DNA of 64,000 nt from an uncultured Candidatus Saccharibacteria bacterium. Its GTDB lineage: Bacteria > Patescibacteriota > Minisyncoccia > Phycocordibacterales > UBA918. The translations under genes were made by a program, and so were the position numbers. The stretch lies in the NCBI GenBank assembly GCA_964350985.1, contig CAYGLK010000003.1, forward strand, positions 21,811 through 85,810. The letters run 5' to 3'. Shown here one piece after another: positions 1 to 64,000 of the stretch (its first letter is position 1; each line of letters begins with the position of its first letter). Below the pieces are notes generated by a model. It ran no database searches and was not told where the DNA came from. It saw only the letters and a list, made by a program, of their open reading frames with translations.

Positions 1-10
1 GTTAAACTAC

Positions 11-49
11 AAAAAAGACGCTGGGGCCAAAGGCCCCAGCGTCTTTTTT
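11..49. terminator. Bidirectional rho-independent terminator hairpin (A-tract, GC stem, T-tract)
   Basis: Perfect inverted repeat aaaaaagacgctggggcc/ggccccagcgtctttttt flanked by A and T runs; lies downstream of rpsR on minus strand. Confidence 0.6.
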
Positions 50-177
50 GTTTAGAAATTGTTTTAAAAGCTTTTCCTATGAGGCGCCTAGGAGCGAAGA
101 CCGGAGACGTACTTTTGTACGATGACGGTCTGAGCGACGCAGGCAACAAAGTAGGCAGAGTTTTTAAGCAATTTCTT

Positions 178-381
178 CTAGTGTTGGATATACGGCATCA
201 GTGCCATAAACCGTGCTCGCTTCACTGATCGAGCGAAGTCTCGTTGCGCTTTTGCTGAAAAACCTGACCGTTTTCGACTAAATAGTCGTGCGTGCGGATT
301 TACAAAGTTACCCAGTTGAGTAATGTCCTTGTAATCAATGTGTTCCAATGTCGCTTTTTTGTGTAAGTTATGTTGTTCCAT
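178..381 (-). CDS. rpsR: 30S ribosomal protein S18
   Basis: 67-aa translation with S18 signature YKDITQL..FVNPHARLFSRKRSGFSAKAQR; last gene of rpsF-ssb-rpsR arrangement. Confidence 0.9.
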   Translation of the reverse strand: MEQHNLHKKATLEHIDYKDITQLGNFVNPHARLFSRKRSGFSAKAQRDFARSVKRARFMALMPYIQH

Positions 382-543
382 GTTGGTTGTTTAGCTGTTA
401 ATGTTTCAAATTATGCAGGTGCGATTTTAAAAGGCTAGATACCTAAGATACGAGGCGCAGCAAACTTTTTACGGGAGCGGTAGGTTGCTACCGTGACTGT
501 AAAAAGTGTAGCTGCAACAAAGTAGATTGGGTATATTAGTCTT

Positions 544-987
544 TTAAAATGGGATGTCCTCTGGGTTGATATCTTCCTCAGGATAATCAGGTAATACAGA
601 AGCGCTTCCTCCCTTATCTGAATCTTTCGAGTCTGTATTTGCTGGTGTACTACCGCCACCACTACTCTTAGGACCAAACTGGACTCGGTCAGCAATTACT
701 TCAGTACGGTATTGCTTCTGACCATCTTTTTCCCAGCTTCTTGTCTGCATTCTACCTTCAACATAAGCACTACTTCCCTTATTGAGCCATTTAGCGCAGT
801 TTTCAGCCTGCTTACCAAAAACTACAATATTGTGATAATCAGCTATTTCTTGTCGCTTGCCATCTCGATCATTGTAGACACGATTTGTAGCTAGCGAGAA
901 AGAACACACTTGAATTCCACTTGGGAGAGCTTTCATTTCTGGTTCTCTTGTTAGATTACCGAAGACCATTGCTTTGTTGAGGTACAT
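544..987 (-). CDS. ssb: Single-stranded DNA-binding protein
   Basis: OB-fold-like N-terminal region, Gly/Ser-rich linker and acidic C-terminal tail ending DIPF typical of bacterial SSB; sits between rpsF and rpsR. Confidence 0.88.
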   Translation of the reverse strand: MYLNKAMVFGNLTREPEMKALPSGIQVCSFSLATNRVYNDRDGKRQEIADYHNIVVFGKQAENCAKWLNKGSSAYVEGRMQTRSWEKDGQKQYRTEVIADRVQFGPKSSGGGSTPANTDSKDSDKGGSASVLPDYPEEDINPEDIPF

Positions 988-1018
988 AATTTTTGCGATT
1001 AGTGATTAGTATCTTTTA

Positions 1019-1555
1019 TTATACTGTCTCCTCTTCATCAGCGCCAACTTCTTCTTTTGCATCATCTTCTGAAGCTACTTCAGTCTCTTCTTCTACCTTT
1101 TCATCCTCTACCTCTTCTGTTTCCTCTTCAACATTTCGCACTTTACGATCTGCGATTGATTCGTGGAATTTGAAAGGATTTTGTTCTTCTACCTTTGTTA
1201 GACGTACCAATAGGTAACGTAACAAGTCTTTGTTTGAATCAAGTGATTCAGTAACCTTCTCGATACTGAGTGAATCCAAACGGAAACGAACCCAACCGAA
1301 GTAAGCACTACTAAATTTTCGATTTTTTCCTTCTAGATACTTGATAATATCGTAAGCAAGATCAAAACGTTGTGGAGCTTCTTCATCGAAGATTTCACCA
1401 CCAACTTTTGTAATAATTGCCTTGATTTTTTCAACTACTTTTTGTACTTCCCCTTCAGCAACCGTTGGAAGAACGTGGTAAGCAAATTCGTAACTAATGA
1501 ATTCTTTTTCACTAGCTGAACCTACTTCGGTCGCTGGCATATTTGTTTCTGACAT
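1019..1555 (-). CDS. rpsF: 30S ribosomal protein S6 with long acidic C-terminal tail
   Basis: S6-like N-terminal 100 aa (YEFAYHVLPT...), E/D-rich tail; operon position upstream of ssb. Confidence 0.8.
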   Translation of the reverse strand: MSETNMPATEVGSASEKEFISYEFAYHVLPTVAEGEVQKVVEKIKAIITKVGGEIFDEEAPQRFDLAYDIIKYLEGKNRKFSSAYFGWVRFRLDSLSIEKVTESLDSNKDLLRYLLVRLTKVEEQNPFKFHESIADRKVRNVEEETEEVEDEKVEEETEVASEDDAKEEVGADEEETV

Positions 1556-1642
1556 TTTGTCTCAGAACTTAATTAATAACGCAGTAACCCTAACACGAAA
1601 TAAGGCCTTATTCAAGGGCACTGGCCGTGCTAGAATAAGTGC

Positions 1643-2581
1643 ATGAATAGTGAAAAATCAAACTTAAAAGTCATCTACGGAGCTATATTCTTCGTCATTC
1701 TAGCTCTGGCTGGGTACCTACTTTATAGCAATATAATGCAGGACCGAAAAATAGATATGCTGATGGAAGAGAGAAATTACTTCTTGCTTGAAAACGCCTC
1801 CACAACTAAGTTTTTCTTAAACGAGCAAGCAAAAGCTAGTTCTACTATCAACGAGCTCTCAGAAAGACTAGCTCTAACTACTGAAGAACTAGAAGATATT
1901 GAAAGAGATTATGAACGAGAAAAGGACAAAAATGAAGAATTTGAAGACCAGATTAAAGCAATTTCAGGAACCGTCGGGGTATTAGATAAACTGTCAAAAA
2001 CTGACAAAGAGTTGCTGCAAAAATACTCACGTACTTACTTCTTGAATGAAAACTTTATTCCGATGAAGTTACGACAAATTTCCAGTAAATACGTTCTGCC
2101 TGGTAAAAAGGATCAGTATTTCCACGGTGGTGCCCTAGAGTTTTTGACTGACATGATTGATGAAGCAGAAGACGATGGTTTGGAGCTAATGATTGTCTCA
2201 GCCTATCGTTCATTTGACGAACAGTCTGCGGTGAAGGGTCAACACACTCAAGTCTATGGTACTGGAGCCAACACTTTCTCAGCTGACCAAGGATACTCTG
2301 AACACCAGCTAGGTACTACAGCAGACTTAACCAACCCTACAGTAGCTGGAGCTTTTGATAGTTTTGCCACTACCGAAGAATATGAATGGTTAAAAGATAA
2401 CGCTTATAAATTTGGGTTTGTTCTCTCCTATCCTGAAGGTAATAACTTTTACATCTTTGAGCCATGGCACTGGCGCTTCGTTGGCACCGACCTAGCTCGA
2501 GACTTAAGACGTGATGGAGTAGAATTCTACGAATGGGATCAACGAAAGATCGATGAATACTTAGTTAAAATATTTGATTAA
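1643..2581 (+). CDS. Membrane-anchored D-alanyl-D-alanine carboxypeptidase (VanY / peptidase M15B family) with coiled-coil linker
   Basis: N-terminal TM helix; C-terminal motifs SAYRSFDEQ and EHQLGTTADL/ W.WHWRF characteristic of VanY-type zinc carboxypeptidases. Confidence 0.7.
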   Translation: MNSEKSNLKVIYGAIFFVILALAGYLLYSNIMQDRKIDMLMEERNYFLLENASTTKFFLNEQAKASSTINELSERLALTTEELEDIERDYEREKDKNEEFEDQIKAISGTVGVLDKLSKTDKELLQKYSRTYFLNENFIPMKLRQISSKYVLPGKKDQYFHGGALEFLTDMIDEAEDDGLELMIVSAYRSFDEQSAVKGQHTQVYGTGANTFSADQGYSEHQLGTTADLTNPTVAGAFDSFATTEEYEWLKDNAYKFGFVLSYPEGNNFYIFEPWHWRFVGTDLARDLRRDGVEFYEWDQRKIDEYLVKIFD

Positions 2582-2587
2582 TGTAAC

Positions 2588-2629
2588 CAAAAAAGAAAAG
2601 GCCAAGCTTCGCTTGGCCTTTTCTTTTTA
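2588..2629. terminator. Bidirectional terminator hairpin between convergent genes
   Basis: aaaagaaaaggccaagc-ttcg-cttggccttttctttt perfect stem-loop. Confidence 0.6.
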
Positions 2630-2636
2630 ACATCTT

Positions 2637-3506
2637 CTAGTGCAACTCAATCCCGTACAACTTCTCAGCATTCAAAAGCAATTGTTCCCCTACTTTATAA
2701 ACTGGCATCTCTTTTAGATCAGCGATTTTTTCTACCACTTTACTCACATACCTTGGTTCACAGCGCTGACCACGAAAAGGAATTGGCGAAACAAACGGCG
2801 AATCAGTCTCGGCATGCATCAGATCTAACGGGACTGCCTTAACTATTTCCTCATAGTCTTTAGCAAAAGTAATAACGCCAGTAAAAGAAACGGTAAATCC
2901 CAGATCAAAAAACTTCTTAGCTTGTTCGTAGTTGCCGGCATAGAAGTGGATATTTCCAGGTACTTTGGCATATTGTTTTAAGATAGAGTGAACGTCAGCG
3001 TAAGCACTGTTTCCTGTAGGGCTTTTCTGTCCTGGCTTTGGATCACGGGTATGAATCATGAGCGGCAAAGAAAGTTCGTTGGCCAGCTCAACCTGAGCGA
3101 TAAAAGCAGCTTCCTGCGCGGCATAAGTCTCTTTTCCATTGTGATAATAGTCAAAACCACACTCACCTATTCCTACTACTTTCTTACTTGAGGCTGCTAG
3201 GGTGCGATAAAAATCTTTATCAAAAACTTCACCTTTAGAGCTGAAGACCTGTCCCCCAGGACCGATCTCCTTCTCGTCATGTGCCCCTGGAACAGTCTGG
3301 ATTGGATGCAGGCCAATAATAGCGAAGAGGTTACGGTGCAGGGCCGCTAATCTCACTGCTTTAGCACTGGTAGACTCTTTAGTTCCTACGTTAATAACTG
3401 CCACCCCCTCTTCAATGCATTTAGCATTTACCTCATTGTAGTCATCATTAAAAGCCGAAAGATTTAAATGAGCATGAGTATCAATGTATTGAAATTTATT
3501 TTCCAT
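2637..3506 (-). CDS. TatD-family metal-dependent hydrolase (DNase)
   Basis: N-terminal IDTHAHL motif, internal GECGFDYY and later His/Asp metal ligands typical of TatD TIM-barrel hydrolases. Confidence 0.75.
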   Translation of the reverse strand: MENKFQYIDTHAHLNLSAFNDDYNEVNAKCIEEGVAVINVGTKESTSAKAVRLAALHRNLFAIIGLHPIQTVPGAHDEKEIGPGGQVFSSKGEVFDKDFYRTLAASSKKVVGIGECGFDYYHNGKETYAAQEAAFIAQVELANELSLPLMIHTRDPKPGQKSPTGNSAYADVHSILKQYAKVPGNIHFYAGNYEQAKKFFDLGFTVSFTGVITFAKDYEEIVKAVPLDLMHAETDSPFVSPIPFRGQRCEPRYVSKVVEKIADLKEMPVYKVGEQLLLNAEKLYGIELH

Positions 3507-3518
3507 ATTTTAAAAGCC

Positions 3519-4067
3519 TTATTTAGACAGATTAAGAAAGTTTTTAATAATTGGTCTGTATGTATTGTATTCATTATAACTATGGTCATTTCCTGCTAAT
3601 TCAATAAAAGTGATGGTGTTTTGCGCGTATTGATTAATAGACTTCTTCGCAAAATCATAATTAGCAGTTGGATCATTGTTGTTATGAAGAGCAATGGCTG
3701 GACCAGGAAAATTTGATAAAGATGACCAATCCTCTTTAAAAATACCCTTATCCGCCAAATCTAAAGGAAGTCCGAAGAAGACGCACTTCGCAGGATTAAT
3801 AATGTGTTGATGTACTGCTAAAAAAGACAAAAGAGATCCTACTGATTTAGCAAAGATAAAGAATGAAGTGTCTGGAGAGGACAATTTAATTTCCTGATTT
3901 AGTTTATTAATCTCTGTTTCAAAATTAATAGACTCATTTCCAGACTCCCAATGATCGTAGTGCTGCATGTAAACAGCATCGAATAAATCACCAAATTCAG
4001 CTGCTACTTCCTCTCCCCAACTTTTGTTGCGTGGGCTATTTCCTGGAAAAATAATCAGTTTATTCAT
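3519..4067 (-). CDS. Small alpha/beta-fold serine hydrolase (YdeN/RBBP9-like)
   Basis: 182 aa, nucleophile elbow FAKSVGS (GxSxG-like), downstream Asp/His candidates; size and layout match YdeN/RBBP9 esterases. Confidence 0.45.
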   Translation of the reverse strand: MNKLIIFPGNSPRNKSWGEEVAAEFGDLFDAVYMQHYDHWESGNESINFETEINKLNQEIKLSSPDTSFFIFAKSVGSLLSFLAVHQHIINPAKCVFFGLPLDLADKGIFKEDWSSLSNFPGPAIALHNNNDPTANYDFAKKSINQYAQNTITFIELAGNDHSYNEYNTYRPIIKNFLNLSK

Positions 4068-4084
4068 AGTTTATTTATATATAA

Positions 4085-5548
4085 TTAAACTAAACGATTA
4101 AATAAATTTTCTGGCTTTTTATTTTCCTTGATAGCTTCTAGAATAATGTTTGAGGTTTCTGGCATGAATGGTTCAAGTCTCTTGGTGATCAAGAATAGTG
4201 ATTCTCTAAGAGACTTTATAATTACGCGACCTGCCTCTATATCAGTCTTAACAAGTTTGAACGGCTCAGTTTCAGTAATACACTCATCAGCTAACTGAAT
4301 ATTGTGCCAAATATTATTAACTGTAGTTTGGATATCAAATTTATCTAACGGATCTTTATAGTGTTCTGAATAAATTGACTCCCAATCTTTTTGCGCTAGA
4401 CTAGCTTCATCAAATTTCTCTTCCAAGTGAGTCTCAGCCATCTTCATGACCCGCGCAGTTAGGTTTCCTAGTCCATTAACAAGTCCTGCTGTATACCATT
4501 CATCTAACTTATCCCAGGTAATATCAGAGTCATCAAAAGGATGGACATGTCTGAGTAACAGATAACGAGTAGCTTCTGTACCATATTTTTCAATTAGCTC
4601 ATACGGAGAAATAACATTACCCAGACTCTTACTCATTTTTTGTCCGCCGCTGTTTATAAAGCCGTGGTAGACCACTTTGTCAGTAGCTTTAACGTTGGCG
4701 CTCTTGAGCATCGCCTGCCACATCACTGATTGGAATCGAACTTGATCTTTTCCTCCAAGTTGTACCACTTCCCCCTCAGTCCAAAACTTTTTAAAATCTC
4801 CTTCTTCCTCAGGCCAACCCAGAGTAGAGATATAGTTTGTTAGAGCATCAAACCAAACATACATCACTTGATTATCATCATCAGGAACAGATACACCCCA
4901 GTTTAGTCGTTCTCGCTCTCGTGAAATACTAAAGTCCTCTAAACCACCTTTTACAAAAGTAATTGCCTCTTGGCGGCGCCACTCAGGCAAGATCACTCCC
5001 GGTTCAGACAGATAGTCTTCCAAATATTTTTGATAATTTGAAAGTTTGAAGAAATAATTTTCCTCAGCAATCTCTTCGGTTGGCTTACCGTGAATCAGAC
5101 AACATTTGTTTGCATCTAGTTCACTTTCTTTGTAGAAAAGCTCACAACCAACACAATACAGACCGGTATACTGTTTTTTATAAATATCTCCAGCAGCTAA
5201 ACATCGGCGCCAAATCTCTGATGCCGCCTTCTTGTGTCCTTCGCTACTTGTCCTAATGAAGTTATCAAAAGAGAGATTCAAGCCAGTTTTAGAGTCGCTC
5301 AACTTTTTAAACTCATCGGCAAAGTGATCCACGTATTCCTGTCTACTCTTTCCTTCAGCATCAGCCTTATGAGCAATTTTTTGACCATGCTCATCCGTTC
5401 CAGTATTAAAAAAGACTTCATGTCCTTGCAGTCTCCAATATCGTGCTAAAACATCCGCCTGAAGCAATTCATAAGCAAAACCGATATGTGGATTGGCATT
5501 CACATAAGGTAATGTAGTAGTAATATAGCGGTCTTTTTTATCACTCAT
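4085..5548 (-). CDS. metG: Methionyl-tRNA synthetase (short form, no C-terminal tRNA-binding extension)
   Basis: HIGH-region PYVNANPHIGFAYE, zinc knuckle cysteines (CVGC...CCLIHG), VWFDALTNYIS and KMSKSLGNVI. Confidence 0.85.
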   Translation of the reverse strand: MSDKKDRYITTTLPYVNANPHIGFAYELLQADVLARYWRLQGHEVFFNTGTDEHGQKIAHKADAEGKSRQEYVDHFADEFKKLSDSKTGLNLSFDNFIRTSSEGHKKAASEIWRRCLAAGDIYKKQYTGLYCVGCELFYKESELDANKCCLIHGKPTEEIAEENYFFKLSNYQKYLEDYLSEPGVILPEWRRQEAITFVKGGLEDFSISRERERLNWGVSVPDDDNQVMYVWFDALTNYISTLGWPEEEGDFKKFWTEGEVVQLGGKDQVRFQSVMWQAMLKSANVKATDKVVYHGFINSGGQKMSKSLGNVISPYELIEKYGTEATRYLLLRHVHPFDDSDITWDKLDEWYTAGLVNGLGNLTARVMKMAETHLEEKFDEASLAQKDWESIYSEHYKDPLDKFDIQTTVNNIWHNIQLADECITETEPFKLVKTDIEAGRVIIKSLRESLFLITKRLEPFMPETSNIILEAIKENKKPENLFNRLV

Positions 5549-5638
5549 AGTAAAAATACTTTACCATAAGGGTGGAATAAAAGAAGGCCAGGAAGAGCGT
5601 AGCTCTTCCTGGCCTTCTTTTAAGTCATGTAATGAAGC

Positions 5639-7024
5639 CTACTTAAGATATTCCACCAAGTCAGCTATAGCTACTCTAGTCTGTTCTCCTGTATCTCGAT
5701 CACGTACAGTTACACTGTCTTTCAAAGCTGGATTCTCCTCCCCTAAAGTTTCGAAGTCAACCACAATACAAGCTGGTGTACCGATCTCATCTTGGCGACG
5801 GTATCGCTTACCGATATTTCCATTATCATCAAACTCAGCTCTCATCTCCGCTGACACTAAGGCGAACACTTCTTCGGCTTTAGCTACAAGTTCTGGACGA
5901 TTTTTTAATAGTGGAAATACAGCCACTTTGATCGGTGCTAATTTTTTTGGTAAACGTAACACTACCCGAGTCTCACCTCCCAATTCATCCTCATCATAAA
6001 ATTCGCTCAAAACTGCCAAGAAAGTACGGTCAAGTCCCACCGAAGTTTCAACAACATGAGGAATGTATTTTTCATTTGTATAAGGATCAAGATATTCTAG
6101 ACTAACACCTGAAAAAGTTTGATGCTGGGTTAAATCATAATTTCCTCTAGCATGTACTCCTTCAAGTTCTTTAAACCCAAATGGGAAATTGTATTCAATA
6201 TCGAATGCAGCTTTAGCATAAAACACTAAGTTTTCATGCTCATGCCATCGTAAATTTTCCGCCTTAAATCCAAGGTCTAAGTAATACTGCCAACGCTTCT
6301 CTTTCCAAATATTATAGAGTTCCATCTCCTGGTCTGGAGCTGTGAACATTTGCATTTCCATTTGTTCAAATTCTCGCTTACGGAAAATATACTGTCGTGG
6401 GGCAATTTCATTACGAAAAGCTTTTCCGATTTGAGCGATACCAAATGGAACCTTAACTCGAGTACTATCGACTACATTTTTAAAATTTAAATAAATGCCT
6501 TGGCAAGTCTCTCCACGCAGATAAGTGGGTTCTTTTGACCAGTCAGAAGAAAAGTTCCCTAAATTAGTCTGTGCCAGCAGATTAAAATTAACTACTTTAC
6601 CAAATTCTTTTTGCCCACACTTTGGGCAAACTAAAGACTCACGATTTTGATCAAAAATATTATTGATTTCTTCAATAGACATTTTTTCGTCAGCAAAAAC
6701 ATCTACTTCTTCAAGTAAATGGTCTGCTCTAGAACGAGTGTGGCACTTCTGACATTCAACTAAGGGATCAGAAAAACCACCGACATGGCCAGAGGCTTCC
6801 CATACTTTTGGATGAGTAACTATCGCAGAATCTAAACCGACCACATTTCTTTCCGTCTGAACCATCGCCTTCCACCAAGCAGCTTTAATGTTGTTAGCTA
6901 ACTCAACACCATAAGGACCGTAATCAAAAGATCCTACAAATCCCCCGTAAATATCACTACCTGGAAACACAAAACCACGCCGCTTACAAAGTGAAACAAT
7001 TTTTTCCATGCTGTCTTTTATCAT
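5639..7024 (-). CDS. glyQS: Glycyl-tRNA synthetase, dimeric class II (alpha2 type)
   Basis: N-terminal RRGFVFPGSDIYGG, class II motif 2 AFRNEIAPRQYIFRKREFEQMEMQ, C-terminal anticodon-binding domain. Confidence 0.85.
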   Translation of the reverse strand: MIKDSMEKIVSLCKRRGFVFPGSDIYGGFVGSFDYGPYGVELANNIKAAWWKAMVQTERNVVGLDSAIVTHPKVWEASGHVGGFSDPLVECQKCHTRSRADHLLEEVDVFADEKMSIEEINNIFDQNRESLVCPKCGQKEFGKVVNFNLLAQTNLGNFSSDWSKEPTYLRGETCQGIYLNFKNVVDSTRVKVPFGIAQIGKAFRNEIAPRQYIFRKREFEQMEMQMFTAPDQEMELYNIWKEKRWQYYLDLGFKAENLRWHEHENLVFYAKAAFDIEYNFPFGFKELEGVHARGNYDLTQHQTFSGVSLEYLDPYTNEKYIPHVVETSVGLDRTFLAVLSEFYDEDELGGETRVVLRLPKKLAPIKVAVFPLLKNRPELVAKAEEVFALVSAEMRAEFDDNGNIGKRYRRQDEIGTPACIVVDFETLGEENPALKDSVTVRDRDTGEQTRVAIADLVEYLK

Positions 7025-7042
7025 AATTCAGTATAATTTATA

Positions 7043-9013
7043 TTATTCCTCTACTACCCCATTACCTTTAGAAAAGCCAAACTCAGTCGATAGCTCACTA
7101 GTAATTTGAAACGCTTCGGCAGTGATTGTCGTACCAGTAAATCGATCTGTAGCCCGAACCTGCTGATTATTAATCACTACTGGAGTTCTATCAACTTGAG
7201 TCACACTTGGCAAGAGTCCGACTTGAAACTGTAGTTTTTTACTACTTTTTGTATCCATAGTCCCAATATTCCATCTGATCTGCTTTGAGCTTGGATTATA
7301 CTCCACAGTACCTGGTCCATCATAATTATCAAGCCAGGTAACGTATTGAGGTAATGTAGTAGTCAAAACAGTCTCAGTCGCATCATTTGCCCCTGCCACC
7401 ACCTCCAAGGTAGCTGTATAAGTAGTTGTCTTATTAGCTTGTGGTGGAATCGGCCCGGCATCTTCAAACAGACCGTCTCCATGACCTAGCTGAGATCTAG
7501 TGATTATCCTAGACTCAAATTTTGCCTCAGCTACAATCGTACCGACAATCTCCTCAGTAGCTCCTGGCTCGTTTAATCTTCGAGCAAAGATTTTAGTTGA
7601 GACATCAAAGGAAGCCGTCTGTTGATTTGGGTCTGGTTTAACTTTAAAAGTAAATTCACGACTATCTCCTGGCTTAACTTCTGAAAGATTTGGTTCACCT
7701 GAAACTTCCCAAGTGATTTTTTGAGCATTTGAATCATAGAAGCCAGTTGGCACACTCACTAAATTGTCTCTGATGACATTCCCTTTTGGAGATACCTCTA
7801 CCCGCATATCATAAATAGATTCGTTTAAAGTATTCTTGACCAAGATCGATACCTCAGCATCCTCATCAAAATCTACTACTGTTGCCCCGTCTTTGTCTCC
7901 GTTAATATCTACAGAGACATCAATAAAAGGTCTCTCGATTGTATAGTCAAGTGTCGATTTAGTGAGAACAGATCCCATAATAAACTGATTATCTGACCTA
8001 GGTGTACCCGCAGTTAGCTGAACCTCTCCTCTTTCGTCAGCTTCTCCGTTCACTAGACCTCTGACAGTAATTGTTTCTGAAGAGTCAGGAGCGATCTCTT
8101 TTATCAGCCATTCGTTTTGGCCGTAAGCTGGCTCTGGATCAGAACTGATAAAAGAAAAACTATTAGGATAATCAGCACTGACAAGAATGTTTCTTTGCAC
8201 TGCAGAAGCGTTTGATTGTAAGGTAATTTTTAATTCCAACTCTTGTCCGGAGGAGACCTTACTTAATGAAGTTGCCCTAACAACCAGCGGTGAAGAATTT
8301 ATGGTAATTTTTATCGGTTCTGCATCTTTGAAGAAAGTTCCGTTTGAACCAACCACTCGATACTCTATAGAAGCTTTAATTTCCTTTTCTTCGTTTTCTT
8401 CACCAAATAAAATAATATCCACTGGTATATTTACGGCTTCTCCGGGACCAATGTCGGATACTGGAATTCTTTCTTCAAATAAGTCTCGCGCTTGTTCGTC
8501 ACTTGTCTTGGTTCCGCTTGGGTAATTTAAGATTAAGTTTGCTGACTCGATTTTAACTGTGTTCTGGTTTGAGACACTGATTTGCAAAGTTACTCCCTCT
8601 CCAGCTGCCACAGCCGTCGGCGCATTCAGGTCAATACTTATATTTCGAGTAGATATTTGGTTGGTACCAAAAAATAAATATATGCTGGAAATAATTGCCA
8701 CCACAATAAAAACCGCTAAGCTTGCAAGCAAAATAATCAGACGATATGGGCGTTTCTTTTTTACCTCAGGTCGCTCTACCGAATAATCAACAGCACCTGG
8801 ATTTGTTTCTTCGGTAGAAGCCGGATTATCAGAAGGTACTGGTTCAGGTTGAGGTGTCAGGACCGGCCTAGGAGCGACATCGCTCCAGCCGCGAGAAACA
8901 TCTACATCAGAAGCAGATAACTCATGGCGATCTTCTTCTTTATCAAGAAAATCTCGCTCATAAAGCCTTTTTCTTAAGTCATCTATATTTTTCTGATCTC
9001 TAATACCTGACAT
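7043..9013 (-). CDS. Large membrane-anchored hypothetical protein (Pro-rich cytoplasmic N-terminus, single TM, long repeat-containing extracytoplasmic region)
   Basis: 656-aa ORF with one hydrophobic helix (LIILLASLAVFIVVAIISSIYLFF) and beta-rich repeats; no recognisable catalytic motif. Confidence 0.5.
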   Translation of the reverse strand: MSGIRDQKNIDDLRKRLYERDFLDKEEDRHELSASDVDVSRGWSDVAPRPVLTPQPEPVPSDNPASTEETNPGAVDYSVERPEVKKKRPYRLIILLASLAVFIVVAIISSIYLFFGTNQISTRNISIDLNAPTAVAAGEGVTLQISVSNQNTVKIESANLILNYPSGTKTSDEQARDLFEERIPVSDIGPGEAVNIPVDIILFGEENEEKEIKASIEYRVVGSNGTFFKDAEPIKITINSSPLVVRATSLSKVSSGQELELKITLQSNASAVQRNILVSADYPNSFSFISSDPEPAYGQNEWLIKEIAPDSSETITVRGLVNGEADERGEVQLTAGTPRSDNQFIMGSVLTKSTLDYTIERPFIDVSVDINGDKDGATVVDFDEDAEVSILVKNTLNESIYDMRVEVSPKGNVIRDNLVSVPTGFYDSNAQKITWEVSGEPNLSEVKPGDSREFTFKVKPDPNQQTASFDVSTKIFARRLNEPGATEEIVGTIVAEAKFESRIITRSQLGHGDGLFEDAGPIPPQANKTTTYTATLEVVAGANDATETVLTTTLPQYVTWLDNYDGPGTVEYNPSSKQIRWNIGTMDTKSSKKLQFQVGLLPSVTQVDRTPVVINNQQVRATDRFTGTTITAEAFQITSELSTEFGFSKGNGVVEE

Positions 9014-9041
9014 GTTTTTTCTAGTATATCATCAAAAATAA

Positions 9042-9620
9042 CTACAAATGACTACTTTCTTGGGCTTTTGTGACTATACTTTCTATTTTTTTGACTAAAG
9101 TAGGGTCATTAATTACATCCAGGTCAGCTAGATCATTCAGAAGAACTTCCTTGGGTAGGGATTTTTGGTCAACATAGCCCAACATCGACAAAAAACGCAG
9201 TTGGATAAAGGCGTCCAGAAACTTGCGATCATTATTTTTAAGCGCTATTTGATCTAAAGCACTGATCATAAAATCATATAATTCAGCCGAAGCTTCTTCT
9301 CCACGAATAAACCGCCTGAGTAACTTATAGATAGCCACTACACTTCCCCTTGTCTCTCTATCTGTTGCTAAAGAAAAGTCATTCTTCTCAGATTCAACAC
9401 TACCAATACGCCAACCTGATTTTCCTTTGATCAAGGAAACTCGGATACGCGAAAAATCTTGGAGCGCATAACGCTGTTTAGACACCTCTTCTCTAACACT
9501 TTTTGCATTAGCAAAAAGCATTCCCGCTTCTCTGGTAAATAAGAGAAAAGATCTATCTGAAGTATTTTGATCGAAACTACCACAGACAACCGCTTCAGTT
9601 GTATAGGTAACGTAAGACAT
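9042..9620 (-). CDS. recO: DNA repair protein RecO (short form)
   Basis: N-terminal OB-fold region pattern (EAVVCGSFDQNTSDRSFLLFTREAGMLFANAKSVRE) resembling RecO; 192 aa, lacks C-terminal zinc-finger region. Confidence 0.45.
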   Translation of the reverse strand: MSYVTYTTEAVVCGSFDQNTSDRSFLLFTREAGMLFANAKSVREEVSKQRYALQDFSRIRVSLIKGKSGWRIGSVESEKNDFSLATDRETRGSVVAIYKLLRRFIRGEEASAELYDFMISALDQIALKNNDRKFLDAFIQLRFLSMLGYVDQKSLPKEVLLNDLADLDVINDPTLVKKIESIVTKAQESSHL

Positions 9621-12600
9621 CTAAAGCTTCTTTATTGAGACAACAAAAATTGTCTCTCCAGCAGTCACCTTCTCGCCTTCAGTTGTGCCGTACGTAATTT
9701 TTTCGGCCCCAACATTTTTCATGATCATCTCCTTAAAGTTTTCTAGATTTTGCTGTCCTGCTTCAGTTGTATCAACGGTCATTTCAATTCGATCTTGAGG
9801 TTCAAGTCCAGCTTTCTTTCGACTCTCTTGGACTGCTCGCATAAATTCACGAACTTCACCTTCAGCTTTCAGCTCTGGTGTGATTTCTAGATCTAGCACG
9901 ACTCTTTCTTTCTGCTCCGACTTAAAGACAACTGCTTTAACATTAATTTCATCAGCAACAATAGTGGCGTAATCCGGAGCCAGTTCTATATTAAGACTAA
10001 GTTCTGACAAAGGTTGTCTAACTTTTACATTAGCTTTAGTTCTCGCTTCAAGCGCTACAGTAACAAACTCTCGCACTAGACTCATTTCACCTAGAACGAC
10101 AGAGTCCGCTTCAGTTTGTGCTGGCCAAGCCATCAAGTGAACGCTTTCAGGTGCCCCCTCTGCTTTTACCGCTTGGTAGAGATACTCAGCATAGAAAGGC
10201 ATAGATGGAGCCATAACAACTGCTAGCTGCTCAAGTAGGTAGCGTAAGGTTCCAAGAGCCAGTGCTTTGTCTTCAGTGTCATCCCCCTTAAGTCTTTCTC
10301 TTGAACGACGTAAGTACCAGACTGATACATCTTCAATAAAATCAGCGACTGGTCTAGTGGCTTTATCAAGTTCGTATTTTTTATATCCTTTAGTTGAATC
10401 TAGAATTAGTTGATTTAGACGCGCTAAAATCCATCGATCAAGTACGTTCGGCGAATCATTTTTAGCCTCAGTACCATCAGCGAACAACTCATACATGGCT
10501 AAAACATTATGTAGTCGTCCGATATTTTTCCGTTGTACATCAAGAGCCTCTTTTTCAGAGAAGTTAATGTCTTCTGCTCGAACAATCGGTGAAGTAAGTA
10601 AGTAATAACGCATCGAATCAACACCAACTCTATCCGCTAACTCCATTGGGTCAGGATAATTGCGTAGAGACTTACTCATCTTTTTACCATCTTCGGCCAA
10701 GACCAAACCATTTACGATCACATTTTCAAATGGAGATTTTCCAAATAATGCAGTTCCTAAAACTAACATTGAGTAAAACCAACCGCGGGTTTGATCTAAA
10801 CCTTCAGCAATAAACTGCGCTGGGAAATATTCTTCCAAGAATTTATCTGCATTTTCAAACGGATAGTGTAGCTGACCATATGGCATTGAACCACTTTCAA
10901 ACCAACAGTCGAAAACATCTGGGACACGCTCTAGTTTAATTCCGTCAGTATCTACCAAAAGTAACTCATCAATATATGGACGATGGAAATCTAACTCATA
11001 GTTATCATTGTGTGGTAGTGGACTAAAGTTAATTTGCTTTGTTTCAGCATTTTTTAGATAGCCCAACTTCTTTAACTCAATCATTTTGTCGTAATCTGCT
11101 CCACTAGCTACTGTCTCAACAGCAAATAGTGAGCTACCGTGACCAACGATTAAAGTGTTTTCGTTTTTATTGTTGGTCTCATAGTCATAGAGAAATTCTC
11201 CAACTCGTCTAATCAAATCATAACGACTTTCGCCTCCGGAAAACTGCTTAGTGAATTTTTCTTCTTCTGAAGCAAATTGTGAGTTAAAGTCATTCCAAGT
11301 TCTTCCTTCAAATTCAGTCCCGACTTTAAATTCCTGCATTCTTGGCTCAGCTACTACAGCCTCTTTAGGCAAGCCCAGATTTAGAGCGATAATTTCAGCT
11401 GTCTGTCTGGCTCGCTGCATTCCAGAATGAACGATCTTGGTAATATTTTTTGAAGTTAATTCATTTGCGGTTGCCTCTGCTTGCTTAACACCACTTTCAG
11501 TTAGCGGATTATTCTCGTCAGGAATAGAGTCGATCAAACCGGTTATATTACTTTCTGCCTCAGCGTGACGCATAATGGTATAAGTGTTTCCACTCTTCGG
11601 TATATATTCTTGGATCTCTGAGAGTGAGCCAAAAACCTTGTAGTCACCAGTCTTTGGGTTTTTCCAGATCGGTAATGGTGCTCCCCAATAACGCTGACGA
11701 GACACCGCCCAATCACGTGCTCCTTCAAGCCATTTTCCAAAACGGTTCTTTCCAACATTCTCTGGAGTCCAATTAACTTTAGTGTTTGCTTCAACTAACC
11801 CATCTTTTATTTTAGGTACGTTAACAAACCACGATGTAGTCGCGTAGTTTAAAAGTGGAGTCTCACAACGCCAACAGTGCGGATAGCTGTGTGTGATATT
11901 TTCTTTCTTGAGTATTTTTCCAGTAGTTTGAAGTGCTTTTAATATTTCAATATCAGCATCTTTATGGTCCACACCAGAAGTATCATCATCTTTTGGCTTT
12001 ACTAACTGCCCGGCAAAATCAGTCACAAAATCTAGGAAGTGCCCGGCAGTATTTACGTGGTGCACAATCGGCACATTGTTGGCTTGAGCCAGCTTCATGT
12101 CATCGTCACCATATGCTGGAGCAATATGCACCGCCCCAGTTCCGTCCTCACCTACTTCGACATAATCAGCATGCCAAATTTTCCAACCATTTTCTTTTCC
12201 TTCAATATCTTGTTTAGCTAAGTAATCAAATGGCGGCAAGTATGACTGCCCAACTAGAGATGACCCTTTCATTTCTTCCACCACCTCGTAAGCCAGGTCG
12301 CCTAACTGACTCAATCTCCCTTTAGCTAGGATGTAGTTCTCTGTTTGAGTGTCAGTTTCGACCTTCACTTTTACATAATCAATCTCGTTATGAACTGCCG
12401 CGGCGATATTTCCCGGCAAAGTCCAAGGTGTAGTAGTCCAGACAAGTAGACTTGTATCAGTCACTTTCCCCTGATCATCAAGTAGTGGAAGCTTTACTGT
12501 GACAGCAATATCTTTAATATCTTTATAACCTTGATTTACTTCAAAGTTACTCAAAGTTGTCTCACAGCGCGGACACAAGTGCATCGTCTTAAAACCTTCA

Positions 12601-13163
12601 AAGACCAAACCTTTTTTATGTAGTTCGGCAAAAACCCACCAAACACTTTCGGTATAGGTGCTATCCATAGTCTTGTAGTCATCCTCCATATCAACCCAAC
12701 GACCCATTCTCGGTACTACCTTTTTCCAGTAGTCTGCGTACTCCATCACCATTCCCCGGGCAGCTTCGTTAAAATTCTTAACACCGTAAGTTTCAATATC
12801 TCGCTTTGTAGCTAAGCCTAGCTTTTTCTCAATCAAATTCTCCAGTGGCAAGCCATGACAGTCCCAGCCCCACTTTCGTTTTACTCGGTAACCATTCATC
12901 GTCCAAAAACGAGAAACAGTATCTTTCATTGTTCCAGCGAGGATATGTCCATAGTGAGGCGTCCCCGTTGCAAACGGTGGACCATCATAAAAAACATAAT
13001 CACCTTTTGACTCAGCTCCCGCTGGTGTAGCTACGGTTTTATTAAAAATATCTTTCTCCTCCCAAAATTTTTGTATTTCTTCTTCACGAAGAGCCACTTC
13101 TGATTTTGAAACCTCTGGTACTACTTCGACAGAGTCGTTTTCACGACCGGTTTGTTTAGACAT
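9621..13163 (-). CDS. ileS: Isoleucyl-tRNA synthetase (type 2-like) carrying an inserted histidine-phosphatase domain
   Basis: HIGH motif PHYGHIL, WDCHGLP, editing-domain TTPWTLP, SRQRYWGAPLP, KMSKSLRNYPDP; 1180 aa with about 200 extra residues (aa 527-725) between SRQRYWG and the DVFDCWFESG block. Confidence 0.9.
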   Translation of the reverse strand: MSKQTGRENDSVEVVPEVSKSEVALREEEIQKFWEEKDIFNKTVATPAGAESKGDYVFYDGPPFATGTPHYGHILAGTMKDTVSRFWTMNGYRVKRKWGWDCHGLPLENLIEKKLGLATKRDIETYGVKNFNEAARGMVMEYADYWKKVVPRMGRWVDMEDDYKTMDSTYTESVWWVFAELHKKGLVFEGFKTMHLCPRCETTLSNFEVNQGYKDIKDIAVTVKLPLLDDQGKVTDTSLLVWTTTPWTLPGNIAAAVHNEIDYVKVKVETDTQTENYILAKGRLSQLGDLAYEVVEEMKGSSLVGQSYLPPFDYLAKQDIEGKENGWKIWHADYVEVGEDGTGAVHIAPAYGDDDMKLAQANNVPIVHHVNTAGHFLDFVTDFAGQLVKPKDDDTSGVDHKDADIEILKALQTTGKILKKENITHSYPHCWRCETPLLNYATTSWFVNVPKIKDGLVEANTKVNWTPENVGKNRFGKWLEGARDWAVSRQRYWGAPLPIWKNPKTGDYKVFGSLSEIQEYIPKSGNTYTIMRHAEAESNITGLIDSIPDENNPLTESGVKQAEATANELTSKNITKIVHSGMQRARQTAEIIALNLGLPKEAVVAEPRMQEFKVGTEFEGRTWNDFNSQFASEEEKFTKQFSGGESRYDLIRRVGEFLYDYETNNKNENTLIVGHGSSLFAVETVASGADYDKMIELKKLGYLKNAETKQINFSPLPHNDNYELDFHRPYIDELLLVDTDGIKLERVPDVFDCWFESGSMPYGQLHYPFENADKFLEEYFPAQFIAEGLDQTRGWFYSMLVLGTALFGKSPFENVIVNGLVLAEDGKKMSKSLRNYPDPMELADRVGVDSMRYYLLTSPIVRAEDINFSEKEALDVQRKNIGRLHNVLAMYELFADGTEAKNDSPNVLDRWILARLNQLILDSTKGYKKYELDKATRPVADFIEDVSVWYLRRSRERLKGDDTEDKALALGTLRYLLEQLAVVMAPSMPFYAEYLYQAVKAEGAPESVHLMAWPAQTEADSVVLGEMSLVREFVTVALEARTKANVKVRQPLSELSLNIELAPDYATIVADEINVKAVVFKSEQKERVVLDLEITPELKAEGEVREFMRAVQESRKKAGLEPQDRIEMTVDTTEAGQQNLENFKEMIMKNVGAEKITYGTTEGEKVTAGETIFVVSIKKL

Positions 13164-13391
13164 AAAAATTTATTTTATTTCCAAAATAATTCACATTGAA
13201 TGAATTTTGCGACGCCAAGTAAAATTGTACGAGCCGTACTATCTGTACGGTGAGTATAAATTTTATGCTAAGCAACAAAAAACTACGTCAATTTTAGTTA
13301 TTTTGGTATGTATATCAGACATATAATAAGGACGTATGTATCAGACACGCTTAAACAGCATACCATGAAATACAGTTGGCGGTAGAGGCTT

Positions 13392-14081
13392 CTAAAATCT
13401 TAGTGTATCCAAAATTTCTCTAGCTTCTTCGGTAATAAAAAGTGGAGTAGCACTATGATCCAAGAAAGAGTTATAAAAAATTATACTTAAAGTGCCTCCT
13501 TTATAGTCATATTTTATAGTTAGAGCACATCCAGTTGCTGCACACAAAGTAACTGACCAGGCCAATCTACCATTTATTGTTACTTTTTCAGCAGACACAA
13601 CCTCACCTCCCCAACTATCTATAAGCTCCTGCGTCATCACATTGTCCGATAGGTGAATTCCAAAAGAATAAAACGGACCATCACAAACGAGGTGTCCTTC
13701 TGTTAATCTCAGACCATCGCAGAAAGAAAAGTATTCAGCATCTGGAGTCACTCTATTTTCATTAGGAACTGTGTGAATAAAATCTTCAGTACCATCTGAG
13801 ACCTCAAAAGTACTTGGAAAACTTATGGAAATTCCATGTTCTTCGCTCGTGAATGTTCTATATTCTTCTGGAATGGGTTTATCTACAATAACTTCCTTTA
13901 TCACTTCTTTAACAACTACATTGTCAACTGTAACAATTTTTTCTGGCGCATAAGTATAACCAATCCAACCCCCAATAAAAGGTAGTGTGACTAAAAGAAC
14001 CATTGCTAGATATTTTGATAAAGGAGTAACTTTTAAAAGAGGGTTCTTTGAAGCTTCCGTTATATTATTTTCTGGTTCCAT
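13392..14081 (-). CDS. Hypothetical secreted/membrane-anchored protein
   Basis: ORF with N-terminal TM/signal helix (YLAMVLLVTLPFIGGWIGY); start trimmed to internal Met so as not to overlap argS; no known motif. Confidence 0.4.
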   Translation of the reverse strand: MEPENNITEASKNPLLKVTPLSKYLAMVLLVTLPFIGGWIGYTYAPEKIVTVDNVVVKEVIKEVIVDKPIPEEYRTFTSEEHGISISFPSTFEVSDGTEDFIHTVPNENRVTPDAEYFSFCDGLRLTEGHLVCDGPFYSFGIHLSDNVMTQELIDSWGGEVVSAEKVTINGRLAWSVTLCAATGCALTIKYDYKGGTLSIIFYNSFLDHSATPLFITEEAREILDTLRF

Positions 14082-14127
14082 AATATTAATATTTTTTTCT
14101 ATTTTATTTACAATATACACCCAACCC

Positions 14128-15813
14128 CTACATCTTCTCTGGAGCTTTGATCGCCAAGACCCAAAGACCATTTTTTAGCGTCTGTTTAACTGCTTCTGCC
14201 AAAGCTATCTTATATGGTGCGTAAGTGTCAGTCGGGTCAGCAATTTTTTCCCTAGCGTAAAAAGAGTTAAAGGCAGAAGCCAGCTCTGTTAGATAGACCG
14301 TTACTTTATGTGGTGCCCTTTCAGCCAAAGCCTCCTCAACTACTTCCGGAAATTGATAAACTAATTTTTCTACTTCATAAGTAGCTTCTGGAGCTAGCTC
14401 AATACTACTTTTAAGTCCAACATCAGCTGCTTTATCTAACACGCTACAAATACGAGCGTGGGTATACTGCAGATAAGGACCTGAATCCCCTTCAAAAGAT
14501 AGAGCTTTCTCACGATCGAACACAGTGTCCTGTAAAATACTGCCGCGCAAAGTAGTGTATTTAATTGCTGCCAATGCAACAGCGCGGGCCAGTTCTTGAT
14601 CTGGTGCCGCCTCTCCCCCTTCTGCCATTTTGGCCAAAGCAGCCTCAGCTACTTCATCAATAAAATCAATGGCTGAAATAACATTACCAGTCCTTGATGA
14701 CATTTTGCCAGTTGTGAGTCGGACCATTCCATGACCGATATGCTCAGTTTTTTCAGATAGTTCCGGGTAAATAAAACTTGAGACTTTTTTAAGAACTTTA
14801 AAATACTCTCCGACTTCATTACCAGTACAGATAACCGACCGATCATAGTGTCCAAGTCTTTCCTCTTTTAACTTAAACAAAGCCAACTCTTTTGCTTCAT
14901 ATGTTGGTAGTCCTTCTTTATTTAAAAATACTCGCGTATGTAGACCGTACTCCTCTCCAGCAAAAATATACGCCCCGTCACTTTGCTTGAAAACATCAGT
15001 GTGTTCTAAAACCAAGTTCTTGCCCGATTCACTAACTTCACTTTCAAAGAAATAGCTATCAAATTTAGTATCAGTAATTTGATATATGGTTTCAAAATAT
15101 TCCAAGGAAACCTTTTTTCCAGCATCATAAAGTTCGTTTATCTCACTATCAGTACGATCGTAAGTTTTTTTGTTTATCACTCTTATTTCTGCTTGGGCCG
15201 TTTCATTCTCTTTATAAGCTGTAGCTCCTAGAGCGTAAGCTTTGCCAAGTTCACGAGCAGAAAAATCACTGGTTGGTTCAATTCCTAATTGTTTCATTCC
15301 CCACAACGAACTAGCTACATGAAGGCCGACGTCACCTTGATAGCTTATTCTTTTTGTATCAGCTCCATTCATCATGAAGAGTCTAGCGATACTCTCACCA
15401 ACAGCATTGGTAAATAAGTGTCCAATATGAAATTCTTTAAATGGATTGGGGTCTGTGTATTCCACCAAGACCGTCTTATTTTGCCACGAAATATTTTTAC
15501 CCCAATCCTCTCCCTGCTTTAGACTTCGGAAAATCTCAGTGGTAAAAAAGTCACGAGTTAAATAAAAATTAATGAATCCCGGGCCAGCGATCTCAGTCTT
15601 GTCGACATATTCAATTTGTTCAAAAAGAGCAGCCACCAAATCTTCAGCCACAGTTCTCGGTGCCTTACCTAACTTACTCGCCAAAACCATCGCTACATTA
15701 CAAGCGTAATCACCATTGGTGTTATCGGCTGGATGATCAATAGTAAATTCCACCTCAGGCCAACCAAGTTGGACCAGGGCTTCCTTAACAGCTTCATAGA
15801 TAACTTTTTTCAT
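14128..15813 (-). CDS. argS: Arginyl-tRNA synthetase
   Basis: N-terminal Add-1 domain, HIGH-like FHIGHL, 561 aa class I layout, C-terminal DALR-type anticodon-binding helix bundle. Confidence 0.85.
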   Translation of the reverse strand: MKKVIYEAVKEALVQLGWPEVEFTIDHPADNTNGDYACNVAMVLASKLGKAPRTVAEDLVAALFEQIEYVDKTEIAGPGFINFYLTRDFFTTEIFRSLKQGEDWGKNISWQNKTVLVEYTDPNPFKEFHIGHLFTNAVGESIARLFMMNGADTKRISYQGDVGLHVASSLWGMKQLGIEPTSDFSARELGKAYALGATAYKENETAQAEIRVINKKTYDRTDSEINELYDAGKKVSLEYFETIYQITDTKFDSYFFESEVSESGKNLVLEHTDVFKQSDGAYIFAGEEYGLHTRVFLNKEGLPTYEAKELALFKLKEERLGHYDRSVICTGNEVGEYFKVLKKVSSFIYPELSEKTEHIGHGMVRLTTGKMSSRTGNVISAIDFIDEVAEAALAKMAEGGEAAPDQELARAVALAAIKYTTLRGSILQDTVFDREKALSFEGDSGPYLQYTHARICSVLDKAADVGLKSSIELAPEATYEVEKLVYQFPEVVEEALAERAPHKVTVYLTELASAFNSFYAREKIADPTDTYAPYKIALAEAVKQTLKNGLWVLAIKAPEKM

Positions 15814-15833
15814 ATAATCCTTACAATACCCAA

Positions 15834-16925
15834 TTATTCAACAACTGTCACTAAATCCTTAGGTTGCGATTTTGAGTCAATAAAAAATGTCTGTCTACCT
15901 AAAACTTGCCCCCGTTCAGTCTCAACTCCACAACGCCACTTACCATCGCGAATATTATTACTCTTAGTGAAGCCTCGATAACCTGTCTTGTTTTCACCAG
16001 ATATACGGTAAGGGACAGTGAACTGTGTTGTCCAACCATTTACTTCATTGTAGTACTCCCAACGATGAACAATAGTAGTACTAAGCGAAGTCGGCGCATA
16101 AACCCGTGCAAAACAGTATGCTCCTTCGCCTGCGATCGGGCGAAACGTTTCAGAAAATAAAGAAGTTAAAGCAAACCAAGGACGATCCTCTTTAACAATC
16201 CGATAACCGCCTGTACTAGTTCGCTCCACTTGTTGGTAGATACTTAGTTCAGTTAGAGACAGCGGAATCGGTGGAATGACGTTCAGAAAGTAGAAAGTAT
16301 TAAAAAGAACATACAAACTAGCAATTGAAAAGACAATCAACTTCTTTTCTAGAAAAATATAATTTGGAATTATGTAAGACAATGTTTTGACAAACAAAAA
16401 CATAATCAATAGTGCCAACAAACCACTACCAATAAAAATGATGTCGCCCATTTCTCCAATCAACACTGGTACTACCAAAACTGAATAAGAAAAGACAGCT
16501 GTAAAATACACAACTAGGTTATATAAAAGTCGGTCTGAACGTTTTTTAACTAACTCATTGGCGATGATAATAACTAAGATCAAAATCAAAAAAGGAGCAC
16601 TGACAAACAAGTCTCCACTGCGTCCATAAAAAATCAGCATTCCTGACAGCAAACCTCCGAAAGAATACTGCATCGCTATCGGCATATAGTTTCTCAAAAA
16701 GGCACTAATTTTTACTGATGACTTTTCGGCTACACCAGCATAAAAAAGACACATTGAAGCTGAAGCTAAAGTGAAGTAGAAAAACAAAATGGCGTTATCA
16801 AGCGCATCATCTACTCGGTTGAGTAAAATAAAATCAGTAGCAAATCCAAGCAAAAAAGCCACCGTCAACCAGTGACGTTGAACAAAATGAAAAGCTTTAT
16901 GGTTGGTAATTTTCTTGATTAACAT
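15834..16925 (-). CDS. Polytopic membrane protein of unknown function with C-terminal soluble domain
   Basis: Multiple hydrophobic helices in first 230 aa followed by beta-rich C-terminal domain; no recognisable motif. Confidence 0.45.
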   Translation of the reverse strand: MLIKKITNHKAFHFVQRHWLTVAFLLGFATDFILLNRVDDALDNAILFFYFTLASASMCLFYAGVAEKSSVKISAFLRNYMPIAMQYSFGGLLSGMLIFYGRSGDLFVSAPFLILILVIIIANELVKKRSDRLLYNLVVYFTAVFSYSVLVVPVLIGEMGDIIFIGSGLLALLIMFLFVKTLSYIIPNYIFLEKKLIVFSIASLYVLFNTFYFLNVIPPIPLSLTELSIYQQVERTSTGGYRIVKEDRPWFALTSLFSETFRPIAGEGAYCFARVYAPTSLSTTIVHRWEYYNEVNGWTTQFTVPYRISGENKTGYRGFTKSNNIRDGKWRCGVETERGQVLGRQTFFIDSKSQPKDLVTVVE

Positions 16926-17030
16926 GTCATGTGTAAAGTCTACTTTACATTTTATCTCTAATGCCTTACACTAAATATAAGATCCTTATTAGCATCATAA
17001 CAAGAATTACTCTCATTTACTTACAAAAAT

Positions 17031-17873
17031 ATGAATAAATACTTACTCTCACTTATTGGAATATCTCTTTTGGTTTTAGCTGTTATCTTAATCAGCAGAC
17101 AAAGTCCTGATACTGGAGCTAATTTGCTAGAGTCAGAAAGTACTTCAAACGCTGCCATGATTGATAATAATGAAGTTGAAGTGACAGCTGCCGAGGAACA
17201 AGAACTGGACTCTATATCAGAACCAAGTGCTGCAGTTGAAGAAGTCGAGGTTGAGGCAACAACCCAAGTTACAAAAGAAAAGGCGCCGGTAGTGGCTGCA
17301 GAAGAGCCCGAACCGGCAAACCTACCTGTCTCTATAAAAACAATGTTGATTGCTGGTGGTTGCTTCTGGTGCGTTGAAGCAGACGCCGAAAAACTCCCTG
17401 GAGTAATTGAGGCAGTGTCTGGATACGCCGAAGGTTCTGTAGATAACCCAACTTATAAGAACTACTCTAAGACTGGTCATCGAGAAGTGGTCGAAGTAAC
17501 TTATGATGAAAACCGCGTCTCCTTTGGGGAAGTGATTATCAACGCTATCAAGCACATGGACCCCACCGATGATGACGGCTCGTTCAATGACAGAGGAGAC
17601 TACTACTCCCCCGCTCTCTACTACGACAACGCTGAACAAAAACAAATCATAGAAGCGACAATCAAACGGATGGATGAATTTGGTCCATATGACAAACCTT
17701 TAGCTATTGAAGTTATCGCTCGGCCAAAATTCTGGCCGGCAGAAGACTACCACCAAGACTATTACAAAGGCACACTCAGTGCACTGAAGTATAAGTACTA
17801 TCGCAGCGGATCAGGTCGTGATGCATTTATCAAAAAATATTGGGGCAGCAATACTGGACCTACCCTACCTTAA
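17031..17873 (+). CDS. msrA: Peptide methionine (S)-sulfoxide reductase MsrA, membrane-anchored with acidic linker
   Basis: N-terminal TM helix, low-complexity E/A/V linker, catalytic GGCFWCVEA motif and conserved MsrA C-terminal region. Confidence 0.85.
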   Translation: MNKYLLSLIGISLLVLAVILISRQSPDTGANLLESESTSNAAMIDNNEVEVTAAEEQELDSISEPSAAVEEVEVEATTQVTKEKAPVVAAEEPEPANLPVSIKTMLIAGGCFWCVEADAEKLPGVIEAVSGYAEGSVDNPTYKNYSKTGHREVVEVTYDENRVSFGEVIINAIKHMDPTDDDGSFNDRGDYYSPALYYDNAEQKQIIEATIKRMDEFGPYDKPLAIEVIARPKFWPAEDYHQDYYKGTLSALKYKYYRSGSGRDAFIKKYWGSNTGPTLP

Positions 17874-17885
17874 TTAAAATACATT

Positions 17886-18620
17886 ATGATTAAATTTCTA
17901 ATTGGAGCTTTTGTCTTAATCTTATTAGTGACAATATTTTTAGCTCAAAGAAAACCAATGGAAGAGACCAATTTACCAGTAACTTCAGAAACAGAATCAA
18001 TGTTGGAAGAAAATGAAACAACCTCGACTGAGGTTGAAATGATGAGTGACTCTACAGAAATGGATACAGCTGGTGAAGCTGACCTGAAAGAAGCTGAAGG
18101 TGAAACTATGTCAGACAAATCAGAAGTAAAAGCGGAGCCTGCTCCTAAAGAAACTACCCTGGCTACTGGCTTTACTTGGAAAACTTACGTTAAGCCTGAC
18201 GTTAGTGTTCTTAAAGCCACCATGGATCCTTTAGCTTTTAAAGTAACGCAAGAAGAAGGTACTGAAAGAGCTGGTACACATCCATACGACAAGCTGTATG
18301 ACCGTGGTATCTACGTTGATATTCTTTCTGGAGAACCACTTTTTTCTTCTCGAGACAAATACGACTCAAGAACTGGTTGGCCTTCATGGACCGCTCCTAT
18401 TTCTAATTCAGCAGTGACAGAACACGAAGATCGCAAATTATTTAGTGTCCGAACTGAAATACGTTCTGCTATTGCTGACAACCACATCGGACACGTCTTT
18501 GATGACGGACCAAAAGATAAGGGTGGCCTCCGCTACTGTATGAACGGTGTAGCTTTACGCTTTGTTCCAGAAGCAGAGATGGAAGCAGAAGGATACGGAG
18601 AATGGCTCACCAGTCTTTAA
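17886..18620 (+). CDS. msrB: Peptide methionine (R)-sulfoxide reductase MsrB, membrane-anchored with acidic linker
   Basis: N-terminal TM helix, acidic linker, SelR domain with HIGHVFDDGP and RYCMNGVAL catalytic motif. Confidence 0.85.
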   Translation: MIKFLIGAFVLILLVTIFLAQRKPMEETNLPVTSETESMLEENETTSTEVEMMSDSTEMDTAGEADLKEAEGETMSDKSEVKAEPAPKETTLATGFTWKTYVKPDVSVLKATMDPLAFKVTQEEGTERAGTHPYDKLYDRGIYVDILSGEPLFSSRDKYDSRTGWPSWTAPISNSAVTEHEDRKLFSVRTEIRSAIADNHIGHVFDDGPKDKGGLRYCMNGVALRFVPEAEMEAEGYGEWLTSL

Positions 18621-18630
18621 TCCAGACATC

Positions 18631-18668
18631 AAACAAAACCCCGACGCCTACGGCGTCGGGGTTTTGTT
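18631..18668. terminator. Bidirectional terminator between convergent msrB and glyA
   Basis: aaacaaaaccccgacgcc-ta-cggcgtcggggttttgtt perfect hairpin. Confidence 0.6.
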
Positions 18669-18767
18669 ATTCTATCTATCATGCATGATAGATAGAAATT
18701 TAGATCGTATCATACATAATACGATCTAAATTTTTCGTATCATACATGATATGTTTTCCCCTACCTC

Positions 18768-20036
18768 CTAAACAAATTTCTCTGGTACTGGGAAGGCTTC
18801 ACAAATTTCCTGCACCTCCTTTTGCAAAGTCTCAATTTTATTATTATCAGTCCGCTGACGCATTGTCTCGATCATAATCTCCGCCAACTTAGTTGCTTCT
18901 TTTTCTTTCATCCCTCTAGTGGTCATCGCTGGTGTACCAAAACGAATCCCTGATGGATCCATCGCTGAGCGTGGCTCGTCAGCAATCATGTTCTTGTTTA
19001 GGGTAATACCAACAGCGTCCAAAACCGTCTCTGCTTCCTGTCCAGTCACTCCGAGTGAACCGTAAACATCAGCTAAAAGAAGATGATTGTCTGTACCGCC
19101 ACACAGCAGTCTGATTCCTTCTTGTTTAAAAACAGCTTCCATTGCTTTCGCATTTTTAAGAATCTGTGCAGTATAGAGTTTAAACGCTGGAGTCAAAGCT
19201 TCACCAAAGGCGACTCCCTTAGCGGCGATGATATGCATATGTGGTCCTCCCTGCATTCCTGGAAAAACGGCCTTATTTATCTTCTTAGCGATATCCGCAT
19301 CCTCACGAACTAAGATCATTCCCCCTCTTGGACCTCGCAGGGTTTTGTGAGTTGTAGTAGTCATCACATCAAAACCAAAATCAAACGGATTTTTAACTGA
19401 CCCCCCAGCAATCAAGCCGGCAATATGGGCGACGTCAGCTACAGTGTAAGCTCCAACTTCTTTAGCAATCTCCACGAACTTAGCATAATCAAGTTCACGA
19501 CTATAAGCTGAGAAGCCCGCCAAGATAATTTTTGGTTTTTCACGCAACGCCACTTCGCGCAACTCATCATAATCAATCTCCCCTGTTTCGACATCCTTCA
19601 TCTTGTAGCGGACAAAGTTAAATACTTTGTTGATCGCTGTAGTTGGGTGACCATGAGTTAAGTGTCCTCCATGAGACAAGTCCATACCAAGGACAGTGTC
19701 ACCTGGTTCCATCAAAGCAAAGTACATCGCTACGTTAGCAGCGGCTCCCCCGAGTGGTTGGACATTAGCAAAGCCAGCTTTAAATAATTTCTTCGCTCGT
19801 TCAATAGTGATCGTCTCCATGATGTCAGTATATTTCTGACCACCGTAGTAACGCTTTCCTGGGTAACCTTCAGAGTACTTGTTGGTAAACACAGAACCAT
19901 TAGCTTCACGAACCGCCCTGGACACATAGTTCTCACTTGGAATTAGTTCGACTCCTTTACGTTCCCGCTCTTCTTCTCCAACAAAAGTATCGTACAGCTC
20001 TGGATCTTGGTCTTTGATGAATTGATATTCGTTCAT
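18768..20036 (-). CDS. glyA: Serine hydroxymethyltransferase
   Basis: PLP-lysine region THKTLRGPRGG, SHGGHLTHG motif, 422 aa. Confidence 0.9.
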   Translation of the reverse strand: MNEYQFIKDQDPELYDTFVGEEERERKGVELIPSENYVSRAVREANGSVFTNKYSEGYPGKRYYGGQKYTDIMETITIERAKKLFKAGFANVQPLGGAAANVAMYFALMEPGDTVLGMDLSHGGHLTHGHPTTAINKVFNFVRYKMKDVETGEIDYDELREVALREKPKIILAGFSAYSRELDYAKFVEIAKEVGAYTVADVAHIAGLIAGGSVKNPFDFGFDVMTTTTHKTLRGPRGGMILVREDADIAKKINKAVFPGMQGGPHMHIIAAKGVAFGEALTPAFKLYTAQILKNAKAMEAVFKQEGIRLLCGGTDNHLLLADVYGSLGVTGQEAETVLDAVGITLNKNMIADEPRSAMDPSGIRFGTPAMTTRGMKEKEATKLAEIMIETMRQRTDNNKIETLQKEVQEICEAFPVPEKFV

Positions 20037-20196
20037 AATTGATATAAGAAAATAGCTTATTAAAATTTAACAACTTGCTGAACGAATAGGTTAGATCATG
20101 GTGGTAAAGGGTTATTTGCTCCATTATATCATAAACAAAAACAGCCGGGTTCTTGCGAACCCGGCTGTTTTTGGCCTTTTGTACTCTTACAAACAG

Positions 20197-21207
20197 CTAC
20201 TTCTTCTTAGTAAATCCTCCAATATTAGCAATCTCAGCTTTAATAGAAGCATGTGATTCGTAATTTTCCAACTTAATATCTTCTAGCTTAAAGTCGTCAA
20301 TATTTTTAATTTCTGGATTAAGTGAAACTTCTGGAAAAGCGTAAGGTTCTCGAGACAGCTGTTCTTTCACTTGATCAAAGTGATTAGAGTATAGATGAAC
20401 ATCACCAAATGAATGAACAAACTCCCCAGCGGGAATATCCACCGCTTGAGCTACCATCTTAAGCAACAAAGCGTAACTAGCGATATTAAATGGCACTCCT
20501 AAGAATAGATCTGCCGACCGCTGATACAAACCTAAATTTAATTTACCGTTAGAAACCTGGAACTGAAACATTGTATGACAGAAAGGTGGCACTTGTGACT
20601 GCTGTCCTTCTGAAGCCATTTCATAAATAAAATCAGGATTCCAAGCATTGATAACGTAAGACTTTCGATCTGGTTTTTTCTTTAATCCTTCAATTACCCA
20701 TGCCAACTGATCAATTTCACGACCATCCTTTGCTGGCCAACGTCGCCACATTCTTCCATAGATAGTGATTAGATCACCCCACTTAAGTACAAACGGATGA
20801 TCAGCAGGTAGCTCTGTTAATTTAGCTATGAAGTCTTCCTGATTCATATCTTCCTCTGGCGCACTCTCAATAGCCCACATATGATACATCTTCCAGGCCC
20901 ACTCATCCCAAATATGATTGTTGGCGTCTAGAAGCGGTTTGATATTTGAACTACCTGAAAGAAACCAAAGTAATTCGGTTGTAATACCACGCCAGAAAGT
21001 TTTTTTAGTTGTCAGCAGAGGAAAACCTTCGTCTAAATTAAACCTGATTTGTCGTCCAAAGACAGATCTAATAAAAGGCGGCTTCTCCCCTTTTGCAGCA
21101 TACTGCTCAAGGATTACTTCATTAAAAAACAACTCTTTGTCTGATCCATTATTTAATACGTCTTCCATCAAATCTAAATACTGATACTCTGGGTGTTTTT
21201 TTGACAT
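20197..21207 (-). CDS. thyA: Thymidylate synthase (ThyA, long form with insertions)
   Basis: RQIRFNLDEGFPLLTTKK, ELLWFLSG, PPFCHTMFQFQV (catalytic Cys), YQRSADLFLGVPFNIASYALL. Confidence 0.85.
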   Translation of the reverse strand: MSKKHPEYQYLDLMEDVLNNGSDKELFFNEVILEQYAAKGEKPPFIRSVFGRQIRFNLDEGFPLLTTKKTFWRGITTELLWFLSGSSNIKPLLDANNHIWDEWAWKMYHMWAIESAPEEDMNQEDFIAKLTELPADHPFVLKWGDLITIYGRMWRRWPAKDGREIDQLAWVIEGLKKKPDRKSYVINAWNPDFIYEMASEGQQSQVPPFCHTMFQFQVSNGKLNLGLYQRSADLFLGVPFNIASYALLLKMVAQAVDIPAGEFVHSFGDVHLYSNHFDQVKEQLSREPYAFPEVSLNPEIKNIDDFKLEDIKLENYESHASIKAEIANIGGFTKKK

Positions 21208-21218
21208 AAGTATATTAA

Positions 21219-21767
21219 TTAATTTAATAAATCCCTACCCTTAAAATTACTGTTCCAGTTATCTTTTCCACGCTCAGAATTTTGATACGTCCCTCTAGTT
21301 GGACTAGAGATTTTTGAAAAAGTAAGTTGCGCAATTTCCATACCGGGACGGAGTATAATTGGGACATTGTTTAAATTACAAAGTTCAAAAGTAATATGAA
21401 GAAAGTGGCCAGGATTGATCAAGCCAGCAGTGTTATGGATCATTAAGCCCACACGTGCCAAAGAGGATTTGCCTCCGACTTGTACTAAATAATGATTTGA
21501 ACCAAAAAAATCTTTAGAAATACTTAACACCGATACTCCTGGATGCAAGACAAACTCTTCCCCATCTGCAACTTCAATCTCGCGGGTTTTGGCATAAACC
21601 TTTTTTGCAGGATCGACAAAGTGAGTTGAATGCTCATCGTTTACCACAAACTTATTACCAAGCAAAATATCATAACTAACTGGCTGTAGTCTTTTTTCAT
21701 CAAAAGGTTCTAGAGTAATCTCCCCTTTATTGACCGCCGCTAAAATATCAGTGTCAGATAGAAACAT
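21219..21767 (-). CDS. dcd: dCTP deaminase (dUTPase superfamily)
   Basis: MFLSDTDILAAV..G.I.LEPFDE..LQPVSYDI N-terminus and beta-barrel dUTPase-like motifs. Confidence 0.75.
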   Translation of the reverse strand: MFLSDTDILAAVNKGEITLEPFDEKRLQPVSYDILLGNKFVVNDEHSTHFVDPAKKVYAKTREIEVADGEEFVLHPGVSVLSISKDFFGSNHYLVQVGGKSSLARVGLMIHNTAGLINPGHFLHITFELCNLNNVPIILRPGMEIAQLTFSKISSPTRGTYQNSERGKDNWNSNFKGRDLLN

Positions 21768-21770
21768 AAA

Positions 21771-22445
21771 TTATTCGATGTTAAAAGTTTTTTCAGTTCC
21801 GTAATAATCTGCCCAGAATTCATTATAGTGAGCGAACATTCGAGCTAGTCGATCTTGACCAAGTTCTTCAACTCCCAACTCTTTCATACATTCCTCAAGC
21901 CGCGCCCGAACAGCAGGCAATTCTGACTGATCAGTAGTCACGGTTTCAAACTCAGCCAAGTATCCATAACCAGCGTTTCTATCTAAGCAGACGGTGATGC
22001 CTTTGTATGCGTACTCTATTCGATCACGAGACCACTTCGCTTGGAAAGTAAAACCAGCTTTTACCAAGAAGGCATCAAGTTCATCTAGAGTTATTGGTAA
22101 GCTTTCTTCAAACTCTAGTCTGGAGACAGTGTTAGCGCTTGTTCCTCCGTCCAGTGAAGCTTTCATGACTAAAAGCACCTCCCCGTCTTTGTCTCTGGTG
22201 CGAACTGAAAAGTCTTTACCATTAGCAAAAAAGTCTGCAAACTTATCTCTTTGTTCTGCACTAAAAATCTCTTCGATATTTGAATACAAGACATTTAGAT
22301 CACCATTAACAAAATAATGATTTAGCTGCGAGTTTCGACTGGTAATTTTCATTTCAGGATCAAGCTCTTCCATTTTTTTAATCAATCCATCAGCCGCCTC
22401 CTTATCTCCTAGTAAAGTTTTAATTTCAATTTCGTAGTTTGCCAT
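21771..22445 (-). CDS. CYTH-like domain protein (possible triphosphatase)
   Basis: N-terminal YEIEIKTLL resembles the ExExK motif of CYTH/CyaB-ThiTPase triphosphate tunnel enzymes; otherwise weak. Confidence 0.35.
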   Translation of the reverse strand: MANYEIEIKTLLGDKEAADGLIKKMEELDPEMKITSRNSQLNHYFVNGDLNVLYSNIEEIFSAEQRDKFADFFANGKDFSVRTRDKDGEVLLVMKASLDGGTSANTVSRLEFEESLPITLDELDAFLVKAGFTFQAKWSRDRIEYAYKGITVCLDRNAGYGYLAEFETVTTDQSELPAVRARLEECMKELGVEELGQDRLARMFAHYNEFWADYYGTEKTFNIE

Positions 22446-22544
22446 ATGTTTAAATTATACCCGTCTCCACGAAACACACCAAATAAGAAGGCCGGGATTT
22501 GTGTCGTAATCGTTATTTAGAGTATTTACGAGTAATTTAGCCTG

Positions 22545-23084
22545 TTGTATAATGTACGTATGATGCATTTTCCTTCAGTTCCAGTGGTGATTGTGGCTGC
22601 TATCAGTAAACATGATCGAGCTATTGGATATCAAAACAAATTACTCTGGCATATTCCTGAAGACTTAAAACGTTTTAAAGAATTAACTTTAGGACATCCG
22701 ATTATTATGGGTCGTAAGACTTTTGAATCTATCGTAGCCATGCTCGGTAAACCACTACCCGGCCGGAAAAATATTATTCTCACTCGTAATCCTGAACTAA
22801 CCTACGAAGGAGCAGAAACAGCCGGTTCTCTTGAAGCCGCTTTCACTGTAGCTAGCAGAGAAAATCCACTAGAGATCCACATTGGCGGCGGGGCTGAACT
22901 GTATACTGCAGCCCTACCTTTTGTCAGTCGCCTACACCTAACTCTAGTAGATAGTAAAGACAAAGCTGATACTTTTTTCCCAAAATATGAAAGTGGATTT
23001 CAAATTACTAAAGAACATCCGCCAGAAATAAGTAATGGCATTATATATCAGTGGGTGGATTATCACAGAAAAATTGAATACTAG
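22545..23084 (+). CDS. folA: Dihydrofolate reductase
   Basis: AIG.QN.LPWH.PEDLKRFKELT.GHPIIMGRKTFESI pattern; 179 aa; clustered with thyA/dcd. Confidence 0.8.
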   Translation: MYNVRMMHFPSVPVVIVAAISKHDRAIGYQNKLLWHIPEDLKRFKELTLGHPIIMGRKTFESIVAMLGKPLPGRKNIILTRNPELTYEGAETAGSLEAAFTVASRENPLEIHIGGGAELYTAALPFVSRLHLTLVDSKDKADTFFPKYESGFQITKEHPPEISNGIIYQWVDYHRKIEY

Positions 23085-23098
23085 CGATACAACTATTT

Positions 23099-23135
23099 AA
23101 AAACAGGCAGATTCAGAATGAATCTGCCTGTTTTT
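23099..23135. terminator. Bidirectional terminator
   Basis: aaaaacaggcagattcagaatgaatctgcctgttttt perfect hairpin. Confidence 0.55.
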
Positions 23136-23151
23136 AAAATCTAAATCCTTA

Positions 23152-23871
23152 CTACTTTTTCTTAGGTAAAAAATTTTCGTACAACACTCTAAACGTATCA
23201 TCTTCAAATGGGACTAAGAGCTGATCGCGGGTATCAGCATCACTAAAGATAATTCTTGGGATGTTGCGCGCAATTACCACAGGAGTAGCTTCATCTACTT
23301 CTCCCATAACTACATTGGCTCCTGCAGCCAACCCGTCGACTATGTTTGAGCGTTCATAACGAATCTCACGACCAAACAAATCAGCCCTGCCGCGACAATC
23401 TTCAATTGGTTCAATTCCCCACCAACTCAAAGAGATTCCTGTAGCGCCGAAACGAAACGGTGCCGAACAGCTATCGACGATTATCACTCCAACTTCTTTA
23501 AGCTGATATTTTTCTTTCAACCATTTTCTAATATTTTTAGCCGACAAAAATAAATCTTCTGGTAAAAGTATGTAGTGACCATTGCCATTACTTTCATCAA
23601 TTCCCGCAGCACCCAGAAAGGTGTGGTGCGCTACTGTCAGAGGAGAATTCCAATATGGACGCGGAATAACCATCTGTGATGCTTCTTGAATTAGTTTTGT
23701 TTTGTCAGCTCCAGATATAGGTAATGTCTTGCCTTCATGGATAGCGACTACTTTAGAGCTAATCAAAACAACGTCTTTTTCTTTCAGTGCTGGTAAAGAT
23801 TCTTCAAGTACAGAAAACAGATCGTCCTGAGGAGGTTGCAGTACTCTAGTTTTAACGGGTATTAGTTGCAT
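23152..23871 (-). CDS. CofE-family gamma-glutamyl ligase homologue (F420-0:gamma-glutamyl ligase-like)
   Basis: ISSKVVAIHEGK N-terminal region and C-terminal IIVDSCSAPFRFGATGISL...GANVVMGEVDEATPVVIARN block resembling CofE. Confidence 0.5.
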   Translation of the reverse strand: MQLIPVKTRVLQPPQDDLFSVLEESLPALKEKDVVLISSKVVAIHEGKTLPISGADKTKLIQEASQMVIPRPYWNSPLTVAHHTFLGAAGIDESNGNGHYILLPEDLFLSAKNIRKWLKEKYQLKEVGVIIVDSCSAPFRFGATGISLSWWGIEPIEDCRGRADLFGREIRYERSNIVDGLAAGANVVMGEVDEATPVVIARNIPRIIFSDADTRDQLLVPFEDDTFRVLYENFLPKKK

Positions 23872-24047
23872 GCGGCTATCTTAGCAAGCTAAGCTAAATA
23901 AAACAAAGACCGCAGCCTATGGCTGCGGTCTTTGTTTTTGCGTGTGCTTATTATTCTACTTCAACTTCTTAACAGAAGCTGTATACCTTTTGGCTTTTTT
24001 ACTTAGCTATCGCTAGTAAAAAACCTCAAAAGCTTCGTAGAAGTAGA

Positions 24048-24470
24048 TTATTCTACTTCTACGCCCATGCTTCGAGCTGTACCAGCTACAATCTTCATTG
24101 CTGCTTCGATACTTGCTGCGTTAAGGTCAGGCATTTTTACTTCAGCGATTTCTTTAAGTTGCGCTTGAGTTAGCTTACCAACTTTACTAGATGTGTTTTT
24201 ACTTGAACCCTTGTCTTTACCAATCTTTTTCAAGATAAGTCGTGACATTGGTGAAACCTTAGTGATGAAAGTAAAAGTACGGTCATCGTAAACTGAAAGT
24301 TCAACCGGTACAATTTCACCCATCTTGTCTCGAGTCTGTTCGTTAAATTGATTAACGAATTCACCGATATTGATTCCCGCTTGTCCAAGTACTGGACCTA
24401 AAGGTGGAGCTGGTGTTGCCTTACCTCCAATAGCGTGAACTTTGATCTTTTTTACTAATTTTTTAGCCAT
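24048..24470 (-). CDS. rplK: 50S ribosomal protein L11
   Basis: [24 protein letters not shown]11 signature, 140 aa; located downstream of secE-nusG as in the canonical cluster. Confidence 0.9.
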
Positions 24471-24780
24471 GTTTTTGAATATGGATTAATTTGATAGGTG
24501 GGCTTGTTCCATACCAAGCCAACCCTTGAAGCCTGCGTATCGTACAAGAGAAACCGTGTTTTTGCAAGAGAAATCCTGAATCTAAATTAAGAAAAGGCCT
24601 TATCGTAAGACAAGACCTTTTCTTAAAGTTTTCAAAATAAGATGAAGTCCGCGGAGGGTAGGAATTTTTTAGAAGGTCTTATTTTGGTGGTTTGGCGAGG
24701 CGGACAAAGAAAATTTTATGAGGTGTACGTTTGTACATTGAATAAAATTTTCTGTAGTCCAACAAAGCCAAAACCCAAAA

Positions 24781-25326
24781 TTAGACCTTCTTTACTTGGA
24801 GGAAGTCCAGTTCTACTGGTGTTTCTCTACCAAACATCGATACCAATACCTTAACTTTACCGTTCTTCTCATCAACTTCACTAACTCGTCCTTCTAGTTC
24901 CTTAAATGGACCATCAACAATACTGATGATATCGCCTGGAGTTAAATCAAGCTGATGCTTTACAGTATTAGTAGACATTTGCTTCATTAGAGCAGTATAT
25001 TCAGCTTCAGTTAGTGGTACTGGCTGAGTTCCACTACCGACGAAACCAGTCACACGTGGAGTGTTACGTACTACATACCAAGATTCGTCATCTACAATCA
25101 TTTCTACCAAAACGTAACCTGGGTAAATTCGCTCTTCTTCAGTTACTCGCTTCCCTCCCTTAACCCGGATCTTTTTTTCAGTTGGGACTACCACGTCAAA
25201 AATCTTATCGTTCATTCCTAGTGAATCAATACGTTGTTTGAGGTTTCGAGTTACAGCATTTTCATAACCTGAGTAGGTGTGAATAGCGTACCAATGTCTT
25301 TCACCTGTACTATGTTGTTTAGCCAT
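24781..25326 (-). CDS. nusG: Transcription termination/antitermination factor NusG
   Basis: RHWYAIHTYSGYENAV NGN domain and C-terminal KOW motif; start placed at internal MAKQ rather than the longer ORF start. Confidence 0.85.
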   Translation of the reverse strand: MAKQHSTGERHWYAIHTYSGYENAVTRNLKQRIDSLGMNDKIFDVVVPTEKKIRVKGGKRVTEEERIYPGYVLVEMIVDDESWYVVRNTPRVTGFVGSGTQPVPLTEAEYTALMKQMSTNTVKHQLDLTPGDIISIVDGPFKELEGRVSEVDEKNGKVKVLVSMFGRETPVELDFLQVKKV

Positions 25327-25336
25327 ATATGATTTA

Positions 25337-25525
25337 TTACAGGTTAGCGATAATTCCCTTAATTGCTTCTCCAAAAATATAATCAAATGCTCCCAAGAAT
25401 AGTGAAACAATAACAGAAATCAGGATCACCAAAATCGTATACAAGAAAGCTTGCTTTTGCGTTGGCCAAGTCACTTGCTTCATTTCTGCGATAGTGGCCT
25501 TGAAATAATTAGTTAAGTTACTCAT
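25337..25525 (-). CDS. secE: Preprotein translocase subunit SecE
   Basis: 62 aa, single C-terminal TM helix, EMKQVTWPT motif; immediately upstream of nusG. Confidence 0.8.
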   Translation of the reverse strand: MSNLTNYFKATIAEMKQVTWPTQKQAFLYTILVILISVIVSLFLGAFDYIFGEAIKGIIANL

Positions 25526-25704
25526 AAGATATAGTTTATCAAAATAAAAACGCCTCTAAGGCGGATTAAGCACAATTATACCCGAACTTGCTTTAAAGTC
25601 AAAGGGGCGAAGGCTTTGCCTTCGCCCCTTTGACTTTCTACCCCAAACAACCAAAAGAAAAGCCCCTTATCTGGGGCGTTTTCTTTATCTTTTTGCTTTA
25701 CTAC

Positions 25705-26493
25705 CTACTTAACTTGGTAAGTCAGATTTACTCGACTGGTAGTAGTATTTTCACCAGTTGGTAGTTCAGGTGCGTAAAATGACGACTCCGCAGCATCTGA
25801 CATCATTGATTCTCGAGCCATCATTGGAGATGGAGCTCTGTAGCCATCTTCTTCGTAGTAAGAAACCATGTCTCCAAGAGTTACACCGAGATCCTTAGCC
25901 AACTCTTTTGCCTTTTCTTTTGCATCAGTGATCGCTAGTGCTCGAGCATCTGCCTTAAGAACTTCATCGTCATCAATAGTGAAAGCAAGATTACTAATAT
26001 TTGTAACTTCTTTCTCACCAACAAGTGAGATTAAAGATCCAGCATTTTCTAGATCTCGCACCTTAACTTCTATTGTTTGACTGACTTCAAATCCATCTTC
26101 AACTTGTTCTTGAGGACAGTATGAACCGATAGCACAAGGACGAGCTTCATATCGGTACTTTGGGTAAAGATTGTAGTTTTGTGTCTTGATATCTTTTTCT
26201 TCAACTCCCGCGTCTTTCAAAGCCGCAATCACATCGTTGATCTTAGTACCTGAAGCTTCTAGTGCTTCGCTTGCATTATCTCCACTTTCATTGACGGTGA
26301 AGCTAAATCGTCCGATATCTGGCACTGCTACCACTTCCCCTTCTCCAACAACCGAGATAGTAGTTGGACCAGTGTAGAAATAATCAGCCTGCTTAACTGT
26401 AAAGTAGGTATAAGCTGCTAGAGAAGTCAAAATCCCAAGTAACACCAAACTTCCTAATAATTGGTTGTATCCTTTTGTGAAAAAATTGTTCAT
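25705..26493 (-). CDS. SIMPL-domain (DUF541) protein, membrane-anchored
   Basis: N-terminal TM helix then TISVVGEGEVVAVPDIGRFSFTV pattern typical of SIMPL/YggE-like proteins. Confidence 0.55.
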   Translation of the reverse strand: MNNFFTKGYNQLLGSLVLLGILTSLAAYTYFTVKQADYFYTGPTTISVVGEGEVVAVPDIGRFSFTVNESGDNASEALEASGTKINDVIAALKDAGVEEKDIKTQNYNLYPKYRYEARPCAIGSYCPQEQVEDGFEVSQTIEVKVRDLENAGSLISLVGEKEVTNISNLAFTIDDDEVLKADARALAITDAKEKAKELAKDLGVTLGDMVSYYEEDGYRAPSPMMARESMMSDAAESSFYAPELPTGENTTTSRVNLTYQVK

Positions 26494-27446
26494 ATATTGA
26501 TTGATAATTTTTGTAATAAGTTTCGGATGATTTGGCGCACTTTTGAAGAAAACTCTGTGCCGTTACCACAAGTCGTGAAGAAAGCTTCCATATCTTCCTC
26601 AGACAAAAGTAAAGTGTCTGGTTGTTCCGCCATTAAATAATACATGATGGATTCACTACCTTCAACGTGCCCAATACCTAGAGCATGACCAAATTCATGT
26701 GCTATTACTTTAGTTAATTCCGTGGTGTCACTAAATTTATAGACATTTATCCGGTCTTTTTTGAAGTCGCCCTGAGTATAGATCTCCCGGTTTCCATAGA
26801 TTTCATTATATTGAACTACTTCCTGATTATAGAGTTCAATCAAACGATTTCCCTCAGCCCCCACTTCATTAATATTATCAATTTGTCTGTTTAGATTTTT
26901 CTCTAAAGCCAAAAGGTCGTCCAAGTCGTCAGCTAGATTTTCTTTTTCTCTTTGTAGTTGTCTAAATTCTTCTTCAGGAGCTCCGCCTTGTTGGTTGTAT
27001 CTAGCTACTTTTTGATTGTAGTCTTCTAGGTTTTCCTCATAAGAAGTTCTTTTGGACTGGTACACTGCCTGGTCTGCTTCATAAGCTTCAGACAAAGATT
27101 TTACTGACTCGATTTTATCAAGGCCCCTTTTTTCCTTTACGTCTAAAGAGACCCGCCACTCTTCTTCGGTACTAGCCAATTGCTGTCTTTCATCATAAAT
27201 CAGATTTAGTGCAAAAGCAGTACTTTCGTCATAGGTAAACAGGTCACGGTTAAAGGATTCCTCCCAAAGTACTTCAGCTTTTAAAAGGGCTTCTTTAGCT
27301 TCTTCGTCACTGACTGAAAAACGAGGATCTATCTCTCCGAGTTTATAGGAAATCGGCACTGGACAGATACCAGCTGTATTTACATACCATTGGCTGACAC
27401 CGAAAATGAGTGTGGTGCTTAGAATTAAAATTAAAATAAAAGGCAT
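26490..27446 (-). CDS. Matrixin-like zinc metalloprotease with coiled-coil region
   Basis: HEFGHALGIGH zinc-binding consensus (HExxHxxGxxH) plus downstream Met-turn (SIMYY); N-terminal signal/TM helix. Confidence 0.6.
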   Translation of the reverse strand: MPFILILILSTTLIFGVSQWYVNTAGICPVPISYKLGEIDPRFSVSDEEAKEALLKAEVLWEESFNRDLFTYDESTAFALNLIYDERQQLASTEEEWRVSLDVKEKRGLDKIESVKSLSEAYEADQAVYQSKRTSYEENLEDYNQKVARYNQQGGAPEEEFRQLQREKENLADDLDDLLALEKNLNRQIDNINEVGAEGNRLIELYNQEVVQYNEIYGNREIYTQGDFKKDRINVYKFSDTTELTKVIAHEFGHALGIGHVEGSESIMYYLMAEQPDTLLLSEEDMEAFFTTCGNGTEFSSKVRQIIRNLLQKLSINI

Positions 27447-27680
27447 GTTTTAAAATCATACCAGATTTTTCTCTTAAAAAAGAAAAACAGAGAGCGGGGA
27501 CTGCGTTGTCGCGAAACGTAGTCCCTGCTCTCTGCTCTTAGATGTCTCCTCTATAACTACATGATACACCGTTTGCTAGAGAAAAAAGCTCACTTTCAAC
27601 AGGCCTGTGGAAACCTCCAAAAACATTAAAGGCGACCCAGATTGGCCGCCCTTTTCCCTTCCCTTTGATGCTAGAGTTCT

Positions 27681-28103
27681 CTAGCAAAGAACTGAAGATC
27701 GTTTTTTCTCTCTTTCTTCTTCTCGCCTCAATTCTTGGAACTTTTTTTTAAGCATCCCTGGAACGAGGTTTTCGATCTCACTGTAACAAAAAGACCGAAC
27801 AGCAGGGCCGGCGCGGCGAAACTGGTGTTGAGCCAGCAGTCTAACCGAGTCAATTAGGACTTGTTCATCAAGCGGCCCTCTCTTTATTTCCTCGACAATT
27901 ATGGTCCTGAGATCATTCCTGACCTCAATTTCCTGCCCCCGCGAAAGCATTGGAACCGATTCTTTCTGCCCCTCTCTCCTCACGCGAGAATTATGCCGAC
28001 GGTACAGACAGACACGTACATTCTGAGCTTGAGACATGTACTTTACTCCCATCCTGGCCTTATTGCCATCTACGATACTTACATTACATAAGTTGAATGT
28101 CAA
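27681..28103 (-). CDS. Hypothetical basic protein
   Basis: ORF only; Arg/Lys/Glu-rich C-terminus; no motif recognised. Confidence 0.25.
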   Translation of the reverse strand: MTFNLCNVSIVDGNKARMGVKYMSQAQNVRVCLYRRHNSRVRREGQKESVPMLSRGQEIEVRNDLRTIIVEEIKRGPLDEQVLIDSVRLLAQHQFRRAGPAVRSFCYSEIENLVPGMLKKKFQELRREEEREKKRSSVLC

Positions 28104-28487
28104 ATAAAACGAACCCCGCCTATGTATCAGGCGGGGTTACGGCGTTACCGGCGTCGGATGCGAAGACGAGGATCGTCCGCTGGTTGATCAAAGTCAGTTG
28201 CGTAGTTGTTCGGCTTGATCTGAGACTTAGAAGCCCCGACATGAGCTTCCGACTGTTTTTGAGAAACCAAACTGCACTCAGCAGAATTGAGTCCTCCTTG
28301 CCAGTCACTTGCTCCAACCCGATCATTTTTGTTCTTACTCTTACTCATAGTCACCCTCCGAAGATCTACCCTCCCCAAGAAATTTTGGGGTAATATTCAT
28401 CGTACTATTTGAGAATAGACTTGGCAACCTTAAGTGTGTAGAGCTAAAACAAAACAAATGGCGCCTTCGGCGCCATTTGTTTTGTTT

Positions 28488-30173
28488 TTATTTATTTTCT
28501 TTATTATTCTCTGCAATCTTCTTTCGTACCATTTGTTGTGCAGCATTCATACTATGCTGGTAGTAAAGTGCTTTTACTCCTCCTTTCCAAGCCCGCATGT
28601 ACAGAGCATTAATTTCTTTTGGAGAAACTCCAGGAGAAACCATCACATTAAGTGACTGTCCTTGATCAATAAATACTTGTCTGGCAGCTGCCTGATCAAT
28701 CACAGCATTTTGATCAATTTCAGCAAAAGTTCTAAAAACTGCTTTTTCGTTATCAGTTAAGAAATCAAGATGTTGCACTGACCCATCAGCGTCTCTGATA
28801 CTATCCCAAACTTCTTTAGTGTCCTTTCCTTTTTCTGCCAGCAACTTAAGAACGTTTGGATTTTTAATAGTCACTTTTAGTTTTGCAATATCCTTTACAT
28901 AACAGTTACTCCAAACTGGTTCGATACCCTGAGAAACTTGTCCCAGAATAAAGGCGGAGGAGGTATTTGGAGCAATTGCCATAGTAGTAGTATTACGCCG
29001 ACCGTAACCCTTTAGTACTTCTGGTTCACCATATTCTTTAGCCATTTCAGCACTCGCAGCTTTTGCTCGTTCTCCAATAAGTTTAAAAACTTCAACATTT
29101 AGTTTATTTGCTTCATCACTTTCAAACGGCAACATCTTTGATTGCAAAAGCGAATGCCACCCAAGCACACCAAGTCCAAGAGCTCGATTTTCTTTAGCAA
29201 AATTATAAGCCCGCTCCATAAAGTAGAAAGCTTGTTTTTTCTGCTCATCTTCAGAATCTCGCAAAAGTTCTAGCTTAGTACAAAACTCACTCATTACCGC
29301 GTCCAGGAAATAAGTCATCGTCTCTACCAGGTCTGTATCTTTCCAGTCGTCGTAGAAGAGGACATTGATAGAAGACAAACAACAAACAAAAGACCAATCT
29401 TCTTTACTCGGGAGCATAATCTCACTGCAGAGATTACTAGCAACGATCTTGTGTCCCTTGTCTTTATATACATCAACAGTGTTATCGTTGGCGTTATCAG
29501 TAAACAGAATGTACGGGAAGCCCATTTCACCACGCCGCTGGATCACTCGAGCCCAAATTGCTCGTTTTTCATCGTCACCCTCCACCATTGACTCCAACCA
29601 TTTATTAGTAACAGTGACAGCATGAGTCAAACCTTGGATTGGGTTTCCTTCTGTAGCAATATCCAAAAATTCCAATATGTCCATATGTTCAATTGGCATA
29701 TAGGCAGCTAAATTTCCCCGGCGCACCGAACCTTGACTGACCACATTCACCATCGTATTGAAAAGCTGCATGAAAGTTACCGGACCATTTGAAGAACCTG
29801 TATCACTGATGAGAGCTCCTCTAGGACGTAATTCTCCAAAATAAGCTGAAGTTCCTCCACCGTATTTACTCATCATCCCCACCTCACCAGCCGTATACAT
29901 AATACTGGCCATATCATCGGCAATATAAGATCCAAAACAGCTGATTGGTAGTCCTCGACCAGCACCAAAGTTACTCCAAACTGGTGAGGAAAAAGAAATC
30001 CACCCACGGCTTGTATACTCGACAATTTTGTCAGCAAAACCTGGTTTTTTAAGAATTTTTTCTGCAGCTTCAGCAATAACTCGAACCCGTTCCTCAGCTG
30101 TCTGTCCTTCAGCTAAATAGCCCCGCGCAAGGAAAGCTCTACTATTTTCATTCAGCCAGTACCATGGTTGCAT
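28488..30173 (-). CDS. nrdA: Ribonucleoside-diphosphate reductase large (catalytic) subunit lacking an ATP-cone
   Basis: 561 aa beginning directly with the barrel domain; active-site NLCSEIMLP, C-terminal tail with Tyr pair; no N-terminal ATP-cone. Confidence 0.8.
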   Translation of the reverse strand: MQPWYWLNENSRAFLARGYLAEGQTAEERVRVIAEAAEKILKKPGFADKIVEYTSRGWISFSSPVWSNFGAGRGLPISCFGSYIADDMASIMYTAGEVGMMSKYGGGTSAYFGELRPRGALISDTGSSNGPVTFMQLFNTMVNVVSQGSVRRGNLAAYMPIEHMDILEFLDIATEGNPIQGLTHAVTVTNKWLESMVEGDDEKRAIWARVIQRRGEMGFPYILFTDNANDNTVDVYKDKGHKIVASNLCSEIMLPSKEDWSFVCCLSSINVLFYDDWKDTDLVETMTYFLDAVMSEFCTKLELLRDSEDEQKKQAFYFMERAYNFAKENRALGLGVLGWHSLLQSKMLPFESDEANKLNVEVFKLIGERAKAASAEMAKEYGEPEVLKGYGRRNTTTMAIAPNTSSAFILGQVSQGIEPVWSNCYVKDIAKLKVTIKNPNVLKLLAEKGKDTKEVWDSIRDADGSVQHLDFLTDNEKAVFRTFAEIDQNAVIDQAAARQVFIDQGQSLNVMVSPGVSPKEINALYMRAWKGGVKALYYQHSMNAAQQMVRKKIAENNKENK

Positions 30174-30207
30174 ATCTTTTACGTAGTTACAAAATTAAAT
30201 AATCTGC

Positions 30208-31521
30208 CTAGAATAAATCCTCACTTGTGACACTCGCGCTTCTCTTATTGTAATTGATTGATCTCTTTTGGAAGAAATCGACGTGCTTAGTCGCGATTAC
30301 TTCAGCATCAAACCAATCAGTTTCCTCTAGTAATGCTTCACTTACTTCAAAGATACGAGGTAGACCAATAGCTACCAAAGAATCGTTGAATCGCTTCTTG
30401 ATAAATTCTTTAACATTCGCTGCTGGCATGAATTCTAACTCACCTGCTTCATAGATCCAATCAACTACCTGACTCTCAGCCTCGTAAGCATCTTTACAAG
30501 CATTGATAATCATCTCCTTACAATCGTCATCAAACCATTCTGGATGTTCTTTTTTAATGATATTAATAATATCAATTCCAAACATACCATGAATCTGCTC
30601 TTCCTTTGAAGTTGCCTCCACCGCGTTACTAATACCCTTAAACAAGTTTCGATGCTTGTTGAAAGACATAATAATCAAAAATTGTGAGAACAATGAAACG
30701 TGTTCAATAAACAGTGAAAATAGTAGCACTGAGTGCATGTACTGACGATTTTCATCAGTACGAGCTAAAGTAATAGTCTTCTCTAGATACTTAATTCTTT
30801 TTTGAATGATTGGTACTTCAGTAATTTTTTCAAATTCAGAGTTTAGTCCTAAGATCTCTAGTAAGTGAGAGTAGGCGTCAGCGTGACGTACTTCACTTTC
30901 AGCAAAAGTAAATCCGACCGCTCCAATCTCTGGCTTTGGCATCTTCTTATAGATATCTCCCCAGAAAGTTTTTACCGCTACTTCAATCTGAGCAATAGCT
31001 AACATTGCGTTCTTGAGAGCACTGCGCTCTATTGGAGAAACGTTAACGTGGAAGTCGTTGATGTCACTAGTGTAGTTAAACTCTGTATGAATCCAGTATG
31101 AGTGACGAATTGAGTCAGCATAGTCATGCAACTCTGGATATTCGTACGGTTTTAGGTTGGTTCTTTTTTGAAAAATATCACGTTCACGTAATTTCTTTCG
31201 AGCGTTACGGTAGATGATGTATGCTTTCGCGGTCTCAAAATAATCCAACTCCATCAGAGCTTGTTCAGCCAAGTCTTGGATTTCTTCTACAGCCGGATAC
31301 CCGTCGACGCACTTTTTAGACTTAGGATCAGTATCAGTAGCAGTCGCTGCCTGGACACACATTGAAACTGTTTTTTTATGCACTAGAGCTGCAACTTTTT
31401 CTGCATCTTCTGCACCGCCTTCTTTTGTCTCTTGTAATGCTTTTAGAATCGCATTTTGAATTTTGTCTAAGTTAAAAGACTGAACTGATCCGTCTCGCTT
31501 GCGAATGTTAGTGATTTCCAT
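30208..31521 (-). CDS. nrdB: Ribonucleotide reductase small (radical-generating) subunit with N-terminal ATP-cone fusion
   Basis: N-terminal NIRKRDGSVQSFNLDKIQNAILKAL ATP-cone; ferritin-like core with EVRHADAYSHLLE and second EIHG-type metal-site motif; 437 aa. Confidence 0.8.
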   Translation of the reverse strand: MEITNIRKRDGSVQSFNLDKIQNAILKALQETKEGGAEDAEKVAALVHKKTVSMCVQAATATDTDPKSKKCVDGYPAVEEIQDLAEQALMELDYFETAKAYIIYRNARKKLRERDIFQKRTNLKPYEYPELHDYADSIRHSYWIHTEFNYTSDINDFHVNVSPIERSALKNAMLAIAQIEVAVKTFWGDIYKKMPKPEIGAVGFTFAESEVRHADAYSHLLEILGLNSEFEKITEVPIIQKRIKYLEKTITLARTDENRQYMHSVLLFSLFIEHVSLFSQFLIIMSFNKHRNLFKGISNAVEATSKEEQIHGMFGIDIINIIKKEHPEWFDDDCKEMIINACKDAYEAESQVVDWIYEAGELEFMPAANVKEFIKKRFNDSLVAIGLPRIFEVSEALLEETDWFDAEVIATKHVDFFQKRSINYNKRSASVTSEDLF

Positions 31522-31904
31522 ACCTCATTGTATTGCTTAGAAATTAATAAAACTCGGTCACTGCTGATTTCGTCTTTAGGCTAATCTCTCACAAACTTAA
31601 TTGTCAGTGCTGCAATTTAAATATTGCTCAATTAAGTTTAAGAAAGATGTGTTAGCTACAGACAACCCCATGCCACGACATGGACAACATAAGTTGTGTC
31701 ATACTCACCTCCGACACACGGTGGAGAGACTCGTGCGTACTTAAGATAATAACATTTTTTTCAAAAGACGTAATTTATTAATAGGCTCCAAAATAAGACT
31801 TTTTACGAATTCCCTGTTTATACCATTGTGGATAACTATGCCTGCGCTCTAGTTAGAACTTTCTTTTTGAAAGTTGGGTACTATGCAGAGATCAAATCTG
31901 TTTT

Positions 31905-31948
31905 AGAATACAAAAAGGCGGGCCGTACGGCCCGCCTTTTTGTATTCT
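31905..31948. terminator. 44-bp perfect palindrome / bidirectional terminator downstream of mscL
   Basis: agaatacaaaaaggcgggccgtacggcccgcctttttgtattct. Confidence 0.6.
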
Positions 31949-31958
31949 GTGTCACTTT

Positions 31959-32345
31959 CTACTGTCGCTTAAGACTATCGCGAATTTCTCGAAGTAATTG
32001 GATGTCTTCTGGTGTTTCTTTTGGTTTTTCTTCCTCCTTCTTCTCTTCTTTTTTTTGTAAACGAGACAAGAACTTAATTGCTACAAACAAAGCCAAAGCA
32101 ACTACGATAAAATCAAAGATACTTTGGATAAAAACACCATAAGTTATCTCCGCTTCGCCAATCGTAAATGCCAAAGTAGTAAAATCAACTCCACCTGCTA
32201 ACACTCCGATCAAAGGAGTTACGATATTAGCTACCAATGACGAAACAATCTTTCCAAAAGCAGCACCGATAACAACCGCCACAGCCAAATCAACCACATT
32301 CCCTCTCATAGCAAACGCTTTGAACTCTTCGACAAAATTTTTCAT
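31959..32345 (-). CDS. mscL: Large-conductance mechanosensitive channel
   Basis: [27 protein letters not shown] MscL signature, 128 aa, two TM helices. Confidence 0.85.
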
Positions 32346-32421
32346 ATGTACAAACTTAATTATCTGTTTAATTAACCTCTAGCAAATCTGAATTTAATTA
32401 TAAACTAAAAATAAACCTAAT

Positions 32422-33561
32422 CTAGTGTTTATGTTCGTGACTATGTCCACACAAGTCATCATCTGTGGCCACTTTATCTTTGAAGTACCACGCAGCCAAG
32501 GCAGTGGTTAGCGGTACCGCTAAGATAAGTCCAATACTCCCGACCACAATACGTAGTACTTCGGCCGCGATTACTTCTTGATTTAATAAAATGATCCAGG
32601 GGGATTCCGAATAAGAAAATAATAAAATCATTGGCAGCGACGCCCCTACATAAGCCAAGGCCAAAGTATTCACTAAAGAACCAACGTGATCCTTCCCTAC
32701 TTTGATCGCTCTTGAATACAGTTCTTTAAAATTAAAATTTGGATTGGCCGCTTTTAACTCCTGGACCACTGAGGCTTGGGTAATAGAAACATCATCAAGT
32801 ACACCTAAGAGACCGATAATGATTCCTCCAAGCAAAAGGCCAGTGAGATCAAGCGTGCCACCGGTAGCAAAGTTTAGATAAACCGAAGCATCGTCCCCAA
32901 AGCCTGAAAATCGCATCCACTCCACCCAAATCCAAGCAATAAGACACGTAGCAAACACTGCACCAAAAGTACCCAAGAAAGTTATAAATACTCTAGGCTT
33001 GAATCCATGAGTCAAAAATAAAGTGACACTCAAGATCAATCCTGAAATCACCAAACTAGACAATGCTGGAGAATACCCAGCCAGCAAAGCTGGTATTAGC
33101 AAGAAAATAATTGAAGCTATACTTAAAGCCAAGCTCAAGACGGCCCGCACACCCTGCATTCCAGAAAGCCAAACAACCAAGACAACAAAAATACCGACTA
33201 AAAGAAATAGTGGAAATCTTCTTTCAACATCCTTAAATAAGAAATACTCTGTTCCATCAATCGCCACTAAGCGATTCACGAAAATCTGGTCCCCTACCCT
33301 CAGGACCGTCAGATCATTATCAAGTCGTACCACCTCACCAGCCTTTTCTCCCTCTAGCAGCTGGATACGTAGTTCTTGAATAGTTGTCTGTGCTCCAGTT
33401 CCCAAGATATCGCGCTGCTCTTCTTTAAGCACCTCGATCACCTTAGCTTTAACGGTCTCCTGAAATTCTTGATGAACTTCTTGAGCTAAAACAGCCGTTG
33501 GCAAAAAAACTACGGCGTATAAAAAGATTGTACTGAGAAATAAGCGCTTAAACATAGTCAT
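32422..33561 (-). CDS. YibE/F-like polytopic membrane protein
   Basis: Signal/TM N-terminus, periplasmic segment, then about 8 TM helices; overall layout like YibE/F family; His-rich C-terminus (HSHEHKH). Confidence 0.4.
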   Translation of the reverse strand: MTMFKRLFLSTIFLYAVVFLPTAVLAQEVHQEFQETVKAKVIEVLKEEQRDILGTGAQTTIQELRIQLLEGEKAGEVVRLDNDLTVLRVGDQIFVNRLVAIDGTEYFLFKDVERRFPLFLLVGIFVVLVVWLSGMQGVRAVLSLALSIASIIFLLIPALLAGYSPALSSLVISGLILSVTLFLTHGFKPRVFITFLGTFGAVFATCLIAWIWVEWMRFSGFGDDASVYLNFATGGTLDLTGLLLGGIIIGLLGVLDDVSITQASVVQELKAANPNFNFKELYSRAIKVGKDHVGSLVNTLALAYVGASLPMILLFSYSESPWIILLNQEVIAAEVLRIVVGSIGLILAVPLTTALAAWYFKDKVATDDDLCGHSHEHKH

Positions 33562-33809
33562 ACATAATATATGTCGCCAAAAAGGCGATGTCTAGAGACC
33601 AGGTCTCTTAGAAGAAAAAACGGACTAAGTAAAAACCAATCCCAGCACCTAACATAAAGGTAAAAAATAACGATGCCATCAAAGGTTCTGTATCCATATA
33701 ATACAAAAAGTGTAGCACTATTGTTTTGTATTCTCAAACTAAAACTCGACTTTTTGATCAAAAATAGGTATAACTATCGTCATTGTGTTAGACGTCTAAT
33801 ACAACATAT

Positions 33810-33885
33810 GGCGGCTATGGTATAAAGGTTATTACTGGAGTTTGTGGAACTCTCAATTCGGGTTCAATTCCCGGTAGCCGCCCCA
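33810..33885 (+). tRNA. tRNA-His (anticodon GUG) with encoded G-1 and CCA
   Basis: Hand-folded cloverleaf: acceptor GCGGCTA/TAGCCGC, anticodon loop TTGTGGA (GTG), T-arm TCGGG-TTCAATT-CCCGG, discriminator C, extra 5' G pairing with C73 as in bacterial tRNA-His. Confidence 0.75.
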
Positions 33886-35481
33886 AGATAGAATCAGCTC
33901 AGCATATTGAGCATTACGCGTTGCAGTATCAAGGTTTTTGTCCAGTTCGAGCCGGTCATATTCGGCCTTTAGTGCTGGGTAGGCTTTTTCGATAGGTACG
34001 AACCAATCATTGGCTTCAATACTCACTTTTTTATCTTTTAAAATGTAGTTCTGACCAAGTGATGCAAATATCTCCCTCTTCTCTTGTGTTCCTCCTTTTT
34101 CAAAGGCGTGCCGAGCGTAACATGCGAAATTAAAAGTCTTCTCAGAAAGATCGAGCCAGACCTTTGCTCTATTTTCTGTAGAGTTAAGTTGTAATTTAAG
34201 TTTAGCTAACTTGAGTTTAAGAATATCTCTATCTTTAATAAACTGACCATCGTCAATTAAATCTCGATAGCGCATTTGTGTCAGTGTATCAAGCTGTTTT
34301 TGGACATCAGCATATGCTCTGTGTTGTTGTTCGTATATTTTTGTCCGCTCTTGTATCTCTTTGTCGTTTCGCTTATTCAAAATATCTATTGCCCATTCCT
34401 GAAACTTAGGCAAAATCGTGTATCGTTCAAGTTCTATATCGACCTGTTCTTCAAACTTATCTAGAGTGACTGGTTTTTGTTTACAAATACGTTTATTCGT
34501 TTGTTTATCCTTCTTTTTGTGAGTGCAGTGATAATAAGAGTATGTCTTAAGTTCGCCTGTTTTCTTTACTATTTTTTGCTTTACAGACGCCGTACACATA
34601 GCACTACACTCTCCGCAAGTCACTAACCCAGTAAAAGAAGACTCGTGAATCTGATTACGAGGCTTACCCTCTCTTCCTAAGATGATTTGAGCCTTATCAA
34701 ACTCATCAACTGAAATCATAGCTTTGTGATTCCCAGCATATACATTACCTGACCAAGTAAAGACCCCTGTATAAAATTGATTTGTAAAAATACGATACAG
34801 AGAACTCAAACCTATCGGCGTACCTCCTGATCGTTTTGTCTTTGGTGTTCTGAAGCCCCATTCTTCATTAGCAATCTTATGGATTTGTGTAACTGTATAA
34901 TTACCAGTAAGCAACATACTCCACATTTTTCTTACCATGTCCCAACGTTCTTCATCAGCATAGATTTCATGAATCAGTAAATCATTGTAGTAGCCCATTG
35001 GCGCCCTAGAAGGAAGCCAACCTTTATCAGCTTTACTCTGCATACCCCGACGACTTACAATCGCCAAATCACGAATGTATTGATTGGCCATAGCTCCTTC
35101 GACGCTAAATAAAAGTACATTATCTTCTGGAAGATACTCACGATCCATTGTTTGTATTACTTTGATAATACCCTTCTGTAACATCCAACCGAGTTTTCCA
35201 GAGTCTATTGGATTACGAGACAATCGATTGATATGCCAGCATAAAATACCATCAGCTTCTCCTTCCTCAATACGATCAAGCATTGCTTCAAACTTTGGTC
35301 GAATATATGGCATCTTTGAAGATTTTGATTCTTCTATAACTTCAACAATCTTGATCCCCAGACGCTCAGCTAAAGGCTTAAGCGCATTTACTTGATCGTC
35401 GATTGACTGCAATTGACGGTCAGAACTTTCATCTGAAGATCTTCTTGCATAAAGAAATAGCTTAGTTTTCTTTTCATTCAT
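33853..35481 (-). CDS. Large serine recombinase (resolvase/invertase catalytic domain, recombinase domain, zinc ribbon, coiled-coil)
   Basis: N-terminal YARRSSDESSDRQL (catalytic Ser) and RLSRN motif; C-terminal Cys cluster CGEC...YYHC; its last 11 codons are antisense to the 3' end of tRNA-His. Confidence 0.85.
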   Translation of the reverse strand: MNEKKTKLFLYARRSSDESSDRQLQSIDDQVNALKPLAERLGIKIVEVIEESKSSKMPYIRPKFEAMLDRIEEGEADGILCWHINRLSRNPIDSGKLGWMLQKGIIKVIQTMDREYLPEDNVLLFSVEGAMANQYIRDLAIVSRRGMQSKADKGWLPSRAPMGYYNDLLIHEIYADEERWDMVRKMWSMLLTGNYTVTQIHKIANEEWGFRTPKTKRSGGTPIGLSSLYRIFTNQFYTGVFTWSGNVYAGNHKAMISVDEFDKAQIILGREGKPRNQIHESSFTGLVTCGECSAMCTASVKQKIVKKTGELKTYSYYHCTHKKKDKQTNKRICKQKPVTLDKFEEQVDIELERYTILPKFQEWAIDILNKRNDKEIQERTKIYEQQHRAYADVQKQLDTLTQMRYRDLIDDGQFIKDRDILKLKLAKLKLQLNSTENRAKVWLDLSEKTFNFACYARHAFEKGGTQEKREIFASLGQNYILKDKKVSIEANDWFVPIEKAYPALKAEYDRLELDKNLDTATRNAQYAELILSWGGYRELNPN

Positions 35482-35746
35482 AGTTATTATATTTTACACC
35501 ACTTTTTTTATCTTCAGCGAGCCTAGTAACAAGATCGTTTTTTGTATCACTTCTTTTTTGTTCTATATTTTTATACTCTTCTAATGTCATAGGCTTATAA
35601 ACATGGGACATTAGAGTCACCAGCTTGAGTCCCTGCTCAGCAGCTGCTTCCTTTGATATTTCAGTTCCAAACTCTACTTTGTAGATTTGTTGAAACTTCT
35701 CAATGTCTTTGTTTGTAAGCATTTTTATAATTTGGTACAGCCCCAC
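35474..35746 (-). CDS. Hypothetical small protein, translationally coupled upstream of the recombinase
   Basis: 90-aa ORF overlapping recombinase start by 8 nt; no motif. Confidence 0.4.
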   Translation of the reverse strand: MGLYQIIKMLTNKDIEKFQQIYKVEFGTEISKEAAAEQGLKLVTLMSHVYKPMTLEEYKNIEQKRSDTKNDLVTRLAEDKKSGVKYNNYE

Positions 35747-36153
35747 TTTTACCTTTTGAGTGATGGCTCTAGTAGGGATATGGGTGAGGATTTATGAGAG
35801 TAAACAAATAGTGTATTTATGAAAGAAATTACCTAAGAGATCTTTCACATACCTTGACCTATCTCCGACCCTCTTCAGACGACAGGGACAGAGTGGGCAA
35901 CTGTTTTTCCCTGTGTTCGCAAGAAGACCTGAAATAGGGCTCAATTTTATTTAATGTAAGTGGATTGTTTTTACTCCAGTGCTCCCCTTAAAAACTGGCT
36001 CTTGTTTACTCGTTAATCACAAAAAGCAGTAAATCGATCTAGAGCAATCGACGTACTGCTTTTTATGCTCTAGATAAAACACTTGATGTGCCCAAAGAGA
36101 ATACGAAAAATCCCACTCCTTCTGAATGGGATAAATCTGGGATGAGTCTGTGA

Positions 36154-36933
36154 TTAGTCTAGAATTAAAGTAAGCTGCCAATAACTTCTATTAAATGCGA
36201 ATCCTGAACCTCCTAAAATAAGTGGCTCTTCATTCAAAGACTTATTGGTAAAGGATTCATTAATATCTCTTATTGCAGTCGAGATGGCGTCTGCAGTCAT
36301 AACAGGTACTTTTGTACCTTCTGTATCATGCCGCAATTTAGATTTAGTTATGATCTCTTTAGCGGAAAGCCTTGATTTACCAAAATTATCAATCAAAACT
36401 TTCATAACCTCTAATGGCACTCCTCTGCTGGGAACGTAGAATGGATCATCCTTAAAACCGACTGGAGCAACTGTCCCATCTTTCCAAAGACCTAGTTTAT
36501 ATTTATCTGATTGTTTATCATCAATAAGCTGAACCAGCTCTTTACAAGGCAGTGAGTAAACATTCCTGAAGACGCCACCAATTATCTGCGGCTCTCCTTC
36601 AAGATAAAAAGGAGTTTGTGACTCTATCTTGGTATAGTCGGGCATGTCTGGCTCGTCAAAAATATCTCTATACAACTTTCGACTTAAATCGTACGCCTCG
36701 TGCACTCGATCTAAACTGAAATTAATGTCATAAAGTCTCTCTGCAGGTATAGCGTTTGCAATATGACCAAAATCATCACTCCAAGCCCTGTAATCAAGTA
36801 TCCTCTGTAAATATTCTCTGAGGTTTACTATTTGGTTCTCAGACAAAGCTAATAGCCACTTTTTAACATCATGCTCTAGCGCCTGATTCATAATCCATAT
36901 TCTAGCAAAATCTAGACCTCTATGCCCAAGCAA
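36154..36933 (-). CDS. Hypothetical protein (island cargo)
   Basis: 259-aa ORF, no recognisable motif. Confidence 0.4.
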   Translation of the reverse strand: MLGHRGLDFARIWIMNQALEHDVKKWLLALSENQIVNLREYLQRILDYRAWSDDFGHIANAIPAERLYDINFSLDRVHEAYDLSRKLYRDIFDEPDMPDYTKIESQTPFYLEGEPQIIGGVFRNVYSLPCKELVQLIDDKQSDKYKLGLWKDGTVAPVGFKDDPFYVPSRGVPLEVMKVLIDNFGKSRLSAKEIITKSKLRHDTEGTKVPVMTADAISTAIRDINESFTNKSLNEEPLILGGSGFAFNRSYWQLTLILD

Positions 36934-37381
36934 ATCCTAGTATTTTCCTTGCAGCATCATATTTCAGCTTTATCACCCTAACATCAGGCTCAAAAATCCA
37001 CTCCCTCTCCTGCGTAAATGAAGATGCTGTTATCTTGGAACTTATAGTGGTTGAGTTACTCATTCTAAATACCTGTTGTATTACTTTTTGATTACCAAGT
37101 ACGATTTCATCTTTCAAATAGCGCAAATCTGCACGCTGCTGAGCCTTTGCAACTACTTCGTCTAAAGACTGTGCAGAAGGGGCATCTGTCGGCACATAAC
37201 CCCTTCTCTTCCAACTGGAATAGGTGTGTCTGGAAATCTTATACCCATCAAGTAAAAGATACTTTGAGTGCCGTGACATCAAGGGCTTACCTGATAAAAT
37301 GCGCTCCCTAATCGCACATTGAATATCCCGCGTTAGTGCACGAGGTTTAGGATTAAAGATTGATTTTAATGGCTTTTTCAC
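36920..37381 (-). CDS. Hypothetical basic protein (island cargo)
   Basis: 153-aa ORF overlapping downstream gene by 14 nt (operon-like); no motif. Confidence 0.4.
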   Translation of the reverse strand: MKKPLKSIFNPKPRALTRDIQCAIRERILSGKPLMSRHSKYLLLDGYKISRHTYSSWKRRGYVPTDAPSAQSLDEVVAKAQQRADLRYLKDEIVLGNQKVIQQVFRMSNSTTISSKITASSFTQEREWIFEPDVRVIKLKYDAARKILGFAWA

Positions 37382-37428
37382 TAAAACATTCTAGCATTTT
37401 TACATAAAACACTCATCTCGCGCGCATA

Positions 37429-37872
37429 TTATCTTGATTTTGGAAGCGGCAAACACAACATCCCGTAAATGAACTTATACCTCTTATCATCTCTCACTCT
37501 ACATGTCTCATGTATAGCCTTCATCATTCCTATTTCATTCTCCTGAGGGTGGTAGCCGAACTTATCTGTAAGATCTAAAAGCATCATCCATACAACCACG
37601 TCATGCCACGTTAATCGCTCCCAGAGTGTGTTTTGCCAGTCATCTACATATTTATACTTTAATCTGTCTCTTGACTCATTCTGGAGCGTTTCAAGCGAAT
37701 GTAGATGTACTGTGGCGTTTTTCAACACAACGCTGGCAATGTAAGCATCCACCACGCTTCTATTCTCTGGCTTCTGCTCAAGTAGCACGGCACGGGCATC
37801 TACATAGTTTAATGCTATTTTTTGCTGTTTATTAAATACTTTACAAGAAAGTGGGGTGTCTTTAAGTTTCAT
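37429..37872 (-). CDS. Hypothetical protein (island cargo)
   Basis: 147-aa ORF. Confidence 0.4.
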   Translation of the reverse strand: MKLKDTPLSCKVFNKQQKIALNYVDARAVLLEQKPENRSVVDAYIASVVLKNATVHLHSLETLQNESRDRLKYKYVDDWQNTLWERLTWHDVVVWMMLLDLTDKFGYHPQENEIGMMKAIHETCRVRDDKRYKFIYGMLCLPLPKSR

Positions 37873-37873
37873 A

Positions 37874-38272
37874 TTATTCCTTTCCTCTTTTATAGGCAGT
37901 CTCGAATAGCTCCCTCCTACTTGAAGCAGCCTTACTCTCTTCGCTCCATGAACTTGAAGGCGATTCTTTTGATTTACGTACTAGATCGAACAGTTCCTTA
38001 TCCTCTAAGGTAAGAATGGTATCCAACACCTGACTGACCCGCTTACGATATGAATAATCTCTAAGCCAAAGTATTAAAACTCCCCACCAAAGAAAAACTA
38101 CTGTTGGCAGACCGACAAAAGACCAATCTCCAGTTTGGTATAAATAACCGTTATATTCCTGAGCAAGAATATTTAGTAAACTTGGTATAACGAAAATAAG
38201 AACGACCATGCCTACATACTTCACCCAGTCTGGCAGGTTTTCTATTTTCATATACTTAAGAAAACTCCCCAA
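37874..38272 (-). CDS. Hypothetical two-TM membrane protein (island cargo)
   Basis: 132 aa with two hydrophobic helices then charged tail. Confidence 0.4.
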   Translation of the reverse strand: MGSFLKYMKIENLPDWVKYVGMVVLIFVIPSLLNILAQEYNGYLYQTGDWSFVGLPTVVFLWWGVLILWLRDYSYRKRVSQVLDTILTLEDKELFDLVRKSKESPSSSWSEESKAASSRRELFETAYKRGKE

Positions 38273-38670
38273 ATCACTAGAGAGCCCAGAAATACAAAAA
38301 ACTTTTGGGCTACAGGCTTTACATTTCGATTTTTAAATACTTGCTTTAGTAGATAGTAGCTAATTAAAAGTGACAGCAAGTATGACGGAAGGTTTTGCAA
38401 AAAAGTAGCGTAGGCTGTGTGTATTAGGAAGTCATTCATGTGTTAAAGATTATTTAATAATCCCAGCGTAGACTTCAGGTACACAAAGCCCGCTACCAGG
38501 AGGGACGAGTCCCCTACACAAGTTTCCCTGTGCAACGAAAGCAACGCCCTGATAACGGGTTCTCTGTTGCTTTCGATTTGCGACCATACCGCTTGCTTAG
38601 CCAGCGGGTTAGGTCATTTATATTCAGTTGTACACTCTATGCTAGCATATAAAACAAATATAACTACCAT

Positions 38671-46441: not shown

Positions 46442-47896
46442 TTAATCTTTTATCTCTAAATCCAACGCTGAAGATATAGTTGATTCAGACAGTTTCGATC
46501 GACTTGCGAGCAAAACAACCAGGGCTGACTTGTTCGTATAAGCCGTCTCAAACTCTTCACGCTTTCCTGCATATTCCATTCTGACTTCAGCGATACCATC
46601 CTCTACTCGCACTTCAATCTTCACTCGACCGTCAGAATCATCAGGAGAATCTCCGCTATCGTCACTACTAGAATCCGAGTCGTCGTCAGAACCATTATTA
46701 GAATTAGAAGATAAATTATCACTATCGTCATCAGAATCTTTGGTTCGACTCGCTCGATCTTCAATCTCAAAATCAAGGACTCGGTCGACAGTTGCGCGAT
46801 CAACACTGAAGCGAGCAACGATTTCAGCTATTACCTCCTCTCGAGTGTCAGCGGTGGTTTCAAAGGTGGTCTTTCGGTCGTTGATTTCTACCTTTATAAT
46901 CGTGGTGTCAGAAAAGACGTCTGCTTCGGCTTCAAGGAAACTGCCGCTTGAAGAACGACTGTCATCGCTTGAATCATCGTCTTCACTACTTCTTGAGTCA
47001 TCGTCTTCGCGTACTCGCACCTCTACTTCACCGTCCTTCTCTTCAATGCGAATTCGAGTTTCGCCATCTCTAATTTCAATCCGGGAATCGCCATCATTGT
47101 CGTGCTGTACCTCTACTCGTGCCGAGCTACTATTAAACGAGCGCAGTAATTCTTCCACAAATCTAGATTGATCATCATCGCTCAGTGAGCCAGTCAATTC
47201 TTCAAACAATGTGACAGATGTACGCACGCGGTCGTCATCACTAGACACGCTAGTAGACAAATCCTTTACCCGGCTCGCTCGATCTTCAATCTCAAAATCA
47301 AGGACTCGGTCGACAGTTGCGCGATCAACACTGAAGCGAGCAACGATTTCAGCTATTACCTCCTCTCGAGTGTCAGCGGTGGTTTCAAAGGTGGTCTTTC
47401 GGTCGTTGATTTCTACCTTTATAATCGTGGTGTCAGAAAAGACGTCTGCTTCGGCTTCAAATTGGGTAATAATTACTTCATTTGCATTGTAGTCGTCACT
47501 TGAATTACTAGAATTGTCTTCCTCAAGTAGCGAACGGAGTTCTGCTAATCGTTCTTCTGCAAAAGTAATTTTTAAGCGTGCTTCCGCTTCGTCGCTTGTC
47601 GCGAGTGCAAGACGAACGTCTTCAATCGCTTGGTCAATTGGAAAAAGTAAGTCTCCTGGGCGAGCTGACTCTGACGCGACAGCGGTTCCGCCAACTCCCA
47701 GCATAAGTACGATAGCCGCAATGATTGGTGCCATAGGTTTTTTAAAATTAAAGTTTAATTGATATGGTGACGGAATCGGACTTGCTGTCACAGTTTCAGT
47801 TTTAATTCGCTCCCATAACTCGTTTTTTTGTGCCGTAGTGAGTGAAGCGGCTTTTTGGTCGAGGTGAGTCTCTAAGTTATTTTTTTTCATAGACAT
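46442..47896 (-). CDS. Putative anti-sigma factor / membrane protein with acidic tandem repeats
   Basis: Immediately downstream of ECF sigma gene; one TM helix; two identical about 63-aa repeats (EAEADVFSDTTIIKVEINDRKTTFETTADTREEVIAEIVARFSVDRATVDRVLDFEIEDRASR). Confidence 0.4.
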   Translation of the reverse strand: MSMKKNNLETHLDQKAASLTTAQKNELWERIKTETVTASPIPSPYQLNFNFKKPMAPIIAAIVLMLGVGGTAVASESARPGDLLFPIDQAIEDVRLALATSDEAEARLKITFAEERLAELRSLLEEDNSSNSSDDYNANEVIITQFEAEADVFSDTTIIKVEINDRKTTFETTADTREEVIAEIVARFSVDRATVDRVLDFEIEDRASRVKDLSTSVSSDDDRVRTSVTLFEELTGSLSDDDQSRFVEELLRSFNSSSARVEVQHDNDGDSRIEIRDGETRIRIEEKDGEVEVRVREDDDSRSSEDDDSSDDSRSSSGSFLEAEADVFSDTTIIKVEINDRKTTFETTADTREEVIAEIVARFSVDRATVDRVLDFEIEDRASRTKDSDDDSDNLSSNSNNGSDDDSDSSSDDSGDSPDDSDGRVKIEVRVEDGIAEVRMEYAGKREEFETAYTNKSALVVLLASRSKLSESTISSALDLEIKD

Positions 47897-47904
47897 ATTA
47901 CTAC

Positions 47905-48459
47905 TTATGAAGGAAGTTCAATTAAAGCTGATAATGTTTTGAGCGCACGATGGTGTCGCACACGGACAGCTGATTCGGTCATTTGAATAAGTGAAGCAAT
48001 TTCTTTGAAGGAGTACCGTGACCAGTGATGTAAGATAACAATTTCGCGAGTCTCGGATTCCAATTGTGCCAGAGCTCGCCTAATCTCATCCTGCGTCTCA
48101 CTATTTTCAGAGACAGCGGAAATGGTGTTTTCATCGAGCAACACTGTTTGCTCATCAAGACTTGTTTCCAAACGAGCGTACCACTTAGCTAATTTTCGTT
48201 TGGTGATCACAAAAACAAACGAATAAAACTGTGGGGCCGACTCATAGGTGAAACTTGGTAGCGCTTTGTACAAATCGACAAACACCTCTTGAGTGAGGTC
48301 AAGAGCGTCATCTTCTCGTGAAGTTCTGTACTTTACATAGTTGTACACCTTATCAACTAAGTGTTCATACAAAGCACGAAAAGCATCTGCCTCATTGGCG
48401 ACGGCCCGTAGTACAAGGTCTTTTATTTCCTGTTCTTGCTCCATATTTACTTCACTCAA
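47905..48459 (-). CDS. ECF-type RNA polymerase sigma-70 factor
   Basis: Region 2 (DLTQEVFVDLYKALPSF) and region 4 HTH (FKEIASLIQMTESAVRVRHHRALKTL). Confidence 0.75.
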   Translation of the reverse strand: MSEVNMEQEQEIKDLVLRAVANEADAFRALYEHLVDKVYNYVKYRTSREDDALDLTQEVFVDLYKALPSFTYESAPQFYSFVFVITKRKLAKWYARLETSLDEQTVLLDENTISAVSENSETQDEIRRALAQLESETREIVILHHWSRYSFKEIASLIQMTESAVRVRHHRALKTLSALIELPS

Positions 48460-48516
48460 TCATACTATGGATAGATTTGCCCGAAACGTTACATTTTTCA
48501 ATTCTTTATAAAAGTT

Positions 48517-48583
48517 GGAATGTAGACAATTTCATCCTGTAATTGCTCAAACACAGTTCGAACATCCTCTACGACGTCGCCCT
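48517..48583 (+). repeat. R1 repeat, short form (copy b)
   Basis: GGAATGTAGACAATTTCATCCTGTAATTGCTCAAACACAGTTCGAACATCCTCTACGACGTCGCCC. Confidence 0.8.
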
Positions 48584-48714
48584 AATGAGAATTGAACGTA
48601 TTGTACGTTGCTATTCCTAATGATTTCATTTCGAGCTGATGTGACCCCTAATGGGAATTCCGAACTCACCTAGCACAACATAGTGTTTTCAGGGGTGGGG
48701 TACTTTGCTATACT
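48584..48714 (+). promoter_or_regulatory. R2 promoter module with extended -10 (TGCTATACT) 8 nt upstream of the ATG (leaderless-type)
   Basis: Conserved about 110-bp block shared with 50905-51008; TGCTATACT at 48706-48714, ATG at 48723. Confidence 0.6.
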
Positions 48715-48722
48715 TTTCTAAT

Positions 48723-49397
48723 ATGCAAAAACATTACAAATTACTCACTCTCTTTTTAGTATTAAATATCACTTTTCAACTAATTTCTGATGCTACTGCA
48801 GGAAAGATTATAGATGTGATGGGTTATGCGGTTTCGGTTACCATACTTTACTTCCCTCTTGTATATGTAATCTCTGACGTAATTACAGAAGTTTATGGAT
48901 ATGCTCAAGCACGTCGAGTCTTGTGGCTAACCTTAATGAGTTCAGTTATTGCTGGGATTGTATATCAAATAGCAGTTGCAATTCCAGCAGCTTCATTCTT
49001 TGAAGCTCAATCAGCTTACGAAACGGTGTTCGGTATAGTCCCTCGCATTCTAGTTGGTGGGTGGCTTGCAGTCTTTGTTGGTGACATCATCAATAACTAC
49101 GTGCTGGCGAAAATGAAAATCAAGACGAACGGGAAACACCTCTGGCTTCGGACTATTACATCAACTGTGTTTGGCCAGTTTGGAAACACTGCAGTCTTCT
49201 ACGTTGTTGCACTTGGAGGAATCCTCCCTACAAACGTACTGGTAATGTCAATTCTTGCAGGATGGATATTGAAAGTTTTGGTAGAAATAGTTCTTACTCC
49301 AGTTACGTACGCAGTGATTAAATACGTCAAGCGTGTTGAAGGTGAAGATTATTACGATAGGGACACCGACTTCAACCCTTTAAAGTTGCGAAATTAG
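48723..49397 (+). CDS. YhhQ/Vut_1 (DUF165) family transporter (queuosine-precursor/vitamin uptake type)
   Basis: Six TM helices, YFPLVYVISDVITEVYGY and GQFGNT motifs; start set to ATG 48723 after the -10 box. Confidence 0.65.
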   Translation: MQKHYKLLTLFLVLNITFQLISDATAGKIIDVMGYAVSVTILYFPLVYVISDVITEVYGYAQARRVLWLTLMSSVIAGIVYQIAVAIPAASFFEAQSAYETVFGIVPRILVGGWLAVFVGDIINNYVLAKMKIKTNGKHLWLRTITSTVFGQFGNTAVFYVVALGGILPTNVLVMSILAGWILKVLVEIVLTPVTYAVIKYVKRVEGEDYYDRDTDFNPLKLRN

Positions 49398-49401
49398 AGC
49401 T

Positions 49402-49552
49402 GGAATATACAACGTCACATCATCCATTTCCTCAAACACAATTCGAACATTTCCTACTGAAACTGTTCAGGTTGTCGCTATTTCTAGCAAAATAGCTGGC
49501 AACCTCTTGCAGAATGGGTCCCAGCCCATTCCTCACTCTACGACGTAGCCCC
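49402..49552 (+). repeat. R1 repeat, long form (copy c) with about 75-nt central insertion containing a hairpin
   Basis: Left arm CTCAAACACAATTCGAACAT and right arm CCTCACTCTACGACGTAGCCCC separated by insert with stem gctattt/aaatagc. Confidence 0.7.
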
Positions 49553-49796
49553 AATAAGATTAATACGACTACAAAACATCCCAATTGCTTGTTGGCTTAA
49601 TTACTGTGCCCGACAACTTAAAAGCATGGCGCGACCGGCGATGCGTTTTTTGTTTTAACAGCCTTCTCGCCCTGGCTGCTCTGCGAGTAGCGCACCGATA
49701 TTGCCAAGCTCGCGAAAAAGCTTTAGTGATTTGATAACTTCTCATTACATGAGTAGACGTTTACCAAACTCAAATATTACATCAAGCATGCCTCTA

Positions 49797-50693
49797 CTAG
49801 ACTCCTATCTTCCAAACCCCTTTTTCGCGAAATGCTGGGATGCTTTGTCGAATAGCTTTATTGAGTGCATTTTGTGAAGTTTCATCTACATTCTTTGCAT
49901 ACTCAGTAACTCGTATAATTTCTAGCCCTTTTAGATACGCGAGTCGTTTATGCATGGATTCATACAAAGCCAAGAGCACGACCCTCTCCATATCATTTGG
50001 TTTTTCTGAAGCTCTATACGTTTTAAATGAATTATAATAAGTAGACTTCTCTTTGTCTCTAATTATTACCGGAGGGAAACCACTCTGCATAAGTTGAAGA
50101 TTTATCAAGACACGTCCAATTCTTCCGTTACCATCACAGAATGGGTGTAACGTTTCAAAATCAAGATGAAATTTAGCAATCTTATCGACAAGAAAAGTAT
50201 TTAGTGCTCCAGAATACTCAAGCAAAGTTTGTTCAATCATCTGTTCAACCTGTTCTGGAGCAGGGGCTACGTGTGTACCAACCCGTACATATTCCCCATT
50301 TTTTCTAAAACGCCCCGCAATTTCATCATCAATTGCTCCAAGAAGCATCTCGTGCAAAAATAAAATGAGATCTCGATCAACTTCAAGTGACTTAATTTTT
50401 TTAGTGATGTATTCAGTTACCCTAGCAAGGTTTTTTGCTTCGAACACTTCACGGACAGAGACATCTCTAGAAACCTCCATTTCCATAAGAATTTGTTCTG
50501 TCTCAGAAATAGTTAGCGTAGAATTCTCAATCGCGTTTGAATTATAGACAGATTCAGGAAGTTCAGCCTCAGACAAAAGGGCCAAAAGTGATTCTTTACC
50601 TTTTTTAAAAACATCAAACTCCTGTTTAAGTTTAATTAATTTATCCTTATTTTCATTGCTTGTCATAGTTAGATTATAGCATAATTCATGCAT
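49797..50693 (-). CDS. Fic-family protein (adenylyltransferase-type)
   Basis: HPFCDGNGRIGRVL = HPFx(D/E)GNGR Fic active-site motif. Confidence 0.85.
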   Translation of the reverse strand: MHELCYNLTMTSNENKDKLIKLKQEFDVFKKGKESLLALLSEAELPESVYNSNAIENSTLTISETEQILMEMEVSRDVSVREVFEAKNLARVTEYITKKIKSLEVDRDLILFLHEMLLGAIDDEIAGRFRKNGEYVRVGTHVAPAPEQVEQMIEQTLLEYSGALNTFLVDKIAKFHLDFETLHPFCDGNGRIGRVLINLQLMQSGFPPVIIRDKEKSTYYNSFKTYRASEKPNDMERVVLLALYESMHKRLAYLKGLEIIRVTEYAKNVDETSQNALNKAIRQSIPAFREKGVWKIGV

Positions 50694-50792
50694 TAAAGCA
50701 ATTTAAGCGTGAATATTAGTCTAAAATCGTATGAATTCACGTTTAAATAGAGTTTTACCAGTCCAGCGGAACCACTTTCTCCCCTATCACCC

Positions 50793-50873
50793 GAAACAAA
50801 CCCTTGCGTCGCTTAACCAAGCGAGACACAGCTCTTCCAATTGGTTCCACCCCATGGACAGACAGTACGTGCC
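50793..50873 (+). repeat. R3 repeat, copy 1
   Basis: gaaacaaaccc...ggttccaccc.a.ggacag.cagtacgtgc shared with 55888-55963. Confidence 0.6.
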
Positions 50874-50904
50874 CAAATGAGAATGGGACGTATTATACGT
50901 TTCA

Positions 50905-51008
50905 ATTCAACGCCTTTTGAGTTCGAGCCAAATTGACCCCTAACCGGAATTTCGAACTCATGCCTACACTAAAATAGTGTATTCAGAGGTGGGTAGTTTT
51001 GCTATACT
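50905..51008 (+). promoter_or_regulatory. R2 promoter module (extended -10 TGCTATACT at 51000-51008, ATG at 51017)
   Basis: Block homologous to 48584-48714. Confidence 0.6.
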
Positions 51009-51016
51009 TAATTTTC

Positions 51017-51610
51017 ATGAAAAAACTGCTTCTTATCGGACCTTGGCTTGCTGACTTTGGACACGGAATACTATTAACCATTCTGCTCCTTATACTTTTC
51101 GATGTTGAACCGAGCATCTTGTATTTTCTTCTAGGTATTATTTTTTCTATTCTCCCTGATCTGGATGGAATTACAGAATTTTTGCGTTACAAAAAAATAG
51201 ACGCCGGTGAGCACGGTGACCATCGGGACGGACTACATTACCCGCTCGCATGGATTGCTGTTGGCATTGTGTTTATACTCATCAAACCCTTTATAGGGAC
51301 ACTGTTCACACTTTGTGTTGTGGTGCATTTCATAAATGACAGCTGGGGTACTGGGTGGGGCATTGAATGGCTCTGGCCATTCAATCATCGTAGCTACAAG
51401 TTGTTCTCTCGCAACAATGTTGATGCTGATGTGACACTTTCTCAACTTGTTACATTATGGGACCCGCAAAGCAAGAACGACACAGCAAAGCGTCTAGGTA
51501 ATAGAAACTGGGTTGACGATATATATGGACATGTAACCAAAATATCTGTAGTGGAGTACGGCACATTTATACTCGCATTGTTTGCCTTAGCTATTTATCT
51601 TTCTCTATGA
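51017..51610 (+). CDS. Membrane protein, possibly YdjM/DUF457-like membrane-bound hydrolase
   Basis: 4-5 TM helices with conserved His/Asp positions (HGDHRDGLHYPLAW); start at ATG after the -10 box. Confidence 0.3.
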   Translation: MKKLLLIGPWLADFGHGILLTILLLILFDVEPSILYFLLGIIFSILPDLDGITEFLRYKKIDAGEHGDHRDGLHYPLAWIAVGIVFILIKPFIGTLFTLCVVVHFINDSWGTGWGIEWLWPFNHRSYKLFSRNNVDADVTLSQLVTLWDPQSKNDTAKRLGNRNWVDDIYGHVTKISVVEYGTFILALFALAIYLSL

Positions 51611-52455
51611 TGTGGGCACTTCTTGCAGTTATTGCTGCGTTCTTCAACTCATCCAAGAATGTACTGATGAAAAAGGTCAGCGGTCCTCTCGACCCGTATT
51701 CAGTAGGACTTGGCAGCCTCATTGTCACACTGCCTGTGCTGTGGGCGGCGGTTGCACTGTCTGGGGATTTCACAATTGAACCAGGATTTTGGCTACAGAT
51801 GGTACTGATGCTGCCATTTGAGCTTGCAGTTACCATACTTTGGTTTAAGGCCGTGAAAGACAGTGAACTATCGTCGGCCTTTCCTTTTATCTCCTTCATG
51901 CCGTTTTTTGTAGCAATAGGGTCGTTCTTTTTGCTTGATGAGAGTTTTGGGAACCTTCTCTTTGCTGGTCTAGCTCTGCTTTCTGTTGGCGGTTACATAT
52001 TGAATAAGGTCAACATGAAGTTAGATAGTTTTGTTTTTCGTGGTGCCTTATATATGTTTGCAGCATCTGCACTTTGGGGATATATCATACCGATGGGAAA
52101 AATAGCCGTGGAATACTCTACTGCACAATTATTTCCTGCAATTTATTTTACACTCGCGACTATCCTATTCACACCCGTTTATTTCTATAAGCGTGAGTAC
52201 AAATTCACTACCTTGTTTAATCATTGGCATATTTTTTTAGGCATTGGTCTACTTAACGGCTTGTACTTCATCTTCAATTGGGCAGCGTACGGGGCAGGTA
52301 ACGTAAGTGGCGTTGCAGCGTTGTCACAACTGGCTGTTCTGTTTACCGTTCTAATTGGGGGGGCCTATTTCAAAGAGAGGAAACTTCTCATAAAAATAGT
52401 TGCCTCACTGCTGATGCTCATTGGTGCTGTACTGATTATCTACACTGCTGGGTAA
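51607..52455 (+). CDS. EamA/DMT-superfamily transporter
   Basis: About 10 TM helices in two repeated halves; ATGA overlap with upstream gene. Confidence 0.45.
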   Translation: MMWALLAVIAAFFNSSKNVLMKKVSGPLDPYSVGLGSLIVTLPVLWAAVALSGDFTIEPGFWLQMVLMLPFELAVTILWFKAVKDSELSSAFPFISFMPFFVAIGSFFLLDESFGNLLFAGLALLSVGGYILNKVNMKLDSFVFRGALYMFAASALWGYIIPMGKIAVEYSTAQLFPAIYFTLATILFTPVYFYKREYKFTTLFNHWHIFLGIGLLNGLYFIFNWAAYGAGNVSGVAALSQLAVLFTVLIGGAYFKERKLLIKIVASLLMLIGAVLIIYTAG

Positions 52456-52478
52456 CAGGTTGATACTTTGGGAAAGTA

Positions 52479-52628
52479 GGAATAAAAACGGTTTCGTCCC
52501 CAAGTTTTTCAAACACAGTTCGAACTTCTCTTAACAGAGACTGTACACCTTGTCACCATTTTCTGCGGAAAATGCTAGGCAAGGTCTTGCGACAGTTTCC
52601 CAAACTATCTCACTCTACGACGTCGCCC
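52479..52628 (+). repeat. R1 repeat, long form (copy d) with central insertion containing hairpin cattttc/gaaaatg
   Basis: Arms CAAACACAGTTCGAAC and TCACTCTACGACGTCGCCC. Confidence 0.7.
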
Positions 52629-52780
52629 AGCAGAAAATATCTTCATTTTACGAAGATATACAACAACATTTCAGTTCTGATATTTTGTACCCCTAATGGA
52701 AATGAGGAACTTTGTAGTAACTACTTAGGAACTACTATGGTTATACCTAATAGACACGATCATTCAACAAGGACCAGAAG

Positions 52781-53425
52781 ATGCACATTAACATAAACTT
52801 CAACTCACTTCCCCAAAGCATCGTCTTTTGTCGTCATGCGGAATCAGTCGGTAACGCAAGAGGATTGGATGATAATTCCACTAGAGACATTGCCAATCAC
52901 GAATTCGGGCTATCTCCAGTGGGCTTTAACCAAGTGCCTCAAACTAGGGAGTTCCTTCGGTCTAGTTTTCCAGGTGGTTTTGCGGAATACTATGTCTCCT
53001 CATTTCTTCGTACCCAAATCACACTTAAGGGTCTGTTTGGAGAAACTAAAATCCCCTTCGAGGATCCGAGACTAGATGAGTGGTGGAAAGGTATATTTCA
53101 TAGTCTTTCAAAGGCGGAGATTGCTGAACACTACCCTGCTGAACATGCAGTCCTGGAAAGAGAAGGTTGGTATCACTACAGACCTCCTCAAGGGGAGGCT
53201 GGTAAGGATGTTGAAGTGAGGATACTTTCCTTTCTAAACTCACTGACTCCTGTAGAAAGCATATTTATCTGTGGTCACGGACGGTGGTTTAGTTATTTTG
53301 AGAGATTGTTGCTCCAACGTTCTCGTGAAGAAACCAGCCAAAAAGCACCCGACAACTGTGCCATAATCCAACTAACGAAAGGGGTAGGTGAATACAAGTC
53401 TGAAGTTTTGTTTACCCCGAAGTAA
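52781..53425 (+). CDS. Histidine phosphatase superfamily protein (PGAM/SixA/CobC-like branch)
   Basis: RHAESVGN (RHG-type catalytic His) near N-terminus and CGHGRW second His motif. Confidence 0.7.
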   Translation: MHININFNSLPQSIVFCRHAESVGNARGLDDNSTRDIANHEFGLSPVGFNQVPQTREFLRSSFPGGFAEYYVSSFLRTQITLKGLFGETKIPFEDPRLDEWWKGIFHSLSKAEIAEHYPAEHAVLEREGWYHYRPPQGEAGKDVEVRILSFLNSLTPVESIFICGHGRWFSYFERLLLQRSREETSQKAPDNCAIIQLTKGVGEYKSEVLFTPK

Positions 53426-53486
53426 CAGAGACCGACACAATGACCTCCTGCGCTACTGGGAGGTCATTTTAAATTATAATAAGGCT

Positions 53487-53553
53487 GGAATATATACCGT
53501 TTCATCACCCAACCTCTCAAACACAGTTCGAATATCCTCTACGACCTCGCCCA
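53487..53553 (+). repeat. R1 repeat, short form (copy e)
   Basis: GGAATATATACCGTTTCATCACCCAACCTCTCAAACACAGTTCGAATATCCTCTACGACCTCGCCC. Confidence 0.8.
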
Positions 53554-53634
53554 ATTTTTAGAGGTAGATTTTGTAAGGGTCTTCTGAGTACCCTACTGAG
53601 ACGTTCGAACTTGTTGCTCTGATATACTATATAT

Positions 53635-54324
53635 ATGGAGCAAATAATGAAAGTAATCTACAACCGTCCAAAATTAAAGAGCGCTATAATTATATCTGTT
53701 TACGTACTGCTGATGGTAATAGCTGCTGTCTTTTTTAATAAATTCGTTGACCAAGAGACACTACAGGAGTTCATTAATCAAAGTGGAGTTTGGGGTGTAT
53801 TTATATTTTTCCTAGTTGAGGTATTTTATGTAACTTTCACTCCCCTATTAAATACTTTTGTTCTAATTGCAGCTGGATATCTATTTGGTGGCTTTACTGG
53901 ATTTATTATAAATTTTTTGGCGACATCAACAGGATTGTTACTAATTGTTTTATTGGTAAAGAAATACGGTCGGCCCCTACTCCAAAAAGTCGTCCCTCCG
54001 AGATACTACGAACGCTTTGATGAAATTATACAAAAAATCGGACCGATGACGTTGTTGATAGTGTATGTATTACCACTTACTCCAGATGATGAACTAACTT
54101 ACATATTGGCCGCTGGACCAATTGGACTTAAAAGGTTTATCCTTCCCATAATACTGGGGACAATAGCCAAGTCCGCTTATAGCTACATTGGAGATCTGGG
54201 GGCTGAGGGTCTAACTATAGCTGTTTACTTCAGAATCGTACTTCTTATTTTAGGAATCTTGCTCGTTGGGTTGCAAGAATACTATATAAAAAGAAAGGGT
54301 CAGAACACTATTTTTGGTGCATGA
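53635..54324 (+). CDS. DedA/TVP38/TMEM64-family membrane protein
   Basis: TM layout and FTPLLNTFVLIAAGYLFG motif typical of DedA-SNARE-associated family. Confidence 0.65.
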   Translation: MEQIMKVIYNRPKLKSAIIISVYVLLMVIAAVFFNKFVDQETLQEFINQSGVWGVFIFFLVEVFYVTFTPLLNTFVLIAAGYLFGGFTGFIINFLATSTGLLLIVLLVKKYGRPLLQKVVPPRYYERFDEIIQKIGPMTLLIVYVLPLTPDDELTYILAAGPIGLKRFILPIILGTIAKSAYSYIGDLGAEGLTIAVYFRIVLLILGILLVGLQEYYIKRKGQNTIFGA

Positions 54325-54330
54325 AACACT

Positions 54331-54396
54331 GGAATAAATATAGTTTCATCCCCCAACTCGTCAAACACAGTTCGAACGTCCTCTACGACGGCGCCC
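54331..54396 (+). repeat. R1 repeat, short form (copy f)
   Basis: GGAATAAATATAGTTTCATCCCCCAACTCGTCAAACACAGTTCGAACGTCCTCTACGACGGCGCCC, followed by hairpin terminator gtcccttcggggac+T-run. Confidence 0.8.
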
Positions 54397-54429
54397 ACGG
54401 AAAGAAGTCCCTTCGGGGACTTTTTTCGT

Positions 54430-54586
54430 GGGCGGCTAAGGAAGTGCTATTGAAGCACTTCCGTCCGGGAATTGAAAAGCGCAGCGATGCCGTAGGCGAG
54501 CGAGCTGGGGTCGAAGGTACTTAGATTTTTATGAGCGCAGCGAAATAAAAAGCTTAGTAACCTGTGACCAATCCCGGTAGCCGCCC
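54430..54586 (+). repeat. 156/157-nt terminal repeat ending in 15-nt tRNA-His 3'-end copy, copy 2
   Basis: Near-identical to 46235-46390 apart from a hairpin whose two arms changed together. Confidence 0.8.
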
Positions 54587-54783
54587 TCGTAGTAAGAATC
54601 TCCTTCTGGGGATTTTTGCGTTTTGGGCGACTACAGCAAGTGTCATTTGCGTTGGGAATTGAACGCCGGCGAAACGATAAAGTATCGTATGGACACGAAG
54701 CATTTTTTATTGTATTGTTCTGTCAGTTTCTGAGCCATTCTGGCTCTTCGTTCCCAACCGATCATTGTCATAAAGGAATAACC

Positions 54784-55173
54784 ATGCCCTACGTCACTGT
54801 TGTATTTAACCCGGAGCAGATTTCCCAGGATGTTGTAGACAAGCTCAAGCCCATTCTTCAACATGAAGTGGCTCGAATCCTCAGCTCTGATGCTGTGAGT
54901 CTACATCCCGATGACATTAGCATCAGTCCTGAAGAGATTATGGTCACTCAGCACAACGCACATCCAACCGATGTGAACGTGCCCCCACTTGAGATCTACA
55001 TCCAAGCTGGTCGTCCGAAAGGGCGTTCTGAGTCCAGAATCGTTGAACTGCTTGGTGAAACGATTGCAGAAACTGGACTGATCCCTGACGAACATCTCGG
55101 CGAAGGCAAGTCAGGTATCTTCATCGTCTTTCACGAACACAACGGTTTTGGATTCATTCCAAAACGTCCCTAA
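54784..55173 (+). CDS. Hypothetical protein, possibly tautomerase-superfamily-like (Pro-1 after Met, two beta-alpha-beta halves)
   Basis: MPYVTVVF N-terminus and IYIQAGR second-half start; RBS AAAGGA upstream; weak. Confidence 0.3.
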   Translation: MPYVTVVFNPEQISQDVVDKLKPILQHEVARILSSDAVSLHPDDISISPEEIMVTQHNAHPTDVNVPPLEIYIQAGRPKGRSESRIVELLGETIAETGLIPDEHLGEGKSGIFIVFHEHNGFGFIPKRP

Positions 55174-55185
55174 CAAGGAGGCGAA

Positions 55186-55824
55186 ATGCCAAACTTCATC
55201 GAGCTACAAGGATTCGGATGGAATTGGCTCACTGCCAGCTCTGTTGTCATCATCACTCTCAACCTCTGGCAGTTTGCGGCATACACCAAGCAAGGTACTG
55301 CCATCTGGAGAGAGCAGAGCACAGAAGCAATGTCTATTACCTTTACCATAATGGTTGCCAGCATTCTTGCTGGTACTCTGTGGTACGGCATACTGATTAA
55401 CAGCCTGTCGCTAATACTTGCAGGCTGCAGCTTTGTGCCAGGAATTGTGCTTGTCGCTGGTGCCTTTCGCTATGGACAGCCTGCGTCGAAAGATAAGGTC
55501 TTACTGGCGATTGGGATAATAGCTCCATTCAGCTTTTCATTACCGATAAACCCCGCCTACGTATTTGCCATGTTTGCTGCCGCTACCATAGTCCCTTTGG
55601 TCTCGCAGTTGCTGGCTTTTTACCGGGCAAACAATCGAGGAGTTGCCCGAGGAGAACTTCTCTTCACGTACGTGATAAAAAACACCGCATTCTTGGTGTT
55701 TGGTTTAGCAATACAAGACTGGGTACTAATTATTGGTGGAGCCATTTGGTTTTTTCTGGCAATATGGCTCTTCGCGAAATGGTACTCACTTCCAATCTCA
55801 AGGCAAAGACCAGCGCCAACGTAA
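55186..55824 (+). CDS. Hypothetical polytopic membrane protein
   Basis: 212 aa, 6 predicted TM helices. Confidence 0.4.
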   Translation: MPNFIELQGFGWNWLTASSVVIITLNLWQFAAYTKQGTAIWREQSTEAMSITFTIMVASILAGTLWYGILINSLSLILAGCSFVPGIVLVAGAFRYGQPASKDKVLLAIGIIAPFSFSLPINPAYVFAMFAAATIVPLVSQLLAFYRANNRGVARGELLFTYVIKNTAFLVFGLAIQDWVLIIGGAIWFFLAIWLFAKWYSLPISRQRPAPT

Positions 55825-55887
55825 CCCCACGCCGTCAGGCGGAGAATCTCTCCGCTTCCATGACGGTGGCGGGGTTTTTCTTTTGCC

Positions 55888-55963
55888 TAAACAAACCCTC
55901 GCCTCATCCAGCCAACCCAAACACAATTCCTCAAACTGGTTCCACCCTAGGGACAGTACGTGC
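55888..55963 (+). repeat. R3 repeat, copy 2
   Basis: Homologous to 50793-50873. Confidence 0.6.
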
Positions 55964-56134
55964 ACGTGTATATAGAGATAATCACTTTTTATAATATTTT
56001 TTTGTAAGATGTTTAAGTATGATCTATAGACTACCTCATTAACCATATAGCAATAATAGACACGACTATTGCTACCAACTTCTTTTCGTTCCAGTGCTCT
56101 TTAAAAAAGATTATTGATAATACGATTGGGATAA

Positions 56135-56911
56135 TTATGTATAGAGAATGAATTGTATAAACAATTGCAAGTGGGCCCCATATTTAAAAGCCAAAACTAA
56201 CGAACTAAAACTTACTACCTGAATAAGGCTAGTAATTATAGATAGAATAACCAAACCTTTGTCAAAGTGATGTCTTTCTTCTTTTGTCTCAGTATTCTTT
56301 TTTCTAAAACGATATAAAAAGACGCCTATCATTGCCCCAAATGAGGTGTTTATTGCCGCAAACAAAAGCACAGAGGAAAATAAATTTGTTGCCTCTTTTA
56401 CGATTGCAGAAGCAACAGCAACAAAAATAGCACTTAAAATAAGGAGAGTTAATCCTTTTGCCATGTCCTTTTGTCTATGACTTTCTACACGACTAATCAG
56501 AAGTATAGGGACAGTCATACCTAAAATTATCCCTCCCCATTCATATGCTGTCATTGTTTCTTTAAAGAAAATAATGCCTAGAAACAACACAAACAATGGA
56601 CTAAAGAACTTGTGTAGTGGTAAAAAAACAGTAGCATCAATGTGTCTCAAACCATCCATTCTATAATTTGAACCCAATATATATACAACTCCACCTAATA
56701 ATGCCCAAGCAATCATATACAAAGAAAGTTCACCAAAACCTTCAAATAAGCCAGCTATTACAAAGACAATCATTGAAGAAAGTCCTGCGGAATAACTATT
56801 AACCAGGCTAGAGTTATATCCTCGCATGGCTCCAACTTTTTGAGCAAAGACATGCAGCCCTCCAAACACCGCCGCCAAAAGTGTGAGGATAAACCATAGT
56901 TCCATATTCAT
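56135..56911 (-). CDS. Polytopic membrane protein (DMT/EamA-like)
   Basis: About 8-9 TM helices; weak EamA-like duplication. Confidence 0.4.
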   Translation of the reverse strand: MNMELWFILTLLAAVFGGLHVFAQKVGAMRGYNSSLVNSYSAGLSSMIVFVIAGLFEGFGELSLYMIAWALLGGVVYILGSNYRMDGLRHIDATVFLPLHKFFSPLFVLFLGIIFFKETMTAYEWGGIILGMTVPILLISRVESHRQKDMAKGLTLLILSAIFVAVASAIVKEATNLFSSVLLFAAINTSFGAMIGVFLYRFRKKNTETKEERHHFDKGLVILSIITSLIQVVSFSSLVLAFKYGAHLQLFIQFILYT

Positions 56912-57055
56912 TTTACTTTAACACAGAAAAACCCTTGTCTCCTATAGCTGATTCTCAAACACAGTTCGAACGTCCTCTGCAAGGTTACTCTCCAGAAATT
57001 GAAAACCGCTCTGACTAGCAGAACGGTTCCTATCACACCAAGTGATAAAAGTGAT

Positions 57056-57757
57056 TCAAAGGCTCTCCAGATAACTGATCAACTCGTCAGCAGACTCTCT
57101 GTCTGACTGAAAAAGTCTCAGCACCTGAATAGCCGCCTCCTTGGGCAATCCCAGATCGACTAAATCGTCGATGTTCCAGACAGTGCAGCTTTTTTCGTTC
57201 AGCTCCCGAAACATTTCCTCGGCGTCAGCTGCAAAGCCTTTGTTGAAAGCAATTCGAACCGCCACCGCTGACCAGCCTTCCGTTTCGTACAAAAGACCGA
57301 TTTCGGCACGAGATATAGGAAGGTTATTCTTAGAGCTGATTGCGATGTGTAGCAATGGCGTTGTGTGTGGCCGTGGACTTTCGAGCCAGAGTCGTTCGTA
57401 GTACTGTCTCAGATTCTCGTGAAGAATCCAATCCTTACTGAAAGACATATGAGCGACCATGTTGATCGGGCACATTTCGTAGGCTTCCCGTTTGACCGCA
57501 GACCAAACGGACCATTTATTCAATGTGGCCTGGACCATGGCTGGATACACCAACAGCCTTTGCTCAGGTGAAAAACACTGGTTCCAGATTCCTTCCTTAA
57601 AATAACTCGATATCGCCCCTCCAAGACGCGGTATTTCTTTGGTATTGTAACGATCAGAAAACCATCTCTCCCAATCGCCAACACTCATTTCTAAAATACT
57701 TTCGGGATACATCACCTGTCTCCTCAATCGAATGTGAAATGATGATTTGCATACCAC
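57056..57757 (-). CDS. Hypothetical protein
   Basis: ORF only. Confidence 0.35.
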   Translation of the reverse strand: MVCKSSFHIRLRRQVMYPESILEMSVGDWERWFSDRYNTKEIPRLGGAISSYFKEGIWNQCFSPEQRLLVYPAMVQATLNKWSVWSAVKREAYEMCPINMVAHMSFSKDWILHENLRQYYERLWLESPRPHTTPLLHIAISSKNNLPISRAEIGLLYETEGWSAVAVRIAFNKGFAADAEEMFRELNEKSCTVWNIDDLVDLGLPKEAAIQVLRLFQSDRESADELISYLESL

Positions 57758-57988
57758 TAAATGAACATGTGGCTACAGTCATATAACTACCATACAGTAA
57801 CGTTGTCAAATATACCCCTTCTATATAATTTCAGATACAGTTATAGGAATTATTAACATCTTCCTCAGGCTGATACATGAATAGGTATAGATAAATATAA
57901 AACTAAAATTAGTATTGAAAAAATGCTCAATTTGTGGCACTATTCGACTTGAGTAGTACCTCTGCTACGTGAGCAGCGTAGCTTTCGT

Positions 57989-58228
57989 TTGAAGGAGAAG
58001 ACCATGATCCAGTTGATTGAAGACGTCCCGTGCTCTGACAAAGTACACCACACGGCCTTTGGCTTTTTTGTCGATGAACAGCAGCCTGGAGAACTGCTTG
58101 TGGGTTTCGTGCCGCTCTCAAACTTCCGCCTGGTAGATCCTGCCCGGGGAACCAAATTCACCGATGCGGTGATGGAAAAGCTCAATCAAATTTATCCCAG
58201 ACATCGGGTCATCTTCGGAATCGACTGA
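57989..58228 (+). CDS. Hypothetical small protein
   Basis: 79-aa ORF. Confidence 0.3.
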   Translation: MKEKTMIQLIEDVPCSDKVHHTAFGFFVDEQQPGELLVGFVPLSNFRLVDPARGTKFTDAVMEKLNQIYPRHRVIFGID

Positions 58229-58325
58229 AGATCTGGTTGTCAGAATCCGCGCATCACCGTCGCCCAACCCTGCAGGGAAGGGCGACTTTGCTATTTTAGT
58301 TCACCTTTATATTACTTTTTAAAGC

Positions 58326-58455
58326 AACTCTTTACCTGCCGGTTCATAAATCATAATTTTTTGTTCTTCATTCTCTTCGATTATCCTGAATCCAACTCTT
58401 TGATATAAATCAAATGCTTTTTGATTACTGTTAATACTTCCAAATTCCTAACTAA
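58326..58455 (-). pseudogene. C-terminal remnant of a GNAT-family acetyltransferase (about 42 codons, no N-terminus)
   Basis: Translation EFGSINSNQKAFDLYQRVGFRIIEENEEQKIMIYEPAGKELL* resembles GNAT motif D/C-terminus; in-frame stop immediately upstream. Confidence 0.3.
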
Positions 58456-58484
58456 AACAAAAAGGCCTTTCGGCCTTTTTGTTT
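58454..58484. terminator. Bidirectional terminator
   Basis: aaaacaaaaaggcc-tttc-ggcctttttgtttt. Confidence 0.55.
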
Positions 58485-58507
58485 TATCTACTTCCCTCAA
58501 TTAAAAA

Positions 58508-59119
58508 TTATTCTGTTGGTGGGATAAGTACTGAGTCGATCACAAATGTAACTCCATTGCTTGAGATCACATCTGCTGTCTCAACCATTGCTGTTCCATT
58601 AATAGAAATTTGACCGTTCTTGTTCCCAATAACAATTTCTTGACCCTGTACTGTTTCTAACTTCATGCCATCTTTAAGATCAGCAGAGGTAAAGCTTCCA
58701 GCTACCACGTGGTAAGTTAAAATATTAACTAAATCATCTTTGTTCTCAGGCATAAGTAATGTCTCAACAGTTCCTGCAGGCAAAGCATCGAAAGCAGCGT
58801 TTGTGGGTGCAAATACTGTAAATGGACCTTCACTTTTTAAAGTATCTACCAAACCAGCAGCAGCAACAGCTGCCACAACAGTAGTTACATTGCTTGCGTT
58901 CTTAGCATTTTCTACAATGTCTAAATTCTGCACCATAAGTGCACCTCCCACCATGACTCCTTCAACCTCTTCTTCTTCCATACTATCAGCCTTATCATCA
59001 GTCATTGTCATCTCCTTTTCCATTGCAGCCATACCTGTATCCTCTGGCGAAGATTGAAAAGCGTAAACCCCAGCAAATATAATTAACGCAGCAATGGCTG
59101 CTAATGCTATTTTGTTCAT
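58508..59119 (-). CDS. Fasciclin (FAS1) domain protein, secreted
   Basis: Signal peptide, FTVFAPTNAAFDALPAGT and ILTYHVVAG FAS1 motifs. Confidence 0.75.
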   Translation of the reverse strand: MNKIALAAIAALIIFAGVYAFQSSPEDTGMAAMEKEMTMTDDKADSMEEEEVEGVMVGGALMVQNLDIVENAKNASNVTTVVAAVAAAGLVDTLKSEGPFTVFAPTNAAFDALPAGTVETLLMPENKDDLVNILTYHVVAGSFTSADLKDGMKLETVQGQEIVIGNKNGQISINGTAMVETADVISSNGVTFVIDSVLIPPTE

Positions 59120-59265
59120 ATTTATATGTTTATTAATTTAATAACTCAAAAAACTAAATTTCTATTTTGTTTTTCCAAGTACTTCTATTACTCTGGTAAC
59201 TTTTCTTAGTTTTCTAAGGTAGTTAACTTTGTTAACAATATCAAAGCATGCTTTAATATGCAAAT

Positions 59266-59715
59266 ATGAAGACTTACTCATTTGGATTAACTCAAGCAAC
59301 GGCTTACCGTGCCTTAAAGGGACACACCAATAAGCTACTTCTCCCCTATGGAATAACTGCTTTTGACTGGGCACTTTTGGGGCTGTTATATGAAGAGAAA
59401 AATGGAATCAGAACCACTGCTTTGGCTGACAACCTTTGTGTAAGTAAGGCAATGATTTCAAAAACAACTAAGAAATTGGGTGCTTCCGGCTGGATTGAGT
59501 TGTCTGAGCAAGAAAATAAAGATAAGCGAGCAGTACTGTTTGTTCTCACAAACAAATCTAGAGAGTCCATGCCAAAGATAGAACAAGAGCTCCGTAATGA
59601 CTTCAGAGCCATTCTAGGTAAAGTAGGTAAACTTGACCTCTTAATGTACTACCGTTCTTCTTTGGTAATTGCTAAACATCTAAAACAAGATATCGATAAA
59701 TCAAATCTGGTATAA
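59266..59715 (+). CDS. MarR-family transcriptional regulator
   Basis: Winged-helix region with LSEQENKDKRAVLFVLT wing; 149 aa. Confidence 0.6.
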   Translation: MKTYSFGLTQATAYRALKGHTNKLLLPYGITAFDWALLGLLYEEKNGIRTTALADNLCVSKAMISKTTKKLGASGWIELSEQENKDKRAVLFVLTNKSRESMPKIEQELRNDFRAILGKVGKLDLLMYYRSSLVIAKHLKQDIDKSNLV

Positions 59716-59785
59716 GGGTTCTTTTGATGAGAGAGGAAGAATTGCTATTGGTTAAATCAGGGTTATTATCGTATGCTTAGAAGAT

Positions 59786-60625
59786 ATGCAATCATTCTTT
59801 AATTTTTTCAGTATCTCGCCCGCTGATATAAAAACCTGGTTCTTAGGGGTTTTGCCAAACCTGTTTACCGCCATCATTACAATTTTTCTTTTTATTGTTA
59901 CCTATATGGTTCTAAGTAGAATCATTGACCGGGCACTTAAACAGACAAATCTAACTACATCATTACGGGAGATTATAGTTGGTTCATTTTTAAAATGGAT
60001 AATTGGAATCTTTGCCCTCATCATGGCCCTCAGTCAACTAGGTTTTGATGTTACTGCTGCTCTAACAGGTGTCGGTATTGCTGGTATTGCTCTCGGACTT
60101 GCTGCCAAAGAAACTCTTTCAAATATTTTTGCTGGTGTCAGTATTTTTATTGATAAACTTTATGTTATCGGCGACTGGGTTGAGATTACTGGTAAGTATG
60201 GACAGGTAAAGAAAATTACTCTCCGGACAACGAAAATTCGCACCCTTGATAATATTTTTATTATTATCCCTAACAATCAAGTGACCACTGCCCCAATTAC
60301 AAATTTCTCTGAAGAAGGTGCAGTCAGAATCACTGCAAAAATTTCTATATCATATGGTTCTTCGATTGAAGAAGCTCGCACGGTTATTTTAGATACAATA
60401 AAAACTATAGAGGGTGTTAAGACTGAGCCGGCCCCAGCTGTTGTGGTTGAAGAGCTTGGTGATTCAAGTATAAATCTATTAGTGCGGATGTGGGTTGATG
60501 ACCCAGGTACAGACCCTTCTTTCCGTTACCTTCTAACAGAAAAATGTAAATTGGCTCTAGATAAGGTTGGTATTGAAATTCCCTTCCCGCAAAGAGTAAT
60601 TCATTCTGTCCAAAGTAAAAACTAA
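59786..60625 (+). CDS. Small-conductance mechanosensitive channel (MscS family)
   Basis: Three TM helices then GDWVEI..KYGQVKKITLRTTKIRTLDN beta-domain signature. Confidence 0.75.
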   Translation: MQSFFNFFSISPADIKTWFLGVLPNLFTAIITIFLFIVTYMVLSRIIDRALKQTNLTTSLREIIVGSFLKWIIGIFALIMALSQLGFDVTAALTGVGIAGIALGLAAKETLSNIFAGVSIFIDKLYVIGDWVEITGKYGQVKKITLRTTKIRTLDNIFIIIPNNQVTTAPITNFSEEGAVRITAKISISYGSSIEEARTVILDTIKTIEGVKTEPAPAVVVEELGDSSINLLVRMWVDDPGTDPSFRYLLTEKCKLALDKVGIEIPFPQRVIHSVQSKN

Positions 60626-60649
60626 CTATCAAGTTGATATACTATTTAT

Positions 60650-60937
60650 ATGAGTACCATTCATGAACAAAGACTGAAAGTAGAAGCAGAGATGAAGAAG
60701 TTAGAAAAAATGGGAGGTTCATTAACTAGCCAGGTAAAGAACTTAAGAGATAATGCCTTTTCAAGATTTCCGATAGTTTTTGTTTTTCTCTCAACTTTTG
60801 GTATCGTCGCGACTTTTTATGGATTTGAAAAGATCATAGATCAAATTCAATACTTTGAAGAAAACCCCTCAATGGTTTTGGTAGTTGGGATCTTCACCTT
60901 AGCTGTAACAGGTGCTTTGTATAAAAAACTGAATTAG
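60650..60937 (+). CDS. Hypothetical small membrane protein
   Basis: 95 aa, two TM helices. Confidence 0.35.
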   Translation: MSTIHEQRLKVEAEMKKLEKMGGSLTSQVKNLRDNAFSRFPIVFVFLSTFGIVATFYGFEKIIDQIQYFEENPSMVLVVGIFTLAVTGALYKKLN

Positions 60938-61046
60938 TATTGAAAAGACAAGTATACCAAAAGCATTCAAGGATTTTAATAAGCACTTGAATCTTTTTGA
61001 TTAAACGTATAAAGTGCATCTAACGCAACGATAAAGGAGAGCGGTC

Positions 61047-61487
61047 ATGACAGACCGATGTAATCTCCCGAATCGGGAGCGAGTGTTCATACAGTCACTG
61101 ATGTATCACGGGTTCCGAAAAACCAACAAACGCTACGACCTCAAGTTTAGAACAGGATTTATAATTCCTGCCACTAGACGTGAAGATTCAAGCGGAATTG
61201 ATTTCTGGATCAAGATGCCAAGAGACGAACGTCTATTTCCAGTTCAGGTTACCCAACGTGGTGTCCAGATGTTTAGGAAGTACCACATTCAATCAGGAGG
61301 TATTCTGGACGAGTTTATAATTCGATCACAGGTTAGGGTCGAGATAAAAAGAAAGCGCTGCAAAAAGCATGGAATTGCTTTTGTACTAGTGCGCGACTTC
61401 GAAGGATTCTTCTCTAATCCAAGATTAGCCTGGGGCGACATCAAAGCTCTACGCTACGCAATTGCCCACCTGAAGCGCTGGCTCTGA
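61047..61487 (+). CDS. Hypothetical protein
   Basis: 146-aa ORF followed by hairpin terminator gcgctggctc-tga-gccagcgtttttt. Confidence 0.35.
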   Translation: MTDRCNLPNRERVFIQSLMYHGFRKTNKRYDLKFRTGFIIPATRREDSSGIDFWIKMPRDERLFPVQVTQRGVQMFRKYHIQSGGILDEFIIRSQVRVEIKRKRCKKHGIAFVLVRDFEGFFSNPRLAWGDIKALRYAIAHLKRWL

Positions 61488-61529
61488 GCCAGCGTTTTTT
61501 CTTTTACGAAATAATACTTCAAATAAAAA

Positions 61530-63335
61530 CTAAACGTCCTCTCCTACGAACCCCCCAGCTTGATGTTCCCAAAGACGCTGATAGGTGCCTCCAGCTTTTG
61601 CTAAGACTTCATGTTTCCCATCTTCTTCAATTTTTCCAGATTCCAACACTAAGATTCTATCCATTTCTCGCAAAGTAGATAGGCGGTGAGCAATGGCAAT
61701 AACTGTCTTTCCTCGCATAAGTTCATGTAAAGCTTTCTGTATCGCCACCTCACTTTCACTATCCAGAGCTGAGGTTGCTTCGTCTAGTACTAAGATCGGA
61801 GAATTCTTTAACATTGCTCTAGCTATAGCCACTCTTTGTTTTTGTCCACCGGAAAGTTTAATGCCTCTCTCTCCAACCATAGTGTCGTAACCTTCAGATA
61901 GAGTGGCAATAAAATCATGAGCCTGAGCTTTCTTAGCTACCTCAATGATTTCTTCGTCAGTTGCGCCAGTGTTACCGTAGGCGATATTTTCTTTTATAGA
62001 GCGGTGAAACAAAAGAGGCTCTTGCGGAACAACGGAGATCATCTTTCGTAACGAATCTTGAGTAACCTCAGTAATGTTCTGATCGTCAATCATTATTTTT
62101 CCAGAACCAATTTCATGTTGACGTAAAAGCAGAGATACAAAAGTTGTCTTCCCTGCTCCAGAGGGACCAACTAAACCGACTCGTTGACCGGGTTCAATTT
62201 TTAGATCAAAGTTATCAAATACAATATTTTCACCGTACTCAAATGTTACTTTATCCCAAACAATTGCTCCTTCTTCTGTTTTTAAGATAGAAGCGTTTGG
62301 TATATCAACAATCTCACGATCAACTAAAATCTCTTTTAGCCCTTCTTCAATATTTCCATATTCTCGAATAAACCGATTTAGAGCTTGTCCTGTAGTAATA
62401 AACATATACCCTACTCTCCCAAGTAGTCCAAGCACCAATACCAAAACGCCGGCTGATAATCCTTTTTCTCCTAACAAAAAGTACATCAACGCTAAAACAA
62501 TTGCTGTCATTGTAATAGCCGCTATTGTATTTGCCACCATTATTCTTTCACCAAAAAATGCTTGTCTTGTATCTTTCTTGGCTCTGTCATTAAATACATC
62601 TCCCAACCGAGCAAGTTCATGACTTCTTTGTACATACTGCCGAACAGCAGTGATATTAGTGATAGTGTCTACCCCTTCACCACGAGCCTTAGAAGATGCT
62701 GCTGAGTAAGAGACAACCAGAGGTCGACGTTTTTTAGCTGCATAAATATTAAACAAAAGCACTAAAGAGAAAGCTGCCAGTAGAACAAAACCGATACGAA
62801 CATCTATTGCAAAAAACAGACCTAGGGTAACTATCAAACCAATTAATTCTGAAAAGAAAGTCCAAAGAATCTGAAGCATGAGTCCAGCACTGCTATCGAC
62901 TGCGTTTGATATTTTATTGGATAGCGCACCGGCAAAACGATTACTAAAATAAGTATGGCTATGTTGAGTTAAATAATCGTATAGTTCTTTATATCCATCT
63001 TTGTGAAATTTTATGACCCAGCTAAGGGCTGTAAATCCACTTATTCTATAAAAAATCGAATTCCCTGCTGAGACCAACAGAAAAATACCGCCCCAAAATA
63101 TAAGTACTTCTTTTTGCTCAATGATTGTCTCAGCCAAAGTAAAACTATCTACTAGTCTTGACGATACATAAAATATTAATACATTTAAGGTTTCAGCGAC
63201 GATAACCAGCGAGAATGACACAACAGCTAAAAATTTATACTTGGTTCCCAGATACCACAAAAACTTAAGTGGGGTGTTAGGTATACGACCACTATAACTA
63301 GCTATATCAGCTTTTTTTGAATTTATTTTTTTCAT
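61530..63335 (-). CDS. ABC exporter, fused permease and ATP-binding domains (MsbA/lipid-multidrug type)
   Basis: Six TM helices; Walker A GPSGAGKTT, signature LSGGQKQR, Walker B ILVLDEATSALD, H-loop. Confidence 0.85.
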   Translation of the reverse strand: MKKINSKKADIASYSGRIPNTPLKFLWYLGTKYKFLAVVSFSLVIVAETLNVLIFYVSSRLVDSFTLAETIIEQKEVLIFWGGIFLLVSAGNSIFYRISGFTALSWVIKFHKDGYKELYDYLTQHSHTYFSNRFAGALSNKISNAVDSSAGLMLQILWTFFSELIGLIVTLGLFFAIDVRIGFVLLAAFSLVLLFNIYAAKKRRPLVVSYSAASSKARGEGVDTITNITAVRQYVQRSHELARLGDVFNDRAKKDTRQAFFGERIMVANTIAAITMTAIVLALMYFLLGEKGLSAGVLVLVLGLLGRVGYMFITTGQALNRFIREYGNIEEGLKEILVDREIVDIPNASILKTEEGAIVWDKVTFEYGENIVFDNFDLKIEPGQRVGLVGPSGAGKTTFVSLLLRQHEIGSGKIMIDDQNITEVTQDSLRKMISVVPQEPLLFHRSIKENIAYGNTGATDEEIIEVAKKAQAHDFIATLSEGYDTMVGERGIKLSGGQKQRVAIARAMLKNSPILVLDEATSALDSESEVAIQKALHELMRGKTVIAIAHRLSTLREMDRILVLESGKIEEDGKHEVLAKAGGTYQRLWEHQAGGFVGEDV

Positions 63336-63682
63336 TATTAAATTGAGAATAAACTAAAGCTTGAAACAGAGTATTTATCTACAGGTGTCAAAATAGCCTT
63401 TTACTAACTAGGAGCTAAGTATTATTTGGTTCAACAATAACATTTTGTACATCGATAAACAAAGTTAGATAGTTTTTCTTTATTTATTACAATACTGTTA
63501 TATACAGCCACTGCTATTAGATAATGGATTGAAACTAACTATGTAGAAACAAAAGACAGTGACTCTTTTATTTATTAAGGTCTGATAAATAAATCTTAAA
63601 AGTATTGACAACATGTGTTATAGATGTTATTAAGGACCGAGCATTTCCCGGGCAAAAGCCCCTATAAAAGATTCTTTAAACC

Positions 63683-63985
63683 ATGACCAAGATCACCCTC
63701 ACCGACTCTGAGACCCTCAAGTCTGCGATTCGAGCAGTACCCGGGCACTTCTACTTAGGAAATTCAATCGACCCCTTCCTAGAAGAAAGCGCAGGAAAAT
63801 CCCTCAGTCTTGCTGAGATTGTGCATGGTCTTCAAGTCGCGATTGACGCGTTCCCTGCCAAAAAGGATTCTTTGTTCTCCAAGACGTTGGAGGCAAACGT
63901 ACCTGAATACCTCAACAAGATCATCCCCGACAAAGCGGCTGCGGCAGAAGCTAAAGTTCTGTGGGAAGACGTCAAGACAGCGTGA
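63683..63985 (+). CDS. Hypothetical protein
   Basis: 100-aa ORF, GC-richer than its surroundings. Confidence 0.3.
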   Translation: MTKITLTDSETLKSAIRAVPGHFYLGNSIDPFLEESAGKSLSLAEIVHGLQVAIDAFPAKKDSLFSKTLEANVPEYLNKIIPDKAAAAEAKVLWEDVKTA

Positions 63986-64000
63986 TCTTCACGCTGCGGG

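Follow-up and report, generated by a model that had tools for sequence, protein, structure and literature searches.

The question raised by this locus is why a gene for isoleucyl-tRNA synthetase (IleRS) should carry what reads as a complete histidine phosphatase (HP) inside its coding sequence, and whether the inserted enzyme is a partner or merely a passenger of its host. Aminoacyl-tRNA synthetases (aaRS) are among the most conserved enzymes, and to our knowledge bacterial aaRS with a second complete enzyme nested in the catalytic domain are very rare. The gene was examined within a 64,000-nucleotide stretch of DNA, referred to here as the window, and by comparison with related genomic and metagenomic loci.

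The ileS gene of the window is an uninterrupted open reading frame (ORF) on the minus strand (9621..13163; 1180 amino acids), the sole long ORF covering the region, and residues 527-725 of its product correspond exactly to positions 10989-11585. The product is a type-2 (eukaryote/archaea-like) IleRS with an insert. It scores 857 bits against the NCBIfam ileS equivalog model TIGR00392 (cut-off 621.4), Pfam recognises tRNA-synt_1 (E 6.9e-137), Anticodon_1, DUF5915 and His_Phos_1 (PF00300) within it, and the closest solved structures are those of the cytosolic and T. thermophilus IleRS; the full-length protein was modelled with AlphaFold2 (AF2) at a pLDDT of 90.4 and pTM of 0.84. The HIGH signature is present as HYGH (residues 70-73; 12945..12956, minus strand), and surrounding columns (G61, P62, P63 and P69) are at least 90% conserved among 28 full-length homologues. 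The CP1 editing motif WTTTPWT (residues 242-248; 12420..12440, minus strand) is nearly invariant, indicating that the editing domain has been kept, and a second CP1 editing motif, GTGAVHIAPAYGDDD, is found at residues 341-355. The KMSKS signature (residues 828-832; 10668..10682, minus strand) has K828, S830 and K831 invariant. With its HIGH, KMSKS and editing motifs intact, the encoded IleRS is proposed to be a working enzyme. Scores of 645 and 673 bits against the MupA and MupB models (NF000257 and NF000258; cut-off 1900) show that it is a type-2 relative of MupA/MupB, distinct from those mupirocin-resistance alleles, and a Pfam scan of the whole protein found neither an acetyltransferase nor a CAAD/CURT1 membrane-anchor domain. 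Two neighbours serve as synteny anchors, namely a recO-like gene directly downstream (9042..9620, minus strand; Pfam RecO_N and RecO_C) and argS upstream (14128..15813, minus strand; Pfam tRNA-synt_1d, DALR_1 and Arg_tRNA_synt_N).

The initial annotation had described the IleRS as over-long and had assigned the extra residues to the catalytic domain's connective region, flanked by the SRQRYWG and DxWFESG blocks. Both points hold, since the protein has 1180 residues against 978 in insert-less relatives, and alignment to reference IleRS sequences locates the ∼200-residue HP insert precisely within CP3, at a spot occupied by ∼22 residues in insert-less relatives. When aligned with human cytosolic IleRS (9w01), query residue 520 falls on chain residue 491 and query residue 725 on chain residue 498, such that ∼200 residues of the query stand where the human enzyme has ∼6; 13 IleRS that lack the insert, taken from related metagenomic loci, have about 21-24 residues at the insertion point. 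The assignment to CP3 follows from these alignments taken together with the limits published for the C. albicans enzyme (residues 473-534; PMC7191050), in a study which also records that the topology of CP3 varies among IleRS structures. The host sequence is preserved on both sides. The SRQRYWGAPLP block (residues 488-498; 11670..11702, minus strand), in which R489, R491, W493 and P498 are conserved at 99-100%, leads into CP3. The host then restarts at the HRPYID strand of CP3 (residues 727-732; 10968..10985, minus strand), which has H727 and D732 invariant and aligns with DLHRPYID of insert-less IleRS, and the DVFDCWFESG block (residues 749-758; 10890..10919, minus strand) opens the second half of the Rossmann fold. 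These two blocks and KMSKS, together with RHAEAESN (residues 532-539) and VGHGSS (residues 673-678) inside the insert, account for the motifs quoted in the initial annotation, all of which are present.

The insert itself (residues 527-725; 10989..11585, minus strand) had been taken for a full branch-1 histidine phosphatase, an identification that Pfam, AF2 modelling and Foldseek now confirm, the insert having also been analysed alone. PF00300 matches the window protein at residues 530-697 (11073-11576, minus strand) with an E value of 3.6e-29 and 102 bits (cut-off 21.7), covering profile positions 3-169 of 194, and matches the isolated 199-residue insert with an E value of 1e-30. The folded domain spans about residues 525-712, and its AF2 model has a pLDDT of 93.4 and pTM of 0.90. 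Foldseek returned PspA, GpgP, PhoE and CobC as top matches, with a probability of 1.00 and TM scores of 0.7-0.79 to 4ij6, 1h2e and 4qih, indicating the alpha/beta fold of the superfamily, and a profile of the insert run against PDB sequences recovered PspA (3e-29) and PhoE (7e-28). Within the histidine phosphatase superfamily, the insert is assigned to the PhoE/PspA/CobC-like group. Members of this group, comprising PhoE, PspA (iPSP1), CobC and GpgP, share the fold and catalytic residues of the insert, are about 200 residues long with a short cap, and match it best in sequence and structure (4ij5/4ij6, 1h2e/1ebb, 6nru and 4qih); however, they are free-standing enzymes, whereas the insert is nested and shares only 22-26% identity with them. 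Scores against the NCBIfam equivalog models were all below cut-off: cofactor-dependent phosphoglycerate mutase (TIGR01258, 16.3 versus 81.7; NF038349, 71.3 versus 225), CobC alpha-ribazole phosphatase (TIGR03162, 77.5 versus 162.9; NF011580, 52.8 versus 250), phosphoserine phosphatase PspA (NF045917, 54.9 versus 350, despite PspA being the closest solved relative) and SixA (TIGR00249, 37.7 versus 74.5, with only the first ∼75 residues matched). Accordingly, no substrate can be transferred from this group to the insert. SixA represents the minimal fold without a cap; in the insert a cap region is present at residues 612-645.

Conservation of the predicted active site was assessed over 67 insert-bearing IleRS, the inserts of which share only 30-54% identity. 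R532 and H533 of the RHG-type motif (11565..11570), which reads RHAE in the window and RHGE in the consensus, the second phosphate-binding arginine R584 (11412..11414), E645 in the cap-region GGES motif (11229..11231) and the second catalytic histidine H675 within VGHGSS (11139..11141) are conserved in all 67 (100%), while E611, the predicted general acid (11331..11333), is conserved at 97% and N539 at 91%; the listed coordinates all refer to the minus strand. From what is known of the superfamily we take H533 to be the phospho-accepting nucleophile. The insert thus has the catalytic set of branch 1 (RHG-type motif, two arginines, second histidine and acidic donor), the catalytic residues are also retained in free-standing relatives, and their retention across 67 sequences at such low identity is the pattern expected for catalysis. 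The inserted domain is apparently active, presumably as a phosphomonoesterase.

Relatives of the insert are held by 488 GTDB species genomes. A per-locus scan was made of the best 80 loci, using query alignments reduced in diversity, and revealed the same in-frame junction of IleRS N-terminal part, phosphatase and C-terminal part in 80 out of 80, all from Patescibacteria; the search for the same insertion and its phyletic spread that had been proposed earlier has thus shown that it recurs. The identical junction is present in two closed chromosomes (CP060229.1 and OY969557.1), and, of the 149 protein clusters (50% identity) that match the insert best, at least 99 have IleRS flanks. A word-index search with the insert alone returned 8 proteins only, the family being visible by exhaustive search. 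The nested HP-IleRS is a widespread and old architecture and no one-off. A frameshift or assembly chimera at about 10989 or 11585, by which separate IleRS and phosphatase genes would have been joined artificially, had been raised as a concern, but is excluded to the point of being negligible by the uninterrupted ORF, the unremarkable GC content of the insert and the junction common to 80 independent GTDB genomes. One related contig (L001) contains frameshifts, yet shows the same junction. Median identity is 39% for the insert compared to 54% and 46% for the N- and C-terminal parts of the IleRS, respectively; by this measure the insert evolves faster than its host. On contig L001, capsid and portal genes adjoin the HP-IleRS locus. 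The phage or defence link that this contig brought to mind was rejected, since a scan of viral contigs for the insert family found only relatives at 26-31% identity and PADLOC found no defence system.

With regard to the origin of the insert, the initial annotation had suggested that it and a second HP gene of the window (52781-53425) were derived one from the other. This was not borne out: BLASTP comparison of the two gave an E value of 1, and the gene falls outside all IleRS-linked phosphatases in a neighbour-joining tree, as a result of which it was rejected as the source. The closest free-standing kin of the insert instead form a distinct family, the genes of which directly precede ileS in related organisms. 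One member (P0002) lies directly upstream of a 978-residue insert-less IleRS in the order argS-x-HP-ileS-recO, which is the same context as in the window. The best 80 metagenomic relatives comprise 42 separate upstream genes, 27-28 inserted forms and 10 undeterminable cases, with none unlinked, such that all 70 determinable loci in this set tie the HP family to ileS. In the separate form, an HP gene of ∼190 codons adjoins an insert-less ileS at its 5' end. By comparison, argS is upstream of ileS in 24 of the 32 loci with enough sequence (and also in L082), and a downstream recO, which separate-gene loci have as well, could be detected in 51 of 109 loci; the HP family is thus linked to ileS in 70/70 loci, argS in 75% and recO in at least 47%. 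Synteny around ileS is a general feature, and the adjacency of the HP gene alone could therefore be historical. Neighbour-joining trees of the HP and IleRS sequences suggest that the family switched between separate gene and insert at least three times, although bootstrap support is weak (43/100 for the IleRS-linked clade) and hence neither the number nor the direction of switches is claimed. The nested form was probably captured from the adjacent upstream HP gene into a variable surface loop, which is the direction that we infer.

Phosphatase insertion is not restricted to this site. Two IleRS (P0103 and P0138) have a second HP at a different point of CP3, and four ValRS (P0137, P0013, P0167 and P0168) carry HP domains at one or two sites. 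Judged from these sequences, HP domains entered IleRS and its paralogue ValRS independently at several points. The ValRS phosphatase by itself gave no match in a word-index search, and together with its flanks gave only two further ValRS+HP fragments, indicating that the ValRS variant is rare. Across the searches made here, the association with HP is confined to IleRS and ValRS and is not a feature of aaRS in general.

Several known fusions bear comparison with this arrangement. The purpose of coupling is unclear for the actinobacterial bifunctional RNase H/acid phosphatase (NF005567, PRK07238; Rv2228c-type), in which a CobC-like HP is likewise joined covalently to a nucleic-acid enzyme; however, that protein is an end-to-end fusion with another partner, whereas the phosphatase of the window IleRS is nested, and the latter scores 55 bits against the NF005567 cut-off of 326. 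The NF040702 model (ileS_w_GNAT) provides a curated precedent for IleRS with an extra enzymatic domain, but the domain is an N-acetyltransferase and the window protein scores 313.9 bits against 1999; we know of no curated model for an HP-bearing IleRS. In 6-phosphofructo-2-kinase/fructose-2,6-bisphosphatase, which appeared among both the Foldseek and the PDB profile matches, an HP is fused to a nucleotide-binding enzyme, but C-terminally and with opposed activities on one metabolite, and no such opposition is evident for IleRS. The initial annotation knew of no described aaRS-histidine phosphatase fusion, and the literature search likewise found no description of one. The nearest precedent in evolutionary mode, and in that respect only, is CAAD, a free-standing family captured repeatedly and independently in cyanobacteria as internal inserts at different points of monomeric class I aaRS, including ValRS, IleRS, LeuRS and GluRS, with the GluRS fusion derived from a neighbouring gene and the hosts staying functional (PMC4893482). 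In contrast to CAAD, the HP insert of Patescibacteria is a complete enzyme with conserved catalytic residues, is seated in CP3 within the catalytic domain, and belongs to a family that is also found as a separate gene, adjacent to ileS at all determinable loci.

The explanation favoured here, and considered rather probable, is that the product of the gene is a functional type-2 IleRS that has a competent phosphomonoesterase in CP3, and that the phosphatase is a dedicated partner of ileS in Patescibacteria, captured from a neighbouring gene. The HP family would then pair with ileS in two forms, as an abutting gene or as a nested domain. R532, R584 and H675 would hold the terminal phosphate of the substrate, which, with E611 as the general acid, would be transferred to H533 and subsequently released. 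The substrate would likely be a small phosphomonoester rather than a folded protein, as suggested by a cap region like that of small-substrate members; the initial annotation had proposed a phosphorylated nucleotide or tRNA-related substrate, or a regulatory role, as possibilities. Tethering would render the phosphatase equimolar with IleRS and may hold it rigidly beside the synthetic site; both linkers have a pLDDT of 93-95 in the full-length model, in which the HP is predicted to be rigidly docked on the IleRS body. Functional coupling of the phosphatase to aminoacylation would be part of this reading.

It is also conceivable, although rather unlikely, that the phosphatase is a passenger with an unrelated housekeeping job, for example hydrolysis of a sugar phosphate or phospho-amino acid, retained by frozen gene order and a permissive CP3 loop while the two enzymes work independently. 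The general conservation of ileS synteny is consistent with this, as is the variable, and hence tolerant, topology of CP3 (PMC7191050). The faster change of the insert relative to its host was weighed against partnership, as was the CAAD precedent against functional coupling, given that deletion of CAAD scarcely changed the catalysis of the host aaRS, with ValRS kinetics barely altered (PMC4893482); moreover, defence, phage and RNA links were looked for, by the viral-contig scan and PADLOC, and none was found. However, a passenger would not be expected to surpass argS and recO in its linkage to ileS, to occur in both fused and adjacent architectures, to have been inserted independently elsewhere in IleRS and in ValRS, or to be docked, as the model predicts, without a floppy linker. 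A purely structural or phosphate-binding extension of CP3, for instance one that binds the RNA backbone, is very unlikely: other aaRS inserts such as CAAD are structural (PMC4893482) and the HP is confidently packed on the enzyme body in the model, but the divergent inserts, like the free-standing relatives, have kept the nucleophile, the two arginines, the general acid and the second histidine.

A further alternative gives the phosphatase a regulatory or repair role in cis, in which it would dephosphorylate a serine of the KMSKS loop, reversing inactivation of the HipA/HipT type, or take a terminal phosphate off the acceptor end of tRNA-Ile, restoring a chargeable tRNA. The kinases HipA and HipT inactivate GltX and TrpS via a serine reported in or beside the KMSKS-type motif, which provides a precedent, while the closest solved relative of the insert is a phosphoserine phosphatase and the association is limited to IleRS and ValRS. 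Furthermore, CP3 comes after the fourth Rossmann strand and KMSKS after the fifth, and the two would be expected to emerge side by side (CP3 limits from PMC7191050). Repair of this kind is nevertheless decidedly unlikely, because neither a kinase nor a tRNA-damaging partner has been identified, the capped site is like that of small-molecule phosphatases and unlike SixA-type enzymes (as the TIGR00249 score reflects), and the separate-gene form would need to act in trans. In its broadest form, which is quite unlikely, the proposal would make the nested HP a third, cis-acting site of the synthetase with a repair or anti-toxin role, stripping inactivating phosphate off the KMSKS loop or the tRNA-Ile acceptor end, for which class Ia synthetases of Patescibacteria would have recruited histidine phosphatases repeatedly.

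At minimum, the HP represents a new accessory module of class Ia synthetases, and its pattern of occurrence argues for an unrecognised phosphate-dependent step tied to the charging of isoleucine (and valine) tRNA in the minimal-genome Patescibacteria. The HP-bearing proteins are annotated automatically as plain IleRS or ValRS, with the result that metabolic reconstructions do not show the phosphatase, or could wrongly count it as a phosphoglycerate mutase.

The sole long ORF over the feature (9621..13163, minus strand) is ileS, encoding a 1180-aa isoleucyl-tRNA synthetase (IleRS) that scores 857 bits over the whole protein against the NCBIfam ileS model TIGR00392 (cut-off 621) and is matched in Pfam by tRNA-synt_1 (E 6.9e-137), Anticodon_1 and DUF5915. 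The synthetase match is split into two halves by His_Phos_1 (PF00300), at aa 530-697 with E 3.6e-29, and the isolated 199-aa insert (aa 527-725, mapping exactly to nucleotides 10989-11585, minus strand) retrieved PF00300 at E 1e-30. The proposal of the initial annotation that a complete histidine-phosphatase (HP) domain resides within IleRS was thus borne out by profile search within a single ORF, and every motif that it cited is found in the sequence. The host synthetase is demonstrably intact, with the HIGH (HYGH, 70-73), KMSKS (828-832) and editing motifs all being found. Since the nearest solved structures are those of the cytosolic and Thermus IleRS, the protein is a type-2 enzyme.

Alignment to human IleRS, in which query residues 520 and 725 pair with chain residues 491 and 498, revealed approximately 200 residues in place of ~6. 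The catalytic domain of Candida albicans IleRS comprises the connective peptide core, CP1 (editing), CP2 (427-461) and CP3 (473-534), the topology of CP3 differing between the Candida, Thermus (zinc-binding) and Staphylococcus aureus enzymes (PMC7191050). The insertion point is placed inside CP3 because chain residues ~491-498 fall within these limits. The insert is bounded by a small hairpin and helix (VFGSLSEIQEY) before and by the DFHRPYID strand after; metagenomic relatives that lack it have about 21-24 residues at this point.

Queried exhaustively with the insert alone in HMMER, a set of 1.84 billion cluster representatives yielded 5666 matches at E<1e-3 (315 at E<1e-10), and among the 149 best matches IleRS sequence flanks the HP domain on at least one side in 99 and on both sides in 69. 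Full-length HP-bearing IleRS examples are 1127-1266 aa. A relative was also found in 488 genomes when one genome per GTDB species was scanned. The best 80 loci, kept from these 488 genomes, all belong to Patescibacteria (80/80), spanning Kaiser-, Zambryski-, Nomura-, Taylor-, Niyogi- and Yonathbacteria, Paceibacterota and Minisyncoccia and including the closed chromosomes CP060229.1 and OY969557.1, and in every one the HP domain is joined in frame and without a break to the N and C parts of IleRS at the same junction. The best GTDB match has an insert 69% identical to that of the window, and the N part shares ~80% with Kaiserbacteria, so that the window is taken to come from a Kaiserbacteria-like genome of the Paceibacteria, one absent from the representatives scanned. 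The GC content of the insert is unremarkable (0.389, versus 0.426 and 0.408 in the flanks). The search for the same insertion elsewhere, which had been advocated at the outset, therefore reveals a nested form that is widespread in Patescibacteria; HP-in-IleRS is genuine, and it is old as well as widespread. A related, frameshift-broken HP-bearing ileS with a 61% identical insert was observed at 1-8757 of a metagenomic contig (ENA ERZ25039499 contig_36308), with phage capsid, protease and portal genes 2-4 kb away; a viral-contig scan found no HP-bearing IleRS.

Free-standing proteins of ~190 aa were also among the matches, sharing with the insert an N-x-Y-x-x-x-R-H-G start. In six related contigs the stop codon of one of these (P0002, 31% identical to the insert) directly adjoins the first codon of an ileS whose 978-aa product lacks the insert, and the gene order there, argS - small gene - HP - ileS - recO, is that of the window (argS 14128-15813, ileS, recO 9042-9620). 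A JGI metagenome scan with an alignment of the free-standing members yielded 470 relatives, of which the best 80 were classed using stop-to-stop ORFs and tblastn. A separate HP ORF lies directly upstream of ileS on the same strand in 42 loci, mostly with a gap of <100 nt, while the HP is inserted in CP3 in 27-28; a contig end was too near for a call in 10, and none had room for ileS yet lacked it. Hence, among the best 80 of 470, the family is tied to ileS in 70/70 determinable loci, in two architectures. In six loci (L082-L087) the gene separating argS from the HP gene encodes a 194-aa protein with a PaaX_M domain; at this position the window has an unrelated 259-aa ORF (13392-14171), for which a membrane helix is predicted and Pfam gives no match.

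The nested form probably derives from the upstream HP gene, capture being favoured since it is mechanistically simpler for a gene to be taken in from upstream than for a domain to be excised precisely. Recruitment between the insert and the second histidine phosphatase of the window (52781-53425, plus strand; PF00300, E 4.9e-18), as suggested initially, was not supported, since the two products show no BLASTP similarity (E = 1) and the second falls outside all IleRS-linked phosphatases in the tree. That gene lies between those for an EamA transporter (51607-52455) and a VTT/DedA-type membrane protein (53635-54324). Each architecture is found with either type of IleRS HIGH region (PPFATG..PHYGH or PPTANG..HH), and a neighbour-joining IleRS tree, with weak bootstrap, suggests at least three switches between separate and inserted forms; inserted forms are likewise nested among separate ones in the phosphatase tree, where bootstrap is also weak (43/100 for the IleRS-linked clade). 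Further insertions are visible without any tree. Two IleRS (P0103 and P0138) carry an additional HP beyond the HRPYID-like strand, a ValRS (P0137) has HP both at the homologous position in CP3 and at a second point before DWCISRQ, and a 1161-aa ValRS fragment (P0013) has four, three in tandem at the CP3 point and one earlier. Since ValRS and IleRS are paralogues of ancient origin, their HP insertions must represent separate events; the recruitment of histidine phosphatases by class Ia synthetases is recurrent. The ValRS variant appears rare, because further searching added only two fragments, P0167 and P0168. In P0137 (1538 aa), whose flanking sequence shares 83% identity with a ValRS fragment from Candidatus Gracilibacteria, the first HP (aa 448-596) is followed by ~300 residues (~600-900) without Pfam assignment before DWCISRQ. 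Free-standing proteins with two HP domains also exist (P0085, P0135 and P0136; 404-430 aa).

Residues R532, H533, R584, E645 and H675 are invariant in 67 insert-bearing IleRS, even though insert identity is only 30-54%, and E611 (97%), R653 (97%) and N539 (91%) are highly conserved in the same set. The AlphaFold2 model of the HP domain (pLDDT 93.4, pTM 0.90) matched PDB entries in Foldseek at 22-26% identity and TM about 0.7-0.79, led by Hydrogenobacter PspA phosphoserine phosphatase (4ij6), mycobacterial glucosyl-3-phosphoglycerate phosphatase, PhoE, a riboflavin-pathway phosphatase and CobC, in agreement with a family profile against PDB sequences (PspA 3e-29, PhoE 7e-28, CobC 8e-24). These relatives are all small-substrate phosphatases of ~200 aa with a short cap, to which a segment of two short helices in the modelled insert (aa 612-645) corresponds. 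PhoE, PspA and CobC are the closest biochemical relatives, although no membership cut-off was passed: NCBIfam matches (CobC, archaeal dPGM, PspA, GpmB, SixA) were all sub-threshold, and assignment as a phosphoglycerate mutase, CobC, PspA or SixA was rejected. On sequence and structural evidence the domain is likely active, and a non-catalytic HP module is very improbable. The full-length model (pLDDT 90.4, pTM 0.84; both linkers pLDDT 93-95) suggests that it is rigidly docked on IleRS.

The reading preferred here, with some reserve, is that the HP is a functional partner of IleRS. The domain would hydrolyse a phosphomonoester via phospho-H533, with a substrate that is presumably small, given the cap and the small substrates of the nearest relatives, and the phosphatase would work together with IleRS. 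Removal of the product PPi or AMP would not account for the IleRS/ValRS specificity. It is appreciably less probable that the HP is a passenger carried by frozen synteny and a permissive loop; gene order is generally conserved around ileS (argS upstream in 24/32 loci, detectable recO downstream in 51/109), though the HP-ileS link is stricter. Inactivation of class I synthetases is known from the HipA/HipT kinases, which phosphorylate a serine reportedly lying in or next to a KMSKS-type motif. This precedent, together with a topology in which CP3 follows Rossmann strand 4 and KMSKS follows strand 5, is the basis of a further reading, in which the HP would be a cis repair or regulatory site with a phosphorylated serine of the KMSKS loop or a phosphate at a tRNA end as putative target; this too is unlikely, more so than a passenger. 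That the HP-IleRS join is an artefact, or a one-off, is effectively ruled out by the identical junction in the best GTDB loci.

In evolutionary terms the nearest parallel is the cyanobacterial CAAD domain, which also exists as a free-standing protein and has repeatedly entered class I synthetases as an internal insertion, once out of an adjacent gene; CAAD differs in being a membrane anchor without enzymatic activity and in lying outside the catalytic domain (PMC4893482). An IleRS with a GNAT domain is already curated in NCBIfam. In actinobacterial RNase H/acid-phosphatase proteins, too, a CobC-like domain is fused to an enzyme acting on nucleic acid. Full-text literature searches found no description of an aminoacyl-tRNA synthetase-histidine phosphatase fusion, none is mentioned in a 2026 preprint about the evolution of IleRS domains, and public pipelines label the HP-bearing proteins as plain isoleucyl- or valyl-tRNA synthetase; as far as can be told, HP-IleRS is undescribed. 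Synthetases with accessory inserted domains are already known, and it is the enzymatic content of the HP insert that is new.

With regard to the surroundings, ileS is one of four aminoacyl-tRNA synthetase genes clustered in a 12-kb stretch of the minus strand (4085-15813), the others encoding MetRS (4085-5548), a class II synthetase with an HGTP anticodon domain (5639-7024) and ArgRS (14128-15813), interleaved with recO and a gene for a 656-aa DUF11 surface-type protein. A match to the LOOT RNA (Rfam RF03000) spans the full model at 38501-38615 on the minus strand and, at 67.8 bits, exceeds the gathering score of 46.4. The only tRNA gene in the window, tRNA-His (GTG) at 33811-33885 on the plus strand, overlaps with its 3' part the mechanically listed start of an opposite-strand ORF (33853-35481).
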